A stretch of 64,000 nucleotides of DNA. Origin: Steroidobacteraceae bacterium (GTDB lineage: Bacteria; Pseudomonadota; Gammaproteobacteria; Steroidobacterales; Steroidobacteraceae). The notes under the pieces were generated by a model. That model made no database searches. It saw only the letters and a list, made by a program, of their open reading frames with translations, and was not told the origin of the DNA. The stretch's first letter is position 1. The number at the start of each line of letters is the position of its first letter. Shown in pieces: positions 1 through 64,000 of the stretch. The translations under genes were made by a program, and so were the position numbers. The stretch lies in the NCBI GenBank assembly GCA_041910015.1, contig JAYRRR010000006.1, forward strand, positions 1,503 to 65,502. Direction: 5' to 3'.

Positions 1-1
1 G

Positions 2-1012
2 GGGCCCGACGCGACGGCGGGCCACCGGCTGGTCGTCGAATTGCCGGGTGTGGCGCCCGTGATGGTAGCGGCCGCTTCGCCACCGGCTCCCGGGCCCGCC
101 GCGGCGACGGGGGCCGGCGCTGCGGCGGCTCCAGGTGCCGCGACGCCGAAGGCGGCGCCGAGCGGCAACGAGATGCTCGCGATGGTCGCCGAGACGTCGA
201 ACGCCGTGGCGGTGCCCGCCGCGACGCCGAAAGTGACCGACGTTCCGCCCGCGCCGCCGGTGAAGTCCACGGCTTCCGGGCCGAAGGGCCGCGAGCTCGT
301 CATCGCGATCGACGCGGGTCACGGCGGACAGGATCCCGGCGCGATCGGTCGCGGCGGCACGCGGGAAAAGAACGTCACGCTCGCCATCGCACGCAAGCTT
401 GCAGCCGCCATCGACGCGGAGGAGGGCATGCGCGCCGTGCTGATCCGCGACGGCGACCACTTCATCACCCTCGGCGGGCGCACGCGCAAGGCGCGTCAGC
501 TCGGCGCCGACATGTTCGTCTCGATCCACGCCGACTCGGTCCTCAAGCGCGAGGTCAGCGGTTCGTCGGTGTACGTGCTGTCGCTGCGCGGCGCGAGCGA
601 CGAGGCGGCGCGCTGGCTCGCCGAGTCGGAGAATGCGGCGGACCTGAAGGGTGGCGTGGCGCTGGCCCAGGACGACCTGCTCGCGTCGGTGCTGCTCGAC
701 GTGACGCAGAAAGAGGCGATCAGCGACAGCGTCGAGGCGGCGCAGAGCGTGCTGACGGCGCTCGGCGGCGTCGGCACGGTCCACGGGTCGCGACGTGTGC
801 GTCACGCCGGGTTCGTCGTGCTGAAGTCACCGGACATTCCCTCCATGCTCGTCGAGACCGGTTTCATCTCGAATGCGGCCGACGAGCGTCGCCTGCGGGA
901 CGCGGATCACCAGCAGAAGATCGCCGACGCGATCCGCACGGGCGTGCGGGCGTACTGGCACGACAATCCGCCGCCCGGCACTCAACTCGCCGCGCTCACC
1001 CGCGAGAAATAG
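2..1012 (+). CDS. amiB: N-acetylmuramoyl-L-alanine amidase (AmiB/AmiC type), 5' end outside window
   Basis: The frame is open to the window edge. Amidase_3 signatures are present (IAIDAGHGGQDPGAIG, SIHADS, ETGFISN) after an Ala/Pro-rich linker. The gene sits directly upstream of mutL, as amiB does in gammaproteobacteria. Confidence 0.85.
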   Translation, partial: GPDATAGHRLVVELPGVAPVMVAAASPPAPGPAAATGAGAAAAPGAATPKAAPSGNEMLAMVAETSNAVAVPAATPKVTDVPPAPPVKSTASGPKGRELVIAIDAGHGGQDPGAIGRGGTREKNVTLAIARKLAAAIDAEEGMRAVLIRDGDHFITLGGRTRKARQLGADMFVSIHADSVLKREVSGSSVYVLSLRGASDEAARWLAESENAADLKGGVALAQDDLLASVLLDVTQKEAISDSVEAAQSVLTALGGVGTVHGSRRVRHAGFVVLKSPDIPSMLVETGFISNAADERRLRDADHQQKIADAIRTGVRAYWHDNPPPGTQLAALTREK

Positions 1013-1064
1013 CCGACCGCGCCGATTCCTTCACGGGTTTTCCACGGTAGTGGAAAATAGGCGG

Positions 1065-2855
1065 ATGTCACCTGTTCCGCGCATCCGGGTGCTGCCCGAG
1101 CAACTCGTGCACCAGATCGCCGCCGGCGAGGTGGTCGAGCGCCCGGCGTCCGTGATCAAGGAACTCGTCGAGAACAGCCTCGACGCCGGCGCGATGGCCA
1201 TCGAGATCGAGGTGGAGAAGGGCGGCGCGGAACTGTGCCGCGTCCGCGACGACGGCTGCGGCGTGGCGGCGGACGAGCTGCTGCTCGCGCTCGCTCGTCA
1301 TGCGACCAGCAAGATCGGCAGTGTCGACGACCTCGAGGCCGTCCGCACGCTGGGCTTCCGCGGCGAGGCCTTGCCGAGCATCGCCTCTGTCTCGCGCATG
1401 CGGATGATCTCGAGACCACGCGAGGCCGCGACGGCGCAGATGGTGCAGGCAGTCGATGGCGCGCTGACCGGCCCGACACCGCACCCGCACCCGACGGGCA
1501 CGACGGTGGAGGTGCGCGACCTGTTCTTCAACGTGCCGGCGCGGCGCAAGTTCCTGCGCGCGGAGCGCACCGAGCTCGCGCAGGTCGAGCGACTCGTCGA
1601 ACGGCTCGCGTTGAGCCGGTTCGACGTCGCGTTCCGCCTGGCGTCATCGCGCCGCGTGCTCGTGGATCATCCGCCGGCCCGCGACGAGCGTGCGCGCGAC
1701 GCGCGCGTCGCGGCGATCCTCGGCGACGACTTCGTCGCCCACGCGATGAAGCTCGAGCACGAAGCGTCGGGCCTGCGGCTGCACGGCTGGTTCTGCCTGC
1801 CGACCTATGCGCGCAGCCAGGCGGACCAGCAGCACTTCTACCTGAACGGCCGGCCGCTGCGCGACAAGCTGGTCGCGAGTGCCGTGCGTCTCGCCTATCG
1901 CGACGTGCTGTTCCACGGCCGCCATCCGGCCTACGTGCTCTATCTGGAGATCGACCCGGCCCGCGTGGACGTCAATGCGCACCCGCAGAAGCTCGAGGTG
2001 CGGTTTCGCGAACCGGGTCTCGTGCACGACTTCCTGTTCCGCACCCTGGAGCGCGCACTCGCCGAGACACGGCCGACCCAGCCCGCAGTCGACTCGATTC
2101 CCGCGGCCCGCGCGTCGTGGAGCCTGTCGGCCGCTGGTGCGATGGCGGGCAGTCACGAGGCGATGGCGCTCGATCGTGCCCCGGGCGCCGTGGCCGCGAC
2201 GGACCTCTATCGCGCCTTCGACGCCGTGCGCGAGGTTGCGGTGCCCGGGGAGGCGACGCCGGCCACACCCGACGCGCATCCACTCGGCTACGCGATCGCG
2301 CAACTGCACGGCGTGTACATCCTCGCGCAGGCGCAGGGCGGCCTCGTCCTCGTCGACATGCATGCGGCGCACGAACGGACGACCTACGAGCGCCTGAAGG
2401 CGTCGTTGCAGTCGGACCGTGTGGCGGCACAGCCGCTGCTGGTGCCGGTCGTCGTGCACGTCTCGACCGCCGACGCCGACGAAGCGGAATCCCATGCGGA
2501 GCTCTTTGCCAGTCTCGGGCTCGACGTGGACCGCGCCGGCCCGACCCAGCTCGTGGTGCGCTCGACCCCGGCACTGCTGCCCAACCTCGACCCGGCCGTG
2601 CTGGTCAAGGACATGCTCGCCGACCTGCGCGAGCAGGGGCGAGCCGCCGCGTCGGCGGCCTTCGATCGCGCACTCGGGACGATGGCCTGTCACCAGGCGG
2701 TGCGCGCCAATCGCCGTCTCGCCGTGGCCGAGATGAACGCGCTGCTGCGGGAGATGGAGCGCACGGTCCGCAGCGACCAGTGCGTGCACGGCCGGCCGAC
2801 GTGGTCGTTTGTCGGCATGGACGAACTCGACCGCCTGTTCCTGCGCGGCCGATGA
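1065..2855 (+). CDS. mutL: DNA mismatch repair protein MutL
   Basis: GHKL ATPase N-terminus ([42 protein letters not shown]) and a C-terminal dimerisation domain. ATG at 1065 ([11 protein letters not shown]) is preferred over the ORF-track start at 873, which adds 64 Arg/Ser/Pro-rich residues. Confidence 0.95.
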
Positions 2856-3811
2856 AATCCGTCGATGGTCCGCGCCTCCCGGCTCCGGACGCCGTCTGCC
2901 TCATGGGGCCGACCTGCACGGGCAAGACCGCGCTCGCGCTGCGACTGGCGGAGCGCTTTCCGCTCGAAATCGTCAGCGTCGACTCCGCGCTGGTCTATCG
3001 CGGCATGGACATCGGCACGTCCAAGCCGTCGGCCGCCGAACGCGCCGCGGTTCCACATCACCTGATCGACGTCTGCGACCCGTCCGAGCCGTATTCGGCC
3101 GGGCGCTTCCGCCGCGACGCGCTCGAGTGCATCGCGCGCATTCGTGAACGCGGGCGCGTGCCGCTGCTCGTCGGCGGCACGATGCTCTATTTTCGTGCAC
3201 TGACGCACGGCCTTGCCCCGCTGCCGGAGGCCGACGCCGCGGTACGGGCCGCGATCGACGCGCAGGCGCGCGCCTCGGGCTGGGGGACGCTGCACGCGGA
3301 ACTCGCGCGGGCCGATCCGGAGGCGGCCGCGCGCATCCGGCCGCTCGATGCGCAGCGCATCCAGCGCGCCCTCGAGGTCTGGCGGCTCACGGGCCAGCGG
3401 ATCTCGGACCTCCAGCGTCGTGCCGAGCCCGCTCCGCTGCGGCTCGCGAGATTCGCGCTGATGCCGGTCGATCGCGCGACGCTGTACCGGCGCATCGACG
3501 CGCGCTTCGACGCGATGCTGCAGTCGGGTCTGGTCGACGAGGTACGACGTCTGCGATCGCGAGGCGACCTCACGCCGGACCTGCCGAGCCTGCGTGCGGT
3601 CGGGTATCGCCAGCTCTGGGCACACCTCGCCGGTACGACCTCGCTCGACGCCGCCGTCGAGGCGGCCCGGCGCGCCACCCGCAACCTCGCCAAGCGGCAG
3701 TTGACCTGGCTGCGTGCCGACCCGGACACAAGCTGGATCCGCGCCCTTGAAGAGCCCGAATTCGTCCCGATATCCGCCGCACTGAATGGTGCTTGTGGAA
3801 ATCGGGGCTGA
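2852..3811 (+). CDS. miaA: tRNA dimethylallyltransferase MiaA
   Basis: P-loop GPTCTGKT and [17 protein letters not shown] are present. ATG 2852 overlaps the mutL stop (ATGA). It lies in the same frame as the tail of ORF 1235..3811. Confidence 0.95.
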
Positions 3812-3932
3812 AGGCCCTGTGATAGACTGACGTCGTTCTTGCTGGGTCCAAGGATCGATTCATGACGGGCCGTTTCAGGGAAGATTCCGCGCAGGAACGA
3901 ACGGCGACCGACAAAACAAGGAGACTCCGCAA

Positions 3933-4193
3933 ATGGCCAAGGGCCAGTCCCTCCAGGATCCATTCCTGAACGCGCTGCGCAAGGAGCGCATCCCCGTATC
4001 CATCTACCTCGTCAACGGCATCAAGCTGCAGGGCCAGATCGACTCGTTCGACCAGTTCGTCGTCCTGCTGCGCAACAGCGTGAGTCAGATGGTCTACAAA
4101 CACGCCATTTCCACGGTCGTGCCGGCGCGCAATGTGCGCCTGCCGATGGGTGACGACGATCTGCCGCCGGTCGAGGACGCTCCGGCGGCCTGA
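3933..4193 (+). CDS. hfq: RNA chaperone Hfq
   Basis: [46 protein letters not shown] is a near-canonical Sm1/Sm2 sequence. The GGAG-containing sequence caaggagactcc lies upstream. Confidence 0.98.
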
Positions 4194-4220
4194 TGATCCC
4201 GATCCGGGGGCGGAGCGCCA

Positions 4221-5567
4221 TTGTTCGAACGGCCGGGTAGCGGCGAACGCGCCATTCTCGTCTGCGTGGGCCTCGGTCGAGCACCCGAGCCCGACCGGAT
4301 CGAGGAATTCCAGGCACTGGCGAGATCCGCCGGCGCCGAGGTCCTCGAATCCGTCGTGGCGACACGCCGGAGCGCCGACCCGCGCTTCCTGATCGGCTCC
4401 GGCAAGGTGGCGGAACTGCGCCGACGCATCGTCGAGCGGGGCGCGGACCTCGTCGTCGTCGACGGCACGCTGAGCCCGAGCCAGGAGCGCAACCTGGAGA
4501 AGGAGCTCGAGTGCCGCGTGCTCGACCGGGCCGGCCTGATCCTCGACATCTTCGCGCAGCGGGCGCGCACCTTCGAGGGCAAGCTGCAGGTCGAGCTGGC
4601 GCAGCTTCAGCACATGTCGACGCGTCTCGTGCGCGGGTGGACTCACCTCGAGCGGCAACGTGGCGGCGGCATCGGCCTGCGCGGGCCCGGCGAGACACAG
4701 CTCGAAACCGACCGCCGCCTCATCGGCAAACGGATCAAGACGCTCAACGACCGGCTCGACAAGGTGCTGTCGCAGCGCGAGACGACGCGACAGGAACGCA
4801 AGCGCGCCGATGTGCCGACCGTCGCACTCGTCGGCTACACCAACGCCGGCAAGTCGACGCTGTTCAACCGGCTGACGCGGGCCGGGGCCTATGCGGCCGA
4901 CCAGCTCTTCGCGACGCTCGACCCGACCGTGCGACGCCTGCATCTGGCGCCCGGTCTGGAGACGGCGCTCGCCGACACGGTCGGGTTCGTGCGCGACCTG
5001 CCGCACGAACTCGTCGCGGCGTTCCGTTCCACGCTGCAGGAAGCGCGCGAGGCCGACCTGCTGCTGCACGTCATCGACGCCGCCGACCCGGAGCGCGCCG
5101 AGCGCATCGCGCAGGTCAACGAAGTGCTCGAATCGATCGGCGCGGCGGGCCTGCCGCAGGTCGCTGTCTACAACAAGATCGACCGGACCGGTGAGGCTGC
5201 CCGTGCGGAAGTCGACGGCAACGGCGTCGTCGACCGCGTGTGGCTCTCGGCACACAGCGGCGCCGGCGTCGACCTGCTGCTCGCGGCGCTGCACCAGCGG
5301 CTCGGGGTCGACCTCTGCCGTTGCACGCTGCAGATTCCGCCGCACGCGGGCCGGGCCCGGGCACGGCTGTTCGAGGCCGGCGCCGTCCTCGCGCAACGGC
5401 CGCTCGACGGTGGCGTGATCGAGGTCGACGTGAGCCTGCGCCGCCAGGACCTCGAGCGCATCTGCCGCGACGACGGCCTCACCCTGCCGGCGGGCGGCGC
5501 GCCTTGTGCCGACGCGGGCCGGTTCCTACAATCGGGCGGATCGCAGGCGACACGGGGTGCGGCATGA
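4221..5567 (+). CDS. hflX: GTPase HflX
   Basis: TTG start. HflX N-domain plus G-domain (GYTNAGKSTLFN, DTVGF, NKID). Position after hfq. Confidence 0.93.
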   Translation: MFERPGSGERAILVCVGLGRAPEPDRIEEFQALARSAGAEVLESVVATRRSADPRFLIGSGKVAELRRRIVERGADLVVVDGTLSPSQERNLEKELECRVLDRAGLILDIFAQRARTFEGKLQVELAQLQHMSTRLVRGWTHLERQRGGGIGLRGPGETQLETDRRLIGKRIKTLNDRLDKVLSQRETTRQERKRADVPTVALVGYTNAGKSTLFNRLTRAGAYAADQLFATLDPTVRRLHLAPGLETALADTVGFVRDLPHELVAAFRSTLQEAREADLLLHVIDAADPERAERIAQVNEVLESIGAAGLPQVAVYNKIDRTGEAARAEVDGNGVVDRVWLSAHSGAGVDLLLAALHQRLGVDLCRCTLQIPPHAGRARARLFEAGAVLAQRPLDGGVIEVDVSLRRQDLERICRDDGLTLPAGGAPCADAGRFLQSGGSQATRGAA

Positions 5568-5644
5568 TCGATGCTCCCGCGCCCTTCGCCGACGATTCCG
5601 CCCGATCACCCCCGACACCTGAAGCATCCGGAGCTCGCGCACCC

Positions 5645-6817
5645 ATGGCCTGGAATGACCCGGGCAGGAATCGCAATCCCTGGGGCAATCGCCCCGACAA
5701 GGGAACGGCCGACCTCGACGAGGCCCTGCGCAACCTGCAGCGAAAACTCTCGCAGATGTTCGGTGGCGGCGGCGATGGCGGTCGCGAGGACGGCGGCGGT
5801 GGTGGCGGCTCGGGCGGCGGCGCCATCCGTGGCTTCGGCTTCGGCACGGTGGCCGTGGTCCTCGTCGGCGTCTGGGCCCTGACGGGTTTCTATGTGGTGG
5901 ACGCGGCCGAGCGCGGCGTCGTCACCCGCTTCGGGCAGTATGTCGCGACGACGGAGCCCGGCCTGCGCTGGCACGTGCCGTGGCCGGTCGAGGCGCGGCA
6001 GATCATCAACGTCGAGACGATCGAGGGCGTGCAGGAACAGACGCGCATGCTCACCTCCGACGAGAACCTCGTCGACATCAATCTCGCCGTGCAGTACCGG
6101 CGTGCGGAGCCCGTCGCCTACTCGTTCAATGTCCGGGATCCCGACCAGACGCTCAAGGAAGTCGCCGAGAGCGCCATCCGCGAGATCGTCGGCCGCAGCC
6201 GGCTCGACTTCGTGCTCGAGGAAGGCCGTCAGGAGATCACCGCGAAGACCAAGGAGCTGATCCAGCGCACGCTCGCCTCCTACAAGACAGGCATCGAGGT
6301 GACCACGGTGAACCTGCAGGGGGTGAACGTGCCCGAGCAGGTGCAGAGCTCGCAGCGCGACGCGATCAAGGCGCGCGAGGACAAGGAACGCCTCGCGCTC
6401 GAGGCGCAGGCCTACTCCAACGACATCCTGCCCAAGGCAAAGGGTTCGGCGGCCCGGCAGGGCGAGGACGCCAGCGCCTACAAGGCGCGCATCGTCGCCG
6501 ACGCGCAGGGCGAGGCGGAGCGCTTCACCCAGCTCGTCGCGAGCTATGAACGTGCGCCGGCCGTCACGCGCCAGCGCCTGTATTACGAGACCATGGAAGA
6601 GGTGTTTGGCAACACGAACAAGGTTCTCGTCGACACCAGGGGCAGCGGCAACATGATCTACCTGCCGCTCGACAAGCTGACCGAAGGTCGCGCGCGCACG
6701 CTGACGCTCGACGAGCAGCGGCAGATCCCCGCGACGGTGCAGCCGCGCGACCAGACGGCCGCATCCGAGACGCCGGCCGCGACGGTCGACGCGCGCCGCG
6801 AACGGGGGACCCGCTGA
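5645..6817 (+). CDS. hflK: FtsH protease modulator HflK
   Basis: The conserved N-terminus MAWNDPG..NPWG starts at ATG 5645 inside ORF 5240..6817. It has a Gly-rich linker, one TM segment and an SPFH/band-7 domain. Confidence 0.93.
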   Translation: MAWNDPGRNRNPWGNRPDKGTADLDEALRNLQRKLSQMFGGGGDGGREDGGGGGGSGGGAIRGFGFGTVAVVLVGVWALTGFYVVDAAERGVVTRFGQYVATTEPGLRWHVPWPVEARQIINVETIEGVQEQTRMLTSDENLVDINLAVQYRRAEPVAYSFNVRDPDQTLKEVAESAIREIVGRSRLDFVLEEGRQEITAKTKELIQRTLASYKTGIEVTTVNLQGVNVPEQVQSSQRDAIKAREDKERLALEAQAYSNDILPKAKGSAARQGEDASAYKARIVADAQGEAERFTQLVASYERAPAVTRQRLYYETMEEVFGNTNKVLVDTRGSGNMIYLPLDKLTEGRARTLTLDEQRQIPATVQPRDQTAASETPAATVDARRERGTR

Positions 6818-7686
6818 TGTTCAATCGTGGCTACCTGCCGCTGATCCTCGTCGGTGCCGCGCTGCTGCTCTTTTCGATGGCGGCCTTCACCGTGCGCGAG
6901 ACCGAACTCGCGCTGAAGTTCCGCTTCGGCGAGATCGTGCGCTCCGACTATCCGCCGGGCCTGCATTTCCTGACGCCGTTCGTGAACAACGTCGTCAAGT
7001 TCGACAAGCGCATCCTGACCGAGGACTACCCGGCCGAGCAGTTCCTGACCAGCGAAGGCAAGATCCTGCGCATCAACTTCTTCGTGAAGTGGCGCATCAG
7101 CGACGTCTCGCGCTATTACCAGTCGACGTCGGGCGGCAGCGAGGACGTCGCGAACCGCCGTCTCGGCGAAATCGTCAAGGACGGCATCAAGAGCGTGATC
7201 GCGCGCCGCACGATCCAGCAGGTCGTGGCGGCGGATCGCAGCGAGTTCCTGGGCGAGGTGCTGAAGATCGCGGGCGGCAACGTCGGCAACCTCGGCATCG
7301 CGCTCGTCGACGTCCGCGTCAAGACGATCGAGCTGCCCGAGGAAGTCAGCGAATCGGTGTTCAACCGCATGCGGCAGGATTTCGCGCGCCAGGCGGCGCA
7401 GTTGCGCGCCGAGGGCTCCGCGGTGTCCGAGCGCACGCGCGCCGAAGCCGACCGCCAGCGCACGGAGATCCTGGCCGAGGCCTATCGCCAGGCGGAGATC
7501 ATCCGCGGCGAGGGCGACGCGGCCGCCGCCGACATCTACGCCAGGGCCTATGGGCGCAATCCGGAGTTCTATGCATTCTATCGCGGCATGCAGGCCTATC
7601 GCCGCTCGCTCGGCAAGCAGGGCGACGTGCTCGTGGTCGCGCCCGAAGGCGAATTCTTCAAGTACCTGAAGGACGCCGGGCCCTGA
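6817..7686 (+). CDS. hflC: FtsH protease modulator HflC
   Basis: ATG overlaps the hflK stop (TGATG). N-terminal TM segment plus SPFH domain. Conserved synteny. Confidence 0.93.
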   Translation: MFNRGYLPLILVGAALLLFSMAAFTVRETELALKFRFGEIVRSDYPPGLHFLTPFVNNVVKFDKRILTEDYPAEQFLTSEGKILRINFFVKWRISDVSRYYQSTSGGSEDVANRRLGEIVKDGIKSVIARRTIQQVVAADRSEFLGEVLKIAGGNVGNLGIALVDVRVKTIELPEEVSESVFNRMRQDFARQAAQLRAEGSAVSERTRAEADRQRTEILAEAYRQAEIIRGEGDAAAADIYARAYGRNPEFYAFYRGMQAYRRSLGKQGDVLVVAPEGEFFKYLKDAGP

Positions 7687-7720
7687 CCGGCGGTGGCCGG
7701 GGCGCCCAGGGGCAGGCGGG

Positions 7721-7918
7721 ATGGACTGGAGAGACCTCGGGGCGGCCTTCGCCCTGTACCTCGTGCTGGAAGGCATCCTGCCCTTCGTGAACCCCTCGGG
7801 CGCCCGGCAGACGCTGGCGATGCTGTCCCGGATGGATGAGCGGGCATTGCGCCGGATCGGTCTCGGCAGCATGATTGCAGGTTGCGTCATCCTTTTCCTG
7901 GTCCGCGGCGGGGCCTGA
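7721..7918 (+). CDS. yjeT: DUF2065 small membrane protein (YjeT family)
   Basis: 65 aa with two hydrophobic helices. This is the typical small gene between hflC and purA. Confidence 0.75.
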   Translation: MDWRDLGAAFALYLVLEGILPFVNPSGARQTLAMLSRMDERALRRIGLGSMIAGCVILFLVRGGA

Positions 7919-9262
<1,344 letters not shown>

Positions 9263-9301
9263 CCGCGACCGGCCCCGTCAACCCTCAGCGACAGTGCCCT
9301 C

Positions 9302-10444
9302 ATGACGCCCCACGAGTCTCCCTGGATGGACGATGACCTCCGCATGCTGCGGGAGGCGATTTCGCGCTTCGTCGAGACGGAGTTCCTGCCGCTCGACGCC
9401 AAGTGGCGCAAGCAGCACCACGTCGACAAGGAGGCATGGCGCAAGATCGGCGCGGCCGGCTTCCTGTGCATGGACATTCCGGCGGAGTACGGCGGTGGCG
9501 GCGGCGACTTCCGGCATGAGACGCTGCTGTACGAGGAGCTCGGTCGCCGCGGCATCTCGGGCTTCGGCCAGGGCGTGCACAGCATCGCCGCGCACTACGT
9601 GCTGAACCACGGCACGGAGGAGCAGAAGCAGCGCTGGCTGCCACGCATGGCGCGCGGCGAGCTGATCGGCGCCATCGCGATGACCGAGCCGGGCGCGGGC
9701 TCGGATCTCAAGGGCATCCGCACGCGCGCAGTCCGCGACGGCGAGCACTACGTCGTCAATGGCTCGAAGATCTTCATCACCAACGGCGGCTCGGCCGAGC
9801 TGTTGATGCTGGTCGTGCGCACGGACGCGAGCGACCGCGGTCGCGGCCTGTCGCTGCTGATGGTCGAGACGGAGGGCCTGCCGGGCTACCGCGTCGGACG
9901 CGTGCTCGACAAGCTGGGCATGCCGGCGCAGGACACCGCCGAGCTCTTTTTCGAAGACGTGCGCGTACCCGTGGACTGCCTGCTGCAGCAGGAAGGCAAG
10001 GGCATGCACATGCTCATGGGCGACCTGCCCTACGAGCGCCTGCTGATCGCCGTGGGCGGCATCGCCGCGATCGAAGGCGCGCTCGACGAGACCATTCGCT
10101 ACGTCAAGGAGCGGCAGATCTTCGGCCAGCCGGTCGCGGCGTTCCAGAACACGAAGTTCAAGCTCGCGGAGTGCGCGACGAACACCCGCGTGGCGCGCGT
10201 GTTCGTGGATTACTGCATCGGCCAGCTCGTCGCCGGCAAGCTCGACCCGGAGACGGCCGCGATGGTGAAGTACTGGGTCACCGACATGCAGCAGAAGGTC
10301 ATCGACGAGTGCCAGCAGCTCTTCGGAGGCTACGGCTACATGAACGAGTACCTCGTCTGCCGCCTGTTCGCCGACTCGCGCGTGCAGCGCATCTACGGCG
10401 GTACGAACGAGGTCATGAAGGAACTCATCTCGCGCTCGCTCTGA
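9302..10444 (+). CDS. acyl-CoA dehydrogenase
   Basis: ACAD signatures ([47 protein letters not shown]). Confidence 0.9.
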
Positions 10445-10547
10445 AGCGAACCCGCCACGCCTCCGGGCGCGGCGCAGCGGACCCTGTTTTCGCGGCGTGC
10501 CGCGGCTCATAATGGTGCGCTGCACAACGCCACCCAGAGCCGCCGCC

Positions 10548-12707
10548 ATGACTGACCGCATCGACAAATTCGGCCTCCAGGTTGCCCGTCCGCTACTCGA
10601 CCTGATCGAGCAGGAGGCATTGCCCCACACGGGCGTTGCCGCGGACACGTTCTGGAAGGGGTTCTCGGACCTCGTCCACACGCTCGGGCCGAAGAACCGG
10701 GCGCTGCTGGCCCGCCGCGACGAGCTGCAGGCGAAGATCGATGCGTGGCACCGCGAGCACCGCGGCACGCCGGTCGATGCGGTCGCCTACCGGGCATTTC
10801 TGGAACAGATCGGCTACCTCGTGCCCGAGGGGCCGGATTTCACGATCGACACGGCCAACGTCGACCCCGAGATCGCGAGCATGCCGGGCCCGCAACTCGT
10901 CGTGCCGGTCATGAACGCGCGTTACGCCCTCAATGCCGCGAATGCGCGCTGGGGCAGCCTCTACGATGCGCTCTATGGCACCGATGCCATGGGCGATCTG
11001 CCGCCGGCGGGCGGCTACGATGCCGGCCGTGGCGCGCGCGTCATCGCCTGGGCCAGGAAGTTCCTCGACTCGATCGCGCCGCTGGCGGTGGGCAGTCATG
11101 CCGATGCCAGGGCGTACCGCGTCGCCGACGGCCGGCTCGTCGTCGAGACCGGCCAGGGGGCCGCGTTCCTGCGCGAGCCGGCGCTCTTCGCCGGCTACGA
11201 CGGCGAGGCCGCCGCGCCTGCCGCCATCCTGCTCCTGCACCACGGCCTGCACGTGGAGATCCGCATCGACCGGTCGGACCGCATCGGCCGGGACGATGCC
11301 GCGGGCGTCGCCGACGTCCATCTCGAAGCGGCCATCACGACGATCATGGACTGCGAGGATTCGGTGGCGGCGGTGGACGCACCGGACAAGGCGCTGGCCT
11401 ATCGCAACTGGCTGGGGCTGATGCGCGGCGATCTCGTGGAACAGGTGGCCAAGGGCGGTCGGACGTTCGACCGCGCCATGAATGCAGACCGCCCGTACCG
11501 TGCGCCGGACGGCAGGCCGTTCGCGCTCAAGGGCCGCTCGCTGATGCTCGTGCGCAACGTCGGGCATCTCATGACCAACCCGGCCGTGCTCGACCGCGAC
11601 GCCCGCGAGGTTCCGGAGGGCCTGCTCGACGCGATGTGCACGACGCTGATCGCGATGATCGACCTGCGCAAGAAGGACGGTCCACGCAATTCGACTCAGG
11701 GTTCCGTCTACGTCGTGAAGCCGAAGATGCACGGCCCCGACGAGGTCGCCTTCGCCGACGAGATCTTCACACACGTCGAGCAGACGCTCGGCTTGCCGCG
11801 GTACACGGTCAAGATCGGCATCATGGACGAGGAACGACGCACGACCGTGAACCTCAAGGAGTGCATCCGCGCCGCGAAGTCGCGCGTGTGCTTCATCAAC
11901 ACGGGGTTCCTCGACCGCACGGGCGACGAGATCCACACCTCGATGGAAGCCGGCCCGATGGTCCGCAAGGCGGAGATGAAGTCGCAGGCCTGGATCCAGA
12001 ACTACGAGCTGGCCAACGTCGAGATCGGCCTCGCCTGCGGCCTGGTGGGCCGCGCGCAGATCGGCAAGGGCATGTGGGCGATGCCCGATCTCATGCACGA
12101 CATGCTCGAGCAGAAGATCGGGCATCCACGGGCGGGCGCCACCTGCGCCTGGGTGCCGAGCCCGACCGCAGCGACGCTGCATGCGACGCACTATCACGCC
12201 TGCGACGTGATGGCGCGTCAGGCGGAACTGGCGCGCCAGGGGCGTGGCGACCGTCTGCCTGGCATCCTCACGATTCCGCTCGCGCCCCGGACCGACTGGT
12301 CGGCGGCCGAGATCAACGCCGAACTCGAGAACAACGCGCAGGGCATCCTGGGCTACGTCGTGCGCTGGGTCGACCAGGGCGTCGGCTGCTCGAAGGTGCC
12401 GGACATCAACAACGTGGGCCTCATGGAAGACCGCGCGACCTGCCGCATCTCGTCGCAGCACATCGCCAACTGGCTGCACCACGGCATCGTCACGCGCGAA
12501 CAGGTCATGGAGGTCATGCGCCGCATGGCCGCGGTCGTCGACAAGCAGAACGCCGGCGATCCGCTCTACCGGCCGATGGCGCCGGCGTTCGACGGCCCCG
12601 CGTTCAAGGCGGCGTGCGATCTCGTGTTCGAGGGCACGAAGCAGCCTTCGGGGTACACCGAGCCGCTGCTGCACCGGTATCGGCAGGTTGCGAAGCGGCG
12701 CGCCTGA
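10548..12707 (+). CDS. glcB: malate synthase G
   Basis: About 720 aa with malate synthase G features ([13 protein letters not shown]-terminus, [38 protein letters not shown]). ATG at 10548 lies within ORF 10497..12707. Confidence 0.93.
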
Positions 12708-13018
12708 CAGGCGACACCGGGAGGCCTGCGGACGACTGGGCGTCGCCTTCTGGAGCGCAGATGCCTGGCAGACGCTGGTCGATGCAGACACCGGGGGGCG
12801 CTCCGGCGCCAGGTGAGTGGCGACCGGGTCGGTGCCGTCGCAGTGACGCGGCCTATCGCGGGCCGATCCATTCCGCGGCGGAATAATCGATCGCGGTGTA
12901 GTTCATGGCTTGCGGCAGCTGGGGGCGGCCCGCGCATTGTAGTCGCGCACCCGGCGGGCACGCGAAAATGAGGGCTGCCGTGTCGAGTTCGCCGCTGTCG
13001 AAATATCTCTCGCGAGAA

Positions 13019-13600
13019 TCAGTGGCTGCAGGCTGGGAATGTCTCGAACCGGTCGTGTGCCGAGGTCAGGCGGAAACGGCTGTCGGTGACGGCGTGCAGC
13101 CAGCGGGCGCTCTTCACGACGCCTCCGAGAGCGAACAGATGGATGCCGTGAAGGGGCGAGGGCGCGTCACCTGCTTCACGAACCAGGCCGATCAGCCTCT
13201 CGTCCGGGTGAGCCGCCCGGCCGGAAACCTTGCGAAATGCGTTGGCGTTGTGGACCAGACCGCGCAGCGATGCTCCCACACCGCACGCCATCGCGCAGCG
13301 GATGAGTTGTAAGGTCGGCGCGGGGCCCGTCACCCCCACGCGGACCGGCAGGGCGATCTCCGCGGCGACCTGCCTCGCCCAGGTGTGGATGGCGTGCGGA
13401 TGGAAGCGGAACTGCGTCACGATGTGCATCGACAGGCCATCGCGTGCCGCGAGCGCCTGCTTGTCCCGCAGCGCCCGGGTCTCGAGAATCTGCAGACTGT
13501 GGGAGAAGGGATGTCCCGGGCGACCGGCGTCGCCGGCGACGAGCAGAACCTGCCCGACGCCTCCGCCGGCAAGATCGCGCACCGCCTGACGCAAGGCCCG
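13019..13600 (-). pseudogene. methylenetetrahydrofolate-reductase-like gene, 3' fragment (N-terminal ~90 aa missing)
   Basis: The tail of ORF 13019..14011 resembles MetF. GVGQVLLVAGD matches IVALRGD, IVTQFRFHPHAIHTWARQV matches ITQFFFD..., LPVRVGVTGP matches IPGILP, and IHLFALGG matches FHFYTLN. Similarity starts abruptly at about 13600, where the LysR remnant ends. Confidence 0.5.
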
Positions 13601-14119
13601 CGGGCAGTTCCACGATGCGCAGCGTGAGGCAGTCGGCGAGCTGCACGGCGAGATGTTCCGGCAGCACCGCCACGAGTGGCGTGCCGGCCACGATGAACGG
13701 CACCTCGAGCACGTTCTGGGTGCTGACGCACACGTCGAGCGCGACGTTGCGCTGCCGCCGGCATGATGCGCCGCAGGATGCGCGGCAGGGCCAGCGGCAC
13801 GAAGCAGTTCGGCACCATCATCGGCACTTCGCGCCGCGCCGTATCGGGCTCGAAGGTGGGGCTGGTTCCGAGCGCTGCCTCGATGCCGAGGAGGGTCTCT
13901 CGCACGGGGCGGATGAGCGCCCGCGCGCGGCGCGAGCTGCAACACGCAGCCCACGCGCACCAGCAGCGGATCGTCGAAGTGCGTGCGCAGGCGGGCGCCG
14001 CCGCCGCTCATGGCCGGCTGCGAAGCGAAGACCCGCCCGGCCGCGCGCGTGGCGTTCTTCTCGCGCAGCAGCGCGTCGAGCGCGAGCTACAGGTTCAGAT
14101 CGAATCGGTGCCGCTGCAT
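13601..14119 (-). pseudogene. LysR-family transcriptional regulator, disrupted (amber codon 11, at least 2 frameshifts, internal and C-terminal loss)
   Basis: My translation from ATG 14119 gives [56 protein letters not shown], a typical LysR HTH, with TAG at 14089..14087. The co-inducer domain continues in two other frames (RETLLGIEAALGTSPTFEPDTARREVPMMV...; FIVAGTPLVAVLPEHLAVQLADCLTLRIVELP). Confidence 0.8.
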
Positions 14120-14474
14120 GGCGGCGACACGCCCCGACGTCCGCGAATGCCTCCTCGGGCGCCACGACGCTCAGGGCGGGCGAGGAGACCGAGAGGATCG
14201 CCGTCTCGATGCCGCATTCGTCCATCACCGCAATGGCCCGTTCCAGGGACCACTGCGGGACGGGGATGCCGCCGTCGGGCAGCTTGATGCCCGCCGCCTG
14301 CAGGGTCGGCAGGTAGGCGGACGGCAGGGAGTGGGCGTGAACGTCCATCACGTCGCGCCGAGGTGGAGCGAATGCGTCCACTGCGGACAAGTTCGATTCC
14401 TTCGCTGCCACGGGCGCCGCCACGACGTCGGGCATTGCTGCCAGGACGTCGCGGCGGCTGGCGTCGTGCGTCAT
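14120..14474 (-). pseudogene. amidohydrolase-2 (ACMSD/LigW-like) family gene, N-terminal ~115 aa fragment only
   Basis: The start of ORF 13818..14474 (DVMDVHAHSLPSAYL..., IETAILSVSSPAL) is typical of the family. Similarity is lost at about 14120, where the LysR ATG begins. Its ATG overlaps the stop of the upstream receptor gene (ATGA). Confidence 0.6.
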
Positions 14475-16717
14475 CAGAAATTTGCGCTCAATTGCAATGC
14501 GACGGTTCGGCCGCGTTCGTTGACCGCGCTCTGGTTGCCTGCGGGGAGGAAGGGTGTCGGATAACCGAAAGCGCCCGCCACGTCGTCGGCAAGATTACGG
14601 CCGATCAGGCGAACCTCCCAGCGGTTGTCCTGCGCGCCCACGGCCATGCCGACGTTGATGCTGCTGAATCCGTCGCCCGGCGGCGAGATGTTCGGCGTCT
14701 GCTGGTAGTAGCGCTCGCTGCGATAGTCGACGGCGCCATCGAGTCGGAACTCCAGCGAGGCCCCGAGCGGCCTCGCGAAGTTGAAGCCGGCGCTACCCGT
14801 CCACTTCGGCGCGAGCGGGATCGGATCGTGCGTGTGCCGGTCCTCGGCATCCGCGTAGGTGTTGTTCACGAACAGCTTGAGGCTCGGAATCACGTACCAG
14901 TAGCCCTCGACTTCGAAGCCCTGGCTGCTCAGGTCGGTGTTGCCGACGACGAACTGGATGCCGTCGAACGTGACCAGCTGGAAGCCGTCCACATCGGTGC
15001 CGAAAGCGGCGATGTTGAACAGCCAGTTGCGGTCCGAACCCTGCAGCTTGAGACCGATTTCCGCGGTCTTGGCCGTTTCCTTGTCGTACTCGGCCGTGTC
15101 GAGATGCGTGACGGACTGGGCGTAGCCGCCGCCCTTGGTACCCTTGCCATACGAGGCATACACCATGGCATTGTCGTTCACGTCGTACTGGACGCCGAAG
15201 GAGTAGTCGACGTTGTCCTCGGACCGGTCCATCGAGAATGCGGGATACGGCGGGAAGACGACGAGGCTGAACAGACCCGGGACGAGCACGTCGCGGCCGA
15301 GATCGACGTCCTTGTCCTCCTTGGTCCAGCGCACGCCGGCGGTGAGACGGAACGCGTCGGACACCTTGTAGTTGCCCTGCGCGAACACCGACATGGCTTC
15401 GTTGTCCTGGACGAAGTTGGTCTGCTGGCTGCCGGCCAGGTTCACGCCCGGCACGGGGCCGAACGGATAATTGGCCGTGATGATGGTCGTGTTGTCCAGC
15501 TCGCCCTTGAGGTAGAGGGCGCCCACGATGTAGTCGAAGGCCTTGTCGGCGGGAGAAACGAGCCGGATCTCCTGGCTGAACTGCTTGCCCTCTTCGTCGA
15601 CCCGGCGCGTCGACCAGTCGCCCGGCACGACGTCGACGTCGGACACGTTCTCGTCGGTGTAGTCGGAGTAGGCCGTGATCGACGTGAGCGTGTGCTCGCC
15701 GAGCGTCAGATCGGCCGTGAGAACGTACTTGTTGAACTCGAGGTCCTCCCACTGCTCGTTGCCCTTCTCCGAAGGCGTCGTGATGGCGTTCTCGCCATCG
15801 AGGCGAGTCTCGATGGTGCCCGGGTACCCTGCGAGCGCCGCGAGGATCTCGTTGATGCCGGTCGAGGCGATCTGCTCGACGGGCGAGCCTTCGTTGCGGC
15901 CGGTACCGTGCTGCACGAGTGCGGTGATGTCCAGCGTCTCGGTCGGGTTCCAGACGAAGACGCCGCGAATGGCATTGTCCTCGCTGCGTGGCGCGTGATT
16001 GTCCTTGATGACGTTGTGCGTCCAGCCCTCGTCGTCGCTGAGCTGGCCGGAGATGCGCATCGCGAATTGGTCCGAGACGGGAATGTCTACGCCACCGGTG
16101 AAGAGTGTCGAGCCGCGTTCGAATTCGTAGGAGCCACGCAGGTCCGCGGTGAAGCGGTCGCCCGGCTTGCGCGTGACCAGGTTGATGGCGCCGAGGCTGG
16201 TGTTCTTGCCGAGCAGCGCCGCCTGCGTGCCGCGGATGACCTCGATGCGCTCGACGTCGAACATGGCGTTCGCGAATTCCACAGAGCGCGGCGCATACAC
16301 ACCGTCGACGAACAGGCTCACCGAGCTGTCGAACGAAGGCACGCCGGGATAGGAACCCAGGCCTCGGATGGTGACACCCACCTGGCTACCCGTCGGCGCC
16401 TTGGCCAGGTTGATGCCGGGCGCGACGCTCGCGAGCTGCAGCAGCGTGGCGGAGCCGGTGTTCGACAGCGCCACCTGGCTGACCACACCGACGGTGGCCG
16501 GGACCTCCTGCATGGTCTCGACGCGCTTGCGCGCCGTGACGATGATCTCCTCGATCACACCTTGCTGTGCCCTGCCTTCGGGAGCGGGCGCGGCCTGTTC
16601 CTGGGCGAGGCTCGTGCCCGCCACCACGGGGCTCAGGAGCAGTGCGATCTGCATGCCAAGTCGCGTGCGACCGGAACTCGTGCGCTTCGCAAAGATTCCC
16701 AGATCCGATGTCGTCAT
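14474..16717 (-). CDS. TonB-dependent outer-membrane receptor
   Basis: 747 aa with a signal peptide and a plug domain (IIVTARKRVETMQEVPATVGVV, IEVIRGTQAALLGKNTSLGAINL). It has a long beta-barrel with alternating aromatic pattern and a C-terminal ...LQLSANF. Confidence 0.92.
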   Translation of the reverse strand: MTTSDLGIFAKRTSSGRTRLGMQIALLLSPVVAGTSLAQEQAAPAPEGRAQQGVIEEIIVTARKRVETMQEVPATVGVVSQVALSNTGSATLLQLASVAPGINLAKAPTGSQVGVTIRGLGSYPGVPSFDSSVSLFVDGVYAPRSVEFANAMFDVERIEVIRGTQAALLGKNTSLGAINLVTRKPGDRFTADLRGSYEFERGSTLFTGGVDIPVSDQFAMRISGQLSDDEGWTHNVIKDNHAPRSEDNAIRGVFVWNPTETLDITALVQHGTGRNEGSPVEQIASTGINEILAALAGYPGTIETRLDGENAITTPSEKGNEQWEDLEFNKYVLTADLTLGEHTLTSITAYSDYTDENVSDVDVVPGDWSTRRVDEEGKQFSQEIRLVSPADKAFDYIVGALYLKGELDNTTIITANYPFGPVPGVNLAGSQQTNFVQDNEAMSVFAQGNYKVSDAFRLTAGVRWTKEDKDVDLGRDVLVPGLFSLVVFPPYPAFSMDRSEDNVDYSFGVQYDVNDNAMVYASYGKGTKGGGYAQSVTHLDTAEYDKETAKTAEIGLKLQGSDRNWLFNIAAFGTDVDGFQLVTFDGIQFVVGNTDLSSQGFEVEGYWYVIPSLKLFVNNTYADAEDRHTHDPIPLAPKWTGSAGFNFARPLGASLEFRLDGAVDYRSERYYQQTPNISPPGDGFSSINVGMAVGAQDNRWEVRLIGRNLADDVAGAFGYPTPFLPAGNQSAVNERGRTVALQLSANF

Positions 16718-17104
16718 GTTCGCAAGTCCCCTGCGTTGCCCGTCCGGTGCCGGGATCGGGCCGCGGCAAGATGTGTGGAGGGAGGGGACGGATCGATGCG
16801 CTTTCGCATCTGCGTGGCGCTTCGCGTCGCGCAGTCTGCGGCGTCATGCCGGCGCCCGGTCTGCGTCCCCCTCGACTCATGTGCGGGCTTGCTGCGACGG
16901 GGGTTCCGCCGACACGCCAGCACGTACATGCACAGCGATCTAATCAGAACTGGACAGGACTGTCAAGATGAAAAAAATGTCGCGTTGTACGGAATGTTTT
17001 ATTCGCAGCATGACGCCCAGGATGGCCTGGTGCCCCGTCTGCAGGTCCGGCCCTGGTTGGCGTCTGCGGTCGCCGTCGCGCACCGGATCGGCAGCCCGAG
17101 TGGC

Positions 17105-17871
17105 GCCGGTCCACGACGATTTTGCCGTTCAGCACGATCATCACCGGCTTGCACGGATTGCTGGTCCTCACCATCAGGACTGGCCTGCGGCAGAATCAGG
17201 CCGGCTCGCTTGCCGGGTGCCACTTCGCCGAGGGTCTCGCGGTCGATATGACGGCCCGCGTCGTACCGGAAGTCGATGCCGGATGCACGGCGCCGTTGAT
17301 CCGGAGCGTTGGTACATGGGTGCCCCTGTGCTCGACTGTCCTGGCGATCAGGGCGGGATCGCTGATTGGTCACAAGGTCACGCCCTGTTCGGGCCCGTTC
17401 CCGCCGGCTTCCACTGCCTCGAGCGTGGCGGATTGCTGCACGGTATGGACCGTCACGCGCAGGCCGAGTTTGTGCGCGACCCGATCCGGGCGCGCAGGAC
17501 CGTCTTTGGCAGGTGATGGAGATTGATGGCATTCGGGAAACACGGGATTGGCTCAGACGTGACGCTGCAAGCGGGAACAGGCGCAGGCGCCCCGAAGTCG
17601 ACGGCGCGAGGGTGGGTGTGGATCGGCCCCGCCATGAGACATCCGCCCTCGGCGGCGACGTCGCTGCGTCCCCTGAGCGGCGCTGCGAATACGGCCGCGA
17701 TCTGGCTGTCCTTGGAGCCCACGTCGCGCAATTTCGGCAGCACCGGACGGCCGCCGAAGACCCACGAGCACGGCGAATGGAGAGATCGAGGGATTCGGCC
17801 TCTGGACCGTTCAAGAGCACCTCGGGATTGACCGCTGCCCCGGTGACCAGGCATTGATGCTTCCGCTTCAA
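17105..17871 (-). pseudogene. metal-dependent amidohydrolase (Amidohydro_1-type), frameshifted and internally deleted
   Basis: Family-typical pieces occur in different minus frames. They are GAAVNPEVLLNG; VFGGRPVLPKLRDVGSKDSQIAAVFAAP...DVAAEGGCLMAGPIHTHP; LGEVAPGKRAGLILP; NPCKPVMIVLNGKIVVDR. Only about 770 nt remain where about 1.2 kb would be expected. Confidence 0.6.
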
Positions 17872-18665
17872 TGGACGAACTGTACAAACAGTGCGTTAGT
17901 GTCACAATGGATGTGTGGAGTGATATGACAAGGGCTTCTGTCACCACCCCGTCGCCGCCGCACCCGAGTTCCGCGGCCCAGGTCGCCCACGACCCGGGTT
18001 TCCAGTGGATCCTGAATCGTGTCGCACTGAAACGGACGGACCGCATGCCGACAGCCTTTCCCTTGGTGCACTGTCTGGCCGCATACGGCGGCATCACGAA
18101 ACGGGAATGCATGTACGACCACGACGGGGTGATCGGACTCACCGAGCGCGCGTACCTCGAATTCCGGCCCGGCCTGATGGAGCCGGCCATACTGATCACT
18201 GCCATCGATGGGGTGTTCGAGGCGACCGGCTTCAAGCAGCCCCTCAGTCGGCAACCAGCTGCTTCCATTCAACTGACGTTCCGACAGCCCTGGTCCACCC
18301 AACATTGCTGGGCCGGTCAGCGGGAGTTCCGGACCGACGACGAGAAGCTCGGCGCCCAGATGCGCCACGGCATGAGGCTGGAGTTCTCGCAGGAGGACAT
18401 GCAGATAGCCGAGGTGCAGCCGGCGATGATGGGGGATCATCTGTGGTGGCTGAGTCCTGTCATGCGGTCGGGGACGCGGCGTCGGTACACGAGAGACGCC
18501 TGCTTGCCCGTCTCATCGAGGCCGGGCGACCGAGCGGTGTCGCGAAGGGCGATCGAGCACAATCGTGGTCGGGGTCACCTCGGCGCGGCCGCACGGCGAT
18601 GCATGTCCCGTGCTCGGCCTGGAGGCACGTGGTGCGTCGATCACATGTCAAGGAGAATTGCGTGA
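17871..18665 (+). CDS. hypothetical protein (possibly itself damaged at the 3' end)
   Basis: Only this frame shows a GC3 bias. The middle segment looks protein-like (AFPLVHCLAAYGGITKRECMYDHDGVIGLTERAYLEFRPGLMEP...), but the last ~60 aa are Arg-rich junk. No family was recognised. Local GC is lower than the surroundings. Confidence 0.25.
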   Translation: MDELYKQCVSVTMDVWSDMTRASVTTPSPPHPSSAAQVAHDPGFQWILNRVALKRTDRMPTAFPLVHCLAAYGGITKRECMYDHDGVIGLTERAYLEFRPGLMEPAILITAIDGVFEATGFKQPLSRQPAASIQLTFRQPWSTQHCWAGQREFRTDDEKLGAQMRHGMRLEFSQEDMQIAEVQPAMMGDHLWWLSPVMRSGTRRRYTRDACLPVSSRPGDRAVSRRAIEHNRGRGHLGAAARRCMSRARPGGTWCVDHMSRRIA

Positions 18666-19270
18666 AGCTCTATTACTCACCGGCCGCTTGTTCGCTGGCG
18701 CCGCACATCATGCTGCGCGAAACGGGGTTGGCATTCGAGCTCGTGCGCGTCGATATCAGGCAGCACAGGACGGCGGATGGCGGCGACTACTATGCTGTGA
18801 ACGCAAGGGGCTCGGTTCCCGTGCTGGAACTCGACGACGGCGAGCGGCTGACCGAGGGACCGGTCATCGCGCAGTGGATCTGCGACCGCGCGGGCCGTAC
18901 TGACCTCATGCCGGCCTGCGGGACGATGGCGCGATATCGCGTCGCGGAATGGCAGGGCTACGTCACCTCGGAGGTACACAAGTCCTATTCACCGCTGTTC
19001 AGGCCCGACTTCAACGAGGATGGCAAGGGCTGGTTTCGTGGAGCGCTGCGACGAAAGTACGAGTGGCTGGAGCAGCGCCTGCATGACTCGGAGTATCTGA
19101 CCGGCGCGACGTTCACGGCCGCCGACGCGTATCTGTTCGTGGTGACACGCTGGGCCAGTCAGGTCGGGCTCGACCTCGATGATCTCGCCGCACTGCAGGC
19201 CTTCATGATACGAATCGCCGGCCGGACGGCCGTGCGGACGGCGCTTGCTGCCGAAGGGCTGTTCATGTGA
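18662..19270 (+). CDS. glutathione S-transferase (beta/GstA-like)
   Basis: GTG start preceded by aaggag. VKLYYSPAACSLAPHIMLRE..., SVPVLELDDGERLTEGPVI, and a C-terminal helical GST domain. Confidence 0.88.
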   Translation: MKLYYSPAACSLAPHIMLRETGLAFELVRVDIRQHRTADGGDYYAVNARGSVPVLELDDGERLTEGPVIAQWICDRAGRTDLMPACGTMARYRVAEWQGYVTSEVHKSYSPLFRPDFNEDGKGWFRGALRRKYEWLEQRLHDSEYLTGATFTAADAYLFVVTRWASQVGLDLDDLAALQAFMIRIAGRTAVRTALAAEGLFM

Positions 19271-19339
19271 TCTCAGGCCCGAGGAAATTCCCGAGGACGC
19301 CACGATATCCGCCGCTCGACGGTCCTCGGGCGCTGGACG

Positions 19340-19731
19340 TGGGTCTTTTTCCGTTCACGGTGCTCAAGAATGTCCCGCGGGGCTCGATCGTCCGCTGGCT
19401 CTCCGGGGTCGCCATGGCTGATTGCGAGGTCGACGAGGGTGCCGTTGTGCGCGCCGTGCCGCGCTACATGCTGCACTGCGGTTGCGCGAACCGGGCCGAA
19501 CTGCCATTGGCGGATTCTGACCACTTCGACGTCACGCGCGATTCGGGCGACCACCTCGGCGTGGGGCACGGGCGGTCACCTCTGCGCCGGCATTCACGTG
19601 GCGCGGCTCGAAATGGCGTTCATGCTGGAGGTGCTGCTCGATGGGGGTGCACGTCTCAGGTCGACGAGCCGACGATGGGAACGAACCGCGGTCTCCATGG
19701 GTTCGGGAGTCTTCCGTCGCGCATCGACTGA
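19340..19731 (+). pseudogene. cytochrome P450, C-terminal ~120 aa remnant with two frameshifts
   Basis: ANR..LP.ADSDHFDVTRDSGDHLGVGHG in one frame continues as GHLCAGIHVARLEMAFMLEVLL (heme-thiolate loop FGxGxHxCxG) in another frame. It then returns to PTMGTNRGLHGFGSLPSRID. No N-terminal ~280 aa is present. Confidence 0.7.
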
Positions 19732-19805
19732 GGTGACGGGCGTCCGGTCCGTGCGAAGGGGCACGTCGCAGGCCGCGACTCCGGGTCGTGGCCGGGACAG
19801 GCCGG

Positions 19806-20486
19806 TCATTCGACGGTTCGGGGAGGCCGACGAAACGGCGGCAGCGGCCGCTTCATGATGTCCGCGATGCGTGCCGCCGATGCCCCGAGCCCCTGCAGCG
19901 TCACGATCACGGCGTGGCTTTCGTAGTTCTTCAGGTCTGGATCCTTGAGCATGCGGTGCATGGCAGCGATGCCCATGCCCTCCATGAGGTCCACGGCGAC
20001 TTCGAGTGACGGTACGCTCAGCAGGCCGGCTTTGCGTGACTGTTTCAGGTCACGGATGGGCAGGGCGGCCGCCCGGGTGTCCATCAGCCGGACCTGTGCC
20101 ACGAATCCACACCATGCGCGATCGGTGGCAGCCTTTCTCATCCACAGCCGTATGCCCATGCCGAGACGGATCAGCGGGTCCTCGATGTCGCGCATGGACT
20201 CGGTGATCGTCTCGTGCAGATCGTCACTGAGCCATTCCTTGGCGGCCGTCAGCAGTTCGTTCGTGCTGCGGAAGTAGTTGTAGAACGTGCCACGCGCGAT
20301 GCCGGCTGCCTCGATGAAGTCGTCGATGACGGCGTTCTGCTCACCCTTTTCGGCGAAGACGTGGATCGCCGAGGCGATGATCTTCGCTTCCGTCCGGGCG
20401 CGGCGCCGCCGCCCGACGATCGTTCGGTGGTTGACGGGAGAGGCGTCCTTCGCAGGCTCGGTCGTGGTACGTCGATGATTCTTCAT
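19806..20486 (-). CDS. TetR-family transcriptional regulator
   Basis: 226 aa from ATG 20486 (MKNHRR...). HTH region IIASAIHVFAEKGEQNAVIDDFIEAAGIARGTFYNYFRSTNELL. It is divergent from the molybdoenzyme operon. Confidence 0.9.
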   Translation of the reverse strand: MKNHRRTTTEPAKDASPVNHRTIVGRRRRARTEAKIIASAIHVFAEKGEQNAVIDDFIEAAGIARGTFYNYFRSTNELLTAAKEWLSDDLHETITESMRDIEDPLIRLGMGIRLWMRKAATDRAWCGFVAQVRLMDTRAAALPIRDLKQSRKAGLLSVPSLEVAVDLMEGMGIAAMHRMLKDPDLKNYESHAVIVTLQGLGASAARIADIMKRPLPPFRRPPRTVE

Positions 20487-20621
20487 GGGTAGGTTGGAAG
20501 CCGTCGCAAAGCGAATGTAAGGCCATATCCTATCGTCAGAATGACACGACGTACAGTTCGATTTGCTGTAGTGACTGCGGCCGCCGCCAACGGTGGGGCA
20601 CGCGAACGACAGGGACAATCG

Positions 20622-20657
20622 TGTCAGGTTGACAGAACAGTCTAGTTTTGATCGAAT
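20622..20657 (+). promoter_or_regulatory. putative sigma70 promoter (TTGACA-17-TCGAAT) overlapped by the perfect palindrome TGTCA-N3-TGACA (candidate TetR operator)
   Basis: tgtcaggttgaca at 20622..20634 contains TTGACA at 20629..20634. TCGAAT at 20652..20657 follows a 17-nt spacer. The site is about 45 nt upstream of ATG 20703. Confidence 0.35.
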
Positions 20658-20702
20658 GCCGCAAGTGCGGTCTGACGCCTTCGCCAGCGGGGAGCAGGGG
20701 CA

Positions 20703-23684
20703 ATGAAACGATTCATGCTGCGTACGGCCCTTGCCATGGCGCCGCGTTTGCTGACCAAGACGGCGCGGAAACATCCGCACTTCCGTGCCGCAATGCGCAA
20801 GCACGACTGCATCGTGCAGATCAAGCTCAGGGACAACAGTCTCGGGCGCCATCTCGTGTTCGCCCATGGCACGGTGCGTTCGGAAGCAGGCATCCATCCC
20901 AGGCCCGATGTGGCCATGGTGTTCAAGAACCTGGACGCGGCCCTGATCTTCTTCAGGCCCAGGCAGAACATGCTCGAGGTCGTGCACGCCGCCAAGAACT
21001 TCCTGGTGGTGCTCGAAGGGCCCGACAAACTGGCCGTCTGGTTCATGCAGCTCATGAGCCAGATGCAGTCGGCGGGCCTGCAGTTCGGCACGCCGATGGG
21101 CGACGGGGTGGTGCGCTATACCACCGCGGCCAATGGCGGCCCGCTGTTCGCGTACGTCAAGGACGGGCGCGTCATCCGCACGACGCCCATCGATTTCGAC
21201 GAGAAGGATGCGGCCGGCTGGACGATCAAGGCACGTGGCAAGAGCTTCACGCCGCGCCGCCAGGCCACGCTCAGCAACCACGCGCTGTCGCTCAAGTCGC
21301 TGGCGTATTCGGACGACCGGCTGCTCAGGCCGATGAAGCGCGTGGACTTCGATCCCAATGGCGAGCGCAATCCGCAGAACCGCGGCATTTCCGGCTACGT
21401 GCCGATCAGCTGGGACGAGGCGCTCGACATCGTCACCGGCGAGATCAAGCGCATGAAGCGCGAGCACGGTCCCGGTGCGATCGCCGTGTACAACAGCTCA
21501 CATCATCAATGGGGCAACGTCGGCTACTACATCAGCGCCCTGACGCGTTTCGCGAACCTGATCGGGTTCACCCGGGTTCACCAGAATCCCGACAGCTGGG
21601 AAGGCTGGTACTGGGGAGCGCTGCATCACTATGGAAACGCCATGCGCATCGGGGTGGCGGGAGCTTACGGAACCGTCGAGGACTGCCTCAAGGAATGCGA
21701 GATGATCGTGTTCTGGTCAGGCGATCCCGAGTCGCTTGCCGCTGCCTACAGCGGCTCAGAAGGCACGGAGCGCCGTGGCTGGGCACGTCAGCTCGGCATC
21801 GAGTTCGTGCACATCGCGCCGAATCTCACCGCGACGGCGCAGCTCTTTGGCGGCAAGTGGCTGCCCGTGCGGCCCGGAACCGATGCGGCGCTCGCGCTTG
21901 CCATCATGCACGTCTGGGTCGCCGAAGGACTCTACGACAAGGAATATGTTGCCACGAAGACGAACGGCTTCGACGAATGGCGTGACTACCTGCTCGGCCG
22001 TGACGACGGTGTGCCCAAGACGCCTGAATGGCAGGAGAGCGAGACGGGCGTCCCGGCCCACGACGTGCGCGCGCTCGCCCGGGCCTGGGGGCGCAGGAAG
22101 ACCTATCTCGCCCCCGGCAGCGCCGGCACGGGCTTCGGCGGCGCCTGCCGCAATGCCACCGGCGCCCAGTGGGCGCGCAACCTGGTGCTGATGATGGCGA
22201 TGCAGGGCTGGGGCAAGCCCGGCATCAACATGGGCAACCTGCAACTCGGCACCCCCGTCGATCTCACGTTCTATTTCCCGGGTTATGCCGAGGGCGGCAT
22301 CTCCGGCGAGCTGCAATGGTCGGCGTCGGCCGTCAACAACTACCAGCGCATGCCGCACGTGCTGACCATGAACCCGGTCAAGCAGATGGTGCCGCGGCAG
22401 CGGCTGCCCGAGGCGATCACGCAGGGGCGTGCCACCGGCTACATCTGGGACGGCTCGTCGATGGAATCGCAGTTCGCGCCGTTCCACTACCCGATGCAGG
22501 GGTACTCGCCGATCCACATGCTGTACCGCTACGGCGGCTCGTCGTTCGGAACGATCGCCAGGTCGGGGCGCTTCATCGACATGTACCGGCATCCGTCGCT
22601 CGAATTCGTCGTCAACCAGTCCATCTGGTTCGAGGGCGAAGCGAAGTTCGCCGACGTCATCCTCCCGGCCTGCACGGCCCTCGAGCGCTGGGACATCGGC
22701 GAATGGGCCAACTGCGCGGGCTATGTCCACCATGCGCAGCACCAGGTGAATCACCGCGTCGTGACCATGCAGCACAAGTGCATGGAACCGCTTGGCGAGT
22801 CGAAGTCCGACTACCAGATCTTCCTCGACATCCTCACGCGTCTGGGACTCGGCGCCCTGTATTCCGAGGGCTGCACCGAGCTCGACTGGTGCCGGCGGGT
22901 GTTCGAGTCCTCGGATGTCGCGAAGCACGTCAGCTGGAAGGAGTTCCTCAAGAAGGGCTACTACGTGGTGCCGCCGGACGCGGAGGGGGCGCGGGCGGCC
23001 GTGGACTTCCGCTGGTATGCCGAGGGCCGCACCAAGGACGTGCCGGAGCCGATGCCGATGCCGTCCCAGTACAGCGACGAGTTCGGCAAGGGCCTGCAGA
23101 CGCAGAGCGGCAAGATCGAATTCGTCTCCTCGTCGATCAGGCGCGGCGATCCCGACAATCCGGAGCGTCCGGCCCTGAATCGCTACATTCCGGCCTGGGA
23201 AGGGCTGCAGACCGTCGAGCGGGCGAACAAGTACCCGCTGCAGATGATCTCGACGCACTCGCGGTACAGCTTCCACACCTACAACGACGGCAAGCGCAGC
23301 GCGACCGTCGACATCGAGGACCATCGTCTCGATGTCGATGGCCACTACTACCTGCTGCTGCGGATCAACCCGCAGGATGCGGAACGCCGCGGCATCCGCC
23401 ACCACGAGCTCGTGCGACTGTACAACGACCGTGGCGCCGTGATCTGCGCAGCCGACGTGTCGCCGCTCGTGATGCCGGGCGTGGTCATGGGTTACCAGGC
23501 AAGCGCCGAGTTCGATCCGGTCCCGGACGGCGACGGCTTCGCCGACCGCGGTGGTTGCCTCAACATCCTGACGCCGGACCGGCCGCAGATGCAGGGAACG
23601 GAGGGCATGGGTGCCAACTCGTGCCTGATCGAAATCGAGCCGTGGCAGGCGCAAGCGTGCGCCGGCGCCCGGCAGGTCGCCTGA
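20703..23684 (+). CDS. molybdopterin (bis-MGD) oxidoreductase large subunit, pyrogallol-phloroglucinol transhydroxylase / resorcinol hydroxylase type, with a 131-aa N-terminal extension
   Basis: From residue 132 (MGDGVVRYTTAANGGPLFAYVKDGRVIRTTPIDFD) it tracks the transhydroxylase large subunit as I recall it (NSSHHQWGNVGY, NPDSWEGWYWG, FADVILPACTALERWDI, ADRGGCLNILTPDR). There is no Tat motif and no N-terminal Cys cluster. SD ggggag lies upstream of ATG 20703. Confidence 0.85.
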   Translation: MKRFMLRTALAMAPRLLTKTARKHPHFRAAMRKHDCIVQIKLRDNSLGRHLVFAHGTVRSEAGIHPRPDVAMVFKNLDAALIFFRPRQNMLEVVHAAKNFLVVLEGPDKLAVWFMQLMSQMQSAGLQFGTPMGDGVVRYTTAANGGPLFAYVKDGRVIRTTPIDFDEKDAAGWTIKARGKSFTPRRQATLSNHALSLKSLAYSDDRLLRPMKRVDFDPNGERNPQNRGISGYVPISWDEALDIVTGEIKRMKREHGPGAIAVYNSSHHQWGNVGYYISALTRFANLIGFTRVHQNPDSWEGWYWGALHHYGNAMRIGVAGAYGTVEDCLKECEMIVFWSGDPESLAAAYSGSEGTERRGWARQLGIEFVHIAPNLTATAQLFGGKWLPVRPGTDAALALAIMHVWVAEGLYDKEYVATKTNGFDEWRDYLLGRDDGVPKTPEWQESETGVPAHDVRALARAWGRRKTYLAPGSAGTGFGGACRNATGAQWARNLVLMMAMQGWGKPGINMGNLQLGTPVDLTFYFPGYAEGGISGELQWSASAVNNYQRMPHVLTMNPVKQMVPRQRLPEAITQGRATGYIWDGSSMESQFAPFHYPMQGYSPIHMLYRYGGSSFGTIARSGRFIDMYRHPSLEFVVNQSIWFEGEAKFADVILPACTALERWDIGEWANCAGYVHHAQHQVNHRVVTMQHKCMEPLGESKSDYQIFLDILTRLGLGALYSEGCTELDWCRRVFESSDVAKHVSWKEFLKKGYYVVPPDAEGARAAVDFRWYAEGRTKDVPEPMPMPSQYSDEFGKGLQTQSGKIEFVSSSIRRGDPDNPERPALNRYIPAWEGLQTVERANKYPLQMISTHSRYSFHTYNDGKRSATVDIEDHRLDVDGHYYLLLRINPQDAERRGIRHHELVRLYNDRGAVICAADVSPLVMPGVVMGYQASAEFDPVPDGDGFADRGGCLNILTPDRPQMQGTEGMGANSCLIEIEPWQAQACAGARQVA

Positions 23685-23698
23685 GCGAGGAGTCGACC

Positions 23699-24580
23699 AT
23701 GGCCAAAGGCTGGTATCTGATCATCGACGTCGCCTCGTGCGAGAACTGCTACAACTGCGTTCTCGCGACCAAGGACGAGTACATCGGCAACGAGTTTCCG
23801 GGCTACTCGGCCCCGGAGCCCAAGCTCGGACATCACTGGATCCGCATCGAGCGCAAGGTGCGCGGCAGCGGACCGATGGTGGACGCGGCCTACATGCCGA
23901 CCACCTGCAATCACTGCGACAACGCGCCCTGCGTCAAGGCCGGCGGCGGAGCCGTCACCAGGCGGCCCGACGGCATCGTGCTCATTTCGCCGGAGAAGGC
24001 GCAGGGCCGGCGGGATCTCGTCGCCTCCTGTCCGTACGGCGCGATCTGGTGGAACGAGGAACTGCAGCTGCCGCAGAAGTGGACATTCGACGCCCACCTG
24101 CTCGATGCGGGGTGGAAGACCACACGCGGCGCCCAGGCCTGCCCGACCCGCACCATCAATCCGGTCTATCTCGAAGAGGCCGAGATGCAGGAACGGGTGC
24201 GCAAGGAAAGCCTGCGCGTGCTGCGTCCCGAACTGGGCACGCGTCCGCGCGTGTACTACAGGAACCTGCACCGTTTCGATTCTGTCTTCATCGGTGGCAC
24301 GGTCGTGGCGCAGACCACGGCGACCGAACTCGACTGCGTGGCCGACGCCACGGTCGTGCTCAGCAGCGGTGGCAAGGAGTTCGCCCGCACGCGGACCGAC
24401 GCCTTCGGGGAATTCAAGTTCGATGGTCTCGATTGCGGCAGTGGCGCGTACTCGGTGAATGTCGAGCACGAGAGGTGGGGAGCGGCCCGCGCCGAAACGA
24501 CGCTCGGAGAGAGCTGCTATCTCGGGGTGCTGCGGCTCGCGGCGGGTGCAGCGGGCGCCAGCGCGCAGCACAGGCATTGA
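23699..24580 (+). CDS. transhydroxylase-type small (Fe-S) subunit with C-terminal Ig-like/carboxypeptidase-regulatory-like domain
   Basis: MAKGWYLIIDVASCENCYNC..., CNHCDNAPC, SCPYGAI, RPELGTRPRVYYRNLHRF. The C-terminal beta-domain includes GGKEFARTRTDAFGEFKFDGLD. ATG 23699 lies in ORF 22028..24580. Confidence 0.85.
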   Translation: MAKGWYLIIDVASCENCYNCVLATKDEYIGNEFPGYSAPEPKLGHHWIRIERKVRGSGPMVDAAYMPTTCNHCDNAPCVKAGGGAVTRRPDGIVLISPEKAQGRRDLVASCPYGAIWWNEELQLPQKWTFDAHLLDAGWKTTRGAQACPTRTINPVYLEEAEMQERVRKESLRVLRPELGTRPRVYYRNLHRFDSVFIGGTVVAQTTATELDCVADATVVLSSGGKEFARTRTDAFGEFKFDGLDCGSGAYSVNVEHERWGAARAETTLGESCYLGVLRLAAGAAGASAQHRH

Positions 24581-24629
24581 GGCGAGCACCGGAATTCCGG
24601 GCAGCACTGGAAATTCAAGGAGTCAGGCA

Positions 24630-25514
24630 GTGAAAGTCGCCGTCATCGGTCTCGGCAACATGGGCGGCGGTATCGCCAACCGCATTCTGCAGGCTGGCCA
24701 CGAGCTGACGGTCTGGAACCGCAGCGAGGCCAAGATGACGCCGCTCGTCGCGGCGGGCGCCAGGGGCGCCGCGTCGGCCCGGGCCGCCGTCGAGGACGCG
24801 CAGGTCGTCGTCACCAGCCTCATGGACGACAGTTCGGTGCTGGAAGGCGTACAGGGCCCGCGGGGATTCCTCGCCGGCATGAAGCCCGGCGCCATCCACC
24901 TGTGCGTGACAACGATCTCGCCGGCCTGCGCCGACCAGCTCGGGTCGATTCATGCCGCGCACGGCACGCGCTTCGTCTCGGCGCCGGTCGCGGGTCGTCC
25001 GGATGCGGCCGCGGCCGGCAATCTCACCACCTTTCTCGCGGGCGAGCGCTCGGCGGTCGAAGAGGTTGCCCCGCTGTGCATGGCATTTTCGCGCAAGACC
25101 GTGCGCATCGGCGAGCGACCGGGTCTCGCCAATTCGATGAAGCTTTGCGTGAACTACACGGCCATCTCGATCATCGAGCTCATGGGCGAGGTCTATACCT
25201 TCGCCGAGCGCAGGGGTATCGACCCGAGCGCGGTGTTCGACTTCTACATGGAGGCGTTTGCGCATCCTGCCCTGAAAGCCTACGTCAGGAAACTCAGGGA
25301 GAACCAGGTGCTATCGAGCGAGGGTGGCTTTGCCATGACCGCCGGCCTCAAGGACGTGCGCCTGATGCTCGCGGATTCGGCCGAGGCGGGCGTCTCGTTC
25401 GAGATCGCGAAAATCGTTGAGAGAAAGATGGTGAAAGCCATCGACAGCGGCATGGCGCAGGCCGACTGGAGCGCCATTGCCGCCATCACCCGCTCCGAAT
25501 CCGGCCTGGGCTGA
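24630..25514 (+). CDS. NAD(P)-dependent beta-hydroxyacid dehydrogenase family (HIBADH/6PGDH-like)
   Basis: GTG start after aaggag. VKVAVIGLGNMGGGIA Rossmann motif and NSMKLCVN catalytic-Lys region. Confidence 0.85.
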   Translation: MKVAVIGLGNMGGGIANRILQAGHELTVWNRSEAKMTPLVAAGARGAASARAAVEDAQVVVTSLMDDSSVLEGVQGPRGFLAGMKPGAIHLCVTTISPACADQLGSIHAAHGTRFVSAPVAGRPDAAAAGNLTTFLAGERSAVEEVAPLCMAFSRKTVRIGERPGLANSMKLCVNYTAISIIELMGEVYTFAERRGIDPSAVFDFYMEAFAHPALKAYVRKLRENQVLSSEGGFAMTAGLKDVRLMLADSAEAGVSFEIAKIVERKMVKAIDSGMAQADWSAIAAITRSESGLG

Positions 25515-25525
25515 GGGAGCACACG

Positions 25526-25939
25526 ATGGACGAACTGCTCGCGATCTTCGGATTCGCGTGGATGACTCTCTCGGGCATCCTCGGGGCGTACATGGGCGTC
25601 AAGCACGAGCGGCTCGCGGGCACGCTCGAGCAGCTCGCCCGGTCCGGCCGTCTGCTCGACTATCACCGTGAGCAGAGCGCCTTTCGCTGGGGCATCACCG
25701 TACATGCGCACGGCTTCCTGTTCTCGCTCGTCTGCGTCGCCGTCGCGCTGTGGATGCCGCGGATGGTCTATTCGACCACGGCGGTCGCCGGGCTGGCGGT
25801 CGCGCTCATGATGGCGACGGCGGTCTGGTGGCTGGCCGCGCTGTTCGGACGGGTACGGGCTCTCATGGGCATCGCGGATCTCATGCTGCTCGGCTCGCTG
25901 GTCGCGGCCGGGATCGGGCTGGCCGGGGGCCGCCTCTAG
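25526..25939 (+). CDS. small integral membrane protein (about 4 TM), unknown function
   Basis: 137 aa with four hydrophobic stretches. It is tightly packed in the operon, with 11 nt after the dehydrogenase stop. Confidence 0.6.
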   Translation: MDELLAIFGFAWMTLSGILGAYMGVKHERLAGTLEQLARSGRLLDYHREQSAFRWGITVHAHGFLFSLVCVAVALWMPRMVYSTTAVAGLAVALMMATAVWWLAALFGRVRALMGIADLMLLGSLVAAGIGLAGGRL

Positions 25940-26015
25940 CCATTCGTTCGGGCGGGCTTACACGGGCGCGGCCGGAGCAACGGTCGCACGGGCAAGGCAT
26001 CAACGAGGACCAATC

Positions 26016-26882
26016 ATGTCACTGCAGGCTTTCATTCCGACTCCGGAGTTCGAGGACTACAAGAAGCTTTTCGCGGACAACTACCGGCTGACGCGGCGCG
26101 ACGATGGTGTGATCCTCGCCGAAGCCCACACAAGGGGCGGCCCCATCCAGTTGAGCGTGGAGAATCATCGCTCGATCGGCCAGCTCTTCAAGGTGATCGG
26201 GGCCGATCCGAAGAACGAGGTCATGATCTTCACCGGAACCGGTCCGAACTTCATGGCGGCCGTGGACCCCGATGGCTTTGCGCTGGAGAAGAAGAACCTC
26301 GAGTACTGGTCCTACGAATATGCCTACAAGGACGGGCGCATCAACGTCGCCGCCCTGATCAACGACCTCGAAATCCCGACCATCGGCGTGCTCAACGGCC
26401 CGGCCTTCCACTCGGAACTGTGCCTGATGTGCGATCTGACGATCTGCAGCGACGACACCATCATCTTCGACCCGCACTACGAGATCGGCGCCGTGCCCGG
26501 CGACGGCATCCACAGCTGCTTCCAGGAACTGCTGGGCGTCAAGCGCGCCGCCTATGCGCTGTTCACGGGGCAGGCCATCGATGCAAGGAAGGCCCTGGAA
26601 TATGGCATGGTCAACGAGGTCGTGCCGCGGGAACGGCTGCTGGAGAGAGCATGGGAGCTGGCCGACCACATCATGAAGCAGTCGCGGACCACGCGGCGGC
26701 TGACAGCCCAGGTCGTCCGGCGCCCGTGGAAGCAGCGGATCGTCGACAACCTCGACGGCGGCTTCGGCATCCAGATGTTCTCGCACATTGCGCAGAGGGA
26801 GGCCATGCATTCCGCCGAGACCGGCTCCCGGGTCATGAGCCGCGTCATGACGGACGCGGCGGAAGGCGGGAAGCCGCGCTAG
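26016..26882 (+). CDS. crotonase-superfamily protein, 6-oxocamphor hydrolase-like (putative beta-diketone hydrolase)
   Basis: VMIFTGTGPNFM, PTIGVLNGPAF, FDPHYEIGAVPGDGIH, ALFTGQAIDARKALEYGMVNEVVPRERLLERAWELA. This parallels the OCH sequence as I recall it, including the His/Asp pair. Confidence 0.7.
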   Translation: MSLQAFIPTPEFEDYKKLFADNYRLTRRDDGVILAEAHTRGGPIQLSVENHRSIGQLFKVIGADPKNEVMIFTGTGPNFMAAVDPDGFALEKKNLEYWSYEYAYKDGRINVAALINDLEIPTIGVLNGPAFHSELCLMCDLTICSDDTIIFDPHYEIGAVPGDGIHSCFQELLGVKRAAYALFTGQAIDARKALEYGMVNEVVPRERLLERAWELADHIMKQSRTTRRLTAQVVRRPWKQRIVDNLDGGFGIQMFSHIAQREAMHSAETGSRVMSRVMTDAAEGGKPR

Positions 26883-26912
26883 CCGCGCGCCCGGACCCCA
26901 GGAAACATCGCG

Positions 26913-28391
26913 ATGCCGATTCGTCTCAATGGCAGGAATTACGTCGACGGTCGCTGGACCGACTCGGAGTCGGCCCGGACGTACGCGGTCGAGAATCCGG
27001 CCGACCTGCGCGAGACGTGCCATCGCTATCCGCTCAGCACGGCAGCCGACGTCGAACGTGCGATCCGCGGCGCGGCCGCGGCGTACGTGCAATGGCGCCG
27101 GGTATCCCTCGGCGAGCGCGCGACCATCCTGCGGCGCGCGGTCATGCTCATGCGTGCGCGGCGCGAGGACATCGCGCAGGTCATCACGCTCGAGAACGGC
27201 AAGCTCGTCGCCGAGTCGCTGACGGAGATCGATGCCGCGGCGCTGGAGCTCGAGTTTCAGGTCGGCGAGGGCGAGCGCCAGCTCGGTCGCGCGGGCGACT
27301 GCTATCGAGGCGGGTTGATGGCCTATGCGCGCCGCGAGCCGCTCGGTGTGGTGTCGGTGATCGTGCCCTGGAATTTCCCGTTCAACGTGCCGTGGCGCAA
27401 GATCGGCCCGGCGCTCATGGCGGGCAACACCGTGGTCTTCAAACCGGCGAGCCAGACACCGGCCGTCGGCGAGCTCGTCATGCAGCTGCTGATCGAGGCG
27501 GGCATTCCTCCGGGCGTCGTCCAGTTCGTCACCGGCTCGGGCAGCGAACTGTCGGAGGTCCTGGTCGCCCACCCGCTGATTCGCGCGATCACGTTCACCG
27601 GTTCCACCGAAGTCGGGCGGCGCATCGCGCAGCGGGCAGCGGCGAATCTCGCGCGGACGCAGCTCGAGATGGGCGGCAAGAACCCGATGGTTGTGCTGCG
27701 GGACGCAGATCTCGACCTGGCCAGCCAGGACGCGGTGATCGGTGCGTACTCGTGCGCGGGCCAGTGGTGCACGGCCACGAGCCGGCTGATCGTCGAGGAG
27801 CCGGTGGCCGATGACGTGGTCGATGCGATCGTGGAACGGATCGCCCGCATCCAGGTCGGCCCGGGCCGTCATGCCGGCAGCACCATGGGGCCCGTGGCCG
27901 GGCGCCACCAGCTCCATTCGGTGCTTGCGCACATCGACCGGGCCCGCGAACAGGGCGCGCGCTTTCTCGCCGGCGGCAGGCGCTGCGAAGCCGGCGATCT
28001 GGCGCACGGCTGCTTCATCGCGCCTTCGCTGGTCGATCGCGTCGGCGAGGAACTCGACGCGGCGCGTCAGGAGATCTTCGGCCCGGTGCTCACCGTCTTC
28101 CGCGTCGCGGATTACGCCGAGGCGCTGCGTCTGGCGAACGCCACACCCTACGGGCTCTCGTCGTCGATCTACACGCGTGGCATCGAAAAGGCACTGCATT
28201 TCGTCGAGCACTCGGAAGTGGGTCTCACGCACGTCAATGTGCATTCCGCCTACAAGGAGCCCCAGCAGTGCTTCGGGGGCATGAAGGAGTCCGGCTTCGG
28301 GCTGCCGGAGGCGGGAAGCACGGGCATCCAGTTCTTCCAGGAAGAAAAATCCATCTACATCCGCAAGGGCCAGGCGCTGCCTGCGGCCTGA
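26913..28391 (+). CDS. NAD(P)+ aldehyde dehydrogenase
   Basis: VPWNFPF, FTGSTEVGRRI, LEMGGKNP (catalytic Glu), GQWCTATSR (catalytic Cys). Confidence 0.92.
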   Translation: MPIRLNGRNYVDGRWTDSESARTYAVENPADLRETCHRYPLSTAADVERAIRGAAAAYVQWRRVSLGERATILRRAVMLMRARREDIAQVITLENGKLVAESLTEIDAAALELEFQVGEGERQLGRAGDCYRGGLMAYARREPLGVVSVIVPWNFPFNVPWRKIGPALMAGNTVVFKPASQTPAVGELVMQLLIEAGIPPGVVQFVTGSGSELSEVLVAHPLIRAITFTGSTEVGRRIAQRAAANLARTQLEMGGKNPMVVLRDADLDLASQDAVIGAYSCAGQWCTATSRLIVEEPVADDVVDAIVERIARIQVGPGRHAGSTMGPVAGRHQLHSVLAHIDRAREQGARFLAGGRRCEAGDLAHGCFIAPSLVDRVGEELDAARQEIFGPVLTVFRVADYAEALRLANATPYGLSSSIYTRGIEKALHFVEHSEVGLTHVNVHSAYKEPQQCFGGMKESGFGLPEAGSTGIQFFQEEKSIYIRKGQALPAA

Positions 28392-28415
28392 AGCAAGTCA
28401 GGGGACATCGCGTTC

Positions 28416-29402
28416 ATGTTACTCACCAAGCAACAGAAGATCACGCTCTACACCAACCTCGTCCGCGCCTGCACGCTCGACCGCATGATGATGCGCATCA
28501 TCCGCACGGGCCGCATGGTGGGCTTTTATCACGAAGGTGGCATCGCCCTGGCGCCTGGGATCGCCGCGGGGGCCTTCCTGCGCAAGGACGACATCATGTT
28601 CCCGCATTATCGCGCCCACGGCATCGCGCACATGCTGGCCAAGGGCATCGACCTGAAGCACTACGTGGCCGAGCACATGGGGCGCGTCGACGGATGCTGC
28701 AAGGGACGCTCGAGCTTTCACGTGTCCTTCCCAAAGGATCACGTCTTCGGCTGGTCAGGCAACATCGGCTCCAACTTCCCCCCGTGCGTTGGTTACGGGC
28801 TCGCCGCGCGCTACAAGGGCACCGACCAGGTGGTCATGAACTGCTCGGGTGACGGTTCCTATCAGGAAGGACGCGCCCACGAAGCGATGCTGATGTCCGC
28901 GAACTGGAAGTTGCCGGTCATCTTCTGGTGCGAGAACAACGGCATCGCGCAGCACAGCCCGCTCACCGACCTGTTTCCCGTCTCCGACATCTCGCGTCTG
29001 GCCCAGGGGTATGGCATTCCCTCGAAGATCGTCGACGGCCAGGACCTGCTCGCCGCCGGCGAAGCGGCGCTCGAGGCGATCGCTCACGTCAAGGCCGGCA
29101 AGGGCCCGATCTTCATCGAGCTGAAGACCCTGCGCGTGCAGGAGCACAACGTCGGCGGCCTCAACAACGAAGGCGCGACGCCGCGCGACCCGAAGCTCAT
29201 GCAGGAATGGCGCGAGACGCGTGACCCGGTGAAGATCGCCGCCGCCGCGCTGCTCGAGCAGAAAGTCCTGAAGCAGGCCGACCTCGACCGCATCCAGGCC
29301 GATGCCGACAAGGAAGCCGACGAGATGGACGCCTGGTGCGAGCAGAGCCCGAAAGCAACCCCGCCGGTTTCCGAACTTCTTGCCGGCGTGTACGCCGCTT
29401 GA
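28416..29402 (+). CDS. thiamine-diphosphate-dependent dehydrogenase E1 alpha subunit (acetoin dehydrogenase AcoA-like)
   Basis: TPP-binding motif SGDGSYQEGRAHEAMLMSANWKLPVIFWCENNG. The YRAHG motif is present. Confidence 0.88.
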   Translation: MLLTKQQKITLYTNLVRACTLDRMMMRIIRTGRMVGFYHEGGIALAPGIAAGAFLRKDDIMFPHYRAHGIAHMLAKGIDLKHYVAEHMGRVDGCCKGRSSFHVSFPKDHVFGWSGNIGSNFPPCVGYGLAARYKGTDQVVMNCSGDGSYQEGRAHEAMLMSANWKLPVIFWCENNGIAQHSPLTDLFPVSDISRLAQGYGIPSKIVDGQDLLAAGEAALEAIAHVKAGKGPIFIELKTLRVQEHNVGGLNNEGATPRDPKLMQEWRETRDPVKIAAAALLEQKVLKQADLDRIQADADKEADEMDAWCEQSPKATPPVSELLAGVYAA

Positions 29403-29416
29403 CCGAGAGAACAGCC

Positions 29417-30391
29417 ATGACCGCAGGCATTCGTGAGTTGACGATCAGTGAGGCCATGAAGGAAGCGCTGGCCGACGAGATGCGCCGCGACGACAACGTG
29501 CTGATGCTCGGCATCAGCATCCGCGCGGGCACGTTCCCGCACACCAAGGGCCTCTACGACGAATTCGGCGCCCGGCGCGTGCTCGATACGCCGCTGTCGG
29601 AAACCGGCTGCTTCGGCGCCGCCTTCGGCGCGGCCCAGGAAGGGCTGCGCCCCGTGCTCGACTTCATGTACGCGGGCTTTTCCTATTACGCCGGCTCCGA
29701 GGTCTTTCTGCAGGCCGGCCAGTATCACTTCCTGCACGGCAGCCAGCACCCGGTGCCCATGACCATGATCGGCACCTGCGGGGCCGGGCGCCGCGTCGGC
29801 AACGAGCACGCCACGCTGCCCTACGGCGCGCTGATCCACCACCCGGGAATCAAGGTCTGCATGCCGTCGACGCCCTACGACGCCAAGGGGCTGCTCAAGG
29901 CGGCGATTCGCGACAACAACCCGGTGTTCTTCCTCTGGCACACGACCATGATGACGGTCAAGGGTCCGGTGCCCGAAGACGACTACGTCGTTCCGCTCGG
30001 CGTCGCCGACGTCAAACGCGAGGGCAGTGACGTGACGGTGCTCGCCAGTGGCCTGCAGGTGCATCGCGCGCTCGAAGCCGCCGAGACGCTCAAGGATGAA
30101 ATCAGCGTCGAGGTCGTCGATGCGCGGAGCTTCGAGCCGTTCGACCTGCCCTGCCTGCTGAAGTCCGTCGAAAAGACGACGCGCCTCGTGACCGTCGACG
30201 AGGACTTCGAGCGTGCCGGGTTCGCTGCCGAGGTGTCCGCGCTGATGATGGAGCACGGTTACGACCTGCTCGACGCGCCGGTCAAGCGCGTCTGCCATCC
30301 GCCCATCCCCGTCCCCGGCGGTTACATGGACGCCTACACGATGCCGACGACCGAGCGCATCGTGGCTGGCATTCGCGACGTCTGCCGCTGA
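29417..30391 (+). CDS. E1 beta subunit (AcoB-like)
   Basis: MTAGIRELTISEAMKEALADEMRRDDNVLMLG and DTPLSETG, with a transketolase-like Pyr domain and C-terminal domain. ATG 29417 lies inside ORF 29336..30391. Confidence 0.9.
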   Translation: MTAGIRELTISEAMKEALADEMRRDDNVLMLGISIRAGTFPHTKGLYDEFGARRVLDTPLSETGCFGAAFGAAQEGLRPVLDFMYAGFSYYAGSEVFLQAGQYHFLHGSQHPVPMTMIGTCGAGRRVGNEHATLPYGALIHHPGIKVCMPSTPYDAKGLLKAAIRDNNPVFFLWHTTMMTVKGPVPEDDYVVPLGVADVKREGSDVTVLASGLQVHRALEAAETLKDEISVEVVDARSFEPFDLPCLLKSVEKTTRLVTVDEDFERAGFAAEVSALMMEHGYDLLDAPVKRVCHPPIPVPGGYMDAYTMPTTERIVAGIRDVCR

Positions 30392-30400
30392 GGGCTCGCC

Positions 30401-31768
30401 ATGATCCGCGACGTGATATTGCCGCAGCTTGCGATGGGCATGTCGGAGGGGACGATCGTCGAGTGGGCCGTGGCCGAGGGCGCGCACGTCGACAGGGACG
30501 CGCCGTTCGCTTCGATCGAAACGGAGAAGGTCGTCAACGAGCTTCCCTCGCCATACCGCGGCTTCGTGCATCTCTGCGTCGAGGTCGGCGAGGCTGTGCC
30601 GGTGGAGACAGTGATCGCCCGGATTGCCGAAACGGAAAGCGAATATCGCGAACTCGTCGGCTCTGGCTCGCCGCAGGTTGCCGCGACATCCCGGATCACC
30701 ACCGCCGAACCTTTCGCCGCGGCGACGGCGGCAATGGCCGAAGCGCCTGCGCGCCCTCCAGCCAGCGCTGCGGCCACCGCCGAGCCGGACGCCGCGGCGT
30801 CAGGAATGATCGCCGCAGTTGCTGCGCCGGCTCCGGGCCGCGCGGGCCGCGTGCGCGCCACCGGACTCGCGAGAAGGATCGCCCGCGAACATGGCCTCGA
30901 TCTTCGGAGCCTGACAGGCAGCGGGCCGGGCGGGCGGATCGTGCGGCAGGACGTGCTCGCGGCGCTGGAGCGGAAGCAGGCGACAGCGACGGCGACAGCG
31001 CCGGCGCCGGCTGCAGCGCCGACCGCAGGCACCACGGCTGCGCCCGCCATGCGTGAAAAGGCCCGCGTGCCGCTGACGGGCATGCGCAAGACCATTGCCG
31101 ATCGCATGATCCGGTCGAAGACGACCGCAGCGCACACGTATGCGTTCTTCGAGGTGGACGTCACCAACCTCGTGCGCGTGCGCAACACGATGCTCGATCG
31201 CGAAAAGGAACTCGGCGGGCGAATCTCGATGGTCTCCCTGCACGTCAAGGCGTTGTCCATCGCGTGCCAGCAGGTGCCGATCTGCAATTCCACCCTGACG
31301 AACGACGAAGTCGTCGTCTGGGACAACGTCAACGTCGGCATCGCCGTGGCGACGCCCGGCAGGACCGAGTATGAGTCGGGTCTCCACGTGCCCGTCATCC
31401 GCAACGTCGAGCGTCAGGGTGTCGTGGAGATCGACCGGCGGGTGCGCGATCTGACGGAGCGAGCGCGCAACGGGCGACTTTCGTCGGCCGAGATGACCGA
31501 CGGCACGATCACGCTTTCGAGCACGGCGGGTTTCATGCCGGGCCAATGGTCCGTGTCGACGCCGCTGATCAACCAGCCGCAGGTCGTCAACTTCCAGCCG
31601 GGATCGCCGATCCAGAAACCCGTGGTCGTCGATGGTGAGATCGTGGTGCGCACGATGCTGCCCTGCGGGCTCAGCTACGATCACCGCGCGATGGATGGCG
31701 AGCCGGTTGGCCGCTTCATCCGCAAGCTGTCGGACCTGCTCGCCCATCCGGAGCTGATGCTGTTGTAG
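30401..31768 (+). CDS. dihydrolipoamide acyltransferase E2 (AcoC-like)
   Basis: Lipoyl domain (ASIETEKVVNELPSP) followed by an Ala/Pro linker. Peripheral-subunit-binding domain (ATGLARRIAREHGLDLRSLTGSGPGGRI). Catalytic domain with SYDHRAMDGEP. Confidence 0.9.
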   Translation: MIRDVILPQLAMGMSEGTIVEWAVAEGAHVDRDAPFASIETEKVVNELPSPYRGFVHLCVEVGEAVPVETVIARIAETESEYRELVGSGSPQVAATSRITTAEPFAAATAAMAEAPARPPASAAATAEPDAAASGMIAAVAAPAPGRAGRVRATGLARRIAREHGLDLRSLTGSGPGGRIVRQDVLAALERKQATATATAPAPAAAPTAGTTAAPAMREKARVPLTGMRKTIADRMIRSKTTAAHTYAFFEVDVTNLVRVRNTMLDREKELGGRISMVSLHVKALSIACQQVPICNSTLTNDEVVVWDNVNVGIAVATPGRTEYESGLHVPVIRNVERQGVVEIDRRVRDLTERARNGRLSSAEMTDGTITLSSTAGFMPGQWSVSTPLINQPQVVNFQPGSPIQKPVVVDGEIVVRTMLPCGLSYDHRAMDGEPVGRFIRKLSDLLAHPELMLL

Positions 31769-31833
31769 GAGCTGCCCGAGGCGCGCTTCGCCGAGGAGCT
31801 GGAGCGGCTCTGAGCGTCCGGCACGAGGCCTGC

Positions 31834-33259
31834 TCAAATCAGACCGGCCCGCTGGGCCGTGCGCGCCGCCGGAATCATCCACCGGCGGATGTTGCGGTGC
31901 TGCCGCCCCGGGTCGTCCACTGCGCGCGGACGCGTGAGCGGGAAGGGCAGCCGGTCGGGACGATCGGCTGCCAGTGCCTCCGCGAGCAGCTTGCCCATCA
32001 AAGGCGCCATGACGTTGCCCCAGGCGTTGAAGTGCATCAGCCCGTACAGACCCGGGCGCAGTTCGTAGGCACCCGGGAACTCGACGTCGCGAAGTGCCAC
32101 ACGACCCGTCCAGTAGGTCTCGAGCTCGACCGGGACGTCACGCGGCCGGCCAAGTACGCTGCAGCCACGCGAGCTGGGTTGCGAAGTGCCAGGCCGCGTC
32201 CTGCGGTTTCGCGATGGCCGGTATCGAGGACAGCACCAGCCGCCCGTGGCGATCCTTGACCAGCGGATTGAGGTCGATCGGGTACTGCGCGAGCGTCGCA
32301 CCGCCCGGCATGACCTGCAACCGCAGTGGTGTCGCCAGCGGTCGCGTCGTCAGCGCATAGGCAGTGAGCGGATAGAAGCAGCGCGCGAACTCGGGGACGA
32401 TCGCCGTGGGGCAGGCGTTGGTGCAGAACACTGCGCGATCCACCCGGACGCTGCCACGCGCGGTCGTGACGCACCAGCGCCGGCCAGTGCCTTCGATGCC
32501 CAGCGCCTCGCTGTCGCCGTGTACGGCCGCGTCCAGAGGCGCCGCCGCGGTCGCCATGCCGTTCGTGAACAGATAGGGATTGATGCGACCGCCGTCCTCG
32601 AGCATCACGCCGTGGTCGTATCGCGTGCTGCCGGACAGGGCGTGAACCTCATCGCCGTGCAACACGCGTGTGTTCTGGATGCCGAGCCGCGTCAGGTACT
32701 CGAACGCCCACATGAACTTCTCGACGTCATCGGCATCCTTCATGACGTTCAGGTAGCCCGAGCGGACGGCATCGCAATCGATCCGCAGCCTCTGGCTGAG
32801 GTCGAACGGAATCGTGTGGTGTTCGCGGAACGCCTCGAGGAATGCCTTGCCACGACCGGGAAACGTCCCTGGCCCGCCGATGTCGCGCAGCAGCGGCAGG
32901 ACGTGGCCCGCGTTGCGACCCGACGCACCCCATCCCGGCTGACGCCCCTCGAGGATGGCGACCTGCACACCGCGCTCGGCCAGGTGCAGCGCGAGCGAGC
33001 TGCCGGCCAGGCCCGCGCCAACGACGACCACATCGACGTCGATGTCGCCGGCGAGTGCGGGAAAGGGCGGCTACGGGCCCGCCGGCCGTGTCCAGCCGCT
33101 GCGCTCGACGGGCACGAGGCCGAGGTCGTACAACTCGAACTCGCTCCGCGCATGCCTGTCGCGTTCGGTCAGTGGTTCATCGCGGCCACAACCGGCGGGT
33201 GCGGCGCCGAGGCCGAGTGCCAGTGCGGAGCGCAGGACGTCGCGCCGGTTCATCGTCAT
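31834..33259 (-). pseudogene. FAD-dependent oxidoreductase (DAO family) with Tat/lipoprotein-like leader; in-frame TAG and one frameshift
   Basis: The leader MTMNRRDVLRSALALGLGAAPAGC ends in TAG (33073..33071) in the same frame as DIDVDVVVVGAGLAGSS. The C-terminal part (VPVELETYWTGRVALRDVEFPG...GNVMAPLMGKLLAEAL) is in a different frame from about 32150. Confidence 0.65.
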
Positions 33260-33261
33260 GC

Positions 33262-33696
33262 TCAGTGCTCTAACGTCAATACGGCCAGACCGGAGATCAT
33301 GAGCCCGATCCCGCTCCAGTCACGGACCGAGGGCCGTTCGCCCAGGAATGCAACGGCGAGCACGACGACCCACACGACGCTCGACTTGTCCATGAGCGCC
33401 ACCTTGGCAAGGTCTCCGAGCTGGAGCGCCTTGAAATAGCAAAGCCAGGAGGCACCGGTCGCCAGGGCCGAAAGTGTCAGCAACAACAGCGTCCGGCCGG
33501 GCAGGTCCAGGGGATTGGACCACTTGCCGGTGATCAGGACCAGGGGCACGACGAGCGCGGCAACCACGAGGGTCCTGATGGCCATGGCCAGCTCGGAATC
33601 CACGTCCTGCACGCCCATCTTGGCTAACACGGCGGTGAGCGCGGCAGAACACGCCGACGCCAGGGCCCACGTTATCCAGCCTGCCGAGGAGACCAT
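33262..33696 (-). CDS. small EamA-domain (DMT superfamily) membrane protein
   Basis: 144 aa from ATG 33696 with about 4-5 TM segments. Pattern WLCYFKALQLGDLAKVALMDKSSVVWVVVLAVAFLGE is typical of half-size EamA proteins. Confidence 0.75.
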   Translation of the reverse strand: MVSSAGWITWALASACSAALTAVLAKMGVQDVDSELAMAIRTLVVAALVVPLVLITGKWSNPLDLPGRTLLLLTLSALATGASWLCYFKALQLGDLAKVALMDKSSVVWVVVLAVAFLGERPSVRDWSGIGLMISGLAVLTLEH

Positions 33697-33863
33697 GTCA
33701 CTCGCTCCGACGTTCCGGCGAAGGCGGCAGTTTGTGGCATCCGGACGGAGACGGCACATTACCAAAAGAGAATTATACGCAACGCAAGGTGTATCCAATG
33801 TCCTGCCAACGGCTCACCCTGCCGGCCACACCGCCATGCCGGCGCGACCGGGGGAGACACAGG

Positions 33864-36401
33864 ATGAATGCCATCAGCTCGCAGATCGCCGACGACCTGG
33901 GCAGGCCAACCGAACTGGTCGCGCTGTCGGCCCAGGAACGCGCCATCGAACAGGGCAGCCGCGCCCTGCACGGCAACGTGAGCGATCGCGTGCTGCGGAT
34001 GTTCGATGCGATCCGCCAATATGGCAGCCCGCGCGCCGCTCTCGATCGCGCGGTGTTCTTCACCGAGTCGTTCAAGACCACCGAAGGCCAGCCGCTCGTA
34101 CTGCGCTGGGCGAAGGCGCTCGTGCACGTCTGCGAGAACCTGCCCGTCACGATCTTCGACGATGAACTGATCGTCGGCCGGCCGAACACCTGGCTCGGCC
34201 GTTATGGCCTCGTGTATGGCGAGCTCGACGGCAGTCTGCTCGAGGCCGCGGCCGAGGCCAGCGTGACGCAGGCCGGGCAGAAGGGCGCGATCGCGATGAC
34301 TGACGAAGACCGTCGCGTCGTCGCGGAGGTGCTGTATCCGCACTGGAACGGCCGCGATTTCGGCACGGCCTTCGTGCGCGCGCTGCCCGAGTCGACGCGG
34401 TTCTACTTCTTCGGCCCGGACCGCGACAACACGGCGAGCGCGACCGGCGTCGGCATGTGCTCGGCGATCTGGCGCCATTCGCAGAACTGGGTGCACGACT
34501 TCGCCAGGATCCTCAACCTCGGGTGCTTCGGCATCCGGGCCGAAGCCGAGGCCCGCATCGCCGCACTCGAGGATCCGCACGACGTCGCGCTGAAGAAGCC
34601 GTACCTCGAGGCCGTCGTGCTGACCTGCGACGCGATCTCGACCTGGGCGCGCCGCTACTCCGAAAAGGCCGCGCAGATGGCGGTGACCGAGACGCGGCCC
34701 GGGCGCAAGCGCGAGCTCGAGCGCATCGCCGAGGTGTGCGCGCGGGTGCCCGAGCATCCCGCGCGCAGCTTCCACGAAGCGGTGCAGGCGCAGTGGTTCG
34801 CGCAGCTCTTTTCACGGCTCGAGCAGAACATCGGCGGCCAGGTGAGCCAGGGCCGCATGGACCAGTACCTGTACCCGTTCTATCGCCGCGACGTCGATGC
34901 CGGCACGCTCACGAAGGCGCAGGCCGAGGAACTGCTGCAGTGCGTCTGGCTCAACATGATGCAGAGCACCGAGATCAAGATGTCCCCGACGGCGGCCGCG
35001 AGCATGGAGGGTTTCGCGCACTTCGAGCAGATCACGATCGGCGGACAGACCCCCGACGGCCGCGATGCCACGAACGAGCTCACCTATGTGATGCTCGACT
35101 CGGCGCGCCCGCTGCAGTCGAGCTATCCCGAACTCGCGGCACGCATCCACTCGGGCACGCCCGACCGGTTCCTGCACGCCGTGGCGGAGGCCATCAAGGA
35201 TGGCAAGGGCACGCCAAAGGTGCTCAACGACGAGCAGATCGTGCCGTTCTATCTCGCCAACGGCGCCACCGTCGAGGAAGCGCTCGACTACGCGGGCTCC
35301 GGCTGCATCGAGTCGCGGCTCGTCAACCGCGAGACGCACGTCACCGGCAACAGCGCGATCAATTACGGCTCGGTGATCGAGATGACGCTGCGCGACGGGC
35401 GCATCAAGGTGTGGAAGGACCTGCGGTTCGGCGTCGCGACCGGCGACCCGCGCAGCTTCGCCACGTTCGACGACGTCTGGCGCGCCTTCTGCGCGCAGCT
35501 GGAGAACACGCTGCGCCACATCATGACGCAGCAGTACGTCGCGCTGGATCTGAAGCCGCGTCATTTCGCGGCGCCGTTCGCCTCGATGCTGCACGAGCTC
35601 GCCACGAAGGCGTGCATGGACCTGCACCGGCACGGCGAGTACATCCCGGGCGGCATCGACCTCTCGTGCATCGAGTCGATCGGCAAGGGCACGGCGATCG
35701 ACTCGCTCGCGGCGATCAAGCACCTGGTCTACGACACGAAGAAGCTCGGCTGGGACGAACTGCTCGACGCGATCGAGCGCAACTGGGAAGGCTGTGAGGC
35801 GACCCGTCAGCTCTGCCTCAACGCGCCCAAGTACGGCAACGGCATCGACTGGGTGGAGCAGATCGGCTTCGACATCGAGAAGTTCATTCTCGACTTCCTG
35901 CGCCGCCATCCGAAGCCGCACGGGCAGGCGTTCATGCTCCGCTGCATCCCGGTCACGATCCACGTGCCGATGGGTCGCGTGGTCGCGGCGACGCCGAACG
36001 GCCGTCCGGCCGGCGAATACCTCTCCGAGGGCATCTCGCCGTCGCACGGCATGGACGTGCAGGGGCCGACGGTGTCGCTGCGCTCGATGGCGCGCGCACG
36101 CTGCCTCGGTTACAAGGAGAAGGCCGCCGACCTCATCAACATGAAGTTTACGCCGCAGACCGTGGCGGGCGAGGAGGGCACGCGGCGCCTCATGCAGGTG
36201 CTGCGCACCTGGTGCGACCTCAAGCTCTGGCACCTGCAGTTCAACATCCTGAACCGCTCGACGCTGCTCGCCGCGCAACGCGATCCCGAGAAGTACCGCA
36301 ACCTCGTCGTGCGCATCGCCGGCTATTCGGCGTACTTCGTCGACCTCACGCCGATGCAGCAGGCCGAGATCATCGCGCGCACCGAGGAGCAGATGTCCTG
36401 A
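33864..36401 (+). CDS. glycyl-radical enzyme (PFL-like fold, Cys-x-Glu eliminase-type loop), substrate unknown
   Basis: 845 aa. C-terminal glycyl radical motif VVRIAGYSAYFVDLTPMQQAEII and thiyl loop AGSGCIESR. ATG 33864 follows gggaga. Confidence 0.9.
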   Translation: MNAISSQIADDLGRPTELVALSAQERAIEQGSRALHGNVSDRVLRMFDAIRQYGSPRAALDRAVFFTESFKTTEGQPLVLRWAKALVHVCENLPVTIFDDELIVGRPNTWLGRYGLVYGELDGSLLEAAAEASVTQAGQKGAIAMTDEDRRVVAEVLYPHWNGRDFGTAFVRALPESTRFYFFGPDRDNTASATGVGMCSAIWRHSQNWVHDFARILNLGCFGIRAEAEARIAALEDPHDVALKKPYLEAVVLTCDAISTWARRYSEKAAQMAVTETRPGRKRELERIAEVCARVPEHPARSFHEAVQAQWFAQLFSRLEQNIGGQVSQGRMDQYLYPFYRRDVDAGTLTKAQAEELLQCVWLNMMQSTEIKMSPTAAASMEGFAHFEQITIGGQTPDGRDATNELTYVMLDSARPLQSSYPELAARIHSGTPDRFLHAVAEAIKDGKGTPKVLNDEQIVPFYLANGATVEEALDYAGSGCIESRLVNRETHVTGNSAINYGSVIEMTLRDGRIKVWKDLRFGVATGDPRSFATFDDVWRAFCAQLENTLRHIMTQQYVALDLKPRHFAAPFASMLHELATKACMDLHRHGEYIPGGIDLSCIESIGKGTAIDSLAAIKHLVYDTKKLGWDELLDAIERNWEGCEATRQLCLNAPKYGNGIDWVEQIGFDIEKFILDFLRRHPKPHGQAFMLRCIPVTIHVPMGRVVAATPNGRPAGEYLSEGISPSHGMDVQGPTVSLRSMARARCLGYKEKAADLINMKFTPQTVAGEEGTRRLMQVLRTWCDLKLWHLQFNILNRSTLLAAQRDPEKYRNLVVRIAGYSAYFVDLTPMQQAEIIARTEEQMS

Positions 36402-36423
36402 CGCGTCCGGGGGGGGGTGATCC

Positions 36424-37464
36424 ATGAACGCGCCCGCTGGGGTCGTCTTCAACATCCAGCGTTTCTCGACGGACGACGGGCCCGGCATCCGCACGACCGT
36501 GTTCCTGAAGGGTTGCCCGCTGCGCTGCAAGGCCTGCAGCAATCCGGAAGGCCTCGCCGCACGGCCGCAACTGCTCTACCGCACGTCGAAGTGCATCGGC
36601 GCGTCGCAGTGCGGCCGCTGCCTGCCGAAGTGCCCGGCACACGCGCTGTCGGTGGGTGAAGACGGCAAAGTGCGCGTCGACTTCGCGAGTTGCACGGATT
36701 GCGGGTGCTGCGTCGAGGCGTGTCCGTCGCAGGCGCTCGAGATCGTCGGCAGGCAGATGAGCGTCGACCAGGTGCTCGCCGTCGTGGAGGCGGAGCAGGC
36801 GTTCCATTCCCGCTCGGGCGGCGGCATCACGCTCTCCGGCGGCGAAGTCCTGCGGCAGTCGAAGTTCGCGGCGGCGCTGCTCGAGGAAGCGCGCAGGCGC
36901 GGCATGACGACCGCGATCGAAACCTCCGGCATGGGCCGCTGGCAGGCGCTCGCGCGGCTGCTGCCCCACTGTGACAGCGTCCACTACGACATCAAGTGCC
37001 TCGACCGCGAGCGGCATCGGCGGTTCACGGGCCTGCCGAACGACCTGATCCTGCGCAACCTCCGCAGGCTCTGCGAGGTCTTTCCGCACGACCGCATCGT
37101 CGTGCGCACGCCGTTCATCCCCGGGGTCAACGGCACGGTCGAGGACGTGCGCGCGATCGGCGGGTTCCTGCGCTCCATCGGTGACGACCTGCACTACGAG
37201 TTGCTCCCGTACCATCGCTACGGCGAGGCCAAGTACGGTTTCCTGGGCATGACCCCGCCGATGACTTCCGTCGTGCCCGGCGCGGAAGCGGCGGCGATTC
37301 ATGCGGAACTCGCGCGTTACCGTGTCCGCGAGCGCGCCACGGTGCCGTTGTCGCCGCGACAGGGGCGGCCGCTGCTCGAGCGGATAGGGGTCAGGGTCGA
37401 CCCGGAGGGGTCTGATCCCACCCGACCCCACCCGCGCAGAGGGGGCGCTCCCGCTGCAACCTGA
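36424..37464 (+). CDS. glycyl-radical enzyme activating protein (radical SAM)
   Basis: FSTDDGPGIRTTVFLKGCPLRCKACSNPE (Cx3Cx2C). Ferredoxin-like insert with two Cys groups (CIGASQCGRCLPKCP; CTDCGCCVEACP). GGGITLSGGE is present. Confidence 0.92.
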   Translation: MNAPAGVVFNIQRFSTDDGPGIRTTVFLKGCPLRCKACSNPEGLAARPQLLYRTSKCIGASQCGRCLPKCPAHALSVGEDGKVRVDFASCTDCGCCVEACPSQALEIVGRQMSVDQVLAVVEAEQAFHSRSGGGITLSGGEVLRQSKFAAALLEEARRRGMTTAIETSGMGRWQALARLLPHCDSVHYDIKCLDRERHRRFTGLPNDLILRNLRRLCEVFPHDRIVVRTPFIPGVNGTVEDVRAIGGFLRSIGDDLHYELLPYHRYGEAKYGFLGMTPPMTSVVPGAEAAAIHAELARYRVRERATVPLSPRQGRPLLERIGVRVDPEGSDPTRPHPRRGGAPAAT

Positions 37465-37550
37465 GGCACACTGGCTGCAACCGCGGGCGCATTGGTCCCG
37501 CGACGTCACGCGAATACTGCGACCTCACGTACACGACAGGAGTCCGCAAC

Positions 37551-38600
37551 ATGTATTTCGCAGACGACGCGCTGCTCCCCGAGAACCAGGACGAACTGAT
37601 CATCACGGCCGCACCCTACGGCCCCGAGTGGCTGCCCTCGGACTTCCCGGAAGACGTCCCGGTCACGCTCGACGAGCAGGTGCAGAAGGCCGTCGACTGC
37701 TGGAACGCCGGCGCCACGGTGCTGCACGTCCACGTCCGCGAGGCCGACGGCAAGGGCAGCAAGCGGCTGTCGATGTTCAACGAACTGATCGCGCGCCTGC
37801 GCGATCGCATCCCGGAGATGGTGCTGCAGGTCGGCGGCTCGATCTCGTTCTCGCCGGAGAACGACGGCGACCGGGCCAGATGGCTCCGTTACGACACGCG
37901 TCATCTGCTCGCCGATCTCACGCCCAAGCCCGACCAGGTGACGATCGTGGTCAATACCTCGCAGATGAACATCATGGAGCTCATGAGCGCCGACGACACG
38001 CAGGGCACGCAGTATGCGAATCCGGCCGTCCGCTCCGCCTGGAGTGACATGGTCGTCGACGCGACGCCGTCGTTCTTCATCGAGCATCTGCAGCGGCTGC
38101 GCGCCGCCGGCATCCAGCCGTATTTCATGCTGGCGCACGTCGCGCAGCTCGAGACCTGCGAGCGGCTGATCCGGCGTGGGCAGTACATGGGGCCCTTCAA
38201 CCACTGCTACGTCGCGATCGGCGGCGGCGCCGCGGGGCCCGATCCGTTCCAGATGATGGACTACGTGCGTCGCTCCCCGCAGGGTGGCGTGCTGCAGATC
38301 GAGGGCATCATGCGCAACGTGCCGCCGATGATGGCGATGGCGATCGCGATGGGCCTGCACGTGCGTGTCGGCATCGAGGACAACCTCTGGCGGCGCAGTG
38401 GCGAGCGCTTCACCTCGGTGCAGCAGGTCGAGCAGATGGTGCGGCTCGCGCGCGAACTCGGCCGCGACGTGGCGACGGGCACCGACGCACGGCGCATCCT
38501 CCGGGTCGGTACGGTCTACGACAGCGTCGACGAGACGCTGCAGGCGCTCGGCATGTCGCCGAATCGCAAGCCGGGACAGCGGGGCTTCCTTGTCGGCTGA
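37551..38600 (+). CDS. BKACE / DUF849 family beta-keto-acid cleavage enzyme
   Basis: ITAAPYG, GATVLHVHVREADG (HxH metal ligands), GLHVRVGIEDNLW. SD acaggag upstream. Confidence 0.85.
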   Translation: MYFADDALLPENQDELIITAAPYGPEWLPSDFPEDVPVTLDEQVQKAVDCWNAGATVLHVHVREADGKGSKRLSMFNELIARLRDRIPEMVLQVGGSISFSPENDGDRARWLRYDTRHLLADLTPKPDQVTIVVNTSQMNIMELMSADDTQGTQYANPAVRSAWSDMVVDATPSFFIEHLQRLRAAGIQPYFMLAHVAQLETCERLIRRGQYMGPFNHCYVAIGGGAAGPDPFQMMDYVRRSPQGGVLQIEGIMRNVPPMMAMAIAMGLHVRVGIEDNLWRRSGERFTSVQQVEQMVRLARELGRDVATGTDARRILRVGTVYDSVDETLQALGMSPNRKPGQRGFLVG

Positions 38601-38673
38601 GCGCAAAATCGCGTCGCGCGGCTCGGGTCGCGCAAGCGCATCCACCGGGCCGGCGGCGACGCCGGCGCGGCCG

Positions 38674-39720
38674 GTGCCGGGCGATACGAGCTGTCCCGTC
38701 GGCGCGCTGTCGGAATTGCCGAACCTGCTGCGCGAGGCCGGCAACGACCCCTGGCAGCTGCTCGAATCGTTCGGCGTCACGCCGGCGATCATGGCGCAGC
38801 CGATGACGCCCGTGCCCTTGCGCCTGCACGGTCAGATCATGCAGGCGGCGGCCGACGCCATGGGGCGGGACGACCTCGGGCTGCTGGTTGGCCAGAGGTC
38901 GACCATGGAGAACGCCGGGCCGCTGCGCCTGCTGGTGCAGAACGCCCGCACGACGCGCGACGCCGTCGACGGCCTCGTGCGCTACCTGGGCCTGTGGTTC
39001 CATGGCATCCAGCTCAACCTGACGCGCGACCAGGGCTACGCCTGCCTGTCGATCTCGGTCGACAGGCGCTTTCCCGGTCGCGATCACGTGCTGACGGGCT
39101 TCCTCGCGGCGCTGGTGAAGCAGCTCGAGGCGATCTTCCCGCGAAGCTGGCGGCCGTCGCTCGTGCACATTTCGTACCGGCGGCCGCCATCGGCCGCGAA
39201 ATACGCGCGGTTCTTCCGCGCACCCGTGCTCTACGACCAGCCGCGCCACGCGGTGTTCTTCCCGGCGTCCGCGCTGGACGAGACACGACCGGGCTCGCAG
39301 CAGATGCTCGAATCGTTTCTGCGCGGCTACTTGGGCGATCTGGAGGCGCGCGAGCAGCCCGATTTCGTGTCGCGCGTGCGCCACGTGATCGAGAACCTGC
39401 TCGCGAGCGGGCATTGCTCGATCGAGCGCGTCGCCGAGCTGTTCTCGGTCCATCGCGTGACGCTGCACCGCCACCTGAGCGGTTACGGCACCACGTTCGA
39501 GCAGTTGCTCGACGAATCGCGCTGCGAACTCGCGCAGCGCATGCTCGAGCAGACGGACCTGCCGGTCGGCGAGATCGCGACGGCGATCGGCTACGGTTCG
39601 GCGGGAAGCTTCGTCCGCGCCTACAAGCGCTGGCACGGGATCACGCCGGGTGCCGGCCGGCGACGTCGGCCACAGCCCGGACGCACCGGGTCTGCGATGC
39701 GGCTCGCGCCGCGGACGTGA
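38674..39720 (+). CDS. AraC-family transcriptional regulator (AraC_binding_2-type N-domain)
   Basis: C-terminal double HTH (SIERVAELFSVHRVTLHRHL..., VGEIATAIGYGSAGSFVRAYKRWHGITP). The start is uncertain: GTG 38674, or TTG 38590 overlapping the BKACE stop. Confidence 0.8.
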   Translation: MPGDTSCPVGALSELPNLLREAGNDPWQLLESFGVTPAIMAQPMTPVPLRLHGQIMQAAADAMGRDDLGLLVGQRSTMENAGPLRLLVQNARTTRDAVDGLVRYLGLWFHGIQLNLTRDQGYACLSISVDRRFPGRDHVLTGFLAALVKQLEAIFPRSWRPSLVHISYRRPPSAAKYARFFRAPVLYDQPRHAVFFPASALDETRPGSQQMLESFLRGYLGDLEAREQPDFVSRVRHVIENLLASGHCSIERVAELFSVHRVTLHRHLSGYGTTFEQLLDESRCELAQRMLEQTDLPVGEIATAIGYGSAGSFVRAYKRWHGITPGAGRRRRPQPGRTGSAMRLAPRT

Positions 39721-39756
39721 CGGACGCGCATCGATCACGGGGGATGAGGGGGAGCC

Positions 39757-41085
39757 ATGGGAGGGTACACAGCGCCACCGGTCGACGACGTTGTCGCGCG
39801 CCGTGGCAGCTCGTCCCGATTCTACGCCTGGGTCGTGTTCGCGCTGACCTGCGGCCTGATGCTGTCGGATTACGTTTCGCGACAGGTCATCACGCCAATC
39901 TTCCCGTTGTTGAAGGGCGAATGGTCGCTGACCGACATGCAGCTCGGGGCACTGGTGAGCGTCGTGGCCCTGATCGTCGGCGTGGGCTCACTGCCGATCG
40001 CGCTGGCCGCGGACCGCTGGGGCCGCGTGCGCAGCATCAGCGTCATGGCTGGTCTCTGGGGCATCGCCACCGTCGGTTGCGGGCTCGCGCAGACCTACGG
40101 GCAGATGATGTTCGCGCGCGCGCTGGTCGGGCTGGGGGAGGCGGGGTACGGCAGCGCGGGGTCGGCCATCCTGTTCCACGTGTTCCCGAGGCGTCGTCAC
40201 GCGGTCGTTGGTGCCGCATTCCTCGCCGCCGCGTTGTTCGGCACCGTGGGTGGCGTGTTGGCCGGCGGCGTGATCTCGACGCGCTACGGCTGGCGCACGG
40301 CCTTCATCGGCGTCGGCATCGCCGGCCTGCTGCTCGTCGCGCTGTACCCGTTCGTCGTGCGCGATTATGAGACGGTGCCACTGCTCAAGACCGATGCCGC
40401 GGGCGCCCCGGCGCGACGCATGCGCGTCGGCGAGACCGTGCGCGAACTCTTCGCGACGCGCACCGCGATCCTCACCTACGTCGCGAGCGGTTGCCAGATG
40501 TTCGTCACCGGCGCGGTCGTCGCGTGGATCCCGAGCTACCTGAGTCGCTACTGCGGTCTCGCCGCCGACGAGGCCGCGATGCAGGCCGCCGTGGTCGTGC
40601 TCGTCGCAGGTGTCGGTATGATCGCGACCGGATGGACGGTGGACACGCTCGGCATCCGCGACAAGCGCAACAAGCTGCGAGTTCCGGCGGCCTACTGCGT
40701 GCTGTCGGCGATCGTGCTCGCCACTGCGTTCGCGCTGCCGCCCGGCACGATGCAGTTCGGCGCGATCCTCGTCGGCATGTTCGCCGCGGGTGCACACACG
40801 GGCGCCACCGGCGCCGTCATCAGCGACGTGACGCACCCGGGGTTGCGTGCCACGGCACTCGCCACCGTCGTGCTCGGCAACAACCTGATCGGTCTCGCGC
40901 CGGGCCCGCTGGTGGTCGGCACGCTCTCGGACGCCTTCGGGCTCAAGCTGGCGCTGACGACCGCCGCATTGGCCGGCATCCTGTCGGCCATCTGCTTCCT
41001 GCTCGCGGCACGTGCCTATGAACACGAAGCGGGCCGGTGTGACGCATGGGTGTCCGGCGCCGCAACGGCGCGGGCCGCAGTCTGA
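39757..41085 (+). CDS. MFS transporter
   Basis: 442 aa with about 12 TM segments. The motif-A-like DRWGRVRS sits between TM2 and TM3. Confidence 0.85.
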   Translation: MGGYTAPPVDDVVARRGSSSRFYAWVVFALTCGLMLSDYVSRQVITPIFPLLKGEWSLTDMQLGALVSVVALIVGVGSLPIALAADRWGRVRSISVMAGLWGIATVGCGLAQTYGQMMFARALVGLGEAGYGSAGSAILFHVFPRRRHAVVGAAFLAAALFGTVGGVLAGGVISTRYGWRTAFIGVGIAGLLLVALYPFVVRDYETVPLLKTDAAGAPARRMRVGETVRELFATRTAILTYVASGCQMFVTGAVVAWIPSYLSRYCGLAADEAAMQAAVVVLVAGVGMIATGWTVDTLGIRDKRNKLRVPAAYCVLSAIVLATAFALPPGTMQFGAILVGMFAAGAHTGATGAVISDVTHPGLRATALATVVLGNNLIGLAPGPLVVGTLSDAFGLKLALTTAALAGILSAICFLLAARAYEHEAGRCDAWVSGAATARAAV

Positions 41086-41095
41086 CCAGGAGAAC

Positions 41096-41911
41096 ATGAT
41101 GGAACTCGAAGGCAAGACCGCGATCGTGACCGGCGCCGGGCGCGGCATCGGCGCCGGCATCGCGCGCGTGCTCGCGCGTGAGGGCGCGCGTGTCGTCGTC
41201 ATGGGTCGTCATGGCGCGGAAACCGGCCCCGTGGCCGAGTCGATCGCGGCGGCGGGCGGCCAGGCGATATCGGTCGTCGCCGACGTGACGCGGTGGGACA
41301 CGCTCGAGGCCATGGTGCGGGCCTCCCTCGATCGCTTCGAACGCATCGACATCCTCGTCAACAACGCCGGCACCGAGGGTGTCCCGCGGCTGCTCGCCGA
41401 CATCGCCGTCGAGCAGTGGGACCGTATCCTCGACGTGAACTTGAAGGGCGTGTTCCTGTGCTGCAAGGCCGTGGTGCCCGCGATGGCCGACGGCGGCCGG
41501 ATCGTCAACATCGGTTCGATCGCGGGCCAGCGCATGACCTTCTTCGGCAGTCTCGATTACACGGTGTCCAAGCACGGGGTCGAAGGCTTGACGCGGCACC
41601 TCGCCTGGGAACTGGCCGACCGGCGCATCACGGTCAATTCGATCTGCCCGGGCGGGGTCCTCACGCCGCTCATGGAGGAGGGGACCTCGGCCGAGTTCCG
41701 CGACAAGGTGACGCGGAGGCTCGTGCCGCTCGGGCGCATGTGCACGATGGAGGAGATCGGCGAGGCGGTGAGTTTCCTCGCGAGCGACCGCGCGCGGATG
41801 ATCACCGGCCAGTCGCTCGCGGTGGACGGCGGCACGCTGACCGGCTACGGCGAGGACCTGCGACCGGTCATCCGGGGCCGCATGGCGGCCGCGGCCGCGG
41901 GCGGGCATTGA
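41096..41911 (+). CDS. short-chain dehydrogenase/reductase (SDR)
   Basis: TGAGRGIGAGIA, NNAG, and YTVSKHG (YxxxK). ATG 41096 follows ccaggaga. Confidence 0.9.
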   Translation: MMELEGKTAIVTGAGRGIGAGIARVLAREGARVVVMGRHGAETGPVAESIAAAGGQAISVVADVTRWDTLEAMVRASLDRFERIDILVNNAGTEGVPRLLADIAVEQWDRILDVNLKGVFLCCKAVVPAMADGGRIVNIGSIAGQRMTFFGSLDYTVSKHGVEGLTRHLAWELADRRITVNSICPGGVLTPLMEEGTSAEFRDKVTRRLVPLGRMCTMEEIGEAVSFLASDRARMITGQSLAVDGGTLTGYGEDLRPVIRGRMAAAAAGGH

Positions 41912-41930
41912 CCCGGCGTCGCCCACACCT

Positions 41931-42755
41931 GTGGCATCGAGGGAGACGACGGACATGACGCACGATACGGGTCGGGATGGCGCGTGCCCCGACCGCGACG
42001 CCGCGATCGGCGGTCCCTGGGACGCGGCGCTCGAACAAGTGCGCGCGTGGGATCCGGCCTGGGCCGAGACCTGTCTGCGCATGTGCACCAACCCGTGGCG
42101 CAGTGGCGTGCTGTCGCGCCGGCTCGTCGAACTCATCGGCATCATGCTCAACGCCCAGTGCACGAACCTCGATCCGGGTGGAACCCGGCGGCACGTCCGC
42201 GCGGCGCTCGAGGCGGGTGCGACGGGCGAGGAAATCCTGTTCGTGCTCGAGTGCGCGGCGCTCGGCGGCATCCACTCGTGCAGCCTCGGCGCACCGATTC
42301 TCGTCGAGGAGGCGCGCGCCGCAGGCCGGGCCGTGGCGCCGCCCGCGGCAGTGCCCACGCCGACCTGCGACCGGCTGCGCGCCATCGGCCAGTGGAACCC
42401 CGCGTGGGACGACTTCTACGCTCTCGATCCGGCCTGGACCGAGGAGTTCATCGCGACCGGCATCCCGGTTTACACGAGCGGCGTGCTGCCGGCAAAGGAA
42501 GTCGAACTCCTCTGCATCGCCTTCGACGCGTCCTTCACGCATCTCTACGCGCCCGGCACGCGCCGCCACGTGCGGGCGGCGCTCGCGGCCGGAGCGACCG
42601 TGGAGGAGATCATGGAAGTGCTCAAGCTCTGCGTCGTGCAGGGCGTGCAATCCTGCAACCTCGGCGTGCCGATCCTCGCCGAGGAGCTGGCGCGATGGGA
42701 GCGCGCGCCGGTGGATGCGACGACGTCCGGCCGTTGCGACGAGCGTGCGCCATGA
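41931..42755 (+). CDS. tandem carboxymuconolactone-decarboxylase (CMD/AhpD-like) domain protein
   Basis: Two internally repeated halves are visible. GGTRRHVRAALEAGATGEEILFVLECAALGGIHSCSLGAPILVEE pairs with PGTRRHVRAALAAGATVEEIMEVLKLCVVQGVQSCNLGVPILAEE. The start could instead be the second Met (41955). Confidence 0.7.
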   Translation: MASRETTDMTHDTGRDGACPDRDAAIGGPWDAALEQVRAWDPAWAETCLRMCTNPWRSGVLSRRLVELIGIMLNAQCTNLDPGGTRRHVRAALEAGATGEEILFVLECAALGGIHSCSLGAPILVEEARAAGRAVAPPAAVPTPTCDRLRAIGQWNPAWDDFYALDPAWTEEFIATGIPVYTSGVLPAKEVELLCIAFDASFTHLYAPGTRRHVRAALAAGATVEEIMEVLKLCVVQGVQSCNLGVPILAEELARWERAPVDATTSGRCDERAP

Positions 42756-43750
42756 GCGCGTCGCGCCTGCACCTGCTGCTGCCCGGCTTCGTCATCGCCG
42801 GGCTCGTGGCGCTCGCGGCCTCGTGGCTCGCCGAGCACTACGGCGCTCCGGTCATGCTGTTCGCGCTGCTGCTCGGCATGGCCGTCAACTTCCTGTCGCA
42901 GGACGAGCGCTGCCGGCCCGGCATCGACTTCGCGTCGCGCAGCGTGCTGCGGCTCGGCGTCGCGCTGCTGGGCGCGCGCATCACGCACGCGCAGGTGCAG
43001 TCACTGGGCGGCGCGGCGCTCGTGCTGACGGCGGGCGCCGTGGTGCTCACCATGGCCTGTGGCGTGCTGCTCGCTCGCGCGACGCGCCAGTCGACGGCGT
43101 ACGGACTGTTGACGGGCGGCTCCGTGGCCATCTGCGGCGCCTCAGCCGCGCTCGCGATCGCCTCTGTCCTGCCGCGCCACGCAGACCACGAACGCGACAC
43201 GGTCATGACGGTCGTGGCGGTCACGGCGCTGTCGACGGTGGCGATGGTGCTTTATCCGCTGGTGGCGGCCGCTGCAGGGTTCGACGCACGTGCGTCGGGC
43301 GTGTTCCTCGGCGCGACGATCCACGACGTGGCGCAGGTCGTGGGCGCGGGCTACAGCGTGTCGGCCGAGGCGGGCGATACGGCGACCATCGTCAAGCTGT
43401 TTCGCGTCGCGCTGCTGCTGCCGGTCGTGTTCACGATCTCGTTTGCGCTGCGCCGCTCCGGCGCGGGTGCCGGAGGCGGGCGCGGCCAGACTCCGCCGCT
43501 GCTGCCCGTCTTCCTGCTCGGCTTCGCGGCGCTCGTGGTCGTGAACTCGCTCGGCTGGCTGCCGCCGCTCGCGGCTGGTTCGCTGCAACAAGCTTCGCGC
43601 TGGTGCCTGCTGGTGGCGATCGCGGCGCTCGGCACCCGCACCTCGCTCGGCGAGCTCGCGCGCGTCGGCTGGCGGCCGGTCTCCCTGATCCTCGCCGAGA
43701 CGCTGTTCGTCGGCGTGTTCGTGCTCGCGGGTCTGGCGCTGCTGCGCTGA
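42752..43750 (+). CDS. YeiH/UPF0324-family integral membrane protein
   Basis: 332 aa, polytopic. GGSVAICGASAALA and TIHDVAQVVGAGY are typical of the family. ATG overlaps the CMD stop (ATGA). Confidence 0.75.
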   Translation: MSASRLHLLLPGFVIAGLVALAASWLAEHYGAPVMLFALLLGMAVNFLSQDERCRPGIDFASRSVLRLGVALLGARITHAQVQSLGGAALVLTAGAVVLTMACGVLLARATRQSTAYGLLTGGSVAICGASAALAIASVLPRHADHERDTVMTVVAVTALSTVAMVLYPLVAAAAGFDARASGVFLGATIHDVAQVVGAGYSVSAEAGDTATIVKLFRVALLLPVVFTISFALRRSGAGAGGGRGQTPPLLPVFLLGFAALVVVNSLGWLPPLAAGSLQQASRWCLLVAIAALGTRTSLGELARVGWRPVSLILAETLFVGVFVLAGLALLR

Positions 43751-43829
43751 GGAAACATCGGCCGGCCGGCACCGATACCGCGAGGCGGCGAACGGCGAAG
43801 GCCCCCGGTGCGCAGGCAGCCGGCGGCAC

Positions 43830-44540
43830 CCGCAGCGTGACGCGGTCCACCGTCTTGCCGAAGAAGTGATAGCCGGAACCGCCTGCGGCCAGCAGTCCGA
43901 GCAACTCGTCGGCCTGCCGCACACGCGCTCCGCCGATGACGGTGGCGCCGCGCCGCATGTGGGGGTTCGCCACCAGCGTGGCCGTCGGTCCGATCACCGC
44001 CGCTTCCTTGCCTGGCCGCAGCGGTTGCAGCAGGCCCTCCAGCGTGCCGTTGAGCAACGACGTGCCCGTGGTGATGAGCACGTCGGCTTCGGGGATCACT
44101 TCCGCAGCGCGCTCGACCGGGATGAAGTGCGGCAGCTCCTCGGGTTCCAAAGTCGCCGGTTCGAGTTCCAGGACGTTGAAGGGCTGTTGTCGCCGGTGCA
44201 GTTCGCGCATTTAGGGAGGAAAGGTGCCAACCAGCGCCACCCGCTGATCCGGCGCAATGGCCGGTTGCCCGGCACAGGTCCTGCGGCCGATACAGGTCGT
44301 CCAGCAGCGCGGCCGCGTTGCGCCCCGCGATCTTGCCCGGCACCGGCATCGCCCGGGCCGAACTCGGGCAGCACACCGCCTCGGGCACGCCCTCGATCGG
44401 CGTGGCGCAAAGACCGCCCGCGCCATTGGAGAGCTTGACGCCGGCGAAGAAGATGCCAAGCCCCACGCGTTCGACGGACAAGGTGCCGGCGTCGCGGCCC
44501 AGACGCTCGAGCACGGTGGTGTGCAGGTCGGAGAGCAGAC
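43830..44540 (-). pseudogene. DUF4213/DUF364 (Rossmann-like, putative chelatase-like) gene; start lost, one frameshift, in-frame TAA, natural stop lost
   Basis: N-domain frame: VERVGLGIFFAGVKLSNGAGGLCATP. Then ...RVALVGTFPP*MRELHRRQQPFNVLELEP...ADVLITTGTSLLNGTLEGLL...IGPTA. TAA is at 44213..44211. The only upstream Met (44571) lies inside the tRNA gene. Confidence 0.65.
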
Positions 44541-44541
44541 T

Positions 44542-44626
<85 letters not shown>

Positions 44627-44708
44627 AAAGGTTGCGGCCGGGCACGGAGGCCGGGCTGGAAGGCCGGGCAATTTACTGACGCCCCTCCAGCCTGTCAATC
44701 TAACGCAA

Positions 44709-46961
44709 ATGCGCAGAACCCGAAACCGACGTCCGTCCGCCGCCAGCCAGCGTCCCGGCAAGAGCCCGCGCGGCCGCGCCACCTCGCGCCTCGCCAAATC
44801 CACCGATCTCGTCGTCCTCGATGTGCTGCGCAAGGCAGGCCGTCCGCTGAAGCTCGAGGAAGTCACGGCGTCGTTCAGCCCCTCCGGCGTGGGCGAGGCC
44901 GAGGCCCAGCTCGCCGACCTGGTCCGGCGCGGCGAGGTCATGATGAACCGGCGCGGCCAGTATTGCCTGCGCGAGCAGCTCGCCGGCCTGGTGGTCGGCA
45001 CGGTGCAGGCGCATCGCAACGGCGATGGCTGGCTGCTGCCCGACGACGGTTCGGCGCAGGTTTACCTGCCCGCGCACCAGATGCGCGAGGTCCTGCACGG
45101 TGACCGGATCGCCGCCCGCATCGAAGGCCCGCGGTTCCGCGGCAAGGCGCAGGGCACGATCGTCGAAGTGCTCGAGCGGCGCACGAAGGAAGTCGTCGGA
45201 CGTCTGCACGTCGAGGCGGGCATCGCCGCGTACCTGACGCCGGACAATCCACGCATCACGCAGCGCGTGCTGGTCCCGGGCGGGCAGCTCGGCGGGGCTC
45301 GGTCCGGGCAGATCGTGCTCGTGGAATTGATCCAGCAGCCTTCGCGCACGACGGGACCGGCCGGGCGCGTCACGCGCATCCTCGGCGACCAGGGCGCGCC
45401 GGGCATGGAGACCGACATCGCGATCCACTCGTTCGGGCTGCCGTTCGAGTTCCCCGACGATGTGGTCGCCGAGGCAGAGGCGTACGGGACGCGCATCCCG
45501 CCCGAGGCGATCGCGGGGCGCGAGGACCTGCGCGACATCGAACTCGTCACGATCGACGGCGAGGACGCGCGCGATTTCGACGACGCCGTCTGGTGCGAGC
45601 GCAAGGGCAGCGGCTGGCGGCTGATCGTCGCGATCGCCGACGTGGCGCACAACGTGCGGCCGGGCAGCGCGCTCGACGTCGAGGCGCGCAGCCGCGGCAC
45701 GTCGGTGTATTTCCCCAACCGCGTGCTGCCGATGCTGCCGGAGGCGCTGTCCAACGGCCTCTGCTCGCTCAAGCCGCGCGAGGACCGTCTGTGCGTCTGT
45801 TGCGAGCTGCGCGTCAGCGACGACGGGCGCATCACGCGATCGCGATTCTTCGAGGGCGTGATGCGCTCGGTGGCGCGGCTCACGTACCGGGACGTGGGCG
45901 CCTTCCTTGCCAATCCGGGCGCGCGGCACGACGACCCGCTCGAGCGTCTGCGGGAGCGCCTGCTCGCGTTGCACGGCGTCTACCGCGCGTTCACGCGGGA
46001 GCGGTCGGGGCGCGGTGCGCTCGAGCTCGACAGCCCCGAGTTCAAGATCAAGTTCGACGCCGAGGGCCACGTCGCGGCGCTGGTCGAGTCGCCGCGCAAC
46101 GACGCGCACCGCCTGATCGAGGAGTGCATGATCGCGGCCAACGTCGCGGCGGCGCGTTTCCTCGACCGGCATCGTGTGCCGACGCTGTATCGCGTGCACG
46201 GGCTGCCGGAGATCGACCGGCTCGAGACGCTGCGCACGTTCCTGCGCGAGTTCGGGCTGTGGCTGCCCGCCGCCGACCAGATCACGCCGGACCACCTGCG
46301 CGACCTGCTGGCGAAGATCGGCGACCGGCCCGATGCGGGGCTGATCTCGACGGCGGTGATCCGCTCCATGCCGCAGGCGGTCTACCAGCCGGGCAACATC
46401 GGCCATTTCGGCCTCGCGCTCGAGCACTATGCGCACTTCACGTCGCCGATCCGCCGCTATCCCGACCTCGTCGTGCACCGCGGTCTGCGCCAGGTGCTGC
46501 GGGGTGGCGACCCGCAGGAGCTGATCGCGTGGCACGGGCCCTTCCCGGCGCTCGGGCAGGACTGCTCGGTGCGCGAGCGTCGCGCCGACGAGGCCACCCG
46601 CAGTGCCGTGACGTGGCTCAAGTGCTGCTACATGCAGGACCGGATCGGCGAGGAATACGACGGCATCGTCTCCGGCGTGGTCGATTTCGGCCTGTTCGTG
46701 CAGCTCGACGGCCTGCAGGTCGACGGGCTGCTGCATGTGTCCGCGCTCGGCGCGGACTATTTCGGCCGCGATGCCTCGGGGTACCGGATGGTCGGTCGCA
46801 ACTCGGGCCGGGTCTTCAAGCTCGGCGACCGGCTGCGCGTGCGCGTCACCAACGTGTCGCTCGACGATCGGCGTGTCGACTTCGAGCTGGCCGGCGAGTC
46901 CTCGCCCACGCGTCGGTCGACGGGCCGGTTCCTGCGTCAGGGCTCACGGAGGCGACGCTGA
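44709..46961 (+). CDS. rnr: ribonuclease R
   Basis: RNB domain motifs (TIDGEDARDFDDAV, HFGLALEHYAHFTSPIRRYPDL). C-terminal S1 domain (YDGIVSGVVDFGLFVQL) and a basic tail. Confidence 0.95.
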   Translation: MRRTRNRRPSAASQRPGKSPRGRATSRLAKSTDLVVLDVLRKAGRPLKLEEVTASFSPSGVGEAEAQLADLVRRGEVMMNRRGQYCLREQLAGLVVGTVQAHRNGDGWLLPDDGSAQVYLPAHQMREVLHGDRIAARIEGPRFRGKAQGTIVEVLERRTKEVVGRLHVEAGIAAYLTPDNPRITQRVLVPGGQLGGARSGQIVLVELIQQPSRTTGPAGRVTRILGDQGAPGMETDIAIHSFGLPFEFPDDVVAEAEAYGTRIPPEAIAGREDLRDIELVTIDGEDARDFDDAVWCERKGSGWRLIVAIADVAHNVRPGSALDVEARSRGTSVYFPNRVLPMLPEALSNGLCSLKPREDRLCVCCELRVSDDGRITRSRFFEGVMRSVARLTYRDVGAFLANPGARHDDPLERLRERLLALHGVYRAFTRERSGRGALELDSPEFKIKFDAEGHVAALVESPRNDAHRLIEECMIAANVAAARFLDRHRVPTLYRVHGLPEIDRLETLRTFLREFGLWLPAADQITPDHLRDLLAKIGDRPDAGLISTAVIRSMPQAVYQPGNIGHFGLALEHYAHFTSPIRRYPDLVVHRGLRQVLRGGDPQELIAWHGPFPALGQDCSVRERRADEATRSAVTWLKCCYMQDRIGEEYDGIVSGVVDFGLFVQLDGLQVDGLLHVSALGADYFGRDASGYRMVGRNSGRVFKLGDRLRVRVTNVSLDDRRVDFELAGESSPTRRSTGRFLRQGSRRRR

Positions 46962-47857
46962 TGCCCCGTGGGCGCGACCGACGCGATGACGGTCACCGCC
47001 GGCCGTCGGAGCCGCGACACGACTCGCGCTCGCGCGGCGCGCCGGGATCGCACCGCGGGCCGCCGTCGCATCGCGAGGCAAAACCGGCACGGGCACCGGT
47101 TTCGCACGCCAACCTCGCTTACGGCATCCACACGGTGCGCGTTCTGCTCGTGCGTCATCCGGATCGCATCCGCCGGGTGTGGTTCGCCCGCACGGGCGGC
47201 GAGCCCAATGCGCGGCTGGACGAGGTGCGTGCGCTGGCGGACGGGGCCGGGACCGCGATCGATCTCGCCGATCACGACGAACTCGACCGCCTCGCCGGCG
47301 GTGAACGCCACCAGGGTGTCGTCGCGGAGATCCTGCCACGGGCCGCGGATCCGGAGACGCAGCTCGAGGAAGCGATCGAGGCATCGGGCGACGAGCCTGC
47401 GCTGCTGCTCGTGCTCGATGGCGTGACCGATCCGCACAACCTCGGGGCGTGCCTGCGCAGCGCGGACGCGGCGGGCGTCACCGCGGTGATCGTGCCGCGC
47501 GACCGGGCCGCGGGCCTGACGCCGGTCGTGCGCAAGGTCGCCGCGGGAGCGGCCGAGAGCGTGCCGCTGATCGCGGTCGTCAATCTCGCGCGCACGCTGC
47601 GCGGGCTCAAGGACCGCGGGCTCCGGCTGGTCGGCACCTGCGGCGACGCGCCGCGCACGCTTTATGAGGTCCCGCTGACCGGGCCCACGGCGCTCGTCAT
47701 GGGCTCGGAAGGCGAGGGGATGCGACGCCTGACGCGCGAGGTCTGCGACGACCTGGTGTCGCTGCCGATGGCAGGGGCCGTGGAAAGCCTGAACGTGTCG
47801 GTGGCGACCGGCGTCGTGCTGTTCGAGGCCGTACGGCAACGACGGGCGCAGCGTTAG
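46961..47857 (+). CDS. rlmB: 23S rRNA (guanosine-2'-O)-methyltransferase RlmB with ~50-aa basic N-terminal extension
   Basis: SpoU/TrmH motifs ([52 protein letters not shown]). ATG overlaps the rnr stop (TGATG). No alternative in-frame start lies before the conserved YGIHTV. Confidence 0.9.
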
Positions 47858-48002
47858 GGCCGCAGGGAAGCTTCGCTGGCCGCCCGCCCCGCACTCCGCT
47901 ACAATGTACGGCTCCGTGCGGCCAGCCAAGGCCGCGCGGGTGTTCCAACTCCTTGTCGCACCGGCATTTTTCCGGGCGACTCGAATCCGCAAGGAGACTC
48001 TC

Positions 48003-48389
48003 GTGCGTCATTATGAAATCGTCTTTCTGGTCCACCCCGATCAGAGCGAGCAGGTTCCGGCCATGGTCGAACGCTACCGCGGCATCATCGCCGCGGCCGG
48101 CGGCGTGATCCACCGCTTCGAGGACTGGGGCCGCCGTCAGCTCGCCTACCCGATCGCCAAGGTCCACAAGGCCCACTACGTGCTGATGAACGTCGAGTGC
48201 GACAAGCCGACACTCGCCGAGCTGACGGGCAGCTTCCGCTTCAGCGACGCCGTCATCCGCCACCTGGTCATTTCCGTGCCGGGTGCCATGACCGAGCCGT
48301 CGCCGATGGCCCGCGCCGAGGAAGAGGGCGGCAGCCCCGCCGAAGGCAGCGGCGGCAGCGCCGGCAGCGAGGATGCCGCCGCGGCCTGA
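48003..48389 (+). CDS. rpsF: 30S ribosomal protein S6
   Basis: GTG start after aaggag. [18 protein letters not shown]... with an acidic C-terminal tail. Confidence 0.95.
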
Positions 48390-48443
48390 GTCCGCCGACG
48401 CACCTCATCGACATCAGAGCCAATTCACACTGGGTGACCTCAC

Positions 48444-48668
48444 ATGGCACGCTTCTTTCGTCGCCGCAAGTTCTGCAAGTTCACGGCCGAAGGCGTCGAG
48501 CGGATCGACTACAAGGATCTCGCTACGCTGAAGGGCTACATCACCGAGACGGGCAAGATCGTCCCGAGCCGCATCACGGGCACGCGGTCGAACTATCAGC
48601 GGCAGCTCGCGCTGGCCGTCAAGCGCGCCCGCTTCCTCGCGCTGTTGCCGTATACGGATCAGCACTGA
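48444..48668 (+). CDS. rpsR: 30S ribosomal protein S18
   Basis: [25 protein letters not shown]...[13 protein letters not shown]. Confidence 0.97.
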
Positions 48669-48736
48669 GTCCGTGACCTGTGAGTGACCCGCGCAGTCTC
48701 GCGCAGCGATCGCGGGCCGGCGGACCACGCACGAAC

Positions 48737-49636
48737 ATGAACCGATCGCTGGCCAGGTGGCTCGCCGACAATCCGGGCGGGGCCGTCGCGCTGACGGGCC
48801 TGCTGGGCCTGCTGCCGCTGCTCGGCGTGGGGTTCGCGTTCTTCCTGCCGGGCGCCGTGCCCGCTCTCGTCACGCTGGTGCGCGGCGCGCGCATGGGCGC
48901 GGTCGTGGCGCTGGGCGGCAGCGCGTTGCTCGGCGCGTCGATGCTGCTGTTCGGCCGGCCGATGGCCGTGGGTCTGATCTACTCGGTCTGGGTGCTGGGG
49001 CCGCCGCTGGCGCTGGCGCTGCTGCTCGAGAGGACGGGCTCGCTGTCGCTGTGCCTGCAGGTCGCGACGCTGGCCGGCACGATGATGCTGGTCGTCCTGC
49101 ACCTGTCGTTCGGCGACCCGGAGCAGTTCTGGGCGCCGTTCGTGCGCGACCTGGCGCAGGAGATGCAGAAGCACGGCCTGCCGACCAACCTCTTCGACGA
49201 AGGGCTCGCGGAGACGCTGGCCCGGACGCTGTGGGGCTGGGTGGTGGTCCTGACGATGCTGCTCGCGATGTGCGCACTGTTCCTGGCGCGCTGGTGGCAG
49301 TCGTTGCCGGAGCACGCGGGCAGTTTCGGCGTCGAGTTCCGCGGCCTGCGTCTGGGCCGGGTGCTCGGCGTCGTGGCGGCGGTCGTCGTTGCGGCGTCGC
49401 TGTGGCTGGCGGAGCCGCTCGTCGACGACATCGGACGTCTGTTCGTGGGCGCGCTGGTCATGGTCGGGCTCGCGGTGATGCACGGCGCGGTCGCCCGGCG
49501 CAAGCTGGCGGCCGTGTGGCTGTGGCTTACCTACGTCGCGCTCGTGCTGCTGCCGCCCGCGGCGGTGGCCGTGCTGGCGGGGTGGGGATTCGTGGACAAC
49601 TGGTTCCGGTCGCGACGCGTGGAGACGGTGGCGTAG
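48737..49636 (+). CDS. polytopic membrane protein of unknown function (conserved slot between rpsR and rplI)
   Basis: About 300 aa with 7-8 hydrophobic segments. A gene sits in the same position in Pseudomonas-type rpsF operons. The start is either ATG 48737 or 48680. Confidence 0.65.
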   Translation: MNRSLARWLADNPGGAVALTGLLGLLPLLGVGFAFFLPGAVPALVTLVRGARMGAVVALGGSALLGASMLLFGRPMAVGLIYSVWVLGPPLALALLLERTGSLSLCLQVATLAGTMMLVVLHLSFGDPEQFWAPFVRDLAQEMQKHGLPTNLFDEGLAETLARTLWGWVVVLTMLLAMCALFLARWWQSLPEHAGSFGVEFRGLRLGRVLGVVAAVVVAASLWLAEPLVDDIGRLFVGALVMVGLAVMHGAVARRKLAAVWLWLTYVALVLLPPAAVAVLAGWGFVDNWFRSRRVETVA

Positions 49637-49696
49637 CGGCGCAAGCACAGACGACAGTCGACCGTCCGGATAGATCGAACGTTCGAGGAAACAAAG

Positions 49697-50146
49697 ATGG
49701 AAGTCATCCTGCTGCAGAAGGTTGCCAACCTGGGCAACATCGGCGACAAGGTCAAGGTGAAGCCGGGTTATGGCCGCAATTTCCTGCTGCCGTCCGGCAA
49801 GGCCGCGCTGGCCACCGCCGCCAATCTGAAGAAGTTCGAAGCGCGTCGCGCGGAGCTCGAGAAGGCCGCGTCCGACTCGCTCACGCGCGCCCAGGGGCGC
49901 GCTCGCGAACTCGAGAACTTCAAGCTCGACCTGCGCGCCAAGGCGGGCGCCGAGGGCAAGCTCTTCGGCTCCGTCGGCACGGCCGACATCGCCGAGGAGC
50001 TCACGAAGGCCGGCATCGCCATCGAGCGCAGTGAAGTGCGCCTGCCGGGCGGTCCCATCCGGCTCGTCGGCGAGCATCACGTCAAGCTGCACCTGCACTC
50101 CGACGTCGAGATCGACCTCCCGATCACAATCACCGCTGTAGACTGA
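49697..50146 (+). CDS. rplI: 50S ribosomal protein L9
   Basis: [36 protein letters not shown]. Confidence 0.97.
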
Positions 50147-50151
50147 TCCCG

Positions 50152-50167
50152 CCCCGTTCGAACGGGG
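50152..50167 (+). terminator. perfect 16-nt palindrome CCCCGTTCGAACGGGG just after the rplI stop (possible attenuator or weak terminator, no U-tract)
   Basis: Read directly in the sequence: a 6-bp GC-rich stem with a 4-nt loop. The following sequence tagcatcc lacks a T run. Confidence 0.3.
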
Positions 50168-50181
50168 TAGCATCCGTCGTC

Positions 50182-51633
50182 ATGGAGCAGCAGGACAGCG
50201 ACGGCGGCCGGGGTTCCCGCGTTCGCCGCAGGCCGCGGCCCGGCGTGCCGGACGAGGCTGCCGTGCTGCGCGTGCCGCCGCAATCGCTCGAGGCCGAGCA
50301 GGCCGTGCTCGGCGGCCTGCTGCTCGACAACAGCAGTTGGGACGCGATTGCGGACCGGCTGCGCCCGGACGATTTCTATCGTCGCGACCACCAGCTCATC
50401 TACGAGGCCATCCTCGAGCTGTCGCAGAAGGGCGAGCCCAGCGACGCGGTGACGCTGGCGGAGCAGCTTGCGAGCAAGGGCCTCGCCGAGGAGACGGGCG
50501 GGCTTGCCTATCTCGCCGGGCTGGCGCGTGATACACCCACGGCGGAAAACATCAAGGCCTACGCGGACATCGTCCGCGAGCGGTCGTTGCTGCGGCAACT
50601 CATCCGGGTCAGTGGGGAAATCGCGGGCAGCTGCTACGAAGCCGAGGGGCGCCAGGCGAACGAACTCGTCGACGATGCCGAGCGCCGCATCTTCGAGATC
50701 GCCGAGAAGGGGCGCCGCCAGGGCACGGGCTTCGTGGCCGTGCGCGAAGTGCTCGGTGCCGCGATCGATCGCCTCGACATGCTGCACGCCTCGCAGGGAC
50801 AGCTCACTGGGCTCAGCACCGGCTATGCGGAACTCGACAAGATGACGGCCGGCCTGCAGCCCGGCGACCTGGTCATCGTCGCCGGCCGCCCGTCGATGGG
50901 CAAGACCACGCTCGCCCTCAACATCGCCGAGAACGCCGCCATCGCGCTCAACCGGCCGGTCGCCGTGTTCTCGATGGAAATGTCGCGCGAGCAGCTCGCG
51001 TTCCGCATGATTTCGTCGCTCGGTCGCGTCGACCAGAGCCACATGCGCACGGGCCTGTTCGGCGACGAGGACTGGGCGCGCATCAACAGCGCGATCGCAC
51101 AGATGAAGACGGCGCCGATGTACATCGACGATTCGGGCGCGCTCACGCCGACCGAGGTGCGCGCACGCGCACGCCGGCTCGCGCGCGACACCGAGAAGCT
51201 CGGCGGGCTGGGGCTGATCGTCGTCGACTATCTGCAGCTCATGCAGGTGCCGGGCAACAAGGAGAACCGCGCGACCGAGATCTCCGAGATCTCGCGCTCG
51301 CTCAAGGCGCTGGCCAAGGAGCTCAAGGTGCCGGTGATCGCGCTGTCGCAGTTGAACCGCGGCGTCGAGCAGCGCACCGACAAGAAGCCGGTGATGTCGG
51401 ATTTGAGGGAATCAGGGGCGATTGAACAGGACAGCGACCTGATCATGATGATCTACCGCGAGGAAGTGTACGACAAGGACACGCCGCGCAAGGGCATCGC
51501 GGACATCATCATCACCAAGCAGCGTAACGGCCCGACCGGCGAGGTGCATCTCACCTTCCTCGGCAAGTACACGCGCTTCGAGAACCTCGCGCACGGCGAC
51601 TACGGCCACTACGACAGCGGGCCGCAGTACTGA
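50182..51633 (+). CDS. dnaB: replicative DNA helicase DnaB
   Basis: PPQSLEAEQAVLGGLLLDN, Walker A GRPSMGKTT, IVVDYLQLM, SQLNRGVEQR. Confidence 0.96.
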   Translation: MEQQDSDGGRGSRVRRRPRPGVPDEAAVLRVPPQSLEAEQAVLGGLLLDNSSWDAIADRLRPDDFYRRDHQLIYEAILELSQKGEPSDAVTLAEQLASKGLAEETGGLAYLAGLARDTPTAENIKAYADIVRERSLLRQLIRVSGEIAGSCYEAEGRQANELVDDAERRIFEIAEKGRRQGTGFVAVREVLGAAIDRLDMLHASQGQLTGLSTGYAELDKMTAGLQPGDLVIVAGRPSMGKTTLALNIAENAAIALNRPVAVFSMEMSREQLAFRMISSLGRVDQSHMRTGLFGDEDWARINSAIAQMKTAPMYIDDSGALTPTEVRARARRLARDTEKLGGLGLIVVDYLQLMQVPGNKENRATEISEISRSLKALAKELKVPVIALSQLNRGVEQRTDKKPVMSDLRESGAIEQDSDLIMMIYREEVYDKDTPRKGIADIIITKQRNGPTGEVHLTFLGKYTRFENLAHGDYGHYDSGPQY

Positions 51634-51668
51634 TCAGCCCGCGCCCGCAGCCGGGACACATCCAGTCA

Positions 51669-52751
51669 ATGAAGAGCCACGCCCTCATTCGCGCGGTCGT
51701 CGACGCAGCGGCGCTGCGTCACAACCTGCGCCAGGTGCGACGCATCGCGCCGGACAGCCGCGTGATGGCGGTCATCAAGGCGAATGCGTACGGTCACGGG
51801 CTCGTCCCGGCGGCCAAGGCTTTTGCCGAGGCCGACGCATTCGCCGTCGCGAGACTCGAAGAAGGACTCGCGCTGCGCGCGGCGGGGCTCACCAACCGCA
51901 TCCTGCTGCTCGAAGGCGTGTTCGGTCCCGATCAGCTCGACGTGGCTGCGCGTGAACGTTTCGAGCTGATGGTGCACAGCGTCGAACAGCTCGAGCTGCT
52001 CGAGGGCCTCGCGGGCGGCGATCCCGTCACCGCGTGGATCAAGGTCGACACCGGCATGAACCGCCTCGGGTTCCGCCTCGAGGCATTCGCTTCCGCGTAT
52101 GAGCGACTGTGCCGCAACCCGCACGTGACCGCCGCGCCGACGCTGGTCACGCACCTCGCGTCGGCCGACGACCGGCGCGACCCCCGGACGCGCCAGCAAC
52201 TGGCGGCTTTCGAGGCCGCCACCGCCGGCCTGCCCGGTGCGCGCAGCATCGCGAACAGCGCCGGCGTGCTGGCGTGGCCCGCGGCGCGCGCGGACTGGGT
52301 GCGGCCCGGCCTGATGCTCTATGGCGTCTCGCCGTTTCCGAGCGGCAACGGCGCGGAACTCGGCCTGCGTCCGGCGATGACCTTGCGGACCGAAGTGATC
52401 GCCGTGAAGGACGTGCTGCCGGGGGAGACAGTCGGTTATGGCGGCGCGTGGATGGCCCAGCGTCCAACCCGTCTCGCCGTGGTCGCCGCCGGGTACGGGG
52501 ACGGTTACCCCCGCGGCACCCGGTCGGGGGCGCCCGTGCAGGTCAACGGCCACAGGGCGCCGCTGGTTGGCCGCGTCTCGATGGACATGATTGCGGTCGA
52601 TGTCACCGAGCTGCCCGCGGTCGCGGTGGGCGATCCGGTGGTGCTGTGGGGTGGAGAAATCCCGGTCGAGGAGATCGCGGCGCACGCCGGCGCGATCGCC
52701 TGGGACCTGCTCTGCGGCGTGAGCCAGCGCGTGCAGCTCGAAGCCGGCTAG
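51669..52751 (+). CDS. alr: alanine racemase
   Basis: The PLP-lysine motif AVIKANAYGHG is present. C-terminal domain with GYGDGYPR and VSMDMIAVDV. Confidence 0.94.
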   Translation: MKSHALIRAVVDAAALRHNLRQVRRIAPDSRVMAVIKANAYGHGLVPAAKAFAEADAFAVARLEEGLALRAAGLTNRILLLEGVFGPDQLDVAARERFELMVHSVEQLELLEGLAGGDPVTAWIKVDTGMNRLGFRLEAFASAYERLCRNPHVTAAPTLVTHLASADDRRDPRTRQQLAAFEAATAGLPGARSIANSAGVLAWPAARADWVRPGLMLYGVSPFPSGNGAELGLRPAMTLRTEVIAVKDVLPGETVGYGGAWMAQRPTRLAVVAAGYGDGYPRGTRSGAPVQVNGHRAPLVGRVSMDMIAVDVTELPAVAVGDPVVLWGGEIPVEEIAAHAGAIAWDLLCGVSQRVQLEAG

Positions 52752-53482
52752 CTCTCGAAGAACCCCATCTTCACGCCCGCGAGCTGCAGGACGTCGTTGT
52801 CGTGCAGACGGCGCGCCTGCGGCCCGATCGGCGCCCCGTTGACGAGCGGATAGTCGCCTTCCTTGCCGCTCTCGACGTGCACGATGTAGAAGCCGTCCGA
52901 CCGGCGCGTGATCGCAGCCACCTGCACGCCCGGGCGGCCGAGCGTCGTGAGCGTCTTGACCAGATCCAGTTCGCGGCCTGCGAACTGGCCGGAGAGCACC
53001 TGCAGCTTGGCGCGCGGCAGCGTGCCGTTGGTGAACGCGGGGGCGATCGACGCCGGCGCAGCGGCCGCCGCGGGGCCGTTGCCCGCGGGCGGCGCGATGC
53101 TTGCCGCCTTCTGCGCCGCACCCGCGACCAGCGAGGCCGCCTCGCGCGGGTTGATGACCATCGTCTTCTGGAATTCGTCCTGCGATTCGTCGGTCTCGCT
53201 GTCGACGAACCGCAGCGCGTGGTGGCCAACCGTGATCACGTCGCCGTGCTGCAGCGCGTGCTTCTTGATGATCTTGCCGTTGACGTACGTCCCGTTCGTG
53301 CTGTTCAGGTCTTCGAGGAACGAGTCGTTGAGGATGTTGATGACCAGAGCGTGGTGGCCGCTGACCGCCGGATTGTCGATGCGGATGTCGTTGTCCGGCA
53401 GCCGCCCGACCGTGTAGCGCTCCTTGCTCATGTTGTACTCGGCGAGCGTCTGCCCGTCGAGGTGCAATACCAACCTGGCCAT
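52748..53482 (-). CDS. FHA-domain protein (canonical N-terminal FHA plus degenerate C-terminal FHA-like domain)
   Basis: YTVGRLPDNDIRIDNPAVSGHHALV...STNGTYVNG is followed by an Ala/Pro-rich linker. A second module follows: TTLGRPGVQVAAI...PLVNGAPI. Confidence 0.85.
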   Translation of the reverse strand: MARLVLHLDGQTLAEYNMSKERYTVGRLPDNDIRIDNPAVSGHHALVINILNDSFLEDLNSTNGTYVNGKIIKKHALQHGDVITVGHHALRFVDSETDESQDEFQKTMVINPREAASLVAGAAQKAASIAPPAGNGPAAAAAPASIAPAFTNGTLPRAKLQVLSGQFAGRELDLVKTLTTLGRPGVQVAAITRRSDGFYIVHVESGKEGDYPLVNGAPIGPQARRLHDNDVLQLAGVKMGFFES

Positions 53483-53499
53483 GAGTGAACTGCGCTCCC

Positions 53500-54324
53500 T
53501 TAGCCGAACATCCCAAGTATGCGGTCGAGCACGCCGCGCTGCGCCGGGAACGAATCGAGCACCCGGACCAGCACGACCGAGACGTTGTCCCGACCCCCGT
53601 TTTCGTTGCTCAGTTGCACGAGCTGTCTGGCGACCGCGTCAAGGTTAGCACCAAAGGTGTTGATCGTTAACTGAATGTCGGAATCGTCGACCATGTCGCA
53701 CAGGCCGTCCGAGCAGAGCAGGTAGACGTCGTCCCGCTCGACCGGCACCTCGGTGATTTCCACGTCGACCGTCGGCTCGACCCCCAGCGCGCGGGTCACG
53801 TAGTTCTTGGCGGCCGCACGCTGGGCCTCTTCGGGCGTGTAGAAGCCGCGGGCCACGAGCTCCTGCAGCAGCGAATGGTCGCGGGTGACCTGCTCGAGCG
53901 TGCCCTGGCGCAGACGGTAGAGCCGGGAGTCGCCAACGTGGGCGACCGTCAGCCGGTCGTCGAAGAACAGTCCGGCCACGACGGTCGTGCCCATGCCCTC
54001 ACAGTGCACCTGCGTCTTCGCCGTCTGGTAGATGATCTTGTTGGCACGGTGGATGGCGTCCCGCAGCAGAATGCCCGGCCGGCTGAGGCCACTCGCGTCG
54101 TCGCGCAGCGTCAGGTTCTCGCGCTCGACGGCGTCCTTGAGCAGGCCCAGCACGGTGCGGACGGTGATGCCGCTCGCCACTTCGCCGGCCTTGTAGCCGC
54201 CCATGCCGTCGGCAAGCACGACGACGCCGATGTCCGCGTCGGTGCCGATCGTGTCCTCGTTGTGCTCGCGCACCCGACCGGTGTCGCTGAGCCCGACGCA
54301 GCGCAACTTGCCCTTCATTCGCAT
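53500..54324 (-). CDS. PP2C-family Ser/Thr protein phosphatase
   Basis: GRVREHNEDT, LADGMGG, LLCSDGL, GGRDNVSVVLV. ATG 54324 (MRMKGKL) lies within ORF 53500..54393. Confidence 0.9.
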   Translation of the reverse strand: MRMKGKLRCVGLSDTGRVREHNEDTIGTDADIGVVVLADGMGGYKAGEVASGITVRTVLGLLKDAVERENLTLRDDASGLSRPGILLRDAIHRANKIIYQTAKTQVHCEGMGTTVVAGLFFDDRLTVAHVGDSRLYRLRQGTLEQVTRDHSLLQELVARGFYTPEEAQRAAAKNYVTRALGVEPTVDVEITEVPVERDDVYLLCSDGLCDMVDDSDIQLTINTFGANLDAVARQLVQLSNENGGRDNVSVVLVRVLDSFPAQRGVLDRILGMFG

Positions 54325-54337
54325 CGTCGTCGCTCTG

Positions 54338-55258
54338 TCAGGCGGCCCCGCACCGCGCGGCCAGGTCGCGCAATGCGAGCGCGAACGCGGCACCGTTCGG
54401 ATACCTCGACACGGGTTCCTTGGCGAGCGCGCGGTCGAAGAACCCGTCGAGGCCTGCGGGCAGCGCCGGGTTGATTACGCGGATGCGCGGATGCGGCTCC
54501 TGCGCGATCTTGATCATCAGCGTCGGCATGTTGTCGCCGCGGAAGGGCAACTGGCCGGTCAGCAACTGGAACAGCGACACGGCGAGCGAGAACAGATCGG
54601 AACTTCCCGTCGGGTCGCGGCCCTGCAACTGCTCCGGCGACATGAACGACGGGGTACCGAGCACGACTCCCGTGCGCGTGCGCCCGGCGTCCGTCAGTCG
54701 GGCGATGCCGAAGTCCGTGATCTTGAGTTCTCCGCTCGGCGCTTCGAACATGATGTTGGCGGGCTTGATGTCGCGGTGCACGACCTGGTTCAGGTGTGCA
54801 TAGTGCAGCGCATCGGCCAGTCGCGCCACGATTTCGAGCGCGATCGCGGGGGGCAGCAGCCGCGTCTCGCTGGTGTACTCGACCAGGTGGCTGCCCCGGA
54901 GCAGTTCCATGGCGATGTAGGCCGTGCCCCGGTCCTCGCCGGCGTCGTAGATGGTGACGATGTGCGGGTGCGACAGGCGGCCGGCCATCTCCGCCTCGCG
55001 GAAGAACCGCGTGCGCGCCTGGTCGAGGTCCTCCGGCTCGAATTCATCGCCGAGACGGATGGCCTTCAGCGCGACCTCGCGGTTGATCCGTGGGTCGCGC
55101 GCGCGATAGACGATGCCCATCGCGCCCTTGCCCAGCTCGTTCAGCAGTTCGTAGCGGCCGAGTCTCACCGGCACCGCATGGCGTGTGGCAGGCTGTCGGC
55201 TCCGCCCGCCGGTGGAGTCGACGATCATCGTGGAATCGGCCTGGCTGCGTATCGTCAT
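54338..55258 (-). CDS. Hanks-type Ser/Thr protein kinase, catalytic domain only (~306 aa)
   Basis: GKGAMGIVY, VALKAI, HRDIKPANIM, DFGIA, GTPSFMSPE. No TM segment or sensor domain follows the kinase core. Confidence 0.88.
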   Translation of the reverse strand: MTIRSQADSTMIVDSTGGRSRQPATRHAVPVRLGRYELLNELGKGAMGIVYRARDPRINREVALKAIRLGDEFEPEDLDQARTRFFREAEMAGRLSHPHIVTIYDAGEDRGTAYIAMELLRGSHLVEYTSETRLLPPAIALEIVARLADALHYAHLNQVVHRDIKPANIMFEAPSGELKITDFGIARLTDAGRTRTGVVLGTPSFMSPEQLQGRDPTGSSDLFSLAVSLFQLLTGQLPFRGDNMPTLMIKIAQEPHPRIRVINPALPAGLDGFFDRALAKEPVSRYPNGAAFALALRDLAARCGAA

Positions 55259-55378
55259 GTTCGGACGGCAGTATAGGAGGGGGACTGGGCCCGGAATTGC
55301 CGCCGGCGTCACAGTCCGGAGGCGTCGGCCGCCGTGCTAGCATCCGTCCGCTTCGCAGCGATTCTCCATCCGGCCGTC

Positions 55379-56752
55379 ATGGCGCGACCCAAGACCAGCT
55401 ACGTTTGCGGCAATTGCGGCGCGCGCACGGCGCAGTGGCAGGGCCAATGCCCGGCCTGCGAGGCCTGGAACACGCTGGAAGTCGCCGTTTCATCGCTCGC
55501 CGCGGTTGCGCGTCGGGCCGCGTCGGGCGCGGCCACCGCGACCGGGCCCGCCAGCAGCCGGACCGTTGCGGAAATCGCGCAGGAGCGCGACGTCCGGGCC
55601 CGCACCGGCCTTGGTGAACTCGACCGCGTGCTCGGGGGCGGCCTCGTCGCCGGATCAGTCGTGCTGCTGGGCGGTGATCCCGGCATCGGCAAGTCGACGC
55701 TGCTGCTGCAGGCCGCCGACGCTCTGAGCCGCGAGCGGCCGGTGCTCTACGTCTCGGGCGAGGAATCCGTGCGCCAGGTCGCGGCGCGTGCGCAGCGCCT
55801 CGGGCTCGACGCGACGAGCCTGCGTCTGGCCGCGCAGACGCGGGTCGAAGCGGTGCTGGAGGAGGCGATCGCCGCGCGTGTCGAGGTGCTGGTGATCGAC
55901 TCGATCCAGACCATGCAGACGGAGCTGAGCGAGTCCTCGGCGGGTTCGGCGGTGCAGGTGCGGGAGTCGGCCGCGCGGCTCGTGCGGTTCGCGAAAGAGA
56001 CGGGCACTGCGGTCCTGCTGATCGGTCACGTGACCAAGGAAGGACAGATCGCCGGGCCGCGCATCCTGGAGCACATGGTCGACACCGTGCTGTACTTCGA
56101 GAGCGACCCGGCGAGCCGCTTCCGGGTCGTGCGCGCCGTCAAGAACCGCTTCGGGAGCGCAAATGAACTCGGCGTTTTCGTCATGGCCGAGCAGGGTCTG
56201 CGCGAAGTGCGCAATCCCTCGGCCATCTTCCTGTCTCGGCATCCGCAGCCGGTCGCCGGCAGCGTCGTGACGGTCGTGCGCGAAGGCAGCCGTCCGCTGC
56301 TCGTGGAGGTGCAGGCACTCGTCGACGACGCCCAGGGGATGAACCCGCGCCGCGTCGCGGTCGGCTTCGAGTCGAGCCGGCTGGCACTGCTGCTCGCGGT
56401 GCTGCATCGTCACGGCGGCATCTCGACGGCCGGTCGCGACGTGTTCGTCAACGTCGTCGGCGGCGTACGCATCGGCGAGACCTCCGCCGACCTGCCGGCG
56501 GTGCTCGCGGTGACGTCGAGCCTGCGCGACCGGCCCGTGGCCGTCGATACCGTGTGTTTCGGCGAGATCGGGCTCACGGGCGAGATCCGGCCGGTGCCCT
56601 TCGGCGAGGAGCGCCTGCGCGAGGCCGCGAAGCAGGGTTTTCGGCGTGCGCTGGTGCCGGCGGCGAACGCGCCGCGCAAGGGCGCAGCGCTCGAGGGCAT
56701 CGAGGTTGCGGGGGTGGGCAGCCTGCAGGAGGCGCTCGAGCAGGCGACGTGA
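55379..56752 (+). CDS. radA: DNA repair protein RadA (Sms)
   Basis: Zn-finger YVCGNCGARTAQWQGQCPAC, Walker A GGDPGIGKSTL, KNRFG, and a Lon-like C-domain. Confidence 0.95.
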   Translation: MARPKTSYVCGNCGARTAQWQGQCPACEAWNTLEVAVSSLAAVARRAASGAATATGPASSRTVAEIAQERDVRARTGLGELDRVLGGGLVAGSVVLLGGDPGIGKSTLLLQAADALSRERPVLYVSGEESVRQVAARAQRLGLDATSLRLAAQTRVEAVLEEAIAARVEVLVIDSIQTMQTELSESSAGSAVQVRESAARLVRFAKETGTAVLLIGHVTKEGQIAGPRILEHMVDTVLYFESDPASRFRVVRAVKNRFGSANELGVFVMAEQGLREVRNPSAIFLSRHPQPVAGSVVTVVREGSRPLLVEVQALVDDAQGMNPRRVAVGFESSRLALLLAVLHRHGGISTAGRDVFVNVVGGVRIGETSADLPAVLAVTSSLRDRPVAVDTVCFGEIGLTGEIRPVPFGEERLREAAKQGFRRALVPAANAPRKGAALEGIEVAGVGSLQEALEQAT

Positions 56753-56868
56753 AAGGGCGCCGTGCCACCGCGGTCATACGCTGTCGCAGCGTCAGCAGGC
56801 GCGGCGGCAGCAGCAACAACGGCGGCAACCAGCTGGCCCTGCTGTAACCGAAACCGTAGCACCGGCAC

Positions 56869-58158
56869 CTAACCCTGCGGCTTGTCGACCTGCGCGCTCG
56901 CGACGGGCCGCAGCCGTACCGTCCGGACGGCGTTGTCGGTGACCTGCAGCACTTCCAGCGAATAGTCGCCGATGCGCAGGCGTTGCCCCGGGACCGGTAT
57001 CGTCTCCATCTGCTCGACGATCAGGCCGTTCAACGTGCGCGGGCCGCTCGCCGGCAGCGTCCAGCCCATCTTGCGGTTCAGCGTGCGCACACTCGCGGAG
57101 GCGTTGACGACGAAGCTGTCGCTGCGCTCGCGGTGGACGTCCTTGTGCAGGATGCTCGTGTCGGACGTGAACTCGCCGACAATCTCCTCGAGCAGGTCCT
57201 CCAGCGTGACGAGCCCCTGCACGTCGCCGTATTCGTCGACGACGAACGCGACGCGGCGCCGCTGCCGCTGGAACTGCAGCAACTGCGTGTTGAGCGAAGT
57301 GCCCTCGGGCACGTAGTAGGGCTCGCGCGTCTTCGTCAGCGCGACGAGCTGGTCGCGGTCGAACTCGCCGCGCGCCAGCAGCCGCGCGACCTGCTTCATG
57401 TGCAATACGCCGACCAGCGCCTCGAGATTGCCCTCGTAGACCGGGATGCGCGTGTGGCGGCAGTCGCGGATCTGTTCGACGACGTCGTCCCAGTCGTCGG
57501 TGAGGTCGATGCCGTGGATCTCGTGCCGCGGCACCATGATGTCCTCGACGGTGATCTTCTCGAGGTCGAGGATGCTCATCAGCATGCGCTGGTGGCGGTG
57601 CGGGATCACCGTGCTCGCTTCGGCGACGACCGTGCGCAACTCCTCGCTGCTGAGCGAGGTGCGGCTTGCCTCGTCGCGCGTGATGCCGAGCAGCCGCAGT
57701 ACGCCATTGGCGATCAGGTTGGTTGCCGCGACGATCGGGTAGAGCACCTTGAGCAGGCCGGTGTAGACGACGGCGGCCGGCAGCGCGATCCGTTCGGGGT
57801 AGAGCGCGCCGAAGGTCTTCGGGGCCACTTCGCCGAAGATGATCAGCACGACGGTGAACACGGCGACGCCGACTGCGGCGAGGGTCTCGCCGCCCATCTG
57901 CAGCGTGATCACCGTGACCAGCGCCGCCGCGGCCGAGTTGACGAAGTTGTTGATGATCAGGATCGTGCCGATCAGGCGGTCAGGCCGCTCGAGCAGCTGC
58001 TCGGTCATGCGCGCCGACGAGCTGCCCTCGCGTGCGAGGTGACGCAGACGGTAGCGGTTGACGCTCATCAGCGCCGTCTCGGTGGCCGAGGAGAAGGCCG
58101 AGAGCAGGATGGCGACCAGCAGCAGCAGCGACAGGACGGGCAGCGAGGGGACGCCCAT
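56869..58158 (-). CDS. CNNM/HlyC-CorC family transporter (DUF21 + CBS pair + CorC_HlyC)
   Basis: N-terminal 4-TM DUF21 (SATETALMSVNRYRL). CBS region followed by VDEYGDVQGLVTLEDLLEEIVGEF. Confidence 0.88.
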   Translation of the reverse strand: MGVPSLPVLSLLLLVAILLSAFSSATETALMSVNRYRLRHLAREGSSSARMTEQLLERPDRLIGTILIINNFVNSAAAALVTVITLQMGGETLAAVGVAVFTVVLIIFGEVAPKTFGALYPERIALPAAVVYTGLLKVLYPIVAATNLIANGVLRLLGITRDEASRTSLSSEELRTVVAEASTVIPHRHQRMLMSILDLEKITVEDIMVPRHEIHGIDLTDDWDDVVEQIRDCRHTRIPVYEGNLEALVGVLHMKQVARLLARGEFDRDQLVALTKTREPYYVPEGTSLNTQLLQFQRQRRRVAFVVDEYGDVQGLVTLEDLLEEIVGEFTSDTSILHKDVHRERSDSFVVNASASVRTLNRKMGWTLPASGPRTLNGLIVEQMETIPVPGQRLRIGDYSLEVLQVTDNAVRTVRLRPVASAQVDKPQG

Positions 58159-58173
58159 GGCGGCGGTTCGGCC

Positions 58174-59010
58174 TCAGCCCCAGTGCTTGCCGAGCACGTT
58201 CTCGAGGATGATCTTGCTGCCGAAGTAGGAGAGTCCGAGCAGCATGTAGCCGGCGAACGTCCAGCGCAGCGCCTTGCGGCCGCGCCAGCCGAAACGCAGC
58301 CGGCCGAGCAGCAGCACGCCGAAGACCACCCACGCCACGATCGCGAGCGTCACCTTGTGCACGAGATGCTGTGCGAACAGGTTCTCGACGAAGAATGCGC
58401 CGCTCACGAGCGCGAGCGTGAGCACGGCGAAGCCGGCGAGGATGCTCTGGAACGTGCCGGATTCGAGCGACTCGATTGGCGTCAGGATCCTGAGCCAGCC
58501 GAGCGGCTGGCGGCTGCGCAGCCGCCGATCGACGATGACCTGTGCGAGGGCGAGGGTCATGCCGATGGTCAGGAACGCGAAGGCGGTGGTCGCCATCGCG
58601 ACGTGAAAGGCGAGTTCCCACCCCGCGCGGCCCATGGAGAACTGCCGCGTGCCTTCGGAGAACGCCGCTTCGAGCACGGCGGCAATCAAGAGCAGTATCG
58701 CGGCCACGCCGCGCCGGCCGGGTCGCAGCGCCATCAGGATGGCCGTGACCGAGATGACCAGTGCAACCAGCGCCAGCGTGTCGCCGAGCGACAGCGCCGC
58801 ATAGGGCTCGAGGCGACGCTCGTCCAGCAGCGCGGCGGCGTGGACGAAAGCGCCGACCGTCGCGATCGCCACGCTGGCGATGCGGCCGCCCCGGCCGTGG
58901 GCCGACGGCGGCTGGCTGCGATACTGGTACGTGGCGATGGCGAGCCAGCCGGCTCCGATGACGTAGCAGGCGACGGCGATCAGTGGCAGCAGCAAGCTGG
59001 AAACCGGCAT
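58174..59010 (-). CDS. ypjD: cytochrome c assembly-family inner membrane protein (YpjD-like), divergent from ffh
   Basis: 278 aa with about 8 TM segments. Conserved position and orientation next to ffh. Confidence 0.7.
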   Translation of the reverse strand: MPVSSLLLPLIAVACYVIGAGWLAIATYQYRSQPPSAHGRGGRIASVAIATVGAFVHAAALLDERRLEPYAALSLGDTLALVALVISVTAILMALRPGRRGVAAILLLIAAVLEAAFSEGTRQFSMGRAGWELAFHVAMATTAFAFLTIGMTLALAQVIVDRRLRSRQPLGWLRILTPIESLESGTFQSILAGFAVLTLALVSGAFFVENLFAQHLVHKVTLAIVAWVVFGVLLLGRLRFGWRGRKALRWTFAGYMLLGLSYFGSKIILENVLGKHWG

Positions 59011-59150
59011 GTTGGTACGACCACCGCATCATGCCACGGACCCGCCGGGCTGAGGAGGACGGCAAACCGGCCCCGCCGGATGCCTATAATCGCGCTTTCC
59101 CGTCCGCCGGTCCGGCCGGACGCGTCCCGTCACCCCGAGGTTTGCGCCCC

Positions 59151-60500
59151 GTGTTCGACAAGCTTTCCGCACGTCTGGCATCGGTCGTCGACGGCCTGCG
59201 CGGCCGTGGCCGCCTGACCGAGGAGAACATCGGCGACACCCTGCGCCAGGTGCGCATGGCGCTGCTCGAGGCGGACGTCGCGCTGCCGGTGGTCAAGACC
59301 TTCATCGACGGGGTCAGGGCGCGCGTCGTCGGTCAGGAGATCCACAAGAGCCTCACGCCCGGCCAGGCGCTGATCAGGATCATCCACGAGGAACTCGTCC
59401 GCGTCATGGGTGAGGGAGTACGGCCGCTGAACCTGCGCGTGCAGCCGCCGGCCATCGTGCTGCTCGCCGGCCTGCAGGGCGCCGGCAAGACGACGACGGC
59501 CGCCAAGCTGGCGTCATGGCTCAAGACGCGCGAGAAGAAACGCGTGTTGCTCGTGTCGACCGACGTGCGCCGTCCCGCGGCACTGCTGCAGCTCGAGCGT
59601 CTCGGCCAGCAGCTCGGCATCGACGTGGCCCCGGCGAGCCCGACGCAGCTGCCGCTCGTCATCGCGCAGGAGGCGCTGGCGCTGGCACGGCGCGGCGTCT
59701 ACGACGTGCTGCTGGTCGACACGGCGGGCCGCCTGCACGTCGACGAGCAGATGATGGCCGAGGTGCGCGAGCTCGGCCGCGCGTTGAATCCGATCGAGAC
59801 GCTGTTCGTCGTCGACAGCATGGCCGGCCAGGATGCCGTCAACGCGGCTCGTGCATTCGGGGCCGCGCTGGCGCTGACCGGCGTCGTGCTGACCAAGGCG
59901 GACGGCGACGCGCGTGGCGGCGCGGCACTGTCGGTGCGGCAGATCACCGGTCAGCCGATCCTGTTCGTCGGCACCGGCGAGAAGCCCGACGCGCTCGAGG
60001 CGTTCCAGCCGGACCGCATGGCGTCGCGGATCCTCGGCATGGGCGACGTGCTGTCGCTGGTCGAGGAAGTTACGCGGCAGGTCGACCGCGCCGAGGCGGA
60101 GAAGCTCGCGCGAAAAGTCGCCAAGGGCAAGGACTTCGACCTCGACGACCTGCTGGGGCAGTTGCGGCAGCTCGAGCAGATGGGGGGCGTCGCGGCGCTC
60201 ATCGACAAGCTTCCGGCGCAGCTTGCGGCCAAGGCAGGGGCGGTGCCGCAGGGGAACGAGAAGGAGGTCCGGCGACAGATCGCGATCATCTGCTCGATGA
60301 CCCCGCAGGAACGCCGCTATCCAAAGCACATCGACGGCTCCCGCAAGCGCCGTATTGCCGCGGGCTCCGGCACTCATGTGGCCGAAATCAACCGGCTGCT
60401 CAAGAACTTCCTGCAGATGCAGAAGATGATGAAGGGCATGGGCAAGGGCGGTCTGGGGCGCATGATGCGGGCGATGTCCGGCCGCCTGCCAGGGGTCTGA
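59151..60500 (+). CDS. ffh: signal recognition particle protein Ffh
   Basis: GTG start (VFDKLSARL...). GLQGAGKTTT, DTAGR, TKADGDARGGAALS. Met-rich M-domain (LKNFLQMQKMMKGMGKGG). Confidence 0.95.
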   Translation: MFDKLSARLASVVDGLRGRGRLTEENIGDTLRQVRMALLEADVALPVVKTFIDGVRARVVGQEIHKSLTPGQALIRIIHEELVRVMGEGVRPLNLRVQPPAIVLLAGLQGAGKTTTAAKLASWLKTREKKRVLLVSTDVRRPAALLQLERLGQQLGIDVAPASPTQLPLVIAQEALALARRGVYDVLLVDTAGRLHVDEQMMAEVRELGRALNPIETLFVVDSMAGQDAVNAARAFGAALALTGVVLTKADGDARGGAALSVRQITGQPILFVGTGEKPDALEAFQPDRMASRILGMGDVLSLVEEVTRQVDRAEAEKLARKVAKGKDFDLDDLLGQLRQLEQMGGVAALIDKLPAQLAAKAGAVPQGNEKEVRRQIAIICSMTPQERRYPKHIDGSRKRRIAAGSGTHVAEINRLLKNFLQMQKMMKGMGKGGLGRMMRAMSGRLPGV

Positions 60501-60576
60501 CCCCAGTCAAGAAAATCTTGACGGGGGTCCCTTCAAGATGTTCTTGACTGGGGTCACTTGACTGGGGTCAGACCCC
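60492..60576. repeat. 20-bp perfect inverted repeat (GGGGTCTGACCCCAGTCAAG / CTTGACTGGGGTCAGACCCC) enclosing a 14-bp tandem duplication (CTTGACTGGGGTCA x2) and small palindromes
   Basis: The arms are at 60492..60511 and 60557..60576. The tandem copies are at 60543..60556 and 60557..60570. The left arm overlaps the ffh stop codon (60498..60500). Confidence 0.85.
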
Positions 60577-60601
60577 TCCACCCCCTCCACACCCACAAGC
60601 A

Positions 60602-60630
60602 TTTCAATGGCCTCGAAATTTCGTTATAAT
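60602..60630 (+). promoter_or_regulatory. candidate rpsP-operon promoter (TTTCAA-17-TATAAT)
   Basis: A perfect -10 TATAAT lies at 60625..60630, about 70 nt upstream of the rpsP ATG. The -35 element is weak. Confidence 0.3.
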
Positions 60631-60698
60631 TCGCGGCTCTTTTTTGACTGGGCATGGCGAGGCGCCGCCCGGTCGCGAACCTGAGGCATCGAAGCAAG

Positions 60699-60959
60699 AT
60701 GGTGACGATCCGTTTGCAGCGCCGCGGCGGCAAGAAGGAGCCCTTCTACCACGTGGTGGTGACTGACAGCCGCCGCGCGGGCGGCGGGTCGCTGGAGCAG
60801 GTGGGGTTCTACAATCCCGTCGCGCGCGGCAGCAGCGAGGAACTGCGCCTGGACCTGTCGCGAGTCGACTACTGGCTCGGTGTGGGCGCCCAGGTCTCGG
60901 ATCGCGTCGCGCAACTGGTCAAGAGCTACCGCAAGAGGCAGGTCGCCGCGGCGGCCTGA
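60699..60959 (+). CDS. rpsP: 30S ribosomal protein S16
   Basis: [28 protein letters not shown] 60699 is preferred to ORF-track 60654. Confidence 0.96.
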
Positions 60960-60979
60960 GCCGGGGCGCGCGGCGCAGC

Positions 60980-61504
60980 ATGATCGCGCGCCAGCGGTCC
61001 GCCAGCCCGGGCGCCGTGTCGCTGGGCCGGGTCGGGTCACCGTTCGGCGTGCAGGGCTGGGTCAAGGTCACGTCCTACACCGAGCCCGTCGCCGGCATCG
61101 CCGACTACCCGCGGTGGACACTGGTCCAGCGCGGCGAGGCCCGGGAGGTCCGCGTGCTCGAGGCAAAGCGGGCCGGGTCGCAGGTGGCGGTCAGGCTCGA
61201 AGGCATCGAGACGCGCGAGGCGGCGCAGGCGCTGACGGGGGCCGAGGTGCAGGTGGAACGCTCCGAGTTGCCGCCGGTCGGCCCGAAAGAGCACTACCTG
61301 CACGACCTGGTCGGGCTCGAGGCGGTGAACCGTGAAGGCGCTCCGCTCGGGCACGTGGACGGCTTTCTGGACCTGCCGGCGCACCCCGTGGCGGTGCTGC
61401 GCGCGGGCAAGGTCGAACGTCTGGTGCCGCTGGTCCCGGAGCGACTCGTCGCGGTGGACCTTGCGGCGGGGCGCGTGACCTTCGACTGGCATCCGGACGA
61501 CTGA
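60980..61504 (+). CDS. rimM: 16S rRNA processing protein RimM
   Basis: LGRVGSPFGVQGWVKV, a PRC barrel, and synteny. Confidence 0.92.
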   Translation: MIARQRSASPGAVSLGRVGSPFGVQGWVKVTSYTEPVAGIADYPRWTLVQRGEAREVRVLEAKRAGSQVAVRLEGIETREAAQALTGAEVQVERSELPPVGPKEHYLHDLVGLEAVNREGAPLGHVDGFLDLPAHPVAVLRAGKVERLVPLVPERLVAVDLAAGRVTFDWHPDD

Positions 61505-61534
61505 AGGGCTGGCACAGGGATCAGGGTAGGCACG

Positions 61535-62317
61535 ATGCGGATCGTCGTCGTGACGCTGTTTCCCGAACTCGTCGAACAGGCCGTCCGGTTCGGCGTGCTC
61601 GGCCGGGCGCTCGAGCGCGGCGTGCTCGCGGTGGAGACGGTGAACCCGCGGCAGTTCGCCACCGACGCGCACGGAACCGTGGACGACCGGCCCTACGGCG
61701 GCGGCCCGGGGATGGTGTTGAAGGCCGAGCCGTTGCGGCAAGCGATGGCGGAGGCTGCCGTGAGGGTGCCGGCGGCGCGCCGTGTCTGCCTCGCGGCGGA
61801 CGGGGCACCGCTCACGCAGCGAAAGGTGGCAGAGTACGCGGGTCTGACGGAACTGGTCCTGGTGGCGGGGCGCTACGAGGGCATGGACGAACGGTTCGTC
61901 GAGGCGTGCGTCGACGAATGCGTCTCGATCGGCGACTTCGTGCTGAGCGGCGGCGAACTGCCGGCGCTCATGGTGATCGACGCGGTGGCGCGCCTGTTGC
62001 CGGGCACGCTCGGCGACGCGGAGTCCGCCGTGCTGGAGTCGTTCGGCGACGGCCTGCTCGACTGGCCGCACTACACGCGGCCAGAGGTGTGGGCGGGCCG
62101 GGCGGTGCCGCCGGTGCTGATCGGCGGCAACCACGCGGCGATCGCGCGCTGGCGGCGCAGGCAGTCGCTGGGGCGCACGTGGCAGCGCCGGCCCGACCTG
62201 CTGGCGCGCCGGGAGTTGAGTGACGAGGAGCGCAGGCTCCTCGCGGAATACCAGGCGGAGCCGGATGCGCCGCGACAAGAGCATGGACGGAACGCAGACC
62301 AAGTGGTGAAGAAATGA
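61535..62317 (+). CDS. trmD: tRNA (guanine37-N1)-methyltransferase TrmD
   Basis: [44 protein letters not shown]. Confidence 0.96.
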
Positions 62318-62658
62318 GCAATATCATCGCCGCGCTCGATGCCGAGCGCATGACCCGCGCAGTGCCCGACTTCGGCCCCGGCGACACCGTCGTCGTCGAA
62401 GTCAAGGTGAAGGAAGGCGAGCGCGAACGTGTGCAGGCCTACGAAGGCGTCGTCATCGCGAAGAGCAACCGCGGCCTGAACTCGTCGTTCACGGTGCGCA
62501 AGATCTCGCACGGCGAGGGCGTCGAGCGTGTGTTCCAGACGTACAGCCCCGCCCTCGGCAACATCACGGTGAAGCGCCGCGGCAACGTCCGTCGCGCCAA
62601 GCTGTATTACCTGCGCGAGCGCACGGGCAAGTCCGCCCGCATCGAAGAAAAGGTCTGA
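62314..62658 (+). CDS. rplS: 50S ribosomal protein L19
   Basis: [35 protein letters not shown] overlaps the trmD stop. Confidence 0.97.
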
Positions 62659-62679
62659 CGCGGGACGGGCGCGCCTCGC

Positions 62680-64000
62680 ATGCGTGCCATCCGCAGGGTG
62701 CTGCACTGGATCTGGGCGGGTCTCGACGGCCTGCGCAAGGTCCTGCACCTCGTCCTGCTGCTGCTGGTCTTCGCGCTGATCGGCGCGCTCTTCTCGCGTC
62801 CGATCCCGTTCGTCCCGGACAGGGCGGCGCTGGTCGTCGCGCCGCAGGGCCCGCTCGTCGAGCAGTTCACGGGCGACCCGTTCGAGCGCGCGGTTGCCGA
62901 AGCCGTCAGCCGGGCCACGCCCGAGACGCGTCTGCGCGACGTCGTCGACGCGATCACCGCGGCCAGGAAGGACGAACGGATCAGTTCGATCTACCTCGAT
63001 CTGGGCGGCCTCGACGGCGGTGGCACGGCCAAGTTGCAGGAAATCGCCCGCGCGCTCGACGACTTCCGCAAGAGCGGCAAGCCGGTCATCGCGTTCGGGG
63101 AGTATTACGATCAGCCCCAGTACTATCTCGCGGCCCACGCGGACGAGATCTACCTCGACCCGCAGGGCATTGCCTACATCGACGGCTTCGCGAACTACGG
63201 CCTGTTCGTCAGGGACGCACTCGACAAGCTCTCGATCGACTGGAACGTGTTCCGGGTCGGCCAGTACAAGTCCGCGGTCGAGATGTTCACGCGCAACGAC
63301 ATGTCGCCGGCCGAGCGCGAGGAGAGCCTCGCGTGGTTGAACTCGGTCTGGGCCACATGGAAGGCCGACGTCGCCCGGGCGCGTGGCTTCGAGCCGGCGG
63401 TCCTGCAGGCCTACGCCGATGACGCGCCGGCGGCGCTGCGGGCGAGCGGAGGCGACCTCGCCAAGGTCGCGCTGCAGGCCGGGCTGGTGACCGACCTCAA
63501 GGGTCGCTACGAGGTCGAGGACCGTCTCGCCGAGCTGACCGGCGAGGACGAGGATGCGCACTCGTACCAGGGCATCGACTATCTCTCGTATCTCGCCAAC
63601 GTCCATTCCTCCGAGGCGCTGGCGTCGAAGCCGGTCGACAAGGTGGCGGTCATCGTCGCCGCGGGCGAGATCCTGCCGGGCGAGCAGGCGCCGGGCACCA
63701 TCGGTTCGGACACGCTCGCGGCGCAGTTGCGTGAGGCGCGCTTCGACGAGGACGTCAAGGCCGTCGTGCTGCGCATCGACAGCCCGGGCGGCAGCACGTT
63801 CGCCTCCGAGGTGATCCGCCGCGAGGTCGAGGCGCTGCGGGCCGACCGCAAGCCCGTCGTCGCCTCGATGAGTTCGATGGCCGCCTCGGGCGGCTACTAC
63901 ATCGCGATGGACGCGGACCGCATCGTTGCGAGCCCCACGACACTGACGGGCTCGATCGGCATTTTCGCGATGTTCCCGACGTTCCAGCGCACCCTCGCGC
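62680..64000 (+). CDS. sppA: signal peptide peptidase SppA (67K type), 3' end outside window
   Basis: My translation from ATG 62680 gives MRAIRRVLHWIWAGLDGLRKVLHLVLLLLVFALIG... with a TM anchor. The first ClpP-like repeat includes SIYLDLGGLDGGGTAKLQEIARAL and AFGEYYDQPQYYLAAHADEIYLDP. The frame is open to the window end, so it is absent from the ORF track. Confidence 0.85.
   Translation, partial: MRAIRRVLHWIWAGLDGLRKVLHLVLLLLVFALIGALFSRPIPFVPDRAALVVAPQGPLVEQFTGDPFERAVAEAVSRATPETRLRDVVDAITAARKDERISSIYLDLGGLDGGGTAKLQEIARALDDFRKSGKPVIAFGEYYDQPQYYLAAHADEIYLDPQGIAYIDGFANYGLFVRDALDKLSIDWNVFRVGQYKSAVEMFTRNDMSPAEREESLAWLNSVWATWKADVARARGFEPAVLQAYADDAPAALRASGGDLAKVALQAGLVTDLKGRYEVEDRLAELTGEDEDAHSYQGIDYLSYLANVHSSEALASKPVDKVAVIVAAGEILPGEQAPGTIGSDTLAAQLREARFDEDVKAVVLRIDSPGGSTFASEVIRREVEALRADRKPVVASMSSMAASGGYYIAMDADRIVASPTTLTGSIGIFAMFPTFQRTLA

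Follow-up and report, generated by a model that had tools for sequence, protein, structure and literature searches.

A recurrent proteobacterial operon joins a transhydroxylase-family molybdenum enzyme to a β-diketone hydrolase-type crotonase and may serve oxygen-independent phenol breakdown

Introduction

What would a molybdenum enzyme related to pyrogallol transhydroxylase do in one operon with a crotonase-fold protein, an aldehyde dehydrogenase and a ThDP-dependent dehydrogenase complex? The question is raised by a locus in the window, the whole 64,000-nucleotide stretch of DNA analysed here, for which a gammaproteobacterial background is plausible and whose nearest named relatives are Steroidobacteraceae MAGs. 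Our preferred reading, to which we give about an even chance, is that its genes serve to degrade, independently of oxygen, a meta-hydroxylated plant phenol (resorcinol, a dihydroxybenzoate, hydroxyhydroquinone or the like) and represent an alternative architecture, here called type B, of the oxidative route through hydroxyhydroquinone in Aromatoleum (Azoarcus) anaerobium. We observed the protein families, catalytic residues, operon structure and conserved co-occurrence; which phenol is used, how the steps follow one another and each reaction proposed below are inferred.

Results

A TetR gene is followed divergently by nine co-directional genes, as in the preliminary description. Three metagenome contigs that encode an identical Mo large subunit (L095–L097) and whose genes were called independently give the same map. 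The TetR–MoL gap measures 216 nt. Within the operon the gaps are, in order from MoL to E2, 14, 49, 11, 76, 30, 24, 14 and 9 nt, which upholds the nine-gene operon and corrects its reported gap range of 8–76 nt to 9–76 nt. The features are as follows.

19806–20486, minus strand: TetR-family regulator, 226 aa; TetR_N and TetR_C_40 (Pfam), same call on L095–L097
20622–20634, no strand: candidate TetR operator, inverted repeat TGTCA-GGT-TGACA
20703–23684, plus strand: Mo-bisMGD large subunit (MoL), 993 aa; PF21423, PF00384 and PF01568, match to 4v4c_A
20703–21107, plus strand: predicted N-terminal SCP2-fold domain of MoL, ~135 aa; AF2 model and Foldseek
23699–24580, plus strand: small subunit (MoS), 293 aa; ferredoxin and Ig-like/CarboxypepD_reg domains (Pfam), match to 4v4c_B
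24630–25514, plus strand: HIBADH/6PGDH-type NAD(P)-dependent dehydrogenase (DH), 294 aa; Pfam, NCBIfam
25526–25939, plus strand: four-transmembrane (4-TM) protein, 137 aa; four hydrophobic segments
26016–26882, plus strand: crotonase-fold protein of the CoA-independent β-diketone (retro-Claisen) hydrolase type; matches to 1o8u and 2j5g
26913–28391, plus strand: NAD(P)-dependent aldehyde dehydrogenase (ALDH), 492 aa; Pfam 2.5e-152
28416–29402, plus strand: ThDP-dependent E1α, 328 aa; PF00676
29417–30391, plus strand: E1β, 324 aa; PF02779 and PF02780
30401–31768, plus strand: lipoyl-bearing E2 acyltransferase, 455 aa; lipoyl, E3-binding and catalytic domains (Pfam)

The gene arrangement is kept in L001 at 89% nucleotide identity and recurs reshuffled in Candidimonas (L090, with an E3 gene after E2), in an alphaproteobacterial MAG (L058, whose cluster includes MobB, for MGD synthesis) and on two Steroidobacteraceae-like contigs (L091 and L092); it is not due to chance. 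Gamma-, beta- and alphaproteobacteria all have full, rearranged modules. One of these belongs to Georgfuchsia toluolica, which is in culture, and is followed there by a malic enzyme gene. The operon is a recurrent module of three proteobacterial classes and not a one-off. The Mo pair (MoLS) is itself very widespread; most MoLS pairs lack the other operon genes nearby, and some have quite different neighbours, such as genes for an extradiol dioxygenase and an FAD monooxygenase. In L050, the DH and 4-TM genes stay with the Mo pair without crotonase and E1/E2, and immediately upstream, next to MoL, stands an Amidohydro_2 gene resembling a decarboxylase, a set that would fit a hydroxylate-then-decarboxylate route to hydroxyhydroquinone. 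A literature search covering few subscription journals found no paper describing the nine-gene set or assigning it to a pathway. Several clusters are flanked by TonB receptors and DUF1302/DUF1329/MMPL uptake genes.

The inverted repeat upstream of MoL overlaps a TTGACA −35-like hexamer. The corresponding site of L001 is a perfect 19-nt palindrome, CGTTGTCATATTGACAACG, and in L090 a GACA-T-TGTC repeat overlies a TTGACA hexamer; a consensus promoter scan found nothing. A TetR ortholog (51% identity) adjoins the module in Candidimonas (L007/L090), and the L058 cluster also holds TetR_C_40 regulators. The repeat is a candidate TetR operator, and the operon may be TetR-repressed.

MoL matches the large subunit of pyrogallol hydroxytransferase (4v4c_A) with an E value of 2.6e-278, and MoS matches 4v4c_B (2.9e-74) across both its ferredoxin and its Ig-like domain. 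In an alignment to the Pelobacter enzyme (AthLS), MoL keeps His144, Asp174, the Mo ligand Ser175 and Tyr404, with Arg153 replaced by Tyr and Trp354 by Phe. It has no RR motif and a single Cys in residues 1–200, and SSHHQWGNVGY stands at residue 265. These results bear out the preliminary placement of a Tat-less enzyme, free of an N-terminal Fe–S Cys motif and carrying an SSHHxWGNVGY region, in the transhydroxylase/resorcinol-hydroxylase branch, with a small subunit combining ferredoxin and Ig-like domains. Grouping of MoL with another characterised DMSOR clade, the test set beforehand, did not happen. The start codon is supported by the exact 993-aa sequence in public collections. As type A, we took clusters with the published Aromatoleum layout in place of A. 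anaerobium EF078692 (RehL/BtdL/BtdS/BqdL); MoL is 68% identical to their large subunits (L087 and L089) and about 55% to AthL. Because the ~990-aa family is about 60–70% identical throughout and its deep branching is not resolved, sequence does not fix the substrate of MoL.

Both subunits depart from AthLS in ways that the preliminary description had overlooked. AthS has 12 cluster cysteines, of which MoS keeps 8, and all four ligands of one [4Fe–4S] cluster are replaced, by T/W/D/G, so that MoS is predicted to lack one of three Fe–S clusters; most other proteobacterial homologs have likewise lost three of these four ligands. The alignment of MoL to AthL begins at MoL residue 136, and the preceding domain, absent from AthL, is modelled as an SCP2 fold (AF2 pLDDT 87.8). 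In Foldseek searches of the PDB, its top 38 matches are all SCP2 domains (UbiJ-SCP2 6h6p_A, E value 4.9e-6, TM 0.70 by target); Pfam SCP2 reaches an E value of only 0.15. Such a domain could deliver a hydrophobic phenol to the Mo site, in the way that SCP2 domains act in alkylsulfatases; examples would be an alkylresorcinol, a diol derived from an alkylphenol or a prenylated quinol. The downstream enzymes would then process a substituted ring-cleavage product. In favour of this proposal, the best Foldseek matches besides UbiJ include Pisa1 and SdsA1, two sec-alkylsulfatases with SCP2 domains, the MoL family occurs in Pseudomaricurvus alkylphenolicus (L016), which degrades alkylphenols, and uptake genes lie beside several clusters. 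However, the domain is kept in all roughly 990-aa MoL homologs, plain-resorcinol-type clusters included, and therefore does not single out the window operon, which also lacks acyl-chain (β-oxidation) genes; no paper on the breakdown of alkylresorcinols by way of Mo enzymes turned up in a literature search. We regard this alternative as unlikely.

The DH carries GxGxxG, an NRS motif at residue 30 and a catalytic Lys motif at residue 169, scores under every NCBIfam equivalog cut-off and has as its best solved relative the uncharacterised 4gbj. Orthologs at 54–66% identity occur in L006, L007, L050, L058 and L092, and the 4-TM protein always lies immediately 3′ of the DH gene, in keeping with the earlier call of an NAD(P) dehydrogenase paired with a small membrane protein. 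The 4-TM protein has a conserved T-x-H-A-H motif, no match in Pfam or NCBIfam searches and, in a set of 1.84 billion proteins, just 46 representative clusters; none of 33 family members matched DoxX/DoxD. It belongs to a small orphan family and is not a DoxX protein like BtdS.

The crotonase matches 6-oxocamphor hydrolase (OCH; 1o8u) at 7e-40 and Anabaena β-diketone hydrolase (ABDH; 2j5g) at 3.6e-36, compared with 1e-18 for the best CoA-dependent crotonase, and keeps OCH residues His45, His122, His145 and Asp154 by alignment, so its assignment as a CoA-independent type stands. Orthologs at 70–79% identity are very common across phyla, and some (74–77%) have no Mo enzyme in their vicinity, including one from a contig that looks planctomycete; the crotonase may act on a more widespread diketone. 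One Pseudomaricurvus contig carries both a crotonase ortholog and, about 8 kb away, an ortholog of DH (49% identity) next to a different ThDP enzyme, which again links β-diketone hydrolysis with ThDP-dependent C–C cleavage.

ALDH has catalytic Glu and Cys motifs and a 77% identical ortholog in L092. Its nearest models are 2,5-dioxovalerate/α-ketoglutarate semialdehyde dehydrogenases, under cut-off (NF042993, 473 bits against 770). E1α has the GDG...NN ThDP motif, E2 a lipoyl Lys and the DHRxxDG motif; orthologs in L007, L058 and L092 are 61–81% (E1α) and 73–82% (E1β) identical. The ALDH and the TPP-E1αβ/E2 set are thus present as first described, but 'acetoin-dehydrogenase-like' is not supported: the E1 is of the generic heterotetramer type, with human PDH E1α (3.5e-39) as the closest solved structure.

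Discussion

On our preferred reading, cytoplasmic MoLS would use water to hydroxylate the phenol to hydroxyhydroquinone, and two Fe–S clusters would relay the electrons to an acceptor, perhaps a quinone bound to the SCP2 domain. DH and its 4-TM partner would oxidize hydroxyhydroquinone to 2-hydroxy-1,4-benzoquinone, a role assigned solely by analogy, since the partner is not DoxX and DH is only about 30% identical to type-A DH. The OCH-like crotonase would then hydrolyse the β-diketone tautomer (cyclohex-5-ene-1,2,4-trione), opening the ring to a C6 α-dicarbonyl acid such as 4,5-dioxohex-2-enoate. From this acid E1αβ, E2 and the cell's E3 would yield acetyl-CoA and a C4 fragment by ThDP/lipoamide chemistry, and ALDH would oxidize an aldehyde form of the fragment to a fumarate/maleate-type acid, leading to malate.

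The upper steps are supported by the match of MoLS to the solved transhydroxylase with catalytic His, Asp, Ser and Tyr kept, by the parts common to types A and B (Mo pair, NAD_binding_2 dehydrogenase, ALDH, α-β E1 and E2) and by conservation of the module through rearrangements in three classes. Support for the lower pathway comes from the OCH catalytic residues, the Pseudomaricurvus crotonase–ThDP enzyme contig and the malic enzyme after the Georgfuchsia module, together with hydroxybenzoquinone breakdown in A. anaerobius, which reportedly yields acetate and malate. The reading is weakened by the quite different gene contexts of the same Mo pair, by crotonase orthologs without a Mo enzyme and by a window clade and type-B clusters without any characterised member. 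The known substrates of OCH and ABDH, non-enolisable bicyclic diketones, are also unlike hydroxybenzoquinone.

About as unlikely as the hydrophobic-phenol proposal is a reductive phloroglucinol-type route, in which MoLS isomerises pyrogallol or hydroxyhydroquinone to phloroglucinol without net redox, an NADP-type DH reduces phloroglucinol or later oxidizes 3-hydroxy-5-oxohexanoate, and the crotonase hydrolyses the cyclic β-diketone dihydrophloroglucinol, a step that a Mn-dependent cyclohydrolase carries out in Clostridium. A phloroglucinol pathway via dihydrophloroglucinol is described (PMC10470551), and this intermediate is a plausible β-diketone hydrolase substrate; the sole structurally characterised relative of MoLS is a transhydroxylase, the NRS motif of DH is typical of NADP enzymes in a family whose usual chemistry is β-hydroxyacid oxidation, and L092 has a DAPG-hydrolase (acylphloroglucinol) gene 7 kb upstream of its module. 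Yet the route gives no role to E1αβ–E2 and ALDH, both in every complete module copy, MoL is nearer to resorcinol-hydroxylase-type clusters than to AthL, and the operon lacks an SDR-type phloroglucinol reductase. Nor is the nearby BKACE a triacetate lyase (TAL): that candidate was rejected, having the Glu of the aminohexanoate enzyme rather than the Trp reported for triacetate lyase.

Least probable are two adjacent unrelated modules, MoLS with DH and the membrane protein beside crotonase, ALDH and E1/E2 for diketone or acetoin-like catabolism: crotonase orthologs without MoLS, the L050 set and the many MoLS pairs without the other genes favour them, but the halves co-occur in at least five independent arrangements in three classes with differing gene orders, the window gaps give no hint of a second promoter, and type-A clusters likewise pair a Mo enzyme with DH–ALDH–E1–E2.

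Among the closest known systems, AthLS resembles MoLS in how both subunits are folded and their domains ordered, in its cytoplasmic location, in the lack of an N-terminal Fe–S motif, and in the Mo-ligand Ser and the catalytic His, Asp and Tyr; it differs in lacking the SCP2-fold domain, in Arg153 and Trp354 and in having ligands for three [4Fe–4S] clusters rather than two. The genomic partners of MoLS point to a net oxidation, unlike the isomerisation by the Pelobacter enzyme. OCH (Rhodococcus) and ABDH lead the CoA-dependent crotonases by 20 orders of magnitude as solved relatives of the window crotonase, which is ~30 residues longer, belongs to an unusually conserved ortholog group and lies in a putative phenol-degradation operon. 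The E1αβ–E2 proteins share domain set and motifs with pyruvate, branched-chain 2-oxoacid and acetoin dehydrogenases and, unlike those assigned complexes, fall under every NCBIfam equivalog cut-off; the cluster context suggests as their substrate an α-dicarbonyl or 2-oxo acid from ring opening. Thauera aromatica AR-1 reportedly degrades 3,5-dihydroxybenzoate through DbhLS, a Mo hydroxylase from the MoLS family that acts before decarboxylation to hydroxyhydroquinone, and the Amidohydro_2 gene of L050 would fit such a sequence; L087 has a TRAP transporter, and the window has neither decarboxylase nor TRAP genes.

The nearest parallel is the A. anaerobium RehLS/BtdLS/BqdLSM system. Its published resorcinol cluster has rehLS divergent from E1–E2–E3 plus a sigma54 activator (PMC10084136), and L087 and L089 repeat this layout. 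System and window share a Mo hydroxylase pair of one family, an HIBADH-like DH, a ~135-aa 4-TM protein, ALDH, an α-β-type ThDP E1 and a lipoyl E2, and type-A Sedimenticola (L013) has the order DH–ALDH–E1 where the window has DH–(membrane protein–crotonase)–ALDH–E1α–E1β–E2. The preliminary view that the operon mixes this logic with the reductive route of fermenters accordingly gives way to one nearer the Azoarcus logic, as type A also has DH, ALDH, a fused E1 and E2. The window differs in its split E1α and E1β (26–33% identical to fused type-A E1), its divergent E2 (about 34%), ALDH (36–38%) and DH (about 30%), the absence of an E3 gene from its operon, a TetR regulator in place of two sigma54 enhancer-binding proteins, a 4-TM protein that is not DoxX as BtdS is, and a crotonase absent from readable type-A loci. 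The operon is most likely a variant of the known resorcinol pathway, not wholly new, that would add a water-using ring-opening enzyme.

Operon structure and regulation

A TetR gene diverging from nine co-directional genes, as the preliminary description had it, was borne out by an ORF listing and inspection of start sites. The nine genes form a tight operon that starts 216 nt past the TetR gene, with gaps of 14, 49, 11, 76, 30, 24, 14 and 9 nt. They encode, in order, the large and small subunits of a Mo enzyme (MoL and MoS), a HIBADH-like dehydrogenase (DH), a small membrane protein (mem), a crotonase, an ALDH, E1alpha, E1beta and E2.

19806-20486, minus strand: TetR gene
20703-31768, plus strand: nine-gene operon

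MoS truly starts at 23699 (MAKGWYLIID frame) and not with the 23737 ORF of a naive list, and DH starts with a GTG codon at 24630, preceded by AAGGAG. All ten proteins were also called independently, at equal lengths, on three metagenome contigs with an identical 993-aa MoL; the presence of this exact sequence in public collections supports the long MoL N terminus.

An inverted repeat, TGTCA-GGT-TGACA, lies at 20622-20634 and overlaps a TTGACA hexamer. The equivalent site in the 95%-related contig L001 is a perfect 19-nt palindrome, and a similar repeat occurs in the Candidimonas version of the operon. We propose the repeat as a candidate TetR operator and nothing beyond that. A scan for consensus promoters and terminators yielded nothing useful in this 66% GC DNA. 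Sigma54 enhancer-binding control was not found in the window, which has the divergent TetR gene instead; sigma54 activators were seen in L089 and L013 (Sedimenticola), two loci with the resorcinol-cluster layout of Aromatoleum (Azoarcus) anaerobium (RehLS-BtdLS-BqdLSM; here, type A).

The Mo enzyme carries an SCP2 domain and a reduced Fe-S wire

Pfam and NCBIfam searches confirmed every protein family that had been named from the sequence alone. MoL contains PF21423 (3e-26), PF00384 and PF01568, that is, an AthL-like first domain, a MopB domain and a dinucleotide-binding domain. Its placement in the transhydroxylase/resorcinol-hydroxylase branch held: AthL, the large subunit of Pelobacter pyrogallol transhydroxylase (4v4c_A), is matched at E 2.6e-278, versus 1e-60 for the next relatives, the DMSO/TMAO reductases. 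The AthL sequence for a residue check was rebuilt from the MoL-4v4c_A alignment, whose columns show that MoL keeps the Mo ligand Ser175 and the catalytic His144, Asp174 and Tyr404 (AthL numbering; we take the numbers and roles to be those of Messerschmidt et al. 2004). In the same alignment, Arg153 is replaced by Tyr and Trp354 by Phe. The enzyme is cytoplasmic and lacks a Tat signal and an N-terminal Cys cluster motif, as expected from the first reading, with no RR in residues 1-40 and a single Cys in residues 1-200. Judged by its sequence, MoLS would act as a hydroxylase or transhydroxylase on a polyhydroxybenzene.

Because the alignment begins at residue 136, the first ~135 residues of MoL have no counterpart in AthL; this region is kept in all ~990-aa MoL homologs. 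An AlphaFold (AF2) model of it, built from 43 sequences, has a pLDDT of 87.8. Every one of its top 38 Foldseek matches in the PDB is an SCP2 domain, with UbiJ-SCP2 and those of alkylsulfatases at the head, and the Pfam SCP2 match has an E value of only 0.15. According to this model, the N-terminal domain has an alpha/beta SCP2 fold, a prediction that concerns the fold and not ligand binding.

The ferredoxin domain and C-terminal Ig-like domain attributed to the small subunit are both present (Fer4_11 and CarboxypepD_reg), with a match to AthS, the Pelobacter small subunit (4v4c_B), of E 2.9e-74 over residues 4-261. MoS has 8 of the 12 cluster cysteines found in AthS and not the full 12 of three [4Fe-4S] clusters: one cluster has lost all its four ligands, with T/W/D/G in their places. 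At three of these four positions, most proteobacterial homologs, those of resorcinol-type clusters included, likewise lack the cysteine, and a deep clade of anaerobes (Chloroflexota, Actinomycetota, Deltaproteobacteria) retains 12/12. Both this domain and the reduced wire are previously unreported traits of the Mo family, and they matter for the annotation of 'pyrogallol transhydroxylase' in metagenomes.

An orphan membrane protein accompanies the dehydrogenase

DH is of the HIBADH/6PGDH type, scores under every equivalog cut-off and has an NADP-like NRS motif. Its neighbor mem has 137 aa, four hydrophobic segments and a conserved T-x-H-A-H motif. A word-index search with mem returned only 6 close matches, so an exhaustive profile search over 1.84 billion representatives was required; the family comprises only 46 clusters, all of about 135-140 aa, in which Gly20 and His62 are invariant and Trp12 and His60 almost so. 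In PMC10084136, BtdS, the small subunit of Aromatoleum hydroxyhydroquinone dehydrogenase, is assigned to the DoxX/D-family 4-TM proteins. We rejected DoxX membership for mem: with a threshold of E 10, the window protein matched neither DoxX nor DoxD, and with E 1 as the limit the count of matching family members was 0/33. Thus mem and BtdS, the latter compared by its published family assignment, both have four TM segments and similar lengths (137 vs 135 aa) but differ in family, and mem appears from sequence searches to represent an orphan family.

The crotonase resembles beta-diketone hydrolases

The crotonase had been described as CoA-independent in type, and the database comparison agrees: 6-oxocamphor hydrolase (OCH) is matched at 7e-40 and Anabaena beta-diketone hydrolase at 3.6e-36, versus 9e-19 for the best CoA-dependent enzyme, a difference of about twenty orders. 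His45, His122, His145 and Asp154 of OCH are conserved in an alignment that ends before Glu244; these five are presumably the catalytic residues of OCH (Leonard & Grogan 2004). Crotonase orthologs at 70-79% identity form 1,962 clusters at E < 1e-30, so many that a common metabolite may be the substrate. Contigs L093 and L094, neither of which carries a Mo enzyme, have orthologs at 74-77% identity. On L093 (Pseudomaricurvus alkylphenolicus, 984-10876), the gene lies next to GST, MFS, AraC and TonB genes, and a DH ortholog (49%) about 8 kb away adjoins a different ThDP enzyme (TPP_enzyme family). On L094 (10001-10861), a planctomycete-like contig, it lies amid unknown genes.

The nearest NCBIfam models of the ALDH are those of 2,5-dioxovalerate dehydrogenase, with a score far under the cut-offs. 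The E1alpha ThDP motif, the transketolase-like domains of E1beta and the lipoyl Lys, E3-binding domain and DHRxxDG of E2 are all present. NCBIfam matches of E1 and E2 again fall far under cut-offs (for example, 201 vs 394 bits and 290 vs 454), and the proteins could be assigned to none of PDH, BCKDH, OGDH or acetoin DH. Because E1alpha, E1beta and E2 fit no named complex, the earlier label 'acetoin-dehydrogenase-like' is not established.

The Mo pair is widespread and the module recurs in different gene orders

MoL matches more than 5,400 90%-identity clusters at E <= 1e-20 among 8,000 candidates scored, and the Mo pair occurs in at least 600 genome loci, many of them in aerobic Paraburkholderia, Burkholderia, Pseudomonas, Ensifer and Hydrogenophaga. 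Aerobic Proteobacteria from soil and clinical sources commonly have the pair. Published accounts understate the size of the Mo-hydroxylase family by far, and many of its members are in aerobes. Most of the 80 Mo-pair loci examined have none of the other operon genes nearby, and alternative neighbors include an extradiol dioxygenase, an FAD monooxygenase and an FAA hydrolase. MoLS with the SCP2 domain was observed in Burkholderia multivorans (L002/L003), Vibrio fluvialis (L004/L005) and many Paraburkholderia loci (within L019-L063). In these aerobes, it adjoins genes for TetR_C_40, extradiol dioxygenase, FAD monooxygenase, FAA hydrolase, porin, MFS or AMP-ligase, and public annotation calls the Mo enzyme TMAO reductase or molybdopterin oxidoreductase.

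The full module was found in five compared contigs, its genes co-occurring through rearrangement. It is syntenic, with 95% protein identity, in the close relative L001. The Steroidobacteraceae-like L091 and L092 have alcohol-dehydrogenase-like and acyl-CoA dehydrogenase genes inserted between MoL and MoS; in Candidimonas (L090), a TetR gene precedes E1a-E1b-E2-E3-MoL-MoS-DH-mem-crotonase; and in an alphaproteobacterial MAG (L058), the genes lie on both strands with a MobB gene inside. Repeated co-occurrence in differing gene orders contradicts the proposal that two unrelated modules are merely adjacent here.

Georgfuchsia toluolica (L006) has a partial module, MoLS-DH-mem-crotonase; MoLS and the crotonase occur there a second time as a set, and a malic enzyme gene lies downstream. 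On this contig (1-19781), the DH/mem set is followed by genes for an ABM-domain protein, TauE, NADP-malic enzyme and a stand-alone lipoyl protein, and DUF1302/DUF1329/BNR/MMPL genes lie between the two paralogous MoLS sets. G. toluolica is a cultured anaerobe carrying the module and is available for experiments. Another partial module (L050) consists of a decarboxylase-like Amidohydro_2 gene, then MoLS-DH-mem and transport genes. We rejected gamma-resorcylate decarboxylase as the identity of this Amidohydro_2 protein, which belongs to the decarboxylase superfamily but not specifically to gamma-RSD.

The operon lies in a probable catabolic island

GC content is ~66% over 14001-38000 of the window versus 69.5% on both flanks. 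Together with the housekeeping genes that bound the low-GC stretch, this suggests an acquired catabolic island of roughly 24 kb.

10497-12707: malate synthase G, bounding housekeeping gene
14474-16717, minus strand: TonB-dependent receptor, within the low-GC stretch
about 18665-19270: GST, within the low-GC stretch
33732-42755, plus strand: separate cluster of glycyl radical enzyme, activating enzyme, BKACE, AraC, MFS, SDR and CMD-family protein
44541-46961: RNase R, bounding housekeeping gene

A P450 remnant at 19345-19728 (plus strand) retains no more than 127 C-terminal residues, the heme-binding FGxGxHxCxG region among them, and is 52% identical to residues 264-390 of an intact 390-aa P450 at the equivalent place in L001. 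The same layout in three independent metagenome contigs indicates that the truncation is not an assembly artefact. The 511-aa MFS gene that follows E2 in L001 (21072-22607) is absent at 31769-31833 of the window and has no tblastn match across the 64 kb, so the window operon ends without a dedicated transporter. Next to it, two overlapping ORFs, 32138-33031 (with the DAO domain) and 31834-32301, appear to be pieces of one DAO/FAD-oxidoreductase gene (31834-33031, minus strand). The homolog in L001 is one 473-aa protein, and the window gene is probably frameshifted or truncated.

The best solved relatives of the glycyl radical enzyme are C-S-cleaving isethionate sulfite-lyases (E 2.4e-254). Such a sulfonate-lyase-type enzyme is notable in an apparent gammaproteobacterial (Steroidobacteraceae-like) background and signals an anaerobic lifestyle. 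The BKACE-family enzyme of the same cluster retains the amino-binding Glu of Kce; we rejected it as a triacetate lyase of a phloroglucinol pathway, as it keeps this aminohexanoate-enzyme Glu and not the reported Trp.

Upstream of the module, L001 (1-9013) encodes RACo, a pterin-binding methyltransferase, a VanA-like Rieske protein, an alpha/beta hydrolase, GST and P450, and L092 (1185-9978) encodes a DAPG-hydrolase-family protein, URO-D and a VanA-like protein. These genes are typical of methoxylated-aromatic and acylphloroglucinol metabolism, and they hint that polyhydroxybenzenes are made locally by demethylation or deacylation.

A proposed route through hydroxybenzoquinone

Protein families, catalytic residues, the tight operon and its co-occurrence through rearrangement are observed; the chemistry of the operon we infer throughout. 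The parts list shared with type A and the persistence of DH-mem with MoLS point to an upper pathway in which MoLS would convert a phenol to hydroxyhydroquinone, and DH with its membrane partner would oxidize this to 2-hydroxy-1,4-benzoquinone. The keto tautomer of the quinone, cyclohex-5-ene-1,2,4-trione, contains a 1,3-diketone, and its retro-Claisen hydrolysis at C4 would give 4,5-dioxohex-2-enoate. The ThDP-dependent E1 could then split this vicinal diketone, passing an acetyl unit via lipoyl-E2 to CoA and leaving a C4 fragment. Hydration of the neighboring carbonyl would release this fragment as an acid; prior reduction of that carbonyl would release it as 4-oxobut-2-enoate, on which the ALDH could act. 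If the ring were hydrolyzed at C2, the product would be 2,5-dioxohex-3-enoate, a 2-oxo acid, followed by CO2 and acyl-CoA; this option comes second in our ranking, as the ALDH would then have no role and no C2 and C4 products would arise. Darley et al. are said to have found, in 2007, acetate and malate from hydroxybenzoquinone breakdown in A. anaerobius. Acetyl-CoA and a fumarate- or maleate-type acid, as hydrolysis at C4 would provide, agree with that account and with the malic enzyme of Georgfuchsia. More speculatively, both oxidations may be linked to membrane quinones through the SCP2 domain and the 4-TM protein; both oxidizing activities are membrane-associated in A. anaerobius.

We are confident, short of certain, that this is a phenol catabolic operon begun by Mo-dependent hydroxylation. 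On the scheme of steps as a whole our judgment is evenly divided, and resorcinol itself is an unlikely substrate. Somewhat doubtful, and offered tentatively, is the wider proposal of an undescribed O2-independent ring cleavage, in which a CoA-free crotonase would open hydroxybenzoquinone or a related dearomatized polyphenol by retro-Claisen hydrolysis, a dedicated, lipoamide-dependent E1alpha/beta-E2 would split the resulting alpha-dicarbonyl acid, and the SCP2 domain and the 4-TM His-x-His protein would wire the Mo hydroxylase and DH to the quinone pool. If true, it would supply a mechanism for hydroxybenzoquinone fission and explain the wide spread of the crotonase; we know of no settled mechanism for this step since the resorcinol pathway was discovered.

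In a less likely alternative, MoLS would act as a transhydroxylase feeding a reductive, phloroglucinol-type route, with the crotonase as a dihydrophloroglucinol hydrolase. This route leaves E1/E2 and the ALDH unexplained, and the nearby BKACE is not TAL-like. The preliminary interpretation, which saw the logic of Azoarcus mixed with that of fermenters, was largely right as a hypothesis, except that the reductive logic of fermenters is not mixed in. It is also possible that the SCP2 domain recruits a hydrophobic phenol as substrate, but the domain is family-wide and so is no mark of this operon alone.

The value of the operon lies in a testable candidate for the ring-fission step (beta-diketone hydrolysis, then ThDP cleavage), the SCP2 fusion, the reduced Fe-S wire and the orphan membrane partner. 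The breakdown of lignin, tannins and flavonoids yields resorcinol-type and trihydroxy phenols as major products, whose anoxic mineralization matters for the carbon cycle of sediments, peat and wastewater.

Comparison with known systems

The Steroidobacteraceae background prompted a comparison with anaerobic steroid ring-A cleavage, a link we rejected because the published ring-A enzymes belong to other families: PMC11780191 places the beta-diketone hydrolase of ring A among the amidohydrolase-2 enzymes and the Mo partner of that hydrolase in the xanthine-oxidase family. The Alicycliphilus cyclohexanol/1,3-cyclohexanedione route is likewise not applicable, as it uses a Mo enzyme of CO-dehydrogenase type and no hydrolase gene is named for it. 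A 2023 MopB survey lists only RhL and transhydroxylase in this branch, and a 2026 preprint goes no further than annotating 'pgthAB' homologs in SAR116. The gene set is undescribed in the literature searched, whose reach excluded most subscription papers, so that absence is not proof.

To our knowledge, the oxidative hydroxyhydroquinone route is genetically known from only one or two denitrifiers. Three type-A loci (L087, L089 and L013) served, by published layout, as proxies for RehL/BtdL/BtdS (EF078692). In these, the genes of a fused alpha-beta E1, an E2, an E3 and a sigma54 activator diverge from rehLS, and dehydrogenase and ALDH genes lie close by; the window instead has split E1alpha/E1beta and E2 downstream in one operon, with no E3. 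None of the three has a crotonase, which the window architecture (type B) includes. MoL is 68% identical between the two types. For E1, E2, ALDH and DH, identity drops to 26-38%, and the window E1 shares just 26-33% with the fused E1 of L087/L089. An AthL-rooted neighbor-joining tree recovers the window, betaproteobacterial type-B and type-A clades with bootstraps of 100, 96 and 100, respectively, in the same tree region and with no firm mutual order. The DH-ALDH-E1 order in Sedimenticola mirrors DH-(mem-crotonase)-ALDH-E1a-E1b-E2 in the window. We class the operon as a new and conserved variant of the oxidative hydroxyhydroquinone (resorcinol-type) pathway, not as a new kind of system.

Follow-up and report, generated by a model that had tools for sequence, protein, structure and literature searches.

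Organization and conservation of the gene cluster

The window, a stretch of 64,000 nucleotides from a Steroidobacteraceae bacterium, contains three co-directional genes arranged head to tail at positions 33864–38600. They encode an oxygen-sensitive glycyl-radical enzyme (GRE), its activase, and a protein of the DUF849 family, also called beta-keto-acid cleavage enzymes (BKACE). An earlier note on this DNA had described this trio, and we find it at the position given there. The functional unit (33.9–42.8 kb) extends beyond these genes to an AraC-family regulator, an MFS transporter, an SDR oxidoreductase, and a carboxymuconolactone-decarboxylase (CMD) family protein. The features are as follows:

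33262–33696, minus strand: EamA-family fragment, 144 aa (called with Pfam EamA on the identical metagenome contigs L175 and L176; ORF listing)
33864–36401, plus strand: GRE of the 1,2-eliminase type, 845 aa (Pfam, motifs, alignment, tree)
35304–35312, plus strand: GRE thiyl-loop codons, Cys481-Ile482-Glu483 (motif position; aligned to IslA Cys468-Ile469-Glu470)
36321–36323, plus strand: codon of the radical-bearing Gly820 of the GRE, in RIAGYSA (motif position)
36424–37464, plus strand: radical SAM activase of the GRE, 346 aa (TIGR02494, Cys motifs)
37551–38600, plus strand: zinc enzyme with the BKACE fold (DUF849), non-canonical and of "G7" type (Pfam, alignment)
38674–39720, plus strand: AraC-family regulator, Arabinose_bd and HTH_18 (profile matches; start uncertain)
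39757–41085, plus strand: MFS transporter (closest to the D-galactonate transporter type of the anion:cation symporter family, with a score under the cutoff)
41096–41911, plus strand: SDR oxidoreductase, SDR1 (profile matches; orthologues adjoin the GRE in distant phyla)
41955–42755, plus strand: two-domain CMD-family protein (profile and homology searches)

On its left, the cluster is bounded by the EamA fragment, which lies within the ~0.8 kb that separate the GRE gene from a short DAO-family ORF. The GRE start codon (ATG 33864) is preceded by GGGGGAG and is supported by full-length homologues of 845–849 aa. The AraC gene is listed from GTG 38674, where it was called to begin on the identical contigs. 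The CMD-family protein lacks the AhpD-type CxxC motif and is homologous to the uncharacterized PDB entry 2Q0T.

The gene set is conserved as one unit across lineages. The GRE belongs to a large uncharacterized environmental clade (62–100% identity) with the beta1 motif RHSQNW, hosted by Steroidobacterales, Burkholderiales, Planctomycetota, Acidobacteriota, one cyanobacterium, and one Mycobacterium metagenome-assembled genome (MAG); its closest relatives come from Steroidobacteraceae and Gammaproteobacteria MAGs. Five Gammaproteobacteria/Steroidobacteraceae MAG loci keep the collinear order GRE–activase–DUF849–AraC–MFS–SDR–CMD, and the set is rearranged in Burkholderiales (L002, L009), Rubrivivax (L171), and two unassigned metagenome loci (L086, L088). 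A DUF849 gene is present, often rearranged, at 12 of the 19 loci of the RHSQNW clade where a GRE was found; the association of the two genes, which the earlier note had suggested looking for in other genomes, is thus conserved. Orthologues of DUF849, CMD, and SDR1 were found at none of 69 IslA/HpsG-clade loci. SDR1 orthologues with 57–67% identity adjoin the GRE in distant phyla, the range being 57–65% across Phycisphaerae, Thermodesulfobacteriota, Phormidium, and a Mycobacterium MAG.

In other RHSQNW subclades, a PFK-like kinase and an SBF transporter accompany the GRE and SDR, and in four phyla a divergent PFK-family kinase gene lies between GRE and activase. The Phormidium locus has a PFK-like gene together with remnants of DUF849 and CMD. 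A set of ketone-carboxylase, CoA-ligase, and thiolase genes is divergently adjacent to the cluster at L171, an arrangement compatible with several models, and CoA-ligase and thiolase genes lie near it at L088. Genes of the FAD amine-oxidase type lie next to the cluster both here and at L002, and DUF849 modules that lack a GRE include Bug/TTT carboxylate-type receptors.

A molybdoenzyme operon, with an AhtL-like large subunit from ~20.7 kb and an E2 gene ending at 31768, terminates 2.1 kb upstream of the GRE. The distance is as the earlier note gave it for a transhydroxylase operon; the thematic link it drew is not borne out, as no relative shows synteny between the GRE and any of the operon's genes. 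Its statements on missing shell, TRAP, and sulfite genes agree with our searches. Microcompartment shell genes gave no significant tblastn match in the window, in a crude search with approximate shell queries, and annotated neighbors include no BMC Pfam families. No TRAP or sulfite genes occur in 32–44 kb. Overall, the cluster is real and conserved and probably encodes an undescribed anaerobic breakdown route.

The glycyl-radical enzyme and its activase

The GRE matches the Pfam PFL-like (PF02901, 528 bits) and Gly_radical (PF01228, 96 bits) families. Its Gly loop, RIAGYSA, the counterpart of the C-terminal RVxG motif of GREs, spans residues 817–823, with Gly820 as the radical site, and its thiyl loop, GCIES, spans residues 480–484, with Cys481 and Glu483. 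Cys-x-Glu on the thiyl loop distinguishes GRE 1,2-eliminases from PFL, which has Cys-Cys (GRE review). Both loops had been pointed out before, and the placement in the eliminase branch rather than with PFL stands, since all catalytic elements of an eliminase are present. The activase scores 318 bits on TIGR02494 (cutoff 174) and contains CPLRCKAC (Cx3Cx2C) at residues 31–38 and two Cys-rich ferredoxin-like cluster motifs.

The best solved relatives of the GRE are the sulfonate C–S lyases IseG (5YMR, 850 bits), IslA (7KQ3, 826 bits), and HpsG (6LON, 785 bits), followed by CutC (478 bits). The three lyases share with it the fold, the Gly loop, the Cys-x-Glu loop, and a dedicated adjoining activase with two extra Fe–S motifs; in IslA the thiyl loop is likewise exactly Cys-Ile-Glu. 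Global identity to these enzymes is, however, only 45–50%, and in a published network an edge of ~60% identity separates functions. In a neighbor-joining tree, the RHSQNW clade is monophyletic in 100/100 bootstraps, as is the C–S lyase clade, and the two are sisters in 90/100. We conclude from its sequence that the GRE is a Cys-x-Glu eliminase outside all characterized clades. The phylogeny proposed by the earlier note therefore places it apart from characterized members; the note's picture of an orphan enzyme needs revision, as the sister group is the sulfonate C–S lyases, whose two arginines it shares.

The anion-binding residues differ in part between the two groups. In IseG, the sulfonate is held by the triad Arg187-Gln191-Arg676, with Ile190, Thr310, and Phe680 as packing residues. 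The GRE motifs are W203-R204-H205-S206-Q207-N208-W209 (beta1) and R693-C-I695-P-V697 (beta8). Both sulfonate-anchoring arginines are retained as Arg204 and Arg693, whereas the Gln of the triad is Asn208, as in all of the 130+ clade members aligned. The three packing residues are replaced by Gln207, Gly325, and Val697; in addition, a Ser of the lyases is His, a packing Val is Ile, and Trp374 of IslA is Phe. Thus, the GRE has neither the full Arg-Gln-Arg triad nor the packing residues of a C–S lyase, and it lies outside the >60% identity cluster. R-H-S-Q-N is invariant across the RHSQNW clade, and all three characterized C–S lyases have R-S-S-[IL]-Q. The change also sets the GRE apart from HpsG, whose substrate is already a secondary alcohol, so the GRE may take another head group or bind it in another way. 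The hosts differ as well, being facultative or aerobic-type environmental bacteria rather than the sulfite- and sulfate-reducers of the C–S lyases, and the neighborhood lacks the TRAP transporter, microcompartment, and sulfoacetaldehyde reductase of the IslA/HpsG type.

The DUF849 protein and its relatives

The label BKACE is appropriate at the family level (Pfam BKACE, 216 bits) but not for a canonical enzyme. Like Kce (2Y7D) and BKACE15/PdKce (8RIO/8RIP), the DUF849 protein is a TIM barrel with His-x-His and Glu zinc ligands and the Arg of the R-x-G-x-E-D-N motif; neither the ligands (His59, His61, and Glu276) nor Arg272 vary among the 38 subfamily members. In contrast to canonical BKACEs, it has Met193 at the position of the catalytic Glu (Kce E143, BKACE15 E171) and Ala195 two residues on, in place of the catalytic-site Tyr (Kce Y145, PdKce Y173), and an insertion of ~50 residues follows the third strand. 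Across the subfamily, the Glu position is Met in 36 members and Gln in 2 (n = 38). The E171L substitution abolishes BKACE15 activity, the Glu being essential as the catalytic base. Scores against the NCBIfam equivalogs are far below every cutoff: Kce 140 (382), triacetate lyase 97 (430), and 3-oxoadipate enzyme 82 (350). The triacetate result speaks against the phloroglucinol theme of the earlier note.

Loss of a catalytic residue is a feature of ASMC group G7, termed "non-BKACE" and reported to convert no keto acid. The typical context of G7 (NetSyn cluster 25, "BKACE-like") is a gene for quinone oxidoreductase, one for taurine dioxygenase (TauD), the BKACE-like gene, an MFS transporter, and a serine hydrolase. 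The DUF849 protein fits G7 in having lost the catalytic Glu and in having homologues of 59–62% identity in that context, in Azoarcus KH32C and Rhodococcus gordoniae, although its own residue is Met rather than Gln and its own partner a GRE rather than a TauD-family dioxygenase. An acetyl-CoA-dependent split of a beta-keto acid, the reaction the earlier note assigned to this protein, is therefore unlikely.

In Azoarcus KH32C and Rhodococcus, the order is quinone oxidoreductase, TauD-family dioxygenase, DUF849, MFS, and alpha/beta hydrolase. The same TauD orthologue lies 2–3 kb from the GRE cluster in the sibling loci L006 and L008, and putative YeiH sulfate exporters recur at five DUF849 loci. 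The TauD-like protein has its Fe ligands and 2-oxoglutarate Arg intact, and likewise His70/Arg270, the sulfonate binders of E. coli TauD. The TauD-linked DUF849 proteins form a Gln-type sub-branch with 59–65% identity to the Met-type protein of the window.

Candidate reactions

Our best, still tentative, reading is that 33.9–42.8 kb forms one catabolic module, in which a hydroxy compound, anionic and probably sulfonated, is degraded by an anaerobic lyase route. The MFS protein would import an organic anion under the control of the AraC regulator. The activase would install the radical on Gly820, after which Cys481 would abstract the hydrogen of the carbinol carbon and Glu483 take the hydroxyl proton. 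The anionic group on the neighboring carbon, held by Arg204 and Arg693 with His205, Gln207, and Asn208, would most probably be a sulfonate expelled as sulfite, leaving a ketone. Compared with IslA, three replacements (Phe to Val697, Thr to Gly325, Tyr to Cys694) widen the pocket, which suggests a substrate bulkier than isethionate. The SDR may interconvert 2-oxo and 2-hydroxy forms of the substrate or product, and the DUF849 and CMD proteins may process the carbon skeleton by some reaction that is not acetyl-CoA-dependent beta-keto-acid cleavage. In aerobes, the same DUF849 subfamily is accompanied by the TauD-type dioxygenase, of which the GRE would be an equivalent that works without oxygen.

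The conserved arginines and Cys-x-Glu loop, the sister position to the C–S lyases, and the TauD/YeiH sulfur theme favor a sulfonate. Against it stand the Asn in the triad and the invariant R-H-S-Q-N, which may signal another head group, and the lack of a sulfite exporter, sulfite dehydrogenase, or sulfite reductase in the window cluster and ~20 clade loci inspected. The TauD link runs through the Gln-type sub-branch, TauD-family enzymes also take non-sulfonates, and sulfate export by YeiH is only putative. The PFK-like kinase and SBF transporter of other subclades are left unexplained.

The altered motif could instead indicate that the arginines hold a carboxylate while a hydroxyl, ammonium, or other group leaves from the other neighboring carbon, as in conversion of a 4-substituted 3-hydroxybutyrate to acetoacetate (carnitine-like) or of a 2,3-dihydroxy acid to a 3-keto acid. 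We regard this as unlikely. The SDR would be a 3-hydroxybutyrate-type dehydrogenase, and the nearer models of SDR1 do include such enzymes (201–211 bits), as do its PDB matches. The resemblance of the MFS protein to sugar-acid anion symporters, the Bug/TTT receptors, the genes flanking L171 and L088, and the amine-oxidase-type genes agree with this scheme. In canonical BKACEs acetoacetate is bound by a Zn/Arg site, which the DUF849 protein retains. Of the 38 subfamily members, 27 have a Glu equivalent to Kce Glu14, the amine-binding residue. However, the arginines serve a leaving sulfonate in all characterized relatives, TauD and YeiH point to sulfur, and no dehydratase or C–N lyase is among the characterized GREs of this branch.

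The scheme of the earlier note, in which a carbonyl compound made by the GRE is turned into a beta-keto acid, to be converted with acetyl-CoA by a canonical BKACE to acyl-CoA and acetoacetate, is improbable. The family match, the conserved zinc ligands and Arg, and the CoA-ligase and thiolase genes near some relatives are in its favor, and an SDR, BKACE, MFS, and AraC logic is established for deoxyribonate catabolism. The oxidative deoxyribonate clusters of Pseudomonas simiae and Paraburkholderia resemble the window in gene types (AraC, DUF849/BKACE enzyme, MFS/transporter, SDR) and in the logic of oxidizing a 3-hydroxy acid before cleavage, but their BKACE has relatives for which activity on keto acids has been demonstrated, and the clusters contain neither a GRE nor a CMD gene. 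The missing Glu and Tyr, the G7-like context of the subfamily, and the equivalog scores all argue against the scheme. We found no paper in the literature searched that pairs a GRE with a BKACE, and no such enzyme is among those covered by a June 2026 GRE review.

Elimination of phosphate or phosphite, with the extra His, Gln, and Asn binding a kinase-installed phosphoryl group or a phosphonate, is very unlikely. The PFK-family kinase gene of sister subclades and the additional hydrogen-bond donors of the anion pocket would suit it, and the IslA site should bind hydroxyethylphosphonate (Dawson et al.); yet kinase, phosphite dehydrogenase, and phosphonate genes are absent from the window cluster and its subclade, and the Phormidium locus, with both a PFK-like gene and DUF849/CMD remnants, suggests that the kinase may act downstream. 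Least probable of all is an ordinary HpsG (DHPS sulfolyase) or IslA/IseG (isethionate sulfite-lyase), as NCBI-pipeline naming, a score of 1019.9 bits on the HpsG model NF048011 (cutoff 1000), and the JGI name "isethionate sulfite-lyase" for two clade members would have it: the model does not separate functions, since Bilophila IslA (1483), HpsG-like (1498), and enterobacterial IseG-like (1539) proteins all score ~1500 while RHSQNW members straddle the cutoff at 983–1020, and the low identity, the replaced IseG residues, the activase score (384, cutoff 430), and entirely different neighborhoods all speak against it.

Returning to the clade as a whole, we consider it an even call that the widespread RHSQNW enzymes catalyze a reaction absent from the GRE list, either desulfonation of a natural sulfonate of a new class or the radical elimination of ammonium, phosphate/phosphite, or hydroxyl alpha to a carboxylate, acting with DUF849 G7 and CMD proteins. 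Their pathway would then have two parallel entry enzymes, TauD for the oxygen-dependent route and the GRE for the oxygen-independent one.

The glycyl-radical enzyme cluster and its surroundings

The window has a G+C content of ~68%, and a run of co-directional genes stands out in it by third-position GC. The glycyl-radical enzyme (GRE), its activase (AE) and the DUF849 (BKACE-family) gene lie here as the earlier note described them, with the domains, the Gly loop and the Cys-x-Glu loop all found. The genes and their neighbors are as follows.

32138-33070, minus: DAO-family FAD oxidoreductase ORF, short (~297-311 aa), covering positions 29-304 of the 425-position pipecolate-oxidase model
33262-33696, minus: EamA fragment of 144 aa, adjoining the DAO-family ORF
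33864-36401, plus: GRE
36424-37464, plus: GRE activase, radical SAM (TIGR02494, 318 against a cutoff of 174), with Cx3Cx2C and two ferredoxin-type motifs
37551-38600, plus: BKACE/DUF849 gene (Pfam, 216 bits)
38674-39720, plus: AraC regulator
39757-41085, plus: MFS transporter
41096-41911, plus: SDR (SDR1)
41955-42755, plus: two-domain CMD-family protein
43351-44571, minus: DUF4213/DUF364 ("putative heavy-metal chelation") gene, with the two domains split between overlapping ORFs
44542-44626, minus: tRNA-Leu(CAG), overlapping the RNase R ORF at its mechanically listed start

The best GRE start is the ATG at 33864, preceded by GGGGGAG; the resulting 845-aa product fits full-length homologues (845-849 aa). 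The protein contains PFL-like and Gly_radical domains (Pfam), with Gly820 in the loop RIAGYSA and a thiyl loop reading G-C481-I-E483-S. An identical protein is encoded on 21 metagenome contigs, with its neighbors unchanged. Family models for the SDR, CMD, MFS, and AraC proteins gave generic matches only and no substrate name.

Both ORFs 5' of GRE look cut short, suggesting a scar of rearrangement at the cluster's left edge; the same layout is also found on independent metagenome contigs. The split DUF4213/DUF364 gene may reflect a frameshift. No riboswitch or other RNA was detected at the gathering threshold in the whole window or at E ≤ 1 in 32900-33950, directly 5' of GRE, and the promoter and terminator scans were uninformative, as their counts were at or below shuffle expectation.

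An upstream operon (20676-31768, plus) begins with a molybdopterin large subunit resembling AhtL/pyrogallol hydroxytransferase, followed by a 4Fe-4S small subunit. It also encodes a HIBADH-like dehydrogenase, a 137-aa unknown protein, an enoyl-CoA hydratase, an aldehyde dehydrogenase, and E1alpha/E1beta/E2 of a 2-oxoacid or acetoin-type dehydrogenase complex; we take it to be closer to the Azoarcus anaerobius anaerobic resorcinol/hydroxyhydroquinone cluster than to the phloroglucinol pathway. The earlier note had tied the GRE array thematically to this operon. We rejected a link: the operon is not syntenic with GRE in any relative, and no molybdoenzyme, E1/E2, aldehyde dehydrogenase or enoyl-CoA hydratase homologue occurs within 10 kb of GRE in any of them. 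The parallel it drew between DUF849 and a triacetate/phloroglucinol lyase also fell away, with a model score of 97 bits against a cutoff of 430.

A clade sister to the sulfonate lyases

The top solved-structure matches of the GRE are three sulfonate C-S lyases, IseG (5YMR, 850 bits), IslA (7KQ3, 826) and HpsG (6LON, 785), followed by CutC at 478 bits. A search of 5.8 billion proteins returned a dense family at 62-96% identity to the query, hosted by Steroidobacteraceae, Burkholderiales, Halioglobus, Phycisphaerae, Planctomycetia, Luteitalea, Phormidium, Competibacteraceae, and one Mycobacterium MAG. Only two cultured carriers were seen, Luteitalea sp. TBR-22 and Phormidium sp. LEGE 05292, each in a sister subclade, and a plasmid search for an annotated cultured or plasmid-borne member gave only matches at ≤35% identity.

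We aligned the query with 204 sequences. All members of its family carry the beta1 motif R-H-S-Q-N-W, and all IslA/IseG/HpsG-type sequences, 45-50% identical to the query, carry R-S-[SA]-[IL]-Q-W. A bootstrapped neighbor-joining phylogeny, a type of check proposed in the earlier note, placed the GRE in a separate RHSQNW clade (bootstrap 100/100; query's subclade, 99/100) that is sister (90/100) to the C-S lyase clade (100/100).

In IseG, Arg187, Gln191, and Arg676 contact the sulfonate and Ile190, Thr310, and Phe680 pack the substrate; equivalents have been published for IslA and HpsG. The query retains both sulfonate-contact arginines (R204 and R693), but differs from IseG in having Asn208 for Gln, Gln207 for Ile and His205 for a Ser, as well as Gly325 for Thr and Val697 for Phe. 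Relative to IslA, Val680 is replaced by Ile695 and Trp374 by Phe387. Because the arginines are kept while the pocket residues are replaced, the GRE is predicted to be an eliminase that retains the cationic anion pocket but has a remodeled head-group site and a larger cavity.

The DUF849 partner and the conservation of the pairing

Loci retrieved with GRE alone show the order GRE-AE-(SDR2)-DUF849-AraC-MFS-SDR1-CMD to be collinear in five Gammaproteobacteria/Steroidobacteraceae MAGs (L004-L008). In Burkholderiales MAGs the order is rearranged, reading CMD-DUF849-AraC-MFS-SDR2-GRE-SDR1-AE in L002 and similarly in L009, and more distant subclades (L086, L088, L171) keep the GRE-DUF849 association in other arrangements. 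The adjacency is thus conserved in other genomes, the gene-neighborhood check that the earlier note had suggested: DUF849 lies within 10 kb of GRE in 12 of the 19 clade loci found via GRE, and orthologues of DUF849, CMD, and SDR1 are absent from all 69 IslA/IseG/HpsG-clade loci. Three Steroidobacteraceae-type loci (L001, L010, L013) have GRE-AE alone, and two DUF849 genes at 82-85% identity (L093, L101) have no GRE upstream. The pairing is real yet not obligatory.

GRE is most steadily accompanied by the SDR at 41096-41911 and by a CMD protein. SDR1 orthologues (57-67% identity) adjoin GRE in Phycisphaerae, Thermodesulfobacteriota, Phormidium, a Mycobacterium MAG, and Burkholderiales. In some subclades DUF849/MFS is replaced by a divergent PFK-family kinase and an SBF transporter, and the Phormidium locus holds both gene sets. 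The kinase (250 bits against a cutoff of 430) was seen in Luteitalea sp. TBR-22 (L003), Phycisphaerae (L083), Phormidium sp. LEGE 05292 (L169), and the Mycobacterium MAG (L170); in these sister subclades it sits between GRE/SDR and the activase, often with the SBF-family transporter. The Luteitalea cluster additionally contains AcnX-type dehydratase subunits, NifU, and SAM synthetase. In one metagenome lineage (L086; 6783-7813 and 8955-9761, both minus) the DUF849/CMD genes are separated from GRE by a small ferredoxin, a nitroreductase-family protein, and a universal stress protein, which may feed electrons to the activase or protect it.

We also retrieved 80 metagenome loci with the DUF849 protein as the query. 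GRE or activase occurs in six of these; among the 15 loci that extend at least 4 kb in both directions, just one has it. The usual layout is AraC divergent from a small CMD, DUF849, a Bug/TTT receptor or MFS transporter, and a second SDR, occasionally with CoA ligases, TRAP or NitT/TauT-type ABC transporters, MalT/LuxR regulators, or carboxylase subunits. As most DUF849 relatives lack GRE, the window cluster looks like a GRE-AE-SDR1-CMD module fused with a widespread DUF849 module.

The DUF849 protein was aligned with Kce (2Y7D), BKACE15/PdKce (8RIO), 3E02, and 37 homologues. The Zn ligands H59, H61, and E276 and Arg R272 are present in 38/38 subfamily members, query included. At the position of the catalytic Glu (Kce E143, BKACE15 E171), 36 of the 38 have Met and two have Gln; across the same members, the Glu two residues before this position is His or Tyr, and the Tyr two residues after it is Ala, Ser, or Gly. 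The E171L substitution abolished BKACE15 activity, and this Tyr is regarded as part of the canonical BKACE machinery. Other chemistry exists within DUF849, as in acetyl transfer by BsfD and in cis-epoxysuccinate hydrolase, which was among our PDB matches.

Plasmid and chromid searches found homologues at 54-64% identity in Cupriavidus, Caballeronia, Paraburkholderia, Azoarcus, Rhodococcus, and Streptomyces. The proteins of Azoarcus sp. KH32C and Rhodococcus gordoniae carry Gln in place of the catalytic Glu, and their genes are annotated within a set of quinone oxidoreductase, TauD/TfdA dioxygenase, DUF849, MFS, and alpha/beta hydrolase, with AraC, CMD, YeiH, CoA-ligase, and acyl-CoA dehydrogenase genes nearby. 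This is precisely the context that the NetSyn authors gave for ASMC group G7. Proteins of this group are missing a catalytic residue, turned over no keto acid in a family-wide screen, and were annotated as non-BKACE. The lost Glu and the G7-type context of these homologues make the acetyl-CoA-dependent beta-keto-acid cleavage step put forward in the earlier note unlikely for the window protein.

Candidate chemistry and its meaning

Several lines point to sulfur: the nearest relatives of the GRE are all C-S lyases, and TauD and YeiH genes lie near DUF849, with YeiH-family "putative sulfate exporter" genes (TIGR00698) in five DUF849 loci. The TauD-family dioxygenase that travels with G7-type DUF849 best matches the taurine dioxygenase model (240 bits against a cutoff of 313). 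Its Fe ligands, 2-oxoglutarate Arg, and His70/Arg270 are all intact; of the three amine contacts, two are altered (Tyr73 to Ala or Leu, Asn95 to Glu), and Ser158 is largely retained. We assume the roles of these residues from the E. coli TauD structure. The window has no TauD-family dioxygenase, and sibling GRE loci carry an orthologue (66-69% identity to the Azoarcus/Rhodococcus one) 2-3 kb past CMD on the opposite strand.

L006 20929-21795, minus: TauD-family dioxygenase just past the GRE cluster
L008 21835-22545, minus: TauD-family dioxygenase just past the GRE cluster

These shared contexts suggest a single pathway in which one kind of group is removed either by TauD (O2-dependent) or by GRE (O2-independent), with the resulting carbonyl possibly handled by an oxidoreductase in both versions, quinone oxidoreductase with TauD or an SDR with GRE.

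We tentatively favor desulfonation by the GRE of a 2-hydroxyalkyl sulfonate bulkier than isethionate. However, the invariant replacement of Gln by Asn, together with the new His and Gln, could signal another head group, the window cluster has no sulfite-handling gene, and the PFK-like kinase of the sister subclades is left unexplained. A simple sulfonate reading is also complicated by L171, a Rubrivivax MAG in which a four-gene acetone/acetophenone-carboxylase-like set (91-9656, minus; Hydantoinase_B, two Hydantoinase_A, and Acetone_carb_G), with an AMP (CoA) ligase and a thiolase, is divergent from GRE. Such a set would suit a methyl ketone or acetoacetate as product under several models, and hints at an intermediate of this kind. 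Likewise, an additional amino/ammonium group on the substrate is hinted at by the Glu that matches Kce Glu14, by the change of Asn95 to Glu in the TauD-like protein, by the QhpR-like AraC regulator, and by the FAD amine-oxidase-type genes adjoining the cluster.

The main rival to desulfonation, itself somewhat unlikely, is that the retained arginines bind a carboxylate and the leaving group is a different one. Considerably less likely is the canonical BKACE pathway of the earlier note, from GRE product to beta-keto acid, in view of the missing catalytic Glu. Elimination of phosphate or phosphonate by the GRE is improbable, and plain HpsG/IslA orthology is the least probable reading. The latter draws on NCBIfam NF048011 ("HpsG, Desulfovibrio type", equivalog), which scores the query at 1019.9 against a cutoff of 1000; the activase stays below the HpsH cutoff (384 against 430). 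Scores of the controls (L075, L082, L051, P0016, P0022, P0024, P0029, P0075) were as follows.

Bilophila IslA (proven, different function): 1483 bits
HpsG-like protein: 1498 bits
Enterobacterial IseG-like protein: 1539 bits
Five other RHSQNW-clade members: 983-1019 bits

The model therefore rates a true IslA as high as HpsG-like proteins and does not discriminate, and we rejected the HpsG call that it gives. NF048011 spans the entire C-S lyase clade, with a cutoff that falls by chance within the RHSQNW sister clade (983-1020), so automatic annotation will mislabel both groups, giving one name to IslA, HpsG, and borderline RHSQNW-clade members.

Overall, these analyses show a conserved seven-gene anaerobic module around an uncharacterized clade of GRE eliminases, sister to the sulfonate lyases and coupled to a non-canonical DUF849 protein. 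Characterized GRE eliminases derive almost wholly from gut and strict anaerobes. The RHSQNW clade is large and environmental, occurs in facultative or nominally aerobic lineages, and has no assigned substrate, and so marks a gap in knowledge of GREs. No paper in the searchable literature library pairs a GRE with a BKACE, and a June 2026 GRE review includes nothing like the GRE-DUF849 module and leaves whole GRE clades unassigned. The DUF849 module is found with a TauD-type dioxygenase, with GRE, or with an SDR only, which suggests oxic and anoxic forms of one pathway and would sharply reduce the substrates worth testing. If the substrate is indeed a sulfonate, the module would release sulfite anaerobically in soils, sediments, and sludge outside the sulfate-reducers. 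The conserved GRE coupling is informative for G7 DUF849, an orphan group without activity in screening, and the finding is of solid specialist interest in that both this group and the RHSQNW clade become experimentally approachable.
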